This document shows, one piece after another, positions 1-59,658 of a DNA stretch of 59,658 nt. This DNA comes from Aplysia californica (taxonomy: Eukaryota), in assembly GCF_000002075.1 (NCBI RefSeq), contig NW_004797275.1:2541319-2600976 (forward strand), in the 5' to 3' direction. The notes beneath the pieces were generated by a model, which worked only from the letters and a program-made list of their open reading frames with translations, made no database searches and was not told the origin of the DNA. The position numbers and the translations under genes are program-made. How positions within the stretch are numbered: the stretch's first letter is position 1; each line of letters begins with the position of its first letter.

Positions 1-670
1 AGTAGTAGTAGCAGCAGTCGTACATAATCTGGGTTAGCCCTGAGCTGCTGATTCAAGCAGCTCGCCTCCCAAATAGTATATGCCTGTGGAGGGGGGGGGG
101 TTCAAAACTTACAACATAAATCCCTTCTAGGTTCAATTAAAAATACATAACTCTGTCATCTGACAACAGTTTTTTCGTTGACTTTCAGTGAAGAGAAGCC
201 CAAAAACACTAGATCTGACAAAAGTTTTGGCATTTTTGAGTAAAGAGAAGAACGAAAACACTATAGCTTTTATTTAATGCTGGTGAAAAGCAAGACGGAC
301 AGACTAAAAAATGTATTTAAGTAGAACCTGCAAGTGGCATTCTCCAAATACCCGCCGAAAGTAATCGACGTCAAGTTGTTCATCTGTTCTAAGCCCTAAC
401 CCAAAAAAAATCTTTTATTCAGAAGAGAGGAAAAACTCTTTCATTCTTTTAAAAAGTATACCCCTACATAATGTACTTTTTCTTGTGTTTATCAGCATTT
501 AGAAATTGTATTCTGACAAAATTATTCCTCAAGCACTTGCAACTGATACCACAGATTAAAAAACTGCAATAAATTATGCTTGGGTTTGGGTGGGGTTTTT
601 TTAATGCTGGGCTTTGTGCATCTGAACAACTGGTCGACGTAATATAACGTGCCAGTCGAGCCGGAATGAG

Positions 671-2041
671 TTAATTTGTTCCTTGATTGATTACGACAGT
701 GAATACTGCAAAGATGATGAGCCACATAACAGAGAAAAGAATAAAGAGAATTAAGTCAGCGAGGCCAATGTAAGTGAGCACCCTTGAGAGTACTCTTGTC
801 AAAGCTGTTTGTCCCTTGTTCTCACTTTCAGGAAATCGACACGCTAATTTTCCCCACATTATGTCAAGAAGTTTCGTCATAGTCGTTCCCTTCTGAGATA
901 CCTTTCCTTTTACGGTATCACGAGAGTGAAAACCGGAGCGCGGAGATACCGAACTATTGTACATTTTGTGGGAATGTTCCATGAGTTGGGATGTGTACGT
1001 ATTTTGGTTTGATTCAGTGACTATTTGTGACTCATTGTCTTTACTCTGGCAATTGGTTTTGCTTTTCTCATTGTTATCTCGTCCGTGGTGATACACAGTA
1101 AGAAGGATAATGTTACTGATGAGCACTAAAATGCTGTGCACAAGAAGACACATGAGGTAAATAACAAGCAGGGGCATGTGATCTGAGGTTTTTGGAAGAT
1201 CTGAGTATATCTCGCTCATGTATACGGTCAGAGAGAGAAGGGTGGTGATGGACAGTGACAATCTTTCTCCACTCTCCACCGGTACCCAGAAAACGAACAC
1301 GGAGATACAGGACAGAAGATTAACAGGCATGATGATATTTAAGACGATGAACTGAGGTCTGCGTCTAAGAGATATGGAACACGTGACAAGAGGTAGCCCT
1401 GTAGTGTGTGAAATGAGGCTTGCACCACGGATCTCTAGGATATCCCATTCGCCGTTTTTTGCATGACGACCTGCAGATATACTTGCCAGGCCCATTGAAT
1501 AAGTCACATGGGATGCAATTTCTCCACCGAGAATAGCGAAGTGACATTGTTGGGTGTCAAAGGGAAAGTAGGTCAGGATCATGGAGCAAGAAAAATGAAC
1601 GATTCCTCCAGGAAGCCATGTGACATGTCCGTTGGAGTATAGGTGCAGAGGAGCGTAAGTGTCCCCAATAAAATCCTGGCTTCCAATAGAGTTTGCTGCC
1701 AACAACCGAGGCTTCCAGATGTCTAGAGGGTCCGGTTGGACGTCAGAGATACCGCCATAGTCTTCAGGTCGCCACTGACGCAACTCGTCCGTCCAGGTAA
1801 TATCATACATGAAACACGCCGACATAGTCTGCTGTACCTCATTCACGTCGTAAATAAACAGGAGAGATATAGAGATGTTGACGAGTACTCTGTCTGTCTG
1901 GTTGATCAGGGGCAGGTACCTGTGGTCAGAGGCCAGAATGACGTTCGTGAACAGGTTATGCATATCGCTTACTAGTGCCCCTTGAGCTAAGACGAATGCA
2001 GTGAGGAAGCTTAAAATAAGCAGTAATCTGTTTCTTATCAT
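671..2041 (-). CDS. Divergent nicotinic acetylcholine receptor-like (Cys-loop ligand-gated cation channel) subunit, non-alpha type, single coding exon
   Basis: 456-aa ORF with signal peptide (MIRNRLLLILSFLTAFVLAQG), W.DE.RQW.PEDYGGI and IWKP motifs, and Cys-loop C-x13-C (CSMILTYFPFDTQQC). LRRRP precedes M1; M1-M2 linker VPVESGERLSLSITTLLSLTVY has the cation-type -1' Glu; M3 follows LPKTSDHMPLL; long M3-M4 loop; C-terminal M4 (ADLILFILFSVMWLII). Confidence 0.95.
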   Translation of the reverse strand: MIRNRLLLILSFLTAFVLAQGALVSDMHNLFTNVILASDHRYLPLINQTDRVLVNISISLLFIYDVNEVQQTMSACFMYDITWTDELRQWRPEDYGGISDVQPDPLDIWKPRLLAANSIGSQDFIGDTYAPLHLYSNGHVTWLPGGIVHFSCSMILTYFPFDTQQCHFAILGGEIASHVTYSMGLASISAGRHAKNGEWDILEIRGASLISHTTGLPLVTCSISLRRRPQFIVLNIIMPVNLLSCISVFVFWVPVESGERLSLSITTLLSLTVYMSEIYSDLPKTSDHMPLLVIYLMCLLVHSILVLISNIILLTVYHHGRDNNEKSKTNCQSKDNESQIVTESNQNTYTSQLMEHSHKMYNSSVSPRSGFHSRDTVKGKVSQKGTTMTKLLDIMWGKLACRFPESENKGQTALTRVLSRVLTYIGLADLILFILFSVMWLIIFAVFTVVINQGTN

Positions 2042-2060
2042 ACTGGTATTTTTTTAATTC

Positions 2061-2090
2061 CTAAAAGAAGGTTGAAGGGCGTCACTGTGA
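2061..2090 (-). promoter_or_regulatory. Putative 3' splice site of a 5'-UTR intron of the nAChR-like gene
   Basis: Minus strand reads cagtgacgcccttcaaccttcttttag|gaattaaaaaaaataccagtATG: branch-like TGAC, pyrimidine tract, and AG about 20 nt before the start codon. Confidence 0.5.
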
Positions 2091-2416
2091 GATCCTGCCT
2101 ACTTATTCCCTTCCCTTTTTTCTCAATCAGTCTTGCATTCCCCCCTCACTAAAAGATTGCTGCTGTTTTTTTGGTGGCAATGACGATGATGATGGCGATT
2201 ATATTGACGAGATTGTTACCGACGTGCACCTCTGTGTTGCTTGACTGGAGATCTTTCGTGGTCCTCTGGCTTGAAAATGAGGCTCACGAAGAACTTCAAG
2301 CTACGTCTGTTCGACAATGTTCAATCAGTTGTCCCTGGGATGTGTCCTTGGAAGAGACAGATAAACAAGTGAACCTTTCCTCAACACAGTAGGTTGCTGT
2401 TTTAAACAGTTTACAG

Positions 2417-2417
<1 letters not shown>

Positions 2418-2460
<43 letters not shown>

Positions 2461-2477
2461 GTGTGAGTATGTGTGTG
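2418..2477. repeat. (TG)n microsatellite
   Basis: Direct reading. Confidence 0.95.
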
Positions 2478-2920
2478 GTTGTATGTATACGCGTGGTTTA
2501 GTCAGTGTAGTTGTGATGGTCAAAAGCAGTCTTTAAGAAAATGTTCAGCATAGGTGAACCTTTAGCAATAACAAAGTGGACACACATTTTTGTCATTTTA
2601 AAATATCGTTGGGGGTCATTGTCTGGACATGAAAGTCCCGAGACAATTTTAAAATTGAACTTTCCCTTTACACAGATGCTTTACATTCAAGCTTTCAGGT
2701 CTTTTGATAGAAATAACATTCATTTGATGGAAGTATTCTAGTATCCCTAAATGCTATGCAAAAGCATCCCTCTGACGAAAATGGGCAAAAATATGACATT
2801 CGAACATTGTCGGAATTCTGCATTTTTTAGATTTAAACCGACGTCAAGAAGATAACAACAAAAAACATGACCGAAGCAATGAGCGAAACTGATAACATCT
2901 TTAAATCATTCAAATTCAAT

Positions 2921-3130
2921 GACGCGTCGGTAAACCAGAGTGGTTAGGTTACCATGCAGGCTCGTGATCGTGAGATTGCAAGTGCTGGTGTTCAGGCTCA
3001 GCTCAGTCCAGTGTTGTGTCTTTGGGAAAGGCACTTCACATAAATGTTCCCATTTGGCTCGATATATCGGAGATATATCTTAAATAACATGACAGTGCTT
3101 CAAGGGACTTAAAGTCGATACAATTTCATT
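2921..3130 (+). mobile_element. Diverged tRNA-derived SINE, same family as 27955 and 32821
   Basis: Aligns by eye with gtggcgtcggtagcctagtggttagg...tgtgtccttgggaaaggcact...ttggctc...tcggaga...catttc. Confidence 0.8.
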
Positions 3131-3390
3131 TGTTTTCAAACATTAGGTAACAAAATACTAAGTTTCAAACGAGATGCACACCACAAATGTGTTCACGTTA
3201 TCCCAGAGCAGAGGTTTACTCGTTCTTTGCCCATAGAATTTTTATCACTTGACAATATTGTTTCCTTGTGAATATTAATAATCAACATTCCCACGATGAT
3301 AATTTAGTGGAAAAATTCTGCCTGATCATTATGATTCGTGGTTAACTTGACAAGTGTCACAGCCAATACACTATTGGCAACAGCTGTGGT

Positions 3391-3462
3391 ATAAGATATG
3401 ATAAGATAAGATACATCTTTATTGTCCAGATCCTCGCACATTGGTTCTGTGTTTCACCACGT

Positions 3463-3525
<63 letters not shown>

Positions 3526-4125
3526 CGCTCGCGCGCGCAGGCTTACAATCACATGCATAATATAAATTAGCAGCAATATAAACAATAATAATCTTAAGCT
3601 AGATACATACTCAATGTTATTCTGATGCATGCTCTAAGGTCGTATGAATACTTGTACAAGATGGTTAAGATGGAAGAATTTTAATGAATGATGGTAAGTA
3701 AAAATGACCTTCAGATCAGAAGCCTAGGTCTTTTACTTCTGACTGATGTTTCTATTTGAGGGAACAAAGGATGTTTGTTGTCTAAAAAGACGGATTTCTT
3801 TTTCAAGTGTAAGCTGTTAAGTACAATTTATCCAAGTAGGGGAATGTAGATGTCGAAATGTAAGATGCTTTCCGTACTAGTACTAGTCGATTTAATTTTT
3901 CTTTATCTTGTTGTCTTGTGCACCCGACCCATGCTGTTATACAAATATTGATCATACTTTCTTTAGTTGAATAATAGAATGTGGACATCAATGTTTTATC
4001 AACTTTAAGATACATGAGCTTTCTTAGAAAAAATTGTCTTTTTTTCACTTTTCATGCAGGAGAGAAGTGTGGACACGCCAGTTGAGTTTGTTGTCTATTG
4101 TAACACCCAAATACTTAAAGTCTGA
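3391..4125 (-). mobile_element. Rex1/Babar-type LINE, 5'-truncated 3' fragment
   Basis: Similar to 15272-16040: ORF2 C-terminus (KRQFFLRKL...DKEKLNRL), (CA)n in the 3' UTR and an (ATAAG)n tail. Confidence 0.85.
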
Positions 4126-5451
4126 AGGTTCCTTGCACTTGCTCACAAAAGATATTGAATTCGATTTCTTATTCTACTTAGTATTGTCGTCTTTCTGCTG
4201 AGATAACGTGTCCTCTCAGGATCTGAGCGGCCATGGAATGCAAAATCAAAGAAGCTCTTTTTTAGTAAATTTGTTTTCGTCAAAGTAGGTGTAAAACATA
4301 TGACTATCTCAGAGACTCAATCTACTTCTGAAAGCATGCTCCAAGAGGTCGCACGATATACTAAGATGAGAAGTTGCTTGCTTTACAATTCACTGGTAAA
4401 AGAGACACCGCCAAATTCCTGGTTTTAAAAAAAGATAGGCACAGGAGATGTATTATCATACAGTGGGAAAAGTGAAAAAAAAAGGCAGGGGAGAGAGAGG
4501 CTAAAACAGCACCTAAACATAGAAAGCCGGTGCCGTTATAAAAGAATATTCAAGGTTAACTTTCATGTTCAACTCTGTGACTCAGAGAAAGAAAGAAGAC
4601 TGACCTTAACATTAACTATTTGTCAGCTTGCATTCTAGTCTTTCAACAATGTTTGAAGACGAGCTGTTTTGTGACACCTTTCAAAAAGGCAAAACATTGT
4701 TATTCATATGGATTTTTCAGTTGTTTCCTTCATCTGAAATGCTAAAAGGCAAGCATACTATCAAACGTGCAAATTCATGTTTTGATTTGTGTATGAAAGT
4801 TCTAAATATTAAGCCTTAACATTACGCCGATCAGACATGTCTGCTGCGTCAGTAGACAGTTTAGAACGTACCTTTAGAATCTTGATAAAACTATGGTTTC
4901 CTATTCAACTGCACTTCACTTTTGAAGTCTTCACACACACAAAATTCAGTACTGATAGCAAAACTGGATATGATCATGAACGGCAGACTACTTAAACAAA
5001 TCGTTTTATAGCTCGATCTATTTATTTTTTGGGAAATGGGCTAAAGGTTGAAGGGGGAAAAAAGAGAAAAATATTCAAGCTTACTTGTAAAGTAGCGATA
5101 CGGTAAGAACCTTTGTGTTCACGGCTCCTGTGAACCTGTTCGCCCTCCCGCGTTGTACAACTGGGGTCTAATAGAGGTACCGTTGTATTCTATTTACTGC
5201 AGTAATTCACCGGGCATATATACTTAAAACCTCCCTCGGCCTTCAGCTCCTACTCGGTGACTAAACAAAGGTATAAGTGTACCTTAAATTTAGATATTAT
5301 TGACCTGCTGGGTTGTTGGGGGGGGGGGGGGGTTGTGGGGGGCTGGGTTATTTTTTGAGGGGGGGGGGTCCCGATAACCATTATGATCTGAGACTTGTTG
5401 CGATAGGCCCAATGTCTTTTTATCCCTCAAATATTAAGTAGACTACTGGTA

Positions 5452-6165
5452 CCGTAAAATTCGCAGTTGGTTTGGGGGGTTTTCCACCCCTCCCCCTTTC
5501 TCTTCCCCATTCCTCACCAGAAAGAACCTCATTATTTCGAGACATCTAAAAGATGGACCTTTTCTGTGTTAGTTTCCTATTCTTTTTTTTTCCTTTTTTT
5601 TTTAGGGGGAAGGGTGCATCTTGAACCTTGCAGAACGCCCGCCTACCTCTATAAGAAATCTATAAACAGCCATATTATTTTTGTTTATTTTTCCTCTTCC
5701 TTCAAACAGTCCGCCGCCCCTCTTCTCTTCCAAAAATTACAGATTTTGTGAATAAATGTATCTTTCCAAAATCCTTGAACGGAACAGTCCTGGACACGTA
5801 CAATACAGCCTACAGTCGAAATTGTCTAAGACGGCTACCCACTGTCGGGAATAGAAGAAGTAGCATTAGACATGTGACCGTCCTTCATAGTCTCATTACA
5901 TGTATAATTTTTTTTAAATATATATACATTATTAGTATGATATGTTATATTCAACAAAGGAAATAAGAAATGGCCGTTTATAGAATCTACAAGTGATTGT
6001 CTTTCCGGGTGGCTTTTCCGTATTATACACAAAACTGTCATACTCAGGTGTCTTTTCATTATAATGTTTTAAAAAATACGCAACAAAGGAAATGGGACAT
6101 GGCCGTTTATACAAGTGATTGTCTTTTCGGGAGGCCTTTAGAGTAGGTTGGACTGAATTTTACAG
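5452..6165. mobile_element. Possible TA-flanked non-autonomous DNA transposon (Tc1/mariner-like)
   Basis: ta|ccgtaaaattc ... gaattttacag|ta short imperfect TIRs; internal direct repeat at about 5950-6020 and 6080-6140. Confidence 0.35.
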
Positions 6166-6639
6166 TACAATGTCTTCATCAGTCGCATGAAAGGCTCACG
6201 CTCAATAAGTGTGTGGTCTTACGTTTGCCTGGATCGATTGACCAAAGAGTTATTAACCATTTTACTTCTCATACGAGGGACCACAGGGATACGATAATTA
6301 ATACACAGAAAGGTCAATATCGTCTGAACTCAATGTCACACCCTGGGGTCATGGTTTATTCGGGCACTTACTCGAATTTATTGCCTCTCTGGGGACTTTG
6401 GGCTCTTTAATTCTCTTTGTTTCAGGTTGAATTTGAGGATTTTTTTTTTTTTAAATCTTTTTTATTTAAAAGTTGGTGAATGTTTCTCTTTCACTCCCCC
6501 ATCGACACAATGCAACGTAGCTGACTTAAGAATAGCATGAACTGACTTAATGACGAAAACGTGGGGGGGGGGGGTTCTCATTGGTTTTTTATTTTGTTGG
6601 GTGGGGTGGTTGTTTTTTTCTCTGGTAGACACCAGAAAT

Positions 6640-7093
6640 CACAATAAGGACGAGACTTCTAGACCCTTTTTGTGACAAGACTACACCAGAAGAAATCCTC
6701 AGAACTAGCGGCCTGGAAACAATGGACTCGTATACTGAAACTCTAATTCATGCATACACAGATGGGTCAGCAACAAACGCTACACGGAATGCTGGATACT
6801 GATCTACCATCAAATATCGAAACAACCTTGGAGAGAAGAAGCAGACCCAACTATTTGGCCCATGTGGAACACACAGCTCAAACTATGACGCAGAGAGAAT
6901 CGCCATAGTAAAGACCCTGGAGCAGATCACCCAAGATTTTTTGAAGGCGCAGTAACACCAGGGGATGTTGTTGTCTTCTCTGCTTCAATGCCAGTACTCC
7001 AAGCCGTCGAGGGAGGAGGAAACTACAGAGGTGACGGGAACATTCTCAGCCTTGTAAAACAGATGGGCACTTCCTATGGCGTCCGGGATTTGA

Positions 7094-7133
<40 letters not shown>
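6640..7133 (+). mobile_element. RNase H fragment of an I-group LINE, followed by an (AAC)n tract
   Basis: Translates as IHAYTDGSATNATRNAG...HSSNYDAERIAI...VVVFS.SMPVLQA (RNase H D/E motifs); (AAC)n at about 7095-7133. Confidence 0.7.
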
Positions 7134-7134
<1 letters not shown>

Positions 7135-9206
7135 TGCGTTGTCGCATTTGGTCGAGGGATGGTGATGTTCCCACTAGTGCCTTGCATAGCGATTGACTGT
7201 CAGTGAAGATAGCGACCGAGTTGGATGCATCGCACTGTTTGTCAATCTAGTCAATGGCCATTTCAAAGGCTCTCCTCTCTTCCTTGAAAGAGTACGTAAA
7301 TATGGTGTCTTTCTCCCTCAGTGTCTCGACAACTGTCGGGTTGGACGGATCCCCCGTTGTGATGACGACCCCAGTGCCGCCATCCGTTGATCCTGTACTA
7401 TCCGAGCCGTCAGTGTAGATATTGTACTGTGCCCCAAGCTCTTCTGCTCGACAAACAGCAGCGCTTCGGATCTTCGCACTGGAGTCACTCCTTCCGCTTA
7501 TGCCTCACAGGTGGGGGAAAGCGATGTCGGGGTTGATCTTCCTGTTCCCACGGCCTGGTTTCGAAATAAGTAATGGGCCTCCTCACGCAGTTGAACAGAC
7601 TTGGGCTCTTTTAGCTGGCGTCTTCGGCCCTTTTTCGAAAATCTCTACGTCCCATTAGGCGTCTGTGCACATTGTTCCGTTGCCACAATTCGTCGGGGGT
7701 GGTCGTTGTTCATTCGCAGGGCCTTCTCTCTTGATCGGAGACAGTTAGCATAGATAGTGGACTCAATGCTTGGAACCCTCATTTCAGCTCGAAGAGCCTC
7801 GATCGGTGAGAACTGGGCTTGGGTGGTGATCAGTCAGACATCTGTTTTGAACCACCTCCAGATTATTTATCAGAGTTTTGCTCAGCCACGGTTGCCAGCT
7901 GCTGCTCGCAAAGTTGAGGACACGTTGTATATATGGGTGAGGTAGACCTTACGTAGGTCATCTTTACTCCATCCCCATTTCGAGTGCGCGACAGCGCCGA
8001 GCATCCTCATCTTCTTAGTGGCCTTAGCTATTACTGTCTCAACCTGTTTGCTGAACGTGAGCCTGCGGTTGAGTGTGACTCCCAGGAGTCTTGCGTAGGG
8101 CTCATACTTAATTGTCGAATTATTGATCGTGATGCATGGCTTCCATTCTGAGCCAGATGTTTCGAGCGCGAAGAATGTAGTCTCGCTCTTCGAGCCGTTC
8201 AGCGTGAGTTTCCATCGCCTGCTCCAGTCAGCAACGATGTCCACCGCTCTTTGTGTCAGACTTTCGGCGTCTCGTACCGTGCGTGATGAAGCGAGGATAG
8301 AGACGTCGTCAGCGTAGATCGAAATTGTGAGATCATCCGGAAGTAGTTTTGCCAGTTTGTCAATATAAAAGAGGAAGAGGATGGGTGCCAGGGCGGAACC
8401 CTGTTGGAGGCCTTAGCTCATTTTCCTGTTCTTACTCTATATTCCGTTGAATCGGACTAAGGCTTGATGATTTTAAAGGAAGTCATTCAGCCATAAAACG
8501 TATTTATCTGGGATACCTCTGTCTATGGGAGGTTGTGGAGTAGGTGTTCTCGCCAAACCGTGTCGTATGCCTTGGGAAAAAAGAGGAGGACGAGTAGCGA
8601 TTTCTCCTTCTTTTGGAAGCCATCGGAAAACTTCGGCATAATTCTCAGAATTTGGTCTTCCACACATCTCCCCTTCCTGAAGTCAGCCTGCAGTTCGGAG
8701 AACCAGCCGTTCTGCTCGGCCATGTCGTAGAGTCGTTCAAATACCATTCTCTCCATAGCTTTGATGACACAGGATGTGAGGCTTATCGATCTAAACGAAG
8801 TTAGTTCCGATGCTGGTATGGCGGTCTTGAGGAGGGGGGGATGATTGCGTCTTTCCAGACTTGTGGAACATCTGCTAAGCGAAATGATATGTTGAAGATG
8901 GAGAGTATTGGAGAGCAGTTTCTCAAGCGCTTTGGAATCCAGGTTTTTGAGGAAGGACGGAGGGATGTTGTCTGGTCCGGGTGATCCACGGGACTTCATC
9001 TTTGCAATGGCATTCCTCAGTTCCGAGATTGTGAAATCGGGCTGGTCTGCCCTTGGGTTATTCCGTAAATATTTCAGTCGCTGTTTGAGTTACCAATTAC
9101 AATAAATTAAATGTACCAGTATTTTCGGCTCTGTCTCCTTTCGACATTTTTAGACCACAGACGTTCGCGTAGTGGTCTGTGAACATATCCGCCTTATGTT
9201 TGTTTG
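7134..9206 (-). mobile_element. Degenerate RNase H-containing non-LTR retrotransposon ORF2 (Ingi/I-group)
   Basis: PGPDNIPPSFLK, SISLTSCVIKAMERM, QQGSALAPILF, YADD (gtcgtcagcgta near 8305), RLLGVTL; frameshifts and stops. Confidence 0.85.
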
Positions 9207-9347
9207 NNNNNNNNNNNNNNNNNNNNNNNNNNNNNNNNNNNNNNNNNNNNNNNNNNNNNNNNNNNNNNNNNNNNNNNNNNNNNNNNNNNNNNNNNNNNNN
9301 NNNNNNNNNNNNNNNNNNNNNNNNNNNNNNNNNNNNNNNNNNNNNNN

Positions 9348-12020
9348 GCCTGACGGGCTTCACGAAGAAATCTTCGAGCGAGAGCGAGGCTCTTTTTCGG
9401 CTCCATTGTCAATATGCTTAGCGGCACCTCCACTCGTCCAAATAACTCCATTCGAATTGCCATTGTTCCTGGACATTCAAACATATGTTTGATATCCTCC
9501 TTTTCATGGCCGCATCTTCGGCAACTTGGGCTAAGCTCTTCATTTACAAAGTTCTTATACCATCTTAAACTCCAATGATGGTCCGACCGCAGTCTCGCTA
9601 GCTCAACCTGGTCCCAGCGACATGTGATAGATTTTTGTTCCCGCTTATAGGAGTACCCAGAATACACATCTTCCAGGTGCTGGTACTTAGTTCTACATGG
9701 TGGGTCTCTGATTTCTCTCTTGATTATTGGAAAGACTCCTGTGTATGTCGTTGGTCGTCTGTCTCCTTCGATCTCTCTGGCTTCATTAGCAGCTTGGTCT
9801 GCTGCCTCATTTCCTTCTATTCCAACATGGCTTGGAATCTACTGGATTTTTATTGTGGCTCTGGCTTCACTGAACTTAGGGCGCAAATCATTCATGTCCG
9901 AGCTGTTACCCAGCAGCCCCTTGCAGAGGGACTGACTGTCAGTCAAGATCAGCACATTGGTCCTACTGTGGCAATTGTCGGCAATCCATTGTGCAGCAGA
10001 CATCATTGCCTGGCATTCCTCGTCATAAGATGATGTAAGGAATGCACCTTTAGTTTTAATAATTTCTGTTCGTGGTGGTTCATCATTTATTATCACTACT
10101 GCTGCTGCTCCACCTTCGCGGTATCCTGCGACTGCTGATCCATCGGTGAAAATTGTCACATCCGGCCCGACCTCTTTGATCACATCCTCAGCTGCTTCAC
10201 GTGCCTTTACAGGATCATCACCTTTTCCTTTTACTCCTCTCAGTTCTGTCCGAATTTCGATTTCGCCATGGGTCTCCCATGGACAAGCTCTCATCAGATT
10301 GATCGGCCATCGATTCTCTGCTTCAGGGGGGAGGTGGTCTGCTAGATCGGTGCCCATCCGAAACCAACTTTTCCTGCGGTTTTTAGGCTTGACTGCTTGA
10401 TCAAGGGCTTTCTTTCTAGGATGGTTGTCTGGTAATCTCTTAGCCATCTCTATAGACTTGAGGCATGTTCTTTTTGTATAGGTGGTGTACTGCTCAGTTC
10501 TGGTCTCATAGCGCAGCGCTTCTGTTGGTGTTGTTTTCAGCTGACCTGATACAAGTCGGAGGGCTTTGTTTTGTATTCTGCCCAGGGCCTTTGCACTAGT
10601 CTCACTCAGCCAAGGCTGCCACGCTGGGGCAGCATAATCCAACTTGCTTTTCACAAACATCTGATATATTTTCTTGAGCGACTCCTTACCCCAGCCCCAT
10701 TTTGAGTTGCTGACAGCACCGATAACCTTCATTTTAGAGGTTGCACTTTTGGACACCTCTTCAATGTGCTTGTTGAAGGTTAGCTGTCTATCCAGGTAGA
10801 CGCCCAGCTGACGTGGAGTGGGGTTGAATGGTATCTTTTTCCCTTCGATCTGAATTATTGGTTGCCACGTTGCCTCCTTCACCCGTGTTGAGAAGAAGCA
10901 CACTTCACTCTTGGTTGCATTCAAGGTAAGCTTCCATTCATTGCTCCATTTCACAACCACATCCACAATCAACTGTGTCGCTTCATTTGCCTTTGCTCTC
11001 TTTGCGTGACTGGCCAGTATTTGTGCAGTCATCAGCGAACATTGAGTAGATCAGCTTGGCGGAGGTTAGTTGTTGAGTCAGGGTTTGGGAGGGATTCTGC
11101 CAGGTTGTTTATGAGGAATATAAACAGCAGCGGTGATAGTACAGCTCCTTGGGGAAGCCCTTGCTTGAAATTCTGGCTCTTGCTTGTTTCTCCGTTCAGG
11201 CGAACATGGGCTTGTCTGTTTCTCAGGAAACCATGGATCCATCTGATTGCACGCAACGGAACTCCCTTGTCAGCCATTGACAGTAATAGTCTTTCACGCT
11301 AAACCGTACCATATGCCTTGGAGTAGTCCAGCAGGACTAGGACCGATCGATGGAATGTTGGCTTTTGTTGAAAACCATCCTCAATTCCTTGACAGATTCT
11401 GATGATCTGGTCCGTGCAGCTATGACCTTGGCGAAAGCCTGCCTGAATATCTGCAATCCATGCATTCTTCTCTGACAGGTAATAGATTCTTTCAGTGTGC
11501 ATCCTTTCTATAACTTTCACGACACAGGATGTCAAACTAATAGGTCGAAAGGATGTCATATCACTAGGTGACTTACCAGCTTTCAAGAGAGGAATGATAA
11601 GTGCCTTACGCCAGTCTTGTGGGCACGCTGCTTGGTGAAGCGACAGATTACATGTGCTGAGCAATTCTTTCAATGCGAGTGGGCCAAGCTCTTTTAGGAA
11701 AGATGGTGGTATATCATCAGGTCCTGGAGCACTTCTTCTCTTCATTTGTGTTATGGCACGCTCCAGCTCTTTCATAATGAAGTCTGTGTATGATTGCTGT
11801 TCATCTTCGCTGTTCGTATCGTCATACAGCAGGCGCTTCAATCGGAGTTTGTTTCTTCTGCGCTCCTCTTGGGTAAATTGGAGCTTACTGATTTTTGCAT
11901 ACCGGTAGTGCTGGGCAAAAAGCTCAGCTTTCTTCTTTGCTAATGTTATCCTTTTCCCGTTGTGTTTCAGTACTTTGTTGGGAGAGTTGGTATCTGGTGA
12001 TCCATTTAGAGACTTGATGT
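9348..12020 (-). mobile_element. RNase H-containing non-LTR retrotransposon ORF2 (Ingi/I-group), 5'-truncated and disrupted
   Basis: RT motifs (RPISLTSCVVK, QAGFR, LDYSKAY, GLPQGAVLSP), RNase H motifs (FTDGS, SSYDEE, TDSQSL, QWIPSH) and C-terminal CxxC...HxxxC (CRRCGHEKEDIKHMFEC). Confidence 0.9.
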
Positions 12021-12021
12021 G

Positions 12022-12052
<31 letters not shown>

Positions 12053-12068
12053 AATAATGATGATGATG
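12022..12068. repeat. (GAT)n microsatellite
   Basis: Direct reading. Confidence 0.9.
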
Positions 12069-12260
12069 GGGTTCTATGCTGATCAAAGCGTTAGGCTACA
12101 CTGCTTACTCAAGACACTTATTTTGTTTCTCGGTACTTTTCCTTTCACGTGACTTCAATAGTCGTCAGTCTTACTATTTATTATTAATTTAGGTTCCAGA
12201 AGAATTAGTTTCGTGCTAGATATTCAGCGACGTCCATATTTCATATTTTTAGAGTACAAT

Positions 12261-12289
12261 ATGGCGGCCTCCAGCTGGTTTTCCAAATA
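12261..12289 (+). CDS. Speculative first coding exon of the oxidoreductase gene (MAASSWFSK-)
   Basis: aatATGGCGGCC start context; donor ATA|GTAAAC (phase 2) joins in frame to the acceptor at 17756, giving MAASSWFSKYLLQASSTVMKIAIIGGG. Alternative donors at 12396 and 12448 could instead make this a 5'-UTR exon. Confidence 0.3.
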
Positions 12290-12467
12290 GTAAACAATGC
12301 ACGTCGGCACCGTTGCATAATGTTTAGTGGATGCATGAGTTGGATCTACCTTTGCCCTTAGCCTTAGTTTAGTGCTCGCTTTGGCTTTCATCAAGGTAAT
12401 TCCTGGTTTCATCTTACACTTTTTATAACTCTGAACATTTTACCAAGGTAAAGATGCAAGATATAAT

Positions 12468-12882
12468 ATCTAATCTACTACATCTAGATAGATCTAGATC
12501 TAGATCTAGATCTATATATCTAGATCTAGATTATAGATCTAGATCTAGATTCTAGATATAGATCTAGATCTAGTAGATCTAGATCTAGATCTAGATTCTA
12601 GATATAGATCTAGATATAGAACTAGATATAAAAGGATGCCCGGAGAAAATAATTCTAATAGTACTACTGTGTAGGAGGGCTGCTAGAATCTAGATCTAGA
12701 TCTAGATCTAGAATCTAGATATCTATCTACACAATCTAGATCTACTATCTAGATCTAGATCTATTATTCTACAACCTTTTAGCTCTAACTAGTCTAGGCT
12801 AATGCTAATGTCTCTGTGACTAATGACACTTCATGACAAATGTGTAGTGTAGGCTAGATCTAGAACTAGATCTAGATCTAGA
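12468..12882. repeat. (TAGATC)n / TCTAGA palindromic hexamer repeat tracts
   Basis: Many tandem tagatc units at 12480-12630, 12685-12762 and 12855-12882. Confidence 0.95.
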
Positions 12883-13237
12883 ATGGGGGTTTTTTTCACG
12901 ATTACAATAATGGACTTGACTGTTAACATTATTTGCGGAAGAACTTCCTTAATGTGAGGGACCACCCAACAAAGATAATAAACAGAAAGAAGAGACCTGG
13001 ATCTACTAACCTTTACCCTGACCCCTACCCTACCATTACCGTTCATTGTCCCTAGCAGAAGGGCTTCTGAAATGAGCGACCACTCAAACAAAAACAATAA
13101 ATCAGACACATAACCCTGACCCAAACCCTATCCCTACCCTTCCCCTAACCTTACCCTTACACCTAGATCTCTATCCCAAACCCTTTACTTTAACCCTCTC
13201 TTCTACTCTGTTTCATAGCACAGTGGACTGTGTTTAT

Positions 13238-14595
13238 GTAACAAGATGGTTAAGATGAAAGAATTTTGATGGATGGTGGTAAAAATGACCTTCTGTATCT
13301 TTCTTTTATTTCAGATCAGAAGCTTCTAAGGTCTTTTACCTCTGACTGATGAGGGAGCAATTTTTAAGGGATGTTATTTGTTTTTGTACAAAAAGATAGA
13401 ATCAATTTTTGGGGGGGAAGAGGCTAGCCGTACTTAATGACGGCTAGACTGGCAGTCTAGCCGTACTTAAGTACGACCTGTACTTATTCTTAATATGATG
13501 GCTAGACTGACCTATTTACAAAAAATAGGCCTACTGAATTGTAAATATACATTTTTAGTGTGCAGTACCTAAAGTATTTGTATTTGAGACGAAACCAGGG
13601 GCCTTAATGACAGTGCATGTATTTTAAACCTCCTGTTTTCTAATGTTAATAGGGCCTAAGATAAGTACGGCTAGACTGGCAGTCTAGCCGTACTTAAGTA
13701 CGGGTAGATATCCAGGCTAGCCGTACTTAAGGACGGCTAGACTGTCAGGCTAGCTGTACTTAATATTGATGGCTGAATTGTAAATGAAATTTTTAGTTTG
13801 CAATGCCTAAAGTATTTGTATTTCAGACAAAACCAAAAGGTGCCTTACTGACTTGCATGTATTTGAACCTGAATAATTACTAGATCTAGATCTAATGAGA
13901 CCTGTGTACTTAACAGGCTTGAGTCGATTGGGCCAAACCTAGATCTAAGTACGGCTAGCCACTTCGGGTTTTTTTTTGGTGCAAGCTGTAAAATATGTGA
14001 TCCAAGTAGGGGAATGCAGATGTTGAAATTTTGCATGCTTTCCGTATTAATCGATTTAATTTTTCTTTATCTTGTTGTCTTGTGTTCCCAGTCCATGCTG
14101 ATACAGAAATTGATTCTCATTATAATGCTTTCTATGGTTGAATGATAGAATATGGACATCAGTGTTTTATCAACTTTAAAATACATGAGCTTCCTTAGAA
14201 AAAAATAGTCTTTTGTTCACTTTTTTTAATGCAGGAGAGAAGTGTGGACACGCCAGTGGAGTTTGTTGTCTGTTGTTACACCCAAATGCGTATAATCTGA
14301 CACTTGCTCGATGTTCTCACTTTTCATTTCGAGTTGCTGCAGGGGCTTTTCTAAAGTTAACAACAAGTTCCTTTGGGTTTTTTCACATTTAAAAGCAGCT
14401 TATGATTTTCACACCATTCAGAAAAGTTAAGAACAAAATTCCAGTTAGCAGTTTCATTATGGTTAGCCTGAATGAGCCCAATTATTGTTGAATCATCCGC
14501 AAATTTGATCAACTTGATGTTACTGTTGTTTATTTGGCAATCGTTGGTGTATAGTGTGAATAAAACTGGTGACAAAACACATCCTTGAGGGGCCA
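13238..14595 (-). mobile_element. Rex1/Babar-type LINE fragment, split by the insertion at 13411-13975
   Basis: APQGCVLSPVLFTLYTND and KFADD motifs; colinear with 15560-16340. Confidence 0.9.
13411..13975. mobile_element. Non-autonomous element with subterminal inverted repeats and internal palindromic tandem repeats (Helentron/HINE-like)
   Basis: gaagaggctagccgtactta ... taagtacggctagccacttc; flanked by T runs; absent from the homologous Rex copy near 15720. Confidence 0.55.
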
Positions 14596-14827
14596 TCTTT
14601 ATGATAAAGATCAGAAACGTAAACGTCTAGCTACGTAACACTTACAAAGTTCACTTACACTAGATCATTCTTGAGCAAAAATGTGCATGCGAGTCAATTG
14701 AATTTGATTGTGTGCATAGTTCAATATCTACAAGGCTTGGGCCACTGATATATTCACGGTATATTTTATCAAACTCAATAAATGGCAAATTATATGTAGT
14801 TTCTGACCTGGATGTTTAGGTCTAGAG

Positions 14828-14988
14828 CAGTGGTTCTTACCTAAGTAGGTCAAACACCAGCTGCTCAGTGAGTCAGTCTTGGGGATTCAAATACAAAGAA
14901 GTCAGTGTCAGGGGTTCAAATACAAAAGGAGTCCATTCGGCTCTCCCCTCTTGAAGGGATCGGTATCCCCAACAAGTAAAACCCACTG
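14828..14988. mobile_element. hAT (Charlie-like) MITE
   Basis: CAGTGG...CCACTG termini with 8-bp TSD-like flanks gtctagag / gtctaata. Confidence 0.65.
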
Positions 14989-15150
14989 GTCTAATAATAA
15001 ATGATAGGTAATATTTTGTATGTATGTGAAGCAGCGTAGTGAAATCAGGCGCTCGTCAAAATACAGAAATCGGAGAAACAGGTATTTTTCTCCCAGTTTG
15101 GACCCTTTTATCTAATTTTTTTTTCATTTTTTTGGCTCAACGTCTCTTTG

Positions 15151-15374
15151 GTTTTTTTGGTTTTGTAAAGTGTTTTTACGGCGCTCGCAACTGCATAAGG
15201 TCATATGAGCGCGCAGGACACACTAATATTTTCAGTTGGTAGGAAATTTTGCCCGGGTGGTGGCCGAAGCCTATAAGATAAGATAAGATAAGATACATCT
15301 GTATTGTCCAGATCCTGGCACATTGGTTTGGTGTTCCACATTGGTTTGGTGTTCCACCACGAGTACACACACAC

Positions 15375-15419
<45 letters not shown>

Positions 15420-16899
15420 TGCACGCACATGCACACACAAGTAGGCTTACAATCACATACATAATATAAATGAGCAGCAATATAAACGATAATAATCGTA
15501 AGCTAGATACACACTCAATGTTATTTTGATGCATGCTCTAAGGTCGTAAGTACACTAAACAAGATGGTTAAGATGGAAGCATTTTGATAGATGATGGTAA
15601 AAATGACCTTCTGTAACTTTCTTTGTTACAGATCAGAAGTATGGGTCTTTTACTTCTGACTGATGTTTTTATTTGAGGGAACAAGGGATGTTTGTTGTCT
15701 AAAAAGATGGAATTAATTTTCTTAGTGCAAGCTGTTATGTACAATTCATCCAAGTACGGGAATGAAGATGTTGAAATTTTACATGCTTTCCGTATTAGTC
15801 GATTTAATTTTTCTTTATCTTGTTGTCTTGTGTTCCCGGCCCATGCTGTTATACAAAAATTGATCTTACTTTCTATGGTTGAATGGTAGAACATGGACAT
15901 CAATGTTTTATCAACTTTAAAATACTTTAGCTTTCTAAGAAAAAATAGTCTTTTGTTCACTTTTTTATGCAGGAGAGAAGTGTGGACACGCCAGTTGAGT
16001 TTGTTGTCTATTGTAACACCCAAATACTTATAGTCTGACACTTGCTCGATGTTTTCACATTTCATTTTGAGTGGCTGCAGGGGCAGTTTCTTTATTCTAA
16101 AATCAACGACAAGTTCTTTTGTTTTTTTCACATTTAAAAGCAGCTTATGATTTTCACACCATTCAGAAAAATTAAGTACAAAATTCCGGTAAGCGGTTTC
16201 GTTATGGTCAGCCTGAATTAGCCCAATTATAGCTGAATCATCTGCAAATTTTATCAACTTGATGTTACTGTTGTTTATTTGGCAATCGTTCGTGTATAGT
16301 GTGAATAAAACTGGTGACAAAACACATCCTTGAGGGGCCCCTGTATTTGTTGTGATGTATGTCGATGAAGAATGTTTTAATTTTACATACTGGGTTCGGT
16401 TGGTAAGAAAATTGCCTATCCATGATATTAAATTGACGTTAACACCTATGTTTTCTAATTTCTTTAAAAGGATAGCTGGCTGGATAGTATTAAAGGCTGA
16501 CGAAAAATCAACAAACAGGATCTTTAAGGGATCTTTAACGTGCGCAGCTTGCACACAGGCCCTCCGAGATTTTTCGCCCTTGTCCGAGAAGGCTAGGTGT
16601 AGATCTTTCCTACCAGAAGATCAGGGGTGTGGCAGAAAGACAGCAGTAAGGAGGAGCCAAGGAGTAGCAGTAGAAAGGCTGCAGAAAGAGTCAGGAGCCC
16701 AGAGGAGGGGGCAAAGGAGGTGAGGGGGTGGGGGCAGAAAGTGGAAATGAAAGCAGACGACAGAACATGGCAAGAGAGCGGGAAAGGAGGTGAAAGGAGA
16801 CAATTTTAGAGAAGAAAATTTTTTGGTCGCTACCCGGATTTAAACCCGAGACCTTTGAATGAGAGTCCTACACCTTAACCTCTAGGCCACGAGAGCCCC
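15151..16899 (-). mobile_element. tRNA-derived SINE carrying the Nimb LINE 3' tail, interrupted by a Rex LINE
   Basis: Minus-strand head ggctctcgtggcctagaggttaagg...gggtttaaatccgggtagcgacca (boxes A and B, 16897-16824); tail gcgcgctcatatgaccttatgcagttgcgagcgccgtaaaa (15214-15174); TSD-like ctcaacgtct / ctcaacatct. Confidence 0.75.
15272..16550 (-). mobile_element. Rex1/Babar-type LINE, 5'-truncated, RT C-terminal half open (ORF 15568-16554)
   Basis: LFVDFSSAFNTIQP, TGAPQGCVLSPVLFTLYTND, KFADD, NVKKTKELVVDFR, YKYLGV; (CA)n 3' UTR; (ATAAG)n tail. Confidence 0.92.
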
Positions 16900-17259
16900 C
16901 TCAACATCTTTATGTCCGTATAAAAACATATTTCCATTTGAATTTTTTTTTTTTTTTATTTGTTAAATGCACAAAAATTGTCATTTTTTTGTTTTCAAGG
17001 ACTCTTTAGCTATAGATTTAAGAGTTACCAAACTTTGGTGATCATTTTACGGCTAATTTCACTTCTGAGACCATGCAACCTCCTCCTCCTTCAATCACAA
17101 ATATTACGACTTGTATTAACGATAAATGGATAATTTTTAAACTATAGTAAGACCAATGAAAAAGCTTTAAGATGATACCAATAAAACCCCATATGCTCCA
17201 AATTTGACGAGCGCCTGATTCCACCATGTCATGACATATATATATAAATATATATATAT

Positions 17260-17656
17260 GTGTCAGGATGCGATGGAATAAGGCGCTCGTCTATTTTTGG
17301 GCATATGGAGTAATTGGTATCATCTTAAAGCCTGATCATTTGCCTTGCTTTGAATGAAAAAATATCTTTCTATCTTGAATAGAAATCGAGATATTTGTGA
17401 TTGAAGAAGGTGGGGGTCACCGGGTTCAGAGTAAAATTAGCAAGAAAATGGCTGCCACAGTTTGGTGACTTCCATAGCTTACGGGTCTTTGATTACTTTG
17501 AAAACCCTTAAATCAACATCTTTCGGTAAAATCCACTAAAAGATGTTGGGCCAAAAAACAAAAATTCGATAAATATTTTGTCAAACCAGCAAAAAAATGC
17601 TGGTTTCTTCAATTTCAGTATTTTGACGAGCGCCTGATTTCACCAAGGTGCCTCAC
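17260..17656. mobile_element. GTG...CAC TIR MITE, same family as 33921
   Basis: gtgtcagg...tggaataaggcgctcgtc ... gacgagcgcctgatttcacc...cctcac; sits next to an (AT)n run. Confidence 0.8.
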
Positions 17657-17780
17657 ACCCACCCATATGTATATATATATATTTTATCTGTAGTTCAATG
17701 TTATGCTACTCCTACTATAAATGTGTCTATTTTATTAATCTTAAGAAAAACACAGCCTGTTACAAGCATCAAGCACTGTC

Positions 17781-17877
17781 ATGAAGATTGCAATCATTGG
17801 TGGAGGAATCGCAGGACTGACGTGTGCAGCAAGACTAGGCCAGCTTGGCATATCAGATGTAACAGTCTTTGACACTG
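17781..17877 (+). CDS. Renalase-like FAD/NAD(P) oxidoreductase, coding exon A (Rossmann dinucleotide-binding motif)
   Basis: MKIAIIGGGIAGLTCAARLGQLGISDVTVFDT-G; GxGxxG; donor G|GTAAGC at 17878 (phase 1). Too short for the ORF track. Confidence 0.9.
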
Positions 17878-17918
17878 GTAAGCATCATCAAGCAGTAGGC
17901 TGCAGACAACCATATTAA

Positions 17919-18157
17919 CCCTATCCATACGTCTTGTTTTACTATCGTATCCATACAACGTGGGGAACTCTGTGCCACCACTTTCCAAAAAGGAAATTTG
18001 CTCTTTGATCCGATCCGTACGCTTTGCATAGCAGTCTGTCAAAATTATTTTTTGAGAAATACTGAAAGTTTCAAAGAGATCGTCGTACTAGAAGTATTCT
18101 AAAATGTGAAGAATACAACCCCGGGGTACAAAATGACCCCAGGGCGTACGGATAGGG
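17919..18157. mobile_element. piggyBac-like MITE
   Basis: TTAA|ccctatccatacg ... cgtacggataggg|TTAA. Confidence 0.85.
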
Positions 18158-19274
18158 TTAAACAGATTCATGAGAAAGAAAAATGGGGTCTCAGGTCTTA
18201 AGCGCTTAAAGCTCAAGCATTGTTTACAATTTTCAATGAGTGAAGAGGGCCCTAATTTTCTTACCCTTAGAACAGTGCTTTTTAGTAAAATAATAACTAT
18301 AAAAAGCAACCATATCATTATGTAACAAGAGCCTTTGAAATGGCATAAAATGCTTTTCACTTCTGTATAATATATGAGTTTAAGATTGACACCCTACTAG
18401 ATGCACAAAGATCATTTTGAAAGGGGGCGGGGATATAAAAGAACCATTCAATCAGCTGATCAGCATGAAAAAGGGGGATAAGAACACTATAGTATGCAGA
18501 AAAGGTGCAACCCCTTTGACATATAGAGACTTGGAAAGTTTCACCATATGATGGTGATGCAGCAGAATGTTTATATCTCTCAGCATGTTCAGGGGTCAAT
18601 CATGATTCATGAGATGTGAGAATATTAAAAGCATAAAGATAAAATTTTCATTTTGATTGCACAGTGTCAATTGTAAACAGTCGTGGTAACATTAAGTATG
18701 ATTTTAAAAGACAATGGTAATTGTCTCAAATTTGATTATTTAAAAAGAGCCTCCTCAAAGCAATGGAAAAAAGACAACCTCAACTTGTTGACATGCTTCT
18801 CTCAAAATAGGACGCACTAATTTGTTTTCATTCATTACTTCACCCGTTGCATTCATTCCACACTTTTGCTCTGATGACTAGTGGGGATCTCAGTTTCTTC
18901 TCTTTAAATAAATGGTTTTTAGTCCTTCAAGCAGCTCCATGTAGTGTTTGGACTCTTTGAGCTTATGAAGTCCTTAGTACATGATGTTCTCAGATTTCTT
19001 AAGCAGTTGTTAAAGACAAACACAAAGATAACATTGACTTTTAATGTGCCATATAAGATAATAATAGAACAATGTCATCCCTTCAGAGGCTGAAATGACA
19101 AATAAAGAGGCGCTTGGGTTTGGGGGGTCTGTGCCAGTTTGATTTTACTAACTTTTGGCAGGATTTGGAATACAGTCTTTTAAGAAATACTTGTGGCAGT
19201 TACTGTTCTGATGGATTTACAGTGGTTCATGTTGTTTCAAATTAAACATGTACATTTTTCCCCCCATAAAACAG

Positions 19275-19502
19275 GCAAACATGCAGTCGGTGGAAGATGC
19301 TCAAGTCGCATTGTAAACATCAATGGGCAGCTGTCAGTGTTTGACCACTGTGTGCAGTATTTCACAGCTAGTGACCCCAGGTTCAAAAAGATCTTGAGCT
19401 ACTTGATCAGAGATGGTGCAGTGACACAATGGAAAGGTCCAGTCGGCCATCTTCAGAGAGGAAGATTTCAGGCTGATTCACAATTTACTCAAGCTTATGT
19501 TG
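19275..19502 (+). CDS. Renalase-like oxidoreductase, coding exon B
   Basis: cag|GC AAA...: KHAVGGRCSSR...FDHCVQYFTASDPRF...WKGPVG...AYV; donor G|GTAAGT; 228 nt, phase 1-1. Confidence 0.92.
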
Positions 19503-21269
19503 GTAAGTAGAAGATAGCTTTGAAAATTTTGAAATTTTATTACAGTCCAGCTAACTCACAGCAAAATCAGCAGGTAGCGGAAATCTTTTTGTGCTCAAAT
19601 TTTAAATATTTAGAATATAATACATCATGATAATAATGATAATAATAATTATAATTGCATCTTTTATATAAGTATTATATATAGTGCATATCCAGGCTCT
19701 ACAGCATGCTCTAATCGCTTTACAATTATAGGCCTACATGTATAAGAAAAAATCTGAGACCTGAAATTCTGTTTGCTGTCATACACGTGGTTTGCTATGC
19801 GTGTGCTAAACTGTACAGTCAAATCCCATTATACCGCCTATGTTGGGAAGAGCATGAAGTTGGAGGTACAGCAGGGCTGGAGGTACAATGAGGTTTTCAT
19901 GTCCCCTGCTAAATACATGGGTGAGTCCTCACTAAATAAAAGCCCCACAGGAATTCATCAGCTTGTAAGTTTTTGGGCTGATATCTGGCGATGCCGGATT
20001 TTTGGGGGGGTTTGGGGGGGGGGGGTGAGATGGCGAGGTCACTTAAAAGTTTCTCCAGGTGACTTAAATAGTCAGATTCGCGCGGAGAGCGAAATTTGAT
20101 GCTGAATTACAAAGTTATATTTTATTTTAAATGTACTCTTCTATATTACACACATTGTATTGTGTTTGCTTTTGACACACTACATCACCGTAGATCTATC
20201 TATCCATTTTTCCTGAAATCTACAAGACAAGGGTGGGGAGGAGAGTTGCACAGGGAGGGAGCAAATTAGAGAAAAGTGTTTGATCTAGACCTAGGCGCTA
20301 GCTTGTTGAGACGTGTGTGAAAGTTTGTCTAGCAACCACAGAGTGGATGTGCCATGCACTGTGTGTAGCCAAGTGTGTACTGTGTATTTCTGGTGGCCAG
20401 TTCGCTGGCGATGTACACCTGAGACAGATGGCTGATGGCGGTGTAAAGGCGCAAATACTGTGTTTATATAGGGGATTCTTTTTCGTACATTGGCAAAACC
20501 TGGTGGTAAGCGGGGCTGGGGGTTCAACAGAGGGGAAGGGGTACATGGAGGGGAGGTTTGACTGTATATATTTCCATATATAGTAGCATGAACCAGTACT
20601 GAGTGGATGCATTCTGCATAACGTTTGATAGCTTTAGAATGTTGTTGGAAATTTTCAAATTTGATTTGACCATTTCTATTAAATGGATGCCATGTCAGAA
20701 GATAGAACAATTAAGACAAGTTTTTATAGACACCTACATGAAGCACTAACATTATGTGCAGTAATAGTAGTCCTTTAGATTGTTTAATCATGCAGTAAGT
20801 ATCAAATTAACATCACAGCATTCTCAGACTGGTTTCCTCCTTGATATGTTCAACTGTATCTAATTACTGGTCTTATGGTTGGTCAAGTGATTGTAGCAAT
20901 AACTTGTGATTAAAGTATGAGTTCTCAGATTTATGAGTGCCTTTGCTTACTTTCATTCTCATTAGCATTCTTATTTGTCTGCCTGGAAGATATCATTTGC
21001 TGGAAAGTCTTTTTTTATTTGTTGACATTCTACAGTTTGAAAATTCTGTAAACTCTCAATGTCAGACTGTATATTTAAAGCAGTTTGTTTTGTTTTTCAA
21101 AAGTTTTAAGAAGTTGTCAAAAATTTTCTGCATTTCAGATTATACCCCTTGGAGCTGATTGTGTTATTCTCATTATATTTCAAATAAGCAGGGTTTTTTC
21201 TCTTGCTCATCAATATCTGCATGAGATTTTTGCATTTCTATTAAAAGTTTATTCTGTTCTATGTCGCAG

Positions 21270-22034
21270 GTGTGAATGGCATGAGGTCAGTCCCTGAAAG
21301 CCTGGCAAAGTTCTGCAAAGTTCAACGACCAGCATGGGTCAGTACTATTCAGTTTGACTATCACCTAAAGAAATGGACTGTTGACAAATGGGGTGTATAT
21401 GACTTTGTAGTCATTGCTCATAACGGGAAGTGCGCTGCTAAACTGACAGAAAATGCTGGTGCTCCAGAAATCCACAGGCTTTGTCATACACGTTTTGCGT
21501 CTCGGGTTAATCCCAAGGACAGTCGCATGACGTTGTGTTCATTGTTTGTTCTCATGGTGGCTTTTGAGCGCTCACTTAAGTTACCCTACGAGGGAGCTCA
21601 TGTAGCCGACAGTAACATCTCATGGATAGCCAACAACTCGGCCAAACTCAAAGGTACATCTTCATCTTCAGGGATTTTGCCAGGAAATAAATTGGAATGC
21701 TGGACAATTATCAGTTCTAAAAATTTAGCAGAGCAGAACAAAGTCCCCCAAGAACACATACCTCAGAATGTGGAAAAACGAATATCTGGCATCATGCTGG
21801 AATCTTTTGCAGAAGCAACTGGACTTAAAGGGAAGCTGCCAGTTGTACACTTTCAGAAACTACAGCTATGGGGAGCGGCCGTGCCCCTGAACACATTAGC
21901 CACCGGGTCTGAGTGTGTCTTTGATGCCCAACGTCAGATTGGAATCTGCAGCGACTGGTTGGTCAGTCCCTGTGTTCAGGGTGCAGCAGTCAGTGGACTG
22001 GCCTTGGCAGAAGCAATTGGATCCTGTATCAAAG
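21270..22034 (+). CDS. Renalase-like oxidoreductase, coding exon C
   Basis: cgcag|GT GTG AAT GGC ATG: NGMRS...VIAHNGKCA...SWIANNSAKL...QLWGAAVP...GICSDWL...AAVSGLALA; donor AAAG|GTATTG; 765 nt, phase 1-1. Confidence 0.92.
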
Positions 22035-22109
22035 GTATTGAACTTACTCTTGCCTTTGCTTAAGATTGTTTTGTTGTATTTCTATAGTTATTCCAAATGC
22101 GATGTAGGC

Positions 22110-22515
22110 TGATGGAAAATTTGATCCTACCCCCCAGGGCGGTGTTACTGACTGAAGTATCTTTAGCCCATTCCCAAAGGGGGACATTAACATGTTCTTA
22201 TGCTCAGTAGAATTGTAAATGGGCTGATTCATCAATGTCGTGCTCATAACTGTGCCTGAACTGCATACGGGGAACTTCTGCTTTTTCTTTCCTAATTCTT
22301 ACTATCATCATTTTTTCTCTACTTCTTTTGTATGTTTGTCTCTCTTTTGTGACCCGCTATTTCTGGGTGCCTTGATAGTCAAAGCAGACTTTGTGCTGTT
22401 GAAGTTAGAGAGGTGAGCAGAGTAAGCCTGATTCCCTGTATAGACTTCTCTGTTGACATCCACCCATTGGCACTCATGTGACCTTATGCAGTTGCGTCGC
22501 CGTAAAAACTCTACT
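22110..22515 (+). mobile_element. Non-coding retroelement (SINE-like or LINE 3' UTR) ending in the Nimb-type tail
   Basis: About 380 bp reverse-complementary to 24607-24990; ends cactcatgtgaccttatgcagttgcgtcgccgtaaaa. Confidence 0.75.
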
Positions 22516-22694
22516 AAAACGAAGCAAACAAGAGATTGATCCACTGTGCGCAAACAGTAGGTTCATCAACTGCTATTGTGCTGAAATAGCTTTAACAGAT
22601 ATCATTTTCCACCAGACTTTCACATATCTTTGGCTAGCTGTTCAAATGTACTAAGCCCAAAATTTTGAAGAAATTTTTTATTGCAGTTCCTTAA

Positions 22695-22934
22695 CCCTAT
22701 CCGTATGCACTGGGGTCATTTTGCACCCCCGGGGTTGTATTCTTTACATTTTAGAATACTTCTAGTGTGAAGATTTCTTTGAATCTTTCAGTATTTCTCA
22801 AAAAATCATTTTGACAGACCACTATACAAAGCTTACGGATCGGATTAACGAGTAAATTTCTTCTTTGGAAAGTGGTGGCACAGAGTTCCCCACGTTGTAT
22901 GGATCTGATAGTGAAGCACGATGTTTGGATAGGT
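22695..22934. mobile_element. piggyBac-like MITE, inverted copy of 17919-18157
   Basis: TTAA|ccctatccgtatgc ... ttggataggt|TTAA; internal sequence matches the reverse complement of the first copy. Confidence 0.85.
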
Positions 22935-23634
22935 TTAATCTGTGCTGTCGGTTGCATATGCTCAATAAATAGTTTGTCAAAACTCAAATTGTAATGTTGA
23001 AAACAAGTTACATAAAATAGGTACAATTGTTAAAAGAATGAAACAGTTTTTCCTCTCAAGTGAAAAATGTTGCTTTTTTGGACATTTGAACAGCTGACGA
23101 CTATATGTGATTGTTACTTTAATATTTTTCTTTAAGGCTTTTCGGTTTCTTTCTCATTCATGTTTCCTTTATCCTACAGGCTAAGTCCTCTACCTTCTAA
23201 ATGATGAAGCCTGATTCGTTGATTAGTAGTGGAGTGTTCATCTCACCAAAATACTGAAACAATTCTTTCCCTTACTCCTGTGATTTTTCTTTTACCTTTG
23301 CATTTTTATGCATGTTTTTTTTTTTTATGTCCATAGGATAAGTCAAAGTGATTTGCAACTTCCATTGCATTTCATAACTTAAACTACTGTTCCAGATTTC
23401 ATAATGGAGTAAAAAATGTGCAGCATCTTTAGAAAGTTTTGCAATGAGATTATTTCACTCAAAACAATAGAAGGATGAAAATCATATGGGTTTTTTTATT
23501 ATTATTATTATTGATAAGACACAGAATGATGCAAGACTCAAATTAATTGTTCACCTTTGTAACTTTTTCAAAATGGTGATATAGACTTACCCATGTTGCC
23601 TAATTAGTTATTTTGTTTCTTATCTTTTTTTTAG

Positions 23635-23711
23635 GGAACAAGTCAAGCACCAGTTTACAGCCATTGTTCAAAGAAGAGAGTCAGAGCAACCCTATCGGAG
23701 CCTTTCCATGA
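23635..23711 (+). CDS. Renalase-like oxidoreductase, terminal coding exon D
   Basis: Branch-like cctaat, long T tract, ttag|GG AAC; phase 1 matches exon C; reads G-NKSSTSLQPLFKEESQSNPIGAFP*. AATAAA near 23945. Spliced CDS A-D is 1167 nt (388 aa). Confidence 0.75.
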
Positions 23712-24606
23712 TTACCTTCTGTGGCAGATCTAAGCGCACAGAGGTACCTCAACTGCTCAGCTCTACCCCAACAATAATGGGGACACCTAGTCTACCTGTA
23801 ATGGGTTGGACTTGCAATTTTTTTTTAATTGTAAATTTGAATCGCTTCTTAGCCAGATAGGGCATTGCAGCTTTTAGGAATGTACTTTACCTCCTATTCT
23901 TCTGTTTACCTTGCAACGAATGGGTACGTATAGCTGGTGGTAGAAATAAAATACATTAATGATAATGCTTTGTGTCGAACGAGCTGCAATTTTGTACATC
24001 AACGGAAAGAAGCCTTTTGCAGTTTTCACAAACGATTTGGTTTTTGTTTCATTAGTTACTATTTCTCAATTGATATTGTTCCTCTGTCAGTACTGTTTAT
24101 TTTTTTCTTTCCAGATTTTAAAAAGAAGTGCAATTTTTATACGCAGTCTGGCATGTGTTATACTCTTGTGTATATAATGGAGAAACAATGGATAACAGAG
24201 AGGTCAGGATAGACTGGTTTAATGAGCTGTTGTAGCTAGGTGAACACTGTTGTACGACTTTTCAGTATGTTGTTAGTGAGTTTTAGGCTTCTGGACATTA
24301 GTAATGATTCATGTTCGCATTACAATGAATTACACGTTATAAATTACAGCTATGTAACATCTCCCTTTTCAAATCTGGACCCTCTGTATAATCGGAAATG
24401 GAATGAGACTCTAGTTACTTTTCCACTTATAATTAATTTAATACTGGAATACTGAGTCCACTTGACTTAATTATTTGAACTTCCATCTCAGTGTTTGTTT
24501 TCGTAGCCACTATGTGAACTTCACAATTTCACAATATAAAACTGACTAAATCAGACTTCAACTGTTCATAGGTTTCACACCATGATTCATGTTATTGTCT
24601 AAGTAA

Positions 24607-24990
24607 GGTTTTACGGCGCTCGCAACTGCACAAGGTCATATGAGCGCCAAGGGGTGGATGTCAACAGAGAAGACCAAACTGGGAATCAGGCTTACTCTGC
24701 TCACCTCTCTAGCCTCAACAGTACAAAGTCTGCCTCGACTATCAAGGCACCCCGGAAATAATAGTTCGCAAGAGACTGACAAACATACAAAAGAAGTAGA
24801 GGGAAAATGACGATAGTAAGGATAAGGAAAGAAAAAGCAGCATTTCCCCCTATGTTGTTCCAACACAGTAGGCATATAAGCATGACATTGATAAATCAGC
24901 CCATTTACAATTCTACTGTGCATAAGAACATCTTAATATCCCCCCTTTGGGAATGGCCTCCAGACAATTTCAGTCAGTAGCACTGCCGGT
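24607..24990 (-). mobile_element. Second copy of the Nimb-tailed non-coding retroelement
   Basis: ttttacggcgctcgcaactgcacaaggtcatatgagcgcc plus a body matching 22110-22515 in inverted orientation. Confidence 0.75.
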
Positions 24991-27954
24991 AGAACTGTTG
25001 TTGTCATACAGAACTAAATATAACTTTTACACTGTTCGTAAAACTGTAGTTTTCATACAAAACTGAATTTAACTTAAACACTGTTTGTTAACTTAACACT
25101 ATGATTACACCTAAGTTGTGAATCTGAATTAAATGTCAACTGTTCCTAGATTACACACCGTGATCATTTTAGCCCACACCATTGTTAAATTTAATTGTCT
25201 CTGTATCTATGAGGTTTTTGGATCACTCGACCAGGTCTTGTGGTTTTCATAGGTTCTTGCTCTGAAGCTCGAATTTGTTGCGATGACACCAGATCTTGAA
25301 GTGCCAGCTCTTGCGGTGGGTTTGCTGGTGTAGACCTATCTCCTTGTCCCTCAAGAATGTCATTCGAAAGGGTTGGTTGTCCTCAGGTCATGGTATTTCT
25401 CTTTAGTGCACATCAAGTGTTGTCTGTTACGGCGCTGCACTCCATACTTCGTTTTGATGGTGAATGAACGAGGGGTTGCTGCTTTGGTGATCACTTGTTC
25501 TGGTTCCCATGTACAATTACACCTGTACCTAATAAAGTCACAGGGTTCATCTCTGGTAACTTGTGGGCATTCTGGTCATGCCTCTGCTTCACTTTTCTGT
25601 TACAGTTTGTCTTGCTTTTGGTTGACATAGTCGGCAGCAGGATTCTTAATTTCCTGCCCATAAACAACTCTGCAGGAGATTTCGAATTTGATTTGGGTGT
25701 TGTTCTGTAGTTCAGGGTGGCGAGATTTGTGTCTTCCCCGCTTTCCTTGGCCTTCTTGAGCAGCTTTTTTACTGTCTGAATATTCCTTTCGATAAACCCA
25801 TTGGCTCTTGGGAAATTAGGGCTTGTTGTGACCAGCTGAATGTTCCACTGTGTTGTGAAGACTCTGAAATGGCATGATGAAAATTGTGGCCAATTGCCGG
25901 AGATCAAAGTCACAGGAACGCCATGTCGCACACAGATGATTTTGAGCTGTGTGATCACATGGCTGCTGGTGGTTGTGTCTAGCTTGCAGACCTCAAAATA
26001 CTTTGAATGGTAATCGCAAACGAGGAGGTAGTCTTTGCCTTGCAATTGAAACAGCTCTGTGGCAAGCTTCATCCATGGCTGATCTGGGATGTCATGTGGT
26101 AGTAAAGGTTCGTTCTGTTGGGCATTCTTGTTGCATCGGCAAGTGCCGCAGCTGTTGACTGTTTCTGCAATCTGTTTCAGGCCAAAAGACTGCTGATTTT
26201 GCTCTGTTTTAGGATAATTCTTTTCCAAGATGTCCTTCATGTATGAGTTTCAACATTTCTTTCTGTAGACATTCTGAAAGGATCAACTGATCTCCTTTGA
26301 GCAAGATTCCATCACATTCTGTTAGTCCTCACAAATCGCCCAGAACTGTTTTATTTCTTTGGGTACTTTGTGCATCAAGTCTAGCCATTCTTCCGTCTGT
26401 GTTCTGAGTTTCTTCAGTGTCTCATCTTGCTTTTGCTTCTCCTTGATTTCTTCGAGTTGTTGAGGTGTTACGTGTAATCAGTTGACTACAGCGTCCACAA
26501 AGGCTTTCACTTCTGTGTCTGGGATTTCTGGTTCTTCTGTTGAGGAATAGCTGCTTTCTGTCTCTCTTGACGGTGTCAGACAACGCTTTTTCCTTTCCCT
26601 TCTTGTATGAGACTTCTAAGTCATACAACTGCATTCATAATAGGAATCTCTGGATCCTTGCTGTACACCTGTTCTAGGGTTTCTTCATAATGGCGACAAT
26701 TGGCTTGTGGTCTGTCCACATTTGACTTTTTCATCCATCCACGTACTGGTGAAACCGTTCCAGAGCTAAAACGATTTCCTGTGTTTCCTTCTCAATCTGA
26801 GCATATCGCTGTTCATCTGTTGTAGGGCTTCTCGATGCGTATGCAACTGGTTGATCTTCTTGCAACAGAACTGCCCCTAGGCCATCTTTGCTGGCGTCGC
26901 CTTCTATTGTAACAGATGTCGTTACGTCAAAGTGGCGTAGAGATGGACAAGACGACAGTGTGTTCTTTGGGTTTTTGGCAGCTTCGCCGTGTTTCTCTGT
27001 CTATTCCCATTCGTTGTCTTTTTCTAGCCACTCTCTTCAGGGTGCTGTTTCCTTGGACATGTTTGGGATGAACTTCATCAGATAGGTCACCATACCCAAG
27101 AGTCTCATGAGTTCTTGCTTGTTCTTGGGTGTTTGCATGTTTTTGATGGCAGACACGTTCTTCTCATCCACTGTGATGTCGTTTTCTGTGAGGTTGTGTC
27201 CCATGTACGTCATCTGTTCTTTGAGAAAGTCACATTTGTTGGTGTTGAATTTCAGCCCATATTCTATTGCTCTCTTGAAGACTGCTTCTAAGCGTTTCAT
27301 GTGCTCTTCAATTGTGCTGCTCCACACTCAGAGATCATCGTCGTAGCAGGCTACACCGTCCAGGTCACCAAAGAACTTGTCCATTGTGCTCTGGTAGACT
27401 TCAGGTTCTGAGGAGATTCCAAATGGCATTCTCAGAAACCTCCATCTTCCAAAAGGTGTTGAGAAGGTGCACAGTTTTGATGATTCTTCGCTCAGCGGGT
27501 TTTGGTAGAATCCACTTGAGGCTTCCAATTTGGAGTAGTACTTTGCCCCAAACATCTTTGTTGATACGCCCTGAACAGCTGGAATTTGGTAGTACTCTCT
27601 TTTCAAAGCTGTGTTCAGTCTCTGTGGGTCTGGGCACAATCTTACTTTTCCATTGAGCTTGTTGACAACTATAATTGGATTGACCCTGTCAGTTGGCTCC
27701 TCTTCTTTGGTGATGACACCTAGTTGTTGTTTTTTTCATTCTTCATGGTTCTGCCTCAATTTTTCCTCTTTGAGAGTATATGATCTTTTTTTGTTGCTGC
27801 TACTATAATAGGCTCAACTTTGTCATCCTCTCATGGTGCACTCTGTGTGTAGCTTGCCCGATTCTCCAAATGCATCCTTGTATTCTGTGAGCATTTCTTC
27901 TAGTCACTTTTATTTGTGTTTGATCTCGTAACTTGTAGCAGCAAACTTGAACTT

Positions 27955-28177
27955 GTGGCGTCGGTAGCCTAGTGGTTAGGCTACCGGGCTCGTAATCGTG
28001 AGATTGCGAGTTCGGGGGTTCGAGCCTCAGCTCGGTCCGACGTTGTGTCCTTGGGAAAGGCACTTTACACGAACTTCCCACTTGGCTCGGTCCTATCGGA
28101 GACGGACGTTAAACTAGGAGGTCTCGTCCCTTAAATAACCTAATAGTGTTGACAGGGGTGTTAAACCTATACCATTT
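27955..28177 (+). mobile_element. tRNA-derived SINE inserted in the 3' LTR
   Basis: Box A tagcctagtgg, box B ggttcgagcc; 13-bp TSD caaacttgaactt; absent from the other LTR. Confidence 0.92.
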
Positions 28178-31100
28178 CAAACTTGAACTTCAATCAGGAA
28201 CACAGGAGTCTCGTCTAGGGTCGAACATAAGCAAGTAATTTATTTATGATCAATATGTAAAAGGAACCATGCCTTCACAACAGGTTAGAGTATTTACATG
28301 TTACAGAGTACATGCCTTTATTAATAATTGACTCTCACACGTCTCAGTCATTCTCACATAGAATATTATTACAACACCAGCCTAGTGGTACACGTTGACT
28401 AAGATATAAAATACAAAAATGACATATTATGATAATGAAAATGTCATAAACCGACATGGAAGTGTTTCTACAAAGGGTAACATCTAAATAACCAATGTCC
28501 TGCTAAGGGAATGAAATAAGAGCAGGTCTAATTAGTTCCCTTACATAATACCTCCCCTTCAGTCTGAAGGTATCTGAAGACTAAAGTGTTCCCAGAAGCA
28601 ATCACAACCTGAGAAATGTCAAAGTTCACAATATGTCCATGTCAAGGCTGGTGACGTGCGCGTCGAGGGCGAAGTTGATCCTCATGTCGTCTCCTCATCG
28701 GGCCGTCTCGTAACACATGGACCTCATAGAGTTTGTGACCCAGAAAGGCGGTCACCACAGATGGCTTCCATCTGTCCTTACGCCCACATTTGTAGGAAAG
28801 CGCGAAGCATGGGCTGTCTTTGCTGAGACGACGAGCAGGCTCATCTCGAACTTAGAGTGTAGTCTGCCTCTGCGCTGGGATGATGACGCCGAGCTACGTA
28901 CGGATCTGATGTCCTGTCAGGAGCTCACTGGGACTTTTACCGCTGGCCAGCAGTGTGCGGCGGTAGTGTATGAGAAACCCCTGAAGGGCGTCCGCGGGAA
29001 GCAAGTCAGACTTCTTGAGAGACTGCTTAAAGGTCTGGACCAGTCTCTCGGCTTCTCCGTTCGTCTCAGGGTGGTAGGGGGCTCCGTGCAGGTGTTGACT
29101 GCCCTGCTGCACACACCAGGTCTGGAACTCGGCTGACGAGAAACAGGTGGCGTTGTCTGTCACAATGGCGTGTGGATAGCCAAAGTGAACAAAGTCCTCG
29201 TCGAGCCTCCGGGTGGTCGTCTTGGTTGTTATAGAGGACATGAGGTGGGTGCATCAATATGGACGGGGCTCCAAGGTTCGTCGAGGGTGATCTATGGGTG
29301 AGACGGCTGCTTAGGGGGCAGTCTCTGGTGCTCGTTGCAAGTTGTGCAGTGTCGAGCGGCGTCTTCGATATCGGCATCAATGCATGTCCAGTAGACAGCA
29401 GTGCGGGATAACTGCTTCATTCTCTGCATTCCGAAATGTCCCAGGTGCAGGATCTGGAGGACCTGGGATTGCATAGTCTTTGGGGTCGCCACTCTGTGGC
29501 CGTGGAAAATGCAGCCATTCGACAGAGACAAAAAGTCTCGAAGAACGTAGAAAGGTTTCATTTGGTCACCGAAGTTCTTGGGCCAGTTGCCTTGCAGGTG
29601 GTGGATCGCCTTGGTTAGAGCAGGGTTTTTGGATGTTTCTCCCTCTAAAACCTTCGGATTTGCAAGTGCGATTTGGCTGCCGATCAGTTTTATGGTGCAA
29701 ATAGTTGCTGAGTCTGCACCAGTCTCCTCCCTGTCAAAGGATGGATCCGCCCCTACTGGCAATCTACTCAGGGCGTCTGATGTCTTGCGATATTCTATGG
29801 AGTAGTCGTATTGGCTCAGAGTGAGGGCCCATCTGGCTAGTCGATTTGCTGCCAGAGCTGGAATTGGCTTCGTTGGTCCATAGAGGGCAATCAGCGGCTT
29901 GTGATCCGTCACCAGGATGAAACGTCGTCCGTAGAGAAACTGGTGAAACTTGTTGAGACCGAAAATGATAGCCAGGGCCTCCTTCTGAATTTGGCTGTAT
30001 CTTCTGTGGGTCTGCGTCAGTGTTTTTTGAGACATTGGCAATGGGTCTCTCACTGCCATCACTGTATGTATGAAACAGGACACAGCCAATTTCCATGTCT
30101 GATGCATCGCAGGATATTCCCACCTCCAACGTAGGGTTGAAGTGGGCCAGGACGGTGTCAGCACTCAGTCAGTCTTTGATATGTTGAAAAGCTGTCTGTT
30201 CAGGCGCACCTCACTGCCATTGAGTGTCTTTCTTTGTCAGACGGTACAACGGTTCCAGGATAGTCGACAGGTTTGGAAGGAATTTGCTATAGAACTGGAC
30301 TTGGCCTAAAAAAATCTCACGCTGGACACGTTGGATGGTGCTGGCATCTGCATGATGGCGTCTGTTTTTGGATCTTTTGCAATGCCGTTCTTGGAAAGGT
30401 AGTGTTCTAGGAACTCTACGTGGGGCTGAGCAAAGAAGCACTTCTCTAACTGGCAGCGTAGTCCTTTGACTTGTAGACGCTGGAACAGGCCTCGTGGGAT
30501 CTGCAGGTGTTCCGCCGTCCACTGCATTGTTGCCGCTGACAAGGATGTCCTCCATGTAGACTGCAACACCAGGCAGGTCTTGTGTTAACTGGTCCATGAT
30601 TTCTTGGAAATAACCGTGATCCCAGGTTATTCCAAACAGCAGGCGTTTCTGTAGCAGGACGCCTATGTGAGTGCTTAGGGCAAGCTTCTTCTGCGACTCT
30701 GGGCCAAAGCAGATCTGGTTGTATGCGTCAGCGAGGTCAGTCTTCGTGAAATAGTGGCCTCGACCCAGTCTCCGCATGAGATCCTCCGGTTGTGGCATCG
30801 GGTGACGATGTGTCTCCAGTTGCTGGTTCACAGTGACAGAGTAGTCACTCATACTGCTCTGACCTTGTGTAGACTTCTTATTGATAGGTACCACTGGCGT
30901 ACTATATGAGTTGAACTGGACTGACCCCCAGATACCTTTGTTGATGCCGGCTTGAATGGTACTATCCAGGTCTTCCTGTACTGCAATAGGTACTGGGCGA
31001 GGATTGTGAAAGACTGACTGGACGTCTGGCTTGAATCAAACCTCCAGCTGGAAGTCTTTGGGTGTCCCCAGCCCTTTCTTGAACGAGTCTGGGAACACCT

Positions 31101-32820
31101 GACATAGTTACTGGTTGGAGCTCTGCAGGGACATATCAGGCTTAATGTCTTGGAGGACTTTGTTGACTTTGTCGTACAGGAGCTGGTCCAGGGATAGACC
31201 TAGGCTTCTGCATGATTCTCGGTCGAGGAGGTTCAGCTGCAGACGGGTGACGACGAACTTTTGTTGTTCGCGTTTGTCGTCCTTAGCCAACGTAGTTGGG
31301 ACTGTGATGACTCCGAGGACAGGAAGGTCTTGATCAGAGGCACACCGGTACTGGCTGTTGGTCTATTTGGCCTATTGAGCAGGTGCCATGTGTTCAAAGA
31401 GATAAAATTATCTCTGGAGCCGGTGTCGACCTATAGCTGGACTGGATGCCCCGATATATAGCACTCTTAGGTTCTGGGCTTGATGCTTGAACTCTTGATC
31501 GTCTTCACAATCGTGACTCGTTGGCTTTTTTTCTTTCGGCATGCCGCCTCAATGTGGCCCTTGATGTTGCAGAAACAGCATGTGGCAGTGGCAAAACGGC
31601 AGCTGTCAGATGTAAGGGCTCCGTCACATCTGGTGCAGCGTTTCTGTTGCAGCCATTTCTTCTCGTGATGAGACTTGTGTTGAGGTGTTGTCTGCTTAGG
31701 CCAGGACGGCTTTCCTGGCGCTCGTCTCTGCGACTGCCCGACTTTGTGGACGGCCGTGTCCTGAGACGTTAATGTCTCTTTTGCGACCTTTGAAGCCTCC
31801 TCTGCCTCTGCTGCAAGTTCGATGGCGCTGGCGAAGGTCAGCTCGTCGTCTTTGATTTTAAAAAGGGCTTTACTGGTTGCCTCGTTGTGGATGGAGCAGA
31901 CAAACCGAGTCCTCATGGCTTCGTCCAGCGGGTCAGGGTCACTGATAGAGGCAGAATCGCAGGTGGCAGCTTCTTGCCTGATTCGGGCTGCCAGTTCGTT
32001 GACAGTCTCCCCTGGCTTCCTCTATGTGTTGGTCCAGAACTTGAGCTGTTCTCGTACTATGAAGCGTTTAGGGTTGTATTGATCTGTCATGTAGGCTGAG
32101 ATCTCCGTCATTGACAGACTGTTGATGTCCCTTGGTGGCGACTGTTGCTGGGCCAGATTCATCAGCAGTTTGTCGCCGACACTGGACTGGTTAGTGAGGA
32201 ATATTTCTGCGCGCTGATCGTCTGGAATAGCGTTAGCCTGTGTGAAGGTTTCGAACCTGGCACTTACATGACCAAAATTGAGTCGATAGTGCCGTAAGAC
32301 ACCTACTCAATCAATCAAAAATCAGAATCTGAACCAGTAATCCGACCAGAGCTCGATAGAGAGGTCGAATTCTCCAAACTTCGTGCTTATGACCGTCTTC
32401 TTCTACTAGACTTCGGCAAGTAACACCTCCATCTGCTGCTGCCGTTTACTCTCATCTGTTCTCGCAGCAGTTTGATCAACTCATCCTGGGACTGTGAGCG
32501 AGACATGACGACTGGTCTCTGACCGGCAGCAGCTTGTTCTGTCGCTAAAGTTATGTTTTACGGCTCACGCTTTCTCGGTGTTCTGTTCTTAGAAGAACAG
32601 GGAAAAGCACGAGACGTTGGTCGGCCTTTTGACACGTTTCACTTTTCTCGCTGTTTTGTCCTAAGATTAAGAAGGACAGGAAACCAAACCAGACGTTGAT
32701 CGGCTAAGTTTGACACGTTTCACTTTTCTCGTTGTTTTGTCCTTAGAAGGACAGGAAATTACAACAAGACGTTGACCGGACAAGGTTTCGAACTATGCAC
32801 GCTCTCCTGCTAAAGTATAA

Positions 32821-33050
32821 GTGGCGTCGGTAGCCTAGTGGTTAGGCTACCGGACTCATGATCGTGAGATTGCGAGTTCGGGGGTTCGAGCCTCTGCTCG
32901 GTCCGACGTTGTGTCCTTGAGAAAGGCACTTTACACGAACTTCCCACTTGGCTCAGTCCTATCGGAGACAGACGTTAAACTAGGAGGTCCCGCCCCGTAA
33001 ATAACCTAATAGTGTTGATAGTGCGTTAAACCTATACCATTTCACCATTG
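32821..33050 (+). mobile_element. tRNA-derived SINE, same family
   Basis: Close match to 27955-28177; TSD-like ctgctaaagtat / ctgcttaagtat. Confidence 0.9.
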
Positions 33051-33920
33051 TTTTTCTGCTTAAGTATGGAAGTGGTGGTTTGGTTTCAACAGAGGACAAC
33101 AAGGATTGAGATTGGGTTTAATGTCTGTTAGGCGCGAGAAGAACGCCCGACCGACAGTACCTTTAGGCCCCGATCATCAGAAACTTCACTTGACCGGTTG
33201 GAGGCTCTAAAAGTAAATAAATACGACCGCCAAGGACCCTTGACGTCAATAAAAGCAAGTAATGAGGATAGAAATTGAGAGCGTGCAAAAAAATTTGACC
33301 AACTACGGATGGGGAAAGTCGAGATGATAAGTGAAACGTGTGTAGACTTTAGACTATGAGCAGGTGATAAGTCTTTGTAGACTTATCGTAACTTGATCCG
33401 TATACGAACAATAATTTTTCACCAACCTGTCTTCTCGATGTTCCCCAGGCTCCTGTGTCGCTTCCCAAGGCTTAGGAAGGCTTTCTTGCTTCGTCGAAGG
33501 CTTGTTGCAGAGGCAGGCAGCTTGGCTTGTATCTGGACCAGTCAGCTGGGCTGTGCTGTGTAGAGCAGGCTTGGCTTGGCTGTGTTTGTTTCAGCAAAGG
33601 AGCCAACGGGTCTTGGTCTTGCTTGCTCGTAGATCCTATCCTCGTCGCCGATGTTAGATCTTGTAACTTGTAACAGCAAACTTGAACTTCAACCAGGAAC
33701 ACAGGAGTCTCGCCTTGGGTCGAACATAACCAAGCAATATATTTATGATCAATATAATGTAACAGGAACAATATCTACACAACAGGTTAGGGTATTTACA
33801 TGTTACACAATACATGTTTTCTTTAATAATTGACACATACGTCTCAGTCATTCTCACATAGAATATTATAACACCAGCCTAACGGTACACTTTGGCAAAG
33901 AAAATACAAACATGACATAT

Positions 33921-34480
33921 GTGTCACGACGAGGTGGAATCAGGCGCTCGTCAATTTTTGAACGTGTGGAGTTATTTGTAACGTTTTAAAGCTTGTTCAT
34001 TGGTCTTGCTTTCGGTGAAAAAAATACTCATCTATCATGAATAGTAGTCGAGATAATCTGCGATTGAATGAGATGGGGATTGATTGGTTTCAGAGGCAAA
34101 ATTAGCGAGAAAATGGCCATCAAAGTTTGATGACTTTCAAAGCTTGAGAGTCCGTAGAAACTTAAAATTTACATTTTTTAAATGTCTTTCATCAATGGCT
34201 TTCAGTGAAATGGACCCATAAATGTGTTTTTAAATTGACGAAAAAAGTGTTGACAAAGGTAACTCCGATAGAGAGAGATTTGTTGGGGGGGGGGGGGGGG
34301 GTGCCTTAAATCAACATTTTTCAGTAATATTCACACAGAAATCTTTTAACATGGAGGTTAATGGTGTTGAGTCGAAAAACAAAAATTCGATTTTTTTTAA
34401 ATTGCCAAATGGACAGAAAATTGTCAGTTTCTTCGATATCATTATTTTGACGAGCGCCTGATTTCACCACGATGTCTCAC
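33921..34480. mobile_element. GTG...CAC TIR MITE inserted in the 5' LTR
   Basis: ATAT|gtgtcacgacgaggtggaatcaggcgctcgtc ... gacgagcgcctgatttcaccacgatgtctcac|ATAT; empty site gacatatta near 28422. Confidence 0.9.
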
Positions 34481-34755
34481 ATATTAGGATAATGAAAATG
34501 GCATAAAACATTGAAATGTTTCCACAAAGGGGAACAACATACTAACCAATGTCCTGCTAAGGGAATGAAATAAGAGCAGGTCTAATTATTTCCCTTCCAA
34601 AAACGTTTGATCTCATCTAGTCTTTTCACAAGCTTCAGTTGTTCACTTGTCTGAAGACCTATTATTGTTTTTGCTCCATCCGTTGAGGTGACGATGAACT
34701 TGATCAATGTTTTCTTTTACTTGTGAGTGCACTTGAGTTTTGTCTGGTCCTCCTC

Positions 34756-37025
34756 CAGGGCCACGTTAACTAAGTGCGGGGCCCTAGGCTGTCCATGAGC
34801 CGCGGGGCCGGGGCCCCTCAATGGCGTTGATGCTACTACTACCGCATTGTAACCCCGAACCGATGGAAAGCTATACTGTAAAACGTGATTAGATGTAGGC
34901 CTACCAGTATCCACCAATAATGTGGATTAAGACGACGACAAGCACATTTATAGATCTATTTCTGTTACAAAGTATGAGGGAGCCGAAACCTATCCGTGCT
35001 TGTTTTCTTCGTGGTGGATTACTTCATTTAAACACATACACAACAGATTATAAACACTCATACCTTATATTTTTCTCCTCGCTTTTTGCTGGGCAAATGC
35101 CTCGATGATTTCCTCAAATCTAGAGATTTTGTCGTTTCAGATTCAATCGTCAAGAGAGCTAAGCCGCTTGGTTTCTCTTGTCCCATCGTTGAACGCAGTC
35201 TACTTTTCACTCGTTTCAGTAGGGAGAAGGATCTGTAACCCTCTACGTTGGCGATAGGCATGGTGAGAAAGAGCCTCAGTGCGATCTCTACATTTGGGAA
35301 AGCTGTTGTTGCACCACTTTGGCACAGATCTTGAAGGAGCCGGGGAGGAGAAAGTGTATCCTCAGACTGAAATGTTGAGTTGACATATCCTGAATACGAC
35401 ACTAGTTCGTCAGGAAATGATGGCTCTAGGTCGTCCTCATATTGCTGCCTAATGCGAGATGCTGTGTCTCGAATGCTTGTGGCAGGCTTCTTGTGAAGAT
35501 AAAAGAGAATGTCAAAATCTTGAGCCAAAGTCTTGTAGATGTCTCCTCGCTTTTCAAGTTCAGACAAAAGGCAGTCAACGATGACAAGGAAGGTGTTTAT
35601 TCTAAACTGCTCCCGATGCGACAAAACAGCTTCAAAATCTTTCGTTTTGTCGTGGAAGCGCTTGCGTTTTGCAGTGCGTTTGTATTGGTAGGAAGGCTCT
35701 TCGATGAAAGGTGTGACTGATTGTTCGATTCGCTCGAAATCGTCCCGAAGTCCTGTTAAGAAAGCAGTTAGAGAATCGTACAACATGTGTATGACTCCCA
35801 GATTGAGTGATGGTTTCTGAAGTGTTTTGTTGACAGTGTTGAAGCGTGCCAGAACTTGTTCCCAAAACACACACAGCACAGCAAATTCAAGATTTTCCAT
35901 CTTGTTGTACAAGGATGACGCCTCATCACGTGTTTGGGGAGATTCTTTCATGTCACGAGAGATGTCAAGCTGTAATGATATAATCTTTTTCTAGTTGGAT
36001 TTTAATGCTACTGTTCCTTCATGTCGGGCAGACCATCTAGGGCCATCGATACGTTTTACAAACAAGCCCCAACGATGTGTGGAGCTTGAAAGGAAGTTGT
36101 ACAATGCTTGGATGAATCCGAAAAATGATGCTGCGTCTACGCAACATTCAGCTGCACAAACACCAACCAGATTTAGAGAATGAGCCGAGCAGGGGACAAA
36201 GGAAGCCTTGGGATTCATCTCTTTGATACGGGCTTGTACACCACTGAGGCGTCCAGCCATGTTACTAGTGCTATCGTAGCTTTGACCACGGCAGTTTCGA
36301 AGCTCCAGTCCAAATTTGTCCGAAGCTGTCAAAATCTCTGACGTGAGAGACTCTGCATCGTGTGCTTCTATTGGGATGAAAGTTATAAATCTCTCTACAG
36401 GTAGACCAGCTTTGCTGACGTAACGAAGAATGAATGTCACTTGATCGGTGTGGATTATGTCTTGGGATGGAATCGACACTAATGCTGTAGTACTTTGCCT
36501 CTTTGACCTCTTCAACGATGACTGATCTTACTTTGGCGGTCTACACTTCTACAAACTCATCAACAATAGTAGATGATAAATATGACGCGTGCCCAGTCCT
36601 TCGTTGCCATGCCGCGCAATATGATCTGCTAGGAATGGATCAAACTCAGCCATTAATTCTAACAATCCAAGAAAGTTACCGTTATGTGCAGATCCAAATT
36701 GTTTGTCATAACCACGTAGAGGACGTTCTCTTTCGCACAGAAATTTCACAACAGACACCACCCTTCTCAAAACCTGACGTCAGTATTCAACCTCTATTTT
36801 CAACTGTGAGACGAAAGAGTTGTCTGACACCCTACTTTGTTTTCCAAACACATAGAAGTCATTTACAGCTTTGCGATGGGTAGGACAATCGCTCTATAAC
36901 GTTTTTCCAGTCGTTGAATGCTGAAGTGAAAGCAGTCTCACAGGTGGTGCTGAATAATTTACAACGCTGACAAAATACTTTCCCCGTTGACTCTGAATAA
37001 TAAATCTAGTCTCTTGTAGCCCTTT
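34756..37025 (-). mobile_element. hAT DNA transposon (ZMYM1-like transposase), disrupted, one end missing
   Basis: GNFLGLLEL, CRGQSYD...NMAG, VPCSAHSLNL, RWSAR, and hAT dimerisation domain (LRLFLTMP...RSFSLLKRVKSRLRSTM); CAGGGCC terminus at 34756. Confidence 0.9.

Positions 37026-59658: not shown

What the first reader, a model, noticed from the sequence alone, without database searches (positions are those of the whole stretch)
671..2041. Intronless nAChR-like channel with a dismantled acetylcholine pocket: candidate chemosensory or orphan receptor
Seen: an intact 456-aa ORF in one coding exon, in a window where most other long ORFs are broken TE relics. The Cys-loop and cation-type M2 (GERLSL) are retained. 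Loop C has no vicinal Cys or Tyr (GASLISHTTGLP), loop B has no Trp (FAILGG) and loop A has no Tyr (LLAANS). Established: canonical nAChRs are intron-rich and bind ACh through an aromatic box; cephalopod chemotactile receptors and expanded bivalve nAChRs are often intronless and have lost these residues. Inference: a retrocopy-derived, possibly lineage-expanded receptor for a non-ACh environmental ligand in a gastropod.
Basis: partly seen in the sequence, partly recalled or inferred. Interest (0 to 1): 0.75.

Follow-up and report, generated by a model that had tools for sequence, protein, structure and literature searches.

The report
Snail orphan nicotinic-like ion channel gene
This is an intact snail or sea-slug gene for a channel subunit related to acetylcholine receptors that has lost every acetylcholine-gripping residue and likely opens to some other molecule, but such genes are already known by the dozens in mollusc genomes and nothing found here shows that it senses the outside world.

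Summary
Window 671-2041 (minus strand) is an intact 456-aa, single-coding-exon Cys-loop channel subunit. All five aromatic-box residues of the acetylcholine site and the loop C vicinal cysteines are gone, while gating and cation-pore residues are kept.

It is not unusual. None of 116 aligned homologs has loop C vicinal cysteines, and 19 of 116 also have no aromatic at the five sites. Intronless, pocket-altered nAChR-like genes are a published molluscan expansion (11-120 intronless genes per genome), and a 2026 preprint already proposes a gastropod chemosensory role for them.

The gene sits in an old orthogroup shared with sacoglossan slugs and land snails (100/99 support). It has no paralog in the window, and an AU test rejects grouping it with conserved beta/delta subunits. 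It resembles alpha7 (29% identity) more than the solved cephalopod chemotactile receptors (19-24%), but no tree containing those receptors could be built. Three poly(A) RNA runs of unknown tissue gave no reads on the coding sequence.

Verdict: a likely functional orphan cation channel of a known family. A chemosensory role is possible but untested.

The parts
671..2041 (-). Single-exon coding sequence, 456 aa, nAChR-like Cys-loop channel subunit (P0001)
   Evidence: unbroken in one contig of DNA run X1
1979..2041 (-). Predicted signal peptide, residues 1 to about 21
   Evidence: hydrophobic N-terminal helix 2-18 in the model; cleavage point inferred by eye
1355..1930 (-). Extracellular ligand-binding domain (residues 38-229)
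   Evidence: Pfam PF02931, E 5e-31
1808..1810 (-). Loop D: Met78 in place of the complementary-face Trp
   Evidence: alignment to alpha7 and to canonical controls
1694..1696 (-). Loop A: Ala116 in place of Tyr
1544..1588 (-). Cys-loop C152-C166, intact
1523..1525 (-). Loop B: Gly173 in place of the cation-pi Trp; Gly in all 8 aligned orthogroup members
1391..1426 (-). Loop C (206-217): shortened, no vicinal Cys, no Tyr
1199..1270 (-). M2 pore helix: -1' Glu259, 2' Ser, 6' Thr, 9' Leu, 13' Val, 16' Ser, 17' Glu277
   Evidence: cation selectivity inferred from the -1' Glu and the absence of a PAR motif
677..805 (-). MA/M4 helix (413-455)
   Evidence: model
2061..2085 (-). Candidate splice acceptor (polypyrimidine tract + AG) 20 nt before the ATG: possible 5'UTR intron
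   Evidence: no spliced read seen
414..419 (-). Candidate polyadenylation signal AATAAA, about 250 nt after the stop
   Evidence: untested

Best explanation
It is an intact member of the known molluscan expansion of intron-poor, nicotinic-receptor-like genes, and it likely encodes a subunit of a pentameric cation channel that would open to a small molecule other than acetylcholine. Shown: the full anatomy; loss of all five aromatic-box residues on both faces; retention of gating residues (E68, the Cys-loop FPFD, pre-M1 R227, M2-M3 P283) and of a cation-type M2; and membership of an old heterobranch orthogroup. Inferred: the subunit assembles with itself or with relatives. Its interface pocket, lined by small and aliphatic residues (A116, G173, M78, L143, L216), would bind a neutral or greasy ligand rather than a quaternary amine. 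Binding would open a Na+/K+ (possibly Ca2+) pore and depolarise a small set of cells. The single coding exon is likely inherited from an ancient retroposition at the root of the family, not from a recent event. Whether the ligand comes from outside or inside the animal is open; I put external at a little under half of this explanation.
For: Intact 456 codons among broken mobile-element ORFs. It matches 63 of 72 family-conserved columns (0.875, family median 0.819; homologs were chosen by similarity to it, which biases this upward). Against one other individual (DNA run X1), the coding sequence shows 2-3 differences in 1371 bp and no indel, versus 27-28 in 4350 non-coding bp (Fisher p 0.03-0.09). 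Tree (46 rows): 7-row orthogroup 100/99, inside a 15-row heterobranch clade 97/93, inside a 31-row clade 100/98 whose named members are all gastropods. Pocket census: 0 of 116 homologs have loop C vicinal Cys; 5 of 116 have an aromatic at the loop A site; 0 of 27 in the nearest clade have the loop B Trp. M2 -1' Glu is present in 114 of 116 homologs and in this protein. Self-assembly of the extracellular domain (4 copies): score 0.60 against best control 0.01, runs agreeing in at least 88% of contacts, pLDDT at least 76. That mark was reached by 21 of 30 solved homo-pairs and 0 of 23 single chains (microbial calibration; 17 of 29 for eukaryotes), and since like complexes are solved the pass may be from memory. 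Literature: PMC6896357 reports 11-120 intronless nAChR genes per mollusc, 127 nAChR genes in Aplysia, and only 13 of 132 oyster genes with complete principal sites.
Against: No reads on the coding sequence in 3 of 3 raw poly(A) runs (13-15 million reads read each; one study; tissue unknown; no positive-control gene in the stretch). One of the two listed coding differences in X1 is non-synonymous (L23P). The terminal branch is the longest in its orthogroup (0.96), with 36 private changes against 23-29 for the three comparable members, which could mean relaxed selection. Loss of the box does not prove a new ligand: a mammalian muscle beta1 subunit also matches 0 of the 5 canonical residues (P0263). 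No ligand, current or expression site was observed.
Confidence: 0.65

Rival explanations
1. Sharper form of the best explanation, counted inside its 0.65: it is a peripheral chemoreceptor for an external, poorly soluble compound, expressed in tentacle, rhinophore, lip or foot epithelium, working like cephalopod chemotactile receptors.
For: Pocket of small and aliphatic residues. Fast evolution of the whole protein: 34-44% identity to orthogroup members in the ligand domain and 43-49% in M1-M3. Absence from 3 bulk RNA runs fits sparse expression. CRs are precedents for ACh-insensitive, terpene-gated nAChR-like channels (passages of PMC10338036). PMC13174522 names gastropod rhinophores and tentacles as candidate sites.
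Against: No expression in a sensory organ was shown. No tandem paralog in the window. The orthogroup is retained in both marine slugs and land snails, which fits a conserved ligand as well as a habitat cue. Bivalve members are reported in gill, gonad, embryos and infection responses (PMC6896357). Less similar to CRT1/CRB1 than to alpha7.
Confidence: 0.28
2. It is an accessory (structural) subunit that binds no ligand itself and tunes the pore or assembly of a heteropentamer whose ligand sites are built by partner subunits, as muscle beta1 does.
For: Both faces lack ACh-site residues, as in mammalian beta1 (0 of 5 canonical residues). M2 carries an acid at 16' or 17' in all 8 aligned orthogroup members, which could set conductance in a heteromer.
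Against: The whole surrounding clade lacks the box (loop B Trp 0 of 27; vicinal Cys 0 of 116), which is many genes to be all accessory. It does not descend from conserved beta subunits (AU p 2.6e-99). The ECD model supports self-assembly, with the memory caveat.
Confidence: 0.2
3. It is a silent or decaying retrocopy that has not yet acquired a stop.
For: No reads in 3 of 3 RNA runs; longest branch in its orthogroup. PMC6896357 reports 7.7% (C. gigas) and 31% (P. f. martensii) of intron-poor nAChRs with no or low expression.
Against: Intact from signal peptide to M4 after about 1 substitution per site of divergence; conserved columns kept; fewer coding than non-coding differences and no coding indel in X1; full-length orthogroup members in 4 named genera.
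Confidence: 0.1
4. It is a gastropod member of the cephalopod CR or 'CR-like' clade by descent.
For: PMC13174522 describes a CR-like clade that includes gastropods. Single coding exon and lost box are shared traits.
Against: Structure-based identity is 24% to CRT1 and 19% to CRB1 (Z 23.0 and 24.3), against 29% to alpha7 (Z 30.8). CRs are not among the best 60 PDB hits for the protein or for the family profile. This is similarity, not phylogeny, and CRs evolve fast.
Confidence: 0.07
5. It is an ortholog of a conserved neuronal or muscle beta-type nAChR subunit.
For: Lacks vicinal Cys, so it is formally 'non-alpha'.
Against: AU test rejects one clade with 9 vertebrate, echinoderm and arthropod beta/delta/alpha3-type rows (log-likelihood 124.9 lower, p 2.6e-99). 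Loop D Trp is absent. No molluscan beta subunit was in the set.
Confidence: 0.01

Closest known systems
Expanded intron-poor molluscan nAChR genes (Jiao et al. 2019, PMC6896357; divergent clades of MolluscaGenes, PMC13174522)
   Same: Single coding exon, LBD-TM architecture, lost principal ACh residues, cation-type M2, mollusc host; nested among gastropod members in my trees.
   Different: No tandem neighbour within 57.6 kb on one side (only 670 bp visible on the other); belongs to an old orthogroup rather than a species-specific burst. Which published family or clade number it falls in could not be read (supplement unreadable).
Cephalopod chemotactile receptors CRT1 (PDB 9e6b) and CRB1 (PDB 8eiz)
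   Same: nAChR-derived, ACh-site residues altered, reported intronless (passages); same fold (Z 23.0 and 24.3).
   Different: Only 24% and 19% identical, less than to alpha7. CRT1's pocket uses Y39, Y58, W122, F124 (passage), whereas this protein's five box sites carry no Trp, Tyr or Phe. CRs have shown sensory expression and ligands; this gene has neither.
Vertebrate alpha7 nAChR
   Same: Best solved sequence match (E 5e-46) and best structural match among cluster representatives (Z 30.8, rmsd 3.2, 352 aligned); Cys-loop, -1' Glu, 9' Leu.
   Different: alpha7 has the complete aromatic box and vicinal Cys, and is intron-rich (recalled). Here 0 of 5 box residues remain, loop C is about 4 residues shorter, and M2 has Ser16'/Glu17' in place of Leu/Leu.
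Alvinella Alpo4 orphan nAChR-like receptor (PDB 8bx5; PMC10338036)
   Same: Lophotrochozoan orphan, no vicinal Cys, not gated by ACh; same fold (Z 26.3, 20% identity).
   Different: Alpo4 keeps the aromatic residues of loops A-D (passage); this protein has lost them.

Membership tests
Cys-loop pentameric ligand-gated ion channels | LBD and four-TM domains with a 13-residue Cys-loop | tested here: met
   Pfam PF02931 and PF02932 above cut-off; C152-C166; fold matches
Cys-loop pentameric ligand-gated ion channels | Forms a pentamer that conducts ions on ligand binding | not testable with these tools
   Only a 4-copy ECD model was run; no functional data
Canonical nAChR alpha subunit | Vicinal Cys in loop C | tested here: not met
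Canonical nAChR alpha subunit | Principal aromatic box (loop A Tyr, loop B Trp, two loop C Tyr) | tested here: not met
   A116, G173, H212, L216; the arthropod controls P0245 and P0237 read W-Y-W-Y-Y in the same columns
Conserved nAChR beta/delta subunits | Phylogenetic grouping with them | tested here: not met
   AU p 2.6e-99; no molluscan beta row in the set
Conserved nAChR beta/delta subunits | Complementary-face loop D Trp | tested here: not met
   M78
Expanded intron-poor molluscan nAChR-like genes | 0-2 introns in a molluscan nAChR-like gene | tested here: met
   No coding intron; at most a candidate 5'UTR intron
Expanded intron-poor molluscan nAChR-like genes | Clusters with divergent molluscan paralogs, apart from canonical subunits | tested here: met
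   31-row clade 100/98; the intron status of those homologs was not checked
Expanded intron-poor molluscan nAChR-like genes | Often in tandem arrays (55-65% of genes in two bivalves; typical, not obligatory) | tested here: inconclusive
   No paralog in the window (best outside tblastn E 0.012 over 159 queries), but the gene lies 670 bp from the window's edge and no genome is held
Cephalopod chemotactile receptors (CR) / CR-like clade | Phylogenetic placement in the CR or CR-like clade | tested here: inconclusive
   No CR sequence could be obtained for a tree; structure-based identity is lower than to alpha7
Cephalopod chemotactile receptors (CR) / CR-like clade | Expression in sensory epithelium | tested here: inconclusive
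   0 coding reads in 3 runs of unknown tissue
Cephalopod chemotactile receptors (CR) / CR-like clade | ACh-insensitive, gated by hydrophobic natural products | not testable with these tools
   Needs electrophysiology

The most novel reading that the evidence does not exclude
This orthogroup, kept from marine slugs to land snails with an emptied pocket (invariant loop B Gly) and an acidic ring at 16'/17' of the pore, is part of a gastropod family of ionotropic contact chemoreceptors that arose independently of cephalopod chemotactile receptors. That would be a second origin of taste-by-touch channels from nicotinic receptors in molluscs.
Probability: 0.22. Interest if true: 0.7.

Novelty: new member of a known kind. 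Interest (0 to 1): 0.3.

Why it matters
The function of the hundreds of pocket-altered nAChR-like genes in non-cephalopod molluscs is an open question; my 9 paper searches found no functional study of a gastropod member. An intact, apparently single-copy gene with relatives in several snail and slug genera, and with no coding intron so it can be amplified from DNA, is a convenient test case. If it proved to be a sensory receptor, it would extend ionotropic Cys-loop chemosensation beyond cephalopods. As a sequence finding alone it adds one more gene to a described expansion.

Tried and rejected
Whole-genome paralog count: not possible, no genome is held. Tandem paralog in the window: none; 54 tblastn hits outside the ORF, all E >= 0.012.

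Nesting in a host-gene intron: rejected for the renalase-like neighbour, whose coding exons lie wholly at 17781-22063; a host gene beyond the window's left edge is not excluded.

Expression: no RNA holder listed among 24 runs, which is no evidence either way. X1, guessed as RNA, proved to be DNA (all 30 bins covered). I laid 4 of the 24 runs.

CR phylogeny: no CR sequence came back as a usable protein. CRs were absent from the best 60 PDB rows and from the Foldseek and VIA re-rank lists shown.

dN/dS: no ortholog DNA, and the divergence is too deep. The local-flank polymorphism contrast (p 0.0004-0.004) was set aside for the wider, weaker one (p 0.03-0.09).

Rows dropped: the census used 116 of the 178 other proteins then held. 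Multi-domain fusions, proteins outside 270-560 aa, near-duplicate cluster members, fragments and about ten poorly aligned rows were left out. The careful tree used 46 rows, with the long 5-HT3 outgroup left out.

Papers: Albertin 2015, Kang 2023 and Allard 2023 are not held. The MolluscaGenes supplement could not be read and may assign this clade a name. Earlier scan findings: 4 look-ups; the only item returned concerns a channel-less AChBP-like gene and does not bear on this.

Full report
Observation. It has an N-terminal hydrophobic helix, a Pfam ligand-binding domain (38-229, E 5e-31) and a transmembrane domain (236-379, E 6e-23). An AlphaFold2 model built on a 117-sequence alignment has mean pLDDT 85 and four membrane helices. 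Of 17 other long ORFs scanned, 15 carry reverse transcriptase, RNase H, endonuclease, integrase or transposase-associated domains and 2 had no hit. The exception to 'all relics' is a three-exon renalase-like gene at 17781-22063 on the plus strand.

The pocket. I aligned the protein with canonical controls, in which two arthropod subunits read W-Y-W-Y-Y at the five aromatic-box columns. This protein reads M78, A116, G173, H212 and L216 (the first loop C column aligns loosely). There are no vicinal cysteines, and loop C is about four residues shorter than in alpha7. The gating residues remain: E68, the Cys-loop with FPFD, R227 and P283 (their roles are recalled). M2 has Glu at -1', Thr at 6' and Leu at 9', as in 114, 107 and 113 of 116 homologs. 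Cation selectivity is inferred from this.

How unusual is it? Not very. The representative search found 10,058 proteins at E <= 0.001 and 791 at E <= 1e-30. Among 116 aligned homologs, none has loop C vicinal cysteines, 5 have an aromatic at the loop A site, 19 have no aromatic at any of the five sites and 42 match none of the five canonical residues. In the nearest 27, none has the loop B Trp. Jiao et al. (PMC6896357; I read parts 1-4 of 6 of the text) report 11-120 intronless nAChR genes per mollusc and 127 nAChR genes in Aplysia. They propose retroposition followed by tandem duplication, and find only 13 of 132 oyster genes with complete principal sites. The MolluscaGenes preprint (PMC13174522; passages and section 3.4; supplement unreadable) describes several clades with altered pockets and already names gastropod rhinophores and tentacles as candidate sites.

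Ancestry. The closest relatives are 33-39% identical and come from Candidula, Bradybaena, Plakobranchus, Elysia and unnamed Logan entries. In a 46-row maximum-likelihood tree, seven of these form one group (100/99), within a 15-row heterobranch group (97/93), within a 31-row group (100/98) whose named members are all gastropods (labels). Holding the gene together with nine conserved beta, delta and alpha3-type subunits is rejected (p-AU 2.6e-99). The gene is therefore an old lineage shared by marine sacoglossans and land snails, not a fresh retrocopy. No paralog lies in the window, and in DNA run X1 the gene sits on one contig at depth 58 against 46-56 for the longer flanking contigs, which fits a single copy. 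The gene lies only 670 bp from the window's edge and no genome is held, so a tandem array on that side is not excluded.

Relation to cephalopod chemotactile receptors. No CR sequence was available for a tree. In a structure search over 48,161 chains, alpha7 scored Z 30.8 (rmsd 3.2, 352 aligned, 29% identity), Alpo4 26.3 (20%), CRB1 24.3 (rmsd 3.2, 311 aligned, 19%) and CRT1 23.0 (rmsd 3.0, 289 aligned, 24%). This gives no sign of special kinship but is not a phylogeny. What I say about CR function rests on passages of PMC10338036, PMC11682238 and bioRxiv 10.1101/2025.10.28.685082. Albertin 2015, Kang 2023 and Allard 2023 were not held, and van Giesen 2020 was not read.

Is it alive? For: the frame is intact after about one substitution per site on its own branch, and it keeps 63 of 72 family-conserved columns (biased upward by how homologs were chosen). 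Against another individual (X1) the coding sequence has 2-3 differences in 1371 bp and no indel, versus 27-28 in 4350 non-coding bp (p 0.03-0.09); of the two listed, one is silent and one is L23P. Against: three raw poly(A) runs from one study (13-15 million reads read each) left no read on the coding bins 751-2052 and next to none on the presumed 3'UTR. Their tissue is unknown, the stretch held no positive-control gene, and a 3'-end library with a long UTR would also give this result. The branch is the longest in its group (0.96), with 36 private changes against 23-29 in three comparable members. A good-looking splice acceptor ends 20 nt before the ATG (chance about 0.02-0.05), so the transcript may have a non-coding first exon; no junction read was seen.

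Mechanism. The most likely reading (0.65) is a subunit of a pentameric cation channel opened by a non-cholinergic small molecule that binds in a roomy interface pocket lined by small and aliphatic residues, acting in a narrow set of cells. A four-copy model of the extracellular domain scored 0.60 against a best control of 0.01, with runs agreeing in at least 88% of contacts and pLDDT at least 76. That mark was reached by 21 of 30 solved homo-pairs and 0 of 23 single chains in the microbial calibration and by 17 of 29 eukaryotic pairs; because like complexes are solved, the pass may be from memory. One feature marks the orthogroup: an acidic residue at 16' or 17' of M2 in all 8 aligned members, where alpha7 has leucines. 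It could affect conductance or calcium entry (inference). The external-chemoreceptor reading is a subset of the best explanation (0.28). An accessory-subunit role (0.2) remains because muscle beta1 has likewise lost all five canonical residues. A silent copy is at 0.1.

Verdict. A real gene, correctly described, but a new member of a published expansion, for which the chemosensory idea is already in print as a hypothesis. Nine searches of the held library found no functional study of a gastropod member; subscription papers are largely not covered. Interest 0.3. If a sensory role independent of CRs were shown (probability about 0.22), it would merit 0.7.

Noticed in passing
window 17781-17877, 19275-19502, 21270-22063 (+): A three-exon renalase-like FAD oxidoreductase gene with GT-AG boundaries in matching phase (372 aa by arithmetic). 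Rossmann motif in exon 1 (Pfam NAD_binding_8, E 4.5e-7); the last exon matches bacterial renalase (E 1e-5) and ESM clusters of chordates, green algae and planctomycetes. It lies head-to-head with the channel gene, 15.7 kb away.
   Followed up: partly
window 1199-1270 (-), M2 helix: Acid at 16' or 17' of the pore helix in all 8 aligned orthogroup members (Glu277 here); uncommon among the other homologs.
   Followed up: partly
window 1814-1816 and 1379-1381 (-): Two cysteines private to this protein (C76, C221), where all 7 orthogroup relatives have Asn and Phe; whether they pair could not be measured.
   Followed up: no
window 2061-2085 (-): Candidate splice acceptor for a 5'UTR intron; the upstream exon was not found.
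   Followed up: partly
window about 3400-4130: Very high-copy repeat (summed contig depth 80,000-380,000 in X1) that draws poly(A)-tailed reads in all three RNA runs, most likely from copies elsewhere.
   Followed up: no
runs X7 and X8: Two small runs of unknown kind, one under a second organism label, hold about 0.6 of the gene's words; they may be transcriptomes.
   Followed up: no
P0014, P0015, P0017, P0018, P0019 and others: Many top hits are 580-1215 aa with 2-9 matched stretches: probably tandem single-exon receptor genes joined by gene callers, or the multi-domain forms listed by Jiao et al.
   Followed up: no
window 7882-16620, 25491-32021, 35058-37541, 40204-40980, 55654-59345: Broken mobile elements: non-LTR elements with RT and RNase H, LTR-type RT/RNase H/integrase pieces, a hAT transposase and a P-like transposase.
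   Followed up: partly

What the first reader, a model, noticed from the sequence alone, without database searches (positions are those of the whole stretch)
17781..23711. Spliced plant-type renalase-family oxidoreductase in an animal genome
Seen: four GT-AG-joined exons, all introns phase 1, giving a 388-aa flavoprotein. From my recollection (not a search), its motifs VFDTG.H..GGR, WKG.VG.L, NGMRS, RP.WVS, VIAHNGKCA, NNSAKL, QNKVPQE.IP, QLWGAA.P.NT and terminal IG.FP match the uncharacterised Arabidopsis At3g04650-type subfamily far better than vertebrate RNLS. Established: renalases oxidise 2- and 6-dihydro NAD(P)H isomers (metabolite repair). Inference: either an ancient eukaryotic gene patchily retained in animals or an old horizontal transfer from algae. 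This would be especially notable in an algivorous or kleptoplastic slug. The introns and flanking animal TEs argue against contamination.
Basis: partly seen in the sequence, partly recalled or inferred. Interest (0 to 1): 0.7.

Follow-up and report, generated by a model that had tools for sequence, protein, structure and literature searches.

The report
Uncharacterised renalase-like enzyme shared with algae
This is an ordinary, long-inherited animal gene, also found in other molluscs, amphioxus and amphibians, for an unstudied flavin enzyme whose other known relatives are in algae and plants; it is not a recent theft from a food alga, though its distant origin and substrate remain open.

Summary
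The gene model is real: four exons, three GT-AG phase-1 introns, 388 aa, intact. It is not vertebrate RNLS; its fold is nearer Pseudomonas renalase. But it is not a plant-type oddity of one slug. Named orthologues come from 31 animal genera (15 molluscs, a nemertean, amphioxus, 14 amphibians). It is 65% identical to Lymnaea against about 40% to land plants, and nests among gastropods inside an animal clade (100/99). Grouping with the land-plant clade or with Bryopsis is rejected (p-AU 9.5e-9 and 5.9e-5). Recent or kleptoplast-linked transfer and contamination are excluded. Two questions stay open. Origin: every named non-animal member is from a plastid-bearing lineage, so a transfer from algae before the protostome-deuterostome split is possible but unproven. 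Function: the FAD site is kept, but the Pseudomonas His232 and Arg280 positions are replaced family-wide. Algal members are fused to repair and RNA-handling domains. Most likely it is a damage-repair flavin oxidase, with 2-/6-dihydro-NAD(P) the leading but unproven substrate.

The parts
17781..17877 (+). Exon 1: start codon, GxGxxG dinucleotide-binding motif, adenine-ribose Asp31; ends phase 1 in Gly33
   Evidence: Pfam NAD_binding_8 E 6.6e-7, above cut-off
17878..19274 (+). Intron 1, GT-AG, 1397 bp; position apparently shared with bivalves and land plants
   Evidence: indirect evidence from break-points of relatives' ORFs and isoforms
17911..18161 (.). About 250-bp non-autonomous element bounded by TTAA-CCC...GGG-TTAA (piggyBac-like ends, recalled) in intron 1
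   Evidence: 88% identical to 22691-22942 in opposite orientation
19275..19502 (+). Exon 2: GGR motif and DHxxQY flavin-side motif
19503..21269 (+). Intron 2, GT-AG, 1767 bp, phase 1 in Gly109; several bivalve-clade genomic ORFs read through this position, so it is not universal
21270..22034 (+). Exon 3: family signature HNGKC, 12-residue insertion, WxxNNxxK, KVPQE, QLWGA, xDW
22035..23634 (+). Intron 3, GT-AG, 1600 bp, phase 1 in Gly364; holds host repeats (22138-22515, 22691-22942, 22934-23081)
   Evidence: copies at 24602-24987, 17911-18161, 401-560, pieces at 15133-15212 and 45457-45499
23635..23711 (+). Exon 4 coding part: C-terminal IG.FP motif and TGA stop
23945..23950 (+). Candidate polyadenylation signal AATAAA
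   Evidence: use not shown

Best explanation
The gene is the host's single (in this window) copy of an animal 'renalase-like' orthologue, a second renalase-fold family distinct from RNLS. It has been inherited vertically within animals since about the protostome-deuterostome split and lost from many lineages. The host is most likely a heterobranch-like gastropod (inferred from Lymnaea being the nearest named relative). Shown: intact spliced gene, FAD-binding motifs, renalase fold, membership of the animal clade, no N-terminal extension. Inferred: a cytosolic, FAD-dependent oxidase that takes a hydride from a damaged reduced nucleotide-type molecule and passes it to O2, giving H2O2, i.e. metabolite damage repair. 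The leading substrate is 2-/6-dihydro-NAD(P), as for both characterised renalases (about 0.4). A different nucleotide, cofactor or RNA-linked substrate is nearly as likely (about 0.3), because the substrate-side residues are replaced by a family-specific invariant set. Confidence in vertical inheritance within animals is about 0.9; the figure below is for history plus repair-oxidase function together.
For: Identity to 27 named animal proteins 48-65%, 40 land plants 39-43%, 8 bacterial-type 27-35%. Careful trees: window + P0005 + Lymnaea 100/100, with Babylonia 98/82 or 99/88; animal clade 100/99 in both. AU tests reject window + land-plant/green clade (p 9.5e-9) and window + Bryopsis (p 5.9e-5). 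Introns share repeats with flanking DNA. The model of the Lymnaea orthologue (pLDDT 94.2) matches Pseudomonas renalase best: Z 39.8, rmsd 1.7, 323 aligned; human renalase Z 33.3, rmsd 2.6; next family Z 30.5. The only two enzymes characterised in this fold group, though only distantly related, oxidise 2-/6-dihydro-NAD(P) (passages in PMC7660482; title of the Pseudomonas paper in its reference list). At3g04650 was recovered by ATP/PurB affinity (PMC3531887, section 3.5). 14 of 68 family proteins scanned carry an extra domain: 5-formyl-THF cyclo-ligase-like, AIG2/GGACT, AlkB-type, AKAP7 2H, RRM, MnmA/SufE, TatD.
Against: Positions matching Pseudomonas Thr185, His232 and Arg280 are Leu200, Ile256 and Val313 here. 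No His or Arg occurs at the latter two in any of the 85 eukaryotic family rows tabulated (that these residues contact the nicotinamide is recalled, and searches found no text confirming it). The H-R-W-x-Y strand becomes Q-L-W-G-A. The fused partners are mixed, come from unnamed algal-type or dinoflagellate proteins, and about half concern nucleic acids rather than small metabolites. Inside the animal clade the tree is not a clean species tree: amphibians group with an unnamed clade (100/94) and amphioxus with lophotrochozoans (97/91), and a chordates-only clade is borderline (p-AU 0.0498; 0.079 with the unnamed clade). The fold was predicted for the Lymnaea orthologue, not for the window's protein.
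Confidence: 0.6

Rival explanations
1. Deep origin A: the animal clade began as one ancient horizontal transfer from an alga into the animal (bilaterian) stem, then descended vertically. This is compatible with the best explanation and differs only in where the animal ancestor got the gene.
For: Every named non-animal member listed is from a plastid-bearing lineage (land plants, chlorophytes, Closterium, a 'Compso...' red alga, Guillardia, 'Fibroc...', an 'Amph...' dinoflagellate; the last three names are cut short in the output and completed from recall). No named fungus, choanoflagellate, sponge, cnidarian or amoebozoan is among the 3 x 120 rows listed. Animals sit among algal rows and share the insertion with them. 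At3g04650-YFP is in chloroplasts (PMC3531887). The motifs are absent from relatives in 185,579 prokaryote genomes (0 of 42 pattern matches confirmed). Such transfers have been argued for other genes (PMC3494510, passages).
Against: The nearest sisters of animals (P0203, P0148; 99/95) and P0047 are unnamed. Animals + second chlorophyte paralogue has only 82/50 or 94/93, and a clade of all green sequences excluding animals is not rejected (p-AU 0.152). The gene is loss-prone under any scenario. Only the best 120 of 174, 267 and 571 hits were listed, and the searches are word-limited.
Confidence: 0.4
2. Deep origin B: an early-eukaryote gene with at least two paralogues, kept vertically in animals and algae and lost from most other lineages.
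For: Family depth: 525 clusters at 50% identity score E<=1e-30, and most of the best 150 carry the HNGKC motif. Volvox africanus has both paralogues. The intron in Gly33 seems shared between animals and land plants. Deep nodes are unresolved.
Against: It requires loss in all named heterotrophic protists, fungi and non-bilaterian animals sampled. A shared intron would also survive a eukaryote-to-eukaryote DNA transfer.
Confidence: 0.45
3. The enzyme does not act on NAD(P)H isomers but on an RNA-linked or other nucleotide or cofactor lesion.
For: Remodelled substrate face with invariant HNGKC, KxxQE and LWGA. Separate fusions to RRM, AlkB-type, AKAP7 2H, TatD, MnmA and a 5-formyl-THF cyclo-ligase paralogue, the last in two places on the tree. 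That paralogue looks like the COG0212/MTHFSD type (motifs recalled; no canonical cyclo-ligase structure found); MTHFSD is described as a stress-granule RNA-binding protein (PMC5773659) and COG0212 as thiamin-linked (PMC4120688). RGG-rich tails in 21 of 174 tails against a shuffled mean of 10.1 and maximum of 16.
Against: The window's protein has no tail or fusion. 54 of 68 scanned proteins have no extra domain. Two of the fusions are single sequences and may be gene-model artefacts. Basic, Gly-rich tails are common in algal proteins.
Confidence: 0.3
4. Recent transfer from a food alga or kleptoplast donor into this slug or snail lineage.
For: Bryopsis, recalled as a sacoglossan food, has a 47%-identical homologue, closer than land plants.
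Against: Lymnaea 65%, bivalves and amphioxus 51-56%. Window + Bryopsis is rejected (p-AU 5.9e-5). Orthologues occur in frogs and axolotl.
Confidence: 0.01
5. Contaminant or chimeric assembly of algal DNA.
For: None found.
Against: Intron GC is 36-38%, like the flanks. Intron 3 shares repeats with four other places in the window. The protein is gastropod-like.
Confidence: 0.005

Closest known systems
Animal proteins annotated 'renalase-like' or uncharacterised (Lymnaea, Haliotis, Mytilus, Lineus, Branchiostoma C3Z5I..., Xenopus tropicalis XENTR_v10012784, Ambystoma)
   Same: Full-length 48-65% identity, all signature motifs, the same 36-residue loop in 27 of 27, one clade at 100/99; introns at Gly33 and Gly364 apparently shared with bivalve-clade genes.
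   Different: Like Lymnaea, it stops at IG.FP and lacks the roughly 12-residue tail of most other animals. It has Ser in place of Gly before the DW motif (also Lymnaea, 1 of 27). It starts directly at the first strand. None is characterised in any paper found.
Land-plant 'FAD/NAD(P)-binding oxidoreductase' clade (At3g04650 type; that Arabidopsis locus belonging here is recalled, its sequence was not retrieved)
   Same: HNGKC, NNxxK, KVPQE, QLWGA and IGxF motifs; 39-43% identity; apparently the same phase-1 intron in the DTG glycine.
   Different: Separate clade (100/97) that lacks the 12-residue insertion (40 of 40), has N-terminal extensions and, for At3g04650, chloroplast location. Window membership is rejected (p-AU 9.5e-9).
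Second chlorophyte paralogue (Bryopsis BSKO_08617, Sanguina, Volvox Vafri_8937)
   Same: Closest named non-animal group, 44-48% identity, shares the insertion.
   Different: Long Gly/Arg-rich C-terminal tails; sisterhood to animals only weakly to moderately supported.
Pseudomonas renalase (PDB 3KKJ, 4ZCC, 4ZCD, 5KRQ), 2-/6-dihydro-NAD(P) oxidase
   Same: Best solved match by sequence (E 6.6e-34) and fold (Z 39.8, rmsd 1.7; TM by target 0.89-0.91); Tyr57, Trp212, Asn216, Lys219, Trp276 and the DW motif are kept.
   Different: 24-27% identity. Thr185, His232, Tyr278, Arg280 and Arg308 positions are replaced. It lacks HNGKC, the insertion, the PQE loop and the C-terminal IG.FP segment.
Human renalase RNLS (PDB 3QJ4)
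   Same: Same compact fold (Z 33.3; TM by target 0.80).
   Different: 16-18% identity, rmsd 2.6-4.0, not among the best 60 sequence hits; a paralogous family, not an orthologue.

Membership tests
Renalase structural family | N-terminal GxGxxG fold with acidic residue and GGR motif for FAD | tested here: met
   G7, G9, G12, D31, R40 present and invariant in 27 of 27 animals; Pfam PF13450 above cut-off
Renalase structural family | Compact renalase fold, nearer to renalases than to MAO, PPO or LAAO | tested here: met
   Model of the Lymnaea orthologue: both renalases rank above all other entries in both searches
Renalase (enzyme class) | Substrate-side His and Arg as in Pseudomonas His232 and Arg280 (roles recalled) | tested here: not met
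   Ile256 and Val313; His absent from all 85 eukaryotic rows but in 5 of 8 bacterial-type rows. Arg280 is not constant even among the bacterial-type rows, so that position is a weak test
Renalase (enzyme class) | Oxidises 2- and 6-dihydro-NAD(P), not 4-dihydro | not testable with these tools
   Needs an assay
Vertebrate RNLS orthologues | Clear sequence affinity to human renalase | tested here: not met
   Not in the best 60 profile hits (E up to 0.15) while Pseudomonas gives 6.6e-34; 16-18% identity in structural alignment. No RNLS sequence was available for the tree
Eukaryotic HNGKC family (broad 'plant-type') | HNGKC, KxxQE and LWGA signature motifs | tested here: met
   All present; HNGKC in 27 of 27 animals and 40 of 40 land plants, 0 of 8 bacterial-type
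Land-plant (At3g04650-type) clade | Branches within or beside the land-plant/green clade | tested here: not met
   AU p 9.5e-9; separate clades
Land-plant (At3g04650-type) clade | Short 24-residue loop after HNGKC | tested here: not met
   36 residues here; 24 in 40 of 40 land plants and 9 of 9 green clade B
Land-plant (At3g04650-type) clade | N-terminal extension or plastid transit peptide | tested here: not met
   Protein starts at strand 1; no in-frame Met after the upstream stop
Land-plant (At3g04650-type) clade | Direct comparison with the Arabidopsis At3g04650 sequence | not tested
   No Arabidopsis row appeared among the listed hits
Animal 'renalase-like' clade | Monophyly with named animal orthologues, nested with gastropods | tested here: met
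   100/99 clade; with Lymnaea 100/100, Babylonia 98/82
Animal 'renalase-like' clade | Shared intron positions | tested here: inconclusive
   Only indirect: relatives' ORFs or isoforms break at Gly33 and Gly364; several read through Gly109. No eukaryote genome DNA was available
Animal 'renalase-like' clade | Conserved synteny | not testable with these tools

The most novel reading that the evidence does not exclude
An algal flavoenzyme entered animals by one ancient horizontal transfer before the protostome-deuterostome split and survives in molluscs, nemerteans, amphioxus and, alone among named vertebrates here, amphibians. It is not an NAD(P)H-isomer oxidase but the founder of an unrecognised repair activity on a nucleotide, cofactor or RNA lesion, now assayable in Xenopus, Chlamydomonas-type algae or Arabidopsis. 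A bolder variant not excluded by the trees (about 0.1) is that amphibians got their copy separately, since they group with an unnamed clade rather than with amphioxus.
Probability: 0.2. Interest if true: 0.7.

Novelty: new member of a known kind. Interest (0 to 1): 0.3.

Why it matters
As a finding about this genome it is ordinary: the orthologue is already in public annotations of many molluscs and frogs under the label 'renalase-like'. What remains useful is that this label hides a second, uncharacterised renalase-fold family, distinct from RNLS. It has an invariant but different active-site signature and an odd spread: plants, algae and a patchy set of aquatic bilaterians, including amphibians. 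Ten literature searches turned up no paper that characterises it or describes this spread; the library lacks most subscription journals. If its animal branch came from algae, or if it repairs something other than NAD(P)H isomers, it would be a new case of ancient transfer or a new repair enzyme, testable with one purified protein.

Tried and rejected
Alternative last exons: of 10 pyrimidine-rich acceptors after exon 3, only 23635 (and a weaker in-frame one at 23608) gives the family C-terminus; read-through of intron 3 stops after 9 residues. Pfam and NCBIfam give no family-level name: exon 3 has no Pfam match and only a far-below-cut-off NCBIfam match. The ESM Atlas with exon 3 returned only bacterial fragment clusters; with the Lymnaea protein it ranked streptophyte and chlorophyte clusters first, by structure and by features. 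A bacterial source was sought: 0 of 42 motif matches in prokaryote genomes encode a relative, and plasmid hits are 22-27% identical over full length (13 of 14). The taxa of unnamed hits, including the animals' nearest sisters, could not be obtained, so the donor question stays open. PMC3494510 (main text and 2 supplement files) does not mention renalase, amine oxidase or oxidoreductase. The supplement of PMC4046809 lists one Monosiga 'FAD dependent oxidoreductase' of haptophyte affinity (GI 167525936); whether it belongs to this family is untested, and no Monosiga-named hit appeared. No open text was found for renalase active-site residues. A diet explanation for retention (algal grazers and tadpoles) was considered and set aside: Lineus and Ambystoma are predators (recalled). 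FastTree trees and quick trees were used only for orientation. Metagenome and viral contig collections stayed unchecked. No complex prediction was run.


Full report
1. Observation. The window reads as animal DNA: AT-rich introns, LINE, LTR and DNA-transposon remains, and an intronless Cys-loop receptor ORF at 671-2053. The proposed gene is real. Exons 17781-17877, 19275-19502, 21270-22034 and 23635-23711 join through three GT-AG introns, each phase 1 within a glycine codon (33, 109, 364), into 388 codons and a stop. CDS GC is 46.5%, introns 36-38%. The joined protein aligns end to end with relatives, and exon 4 carries the family's terminal motif. Intron 1 and intron 3 each hold a copy of a 250-bp TTAA-flanked element (88% identical). 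Intron 3 also shares a 385-bp repeat with DNA downstream, and shorter pieces with three other places in the window. The gene is therefore part of the host chromosome.

2. Relatives. Exon 3 found 174 proteins among 1030 candidates, best 120 listed. Profile searches listed the best 120 of 267 and of 571. The top named hits are animal. Over the three lists 31 animal genera are named: 5 gastropods, 9 bivalves, a chiton, the nemertean Lineus, Branchiostoma, 13 frogs and Ambystoma. Full-length BLASTP identities are Lymnaea 65%, Haliotis 55%, Branchiostoma 53%, Xenopus 49%, Bryopsis 47%, Salix 40%; an unnamed protein, P0005, is 71%. No named fish, amniote, arthropod, nematode, echinoderm, tunicate, cnidarian, sponge, fungus or choanoflagellate is in the listed rows. 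Many rows are unnamed and the search is word-limited, so this is a pattern, not proof of absence. The exhaustive HMMER search gave 525 clusters at E<=1e-30. [quoted passage not shown] The motifs were found in no relative among 185,579 prokaryote genomes (0 of 42 matches confirmed).

3. Trees. With 71 rows and 381 columns under LG+C20+F+G4 (rows chosen by me from about 360 proteins held, most land plants and fragments left out), the window's gene groups with P0005 and Lymnaea (100/100), then Babylonia (98/82), inside an animal clade (100/99). Two unnamed proteins are sister to animals (99/95). A second chlorophyte paralogue (Bryopsis, Sanguina, one of two Volvox copies, plus an EukProt protein of unknown species) comes next with weak support (82/50; 94/93 in the 42-row LG+G4 tree). 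Land plants with the other green paralogue form a separate clade (100/97). AU tests on the 42-row set: window with the land-plant/green clade is rejected (p 9.5e-9), window with Bryopsis is rejected (5.9e-5), and all green sequences together without animals is not rejected (0.152). An indel agrees: the loop after HNGKC is 36 residues in the window and 27 of 27 animals, 34-39 in 9 of 9 second-paralogue and non-green rows, 24 in 49 of 49 land-plant and green clade B rows, and 22-23 in 8 bacterial-type rows. Against a tidy story: amphibians pair with an unnamed clade and amphioxus with lophotrochozoans; a chordates-only clade gives p 0.0498, and 0.079 when the unnamed clade is allowed in.

4. Introns of relatives (indirect). 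No eukaryote DNA could be fetched. ORFs called on genomic contigs and alternative isoforms break where introns lie. Six animal-clade proteins depart from the family at Gly364 with residues that fit a phase-1 donor. Four unnamed animal-clade ORFs and a Mizuhopecten isoform depart at Gly33. Linum and Euphorbia models show the shifted-frame reading of exon 1 joined at the same glycine, and Salicaceae and Closterium-clade models have insertions there. Several bivalve-clade ORFs read through Gly109 and break near residue 320 instead. So intron 1 looks old and shared with plants, intron 3 animal-wide, intron 2 more local. This is inference.

5. Structure and mechanism. The Lymnaea orthologue, folded on a 122-row alignment, gave pLDDT 94.2 and pTM 0.93. 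Foldseek ranks Pseudomonas renalase first (TM by query 0.73-0.75, rmsd 2.6-2.7, 24-25% identity), then human renalase (0.68-0.69, rmsd 4.0, 16%), then PPO and amino-acid oxidases. VIA-align gives Z 39.8, 33.3 and 30.5 in that order. By sequence profile Pseudomonas renalase scores E 6.6e-34 and human renalase is not in the best 60. FAD-binding motifs are intact, as are the positions matching Pseudomonas Tyr57, Trp212, Asn216, Lys219 and Trp276. The positions matching Thr185, His232, Tyr278, Arg280 and Arg308 are Leu, Ile, Ala, Val and Cys. His232 is absent from all 85 eukaryotic rows tabulated, while HNGKC, KxxQE and LWGA are nearly invariant (numbering; ligand roles recalled). Renalases oxidise 1,2- and 1,6-NAD(P)H to NAD(P)+ (passages of PMC7660482, PMC8669784, PMC12565349; the primary papers were seen only as citations). 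At3g04650 was caught on ATP/PurB resin and its YFP fusion is chloroplastic (PMC3531887, section 3.5 read); that this locus belongs to the land-plant clade here is recalled. Of 68 family proteins scanned, chosen mainly for length, 14 carry another domain: 5-formyl-THF cyclo-ligase-like (3), AIG2/GGACT (4, one also TatD), AlkB-type (3), RRM (2), AKAP7 2H (1), MnmA with SufE (1). On a quick tree these make about seven events, the cyclo-ligase-like fusion falling in two places. That domain resembles the COG0212/MTHFSD paralogue (recalled; one search found no canonical structure), described as thiamin-linked (PMC4120688, passages) or RNA-binding (PMC5773659, passages). I read this as a damage-control oxidase: hydride from a damaged reduced substrate to FAD, reoxidation by O2. 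The fold and cofactor site are shown; location in the cytosol, the chemistry and the substrate are inferred.

6. Comparison with what is known. It works like a renalase in fold and probably chemistry. It is not an RNLS orthologue and not a member of the land-plant clade. It is a member of the broad HNGKC family and of its animal branch, already annotated 'renalase-like' in public genomes. A review (PMC8391834, passages) cites earlier remarks on plant-renalase similarity and a cyanobacterial origin for RNLS, which concern RNLS, not this branch. PMC3494510 argues for 14 alga-derived families in Ciona without naming this one (passages and 2 supplement files searched). Supplements of other papers, and bioRxiv supplements, were not seen and could list the gene.

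7. Verdict. Observation confirmed; interpretation partly supported. The exciting version, a plant gene peculiar to an alga-eating slug, is refuted. What is left is a new member of an annotated but unstudied family with a patchy alga-plus-bilaterian spread and a remodelled active site. Ancient transfer from algae (about 0.4) and ancient retention (about 0.45) cannot be separated with the unnamed sisters in hand; the remainder covers more than one transfer. Interest 0.3.

Noticed in passing
window 671-2053 (-): Intronless 456-aa Cys-loop ligand-gated ion-channel subunit (Pfam Neur_chan_LBD E 5.3e-31, Neur_chan_memb E 6.2e-23), apparently intact.
   Followed up: partly
window 17911-18161 and 22691-22942: Two inverted copies, 88% identical, of a 250-bp TTAA-flanked miniature element in introns 1 and 3 of the same gene; they could pair in the pre-mRNA across exons 2 and 3.
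   Followed up: partly
window 22138-22515 and 24602-24987: A 385-bp repeat, 84% identical, in inverted orientation on either side of exon 4; a 40-bp end piece recurs at 15174, 45457, 50904 and 55453.
   Followed up: partly
window 16995-17492: Palindromic element of about 500 bp just upstream of the gene, with related copies at 33917-34481, 48281-48692 and 15025-15156.
   Followed up: no
window 35058-36527, 40204-40980, 15568-16620, 25491-26249, 29292-32021, 54954-59345: Transposon remains: hAT, P-element/THAP9-like TNP, an RT with ALKBH8_N domain, an integrase fragment, and LTR-type and LINE-type ORFs judged from the translations.
   Followed up: partly
proteins P0136, P0137, P0138, P0331, P0332: Unnamed animal-clade branch that pairs with amphibians (100/94); its taxon is unknown and decides how the amphibian copy should be read.
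   Followed up: partly
proteins P0204, P0337: Long-branch pair inside the animal clade in which the HNGKC, KVPQE and LWGA motifs have decayed; a possible neofunctionalised or inactive paralogue.
   Followed up: no
proteins P0342, P0269, P0270, P0244, P0253, P0298, P0258, P0218, P0344, P0351, P0354, P0250, P0277, P0230: Family members fused to cyclo-ligase-like, AlkB, AKAP7 2H, AIG2/GGACT, TatD, RRM or MnmA/SufE domains; a lead to the family's function and to that of COG0212/MTHFSD.
   Followed up: partly
protein P0016: Full-length 405-aa ORF called on a 286-kb contig, grouping with oysters: an apparently intronless copy.
   Followed up: no
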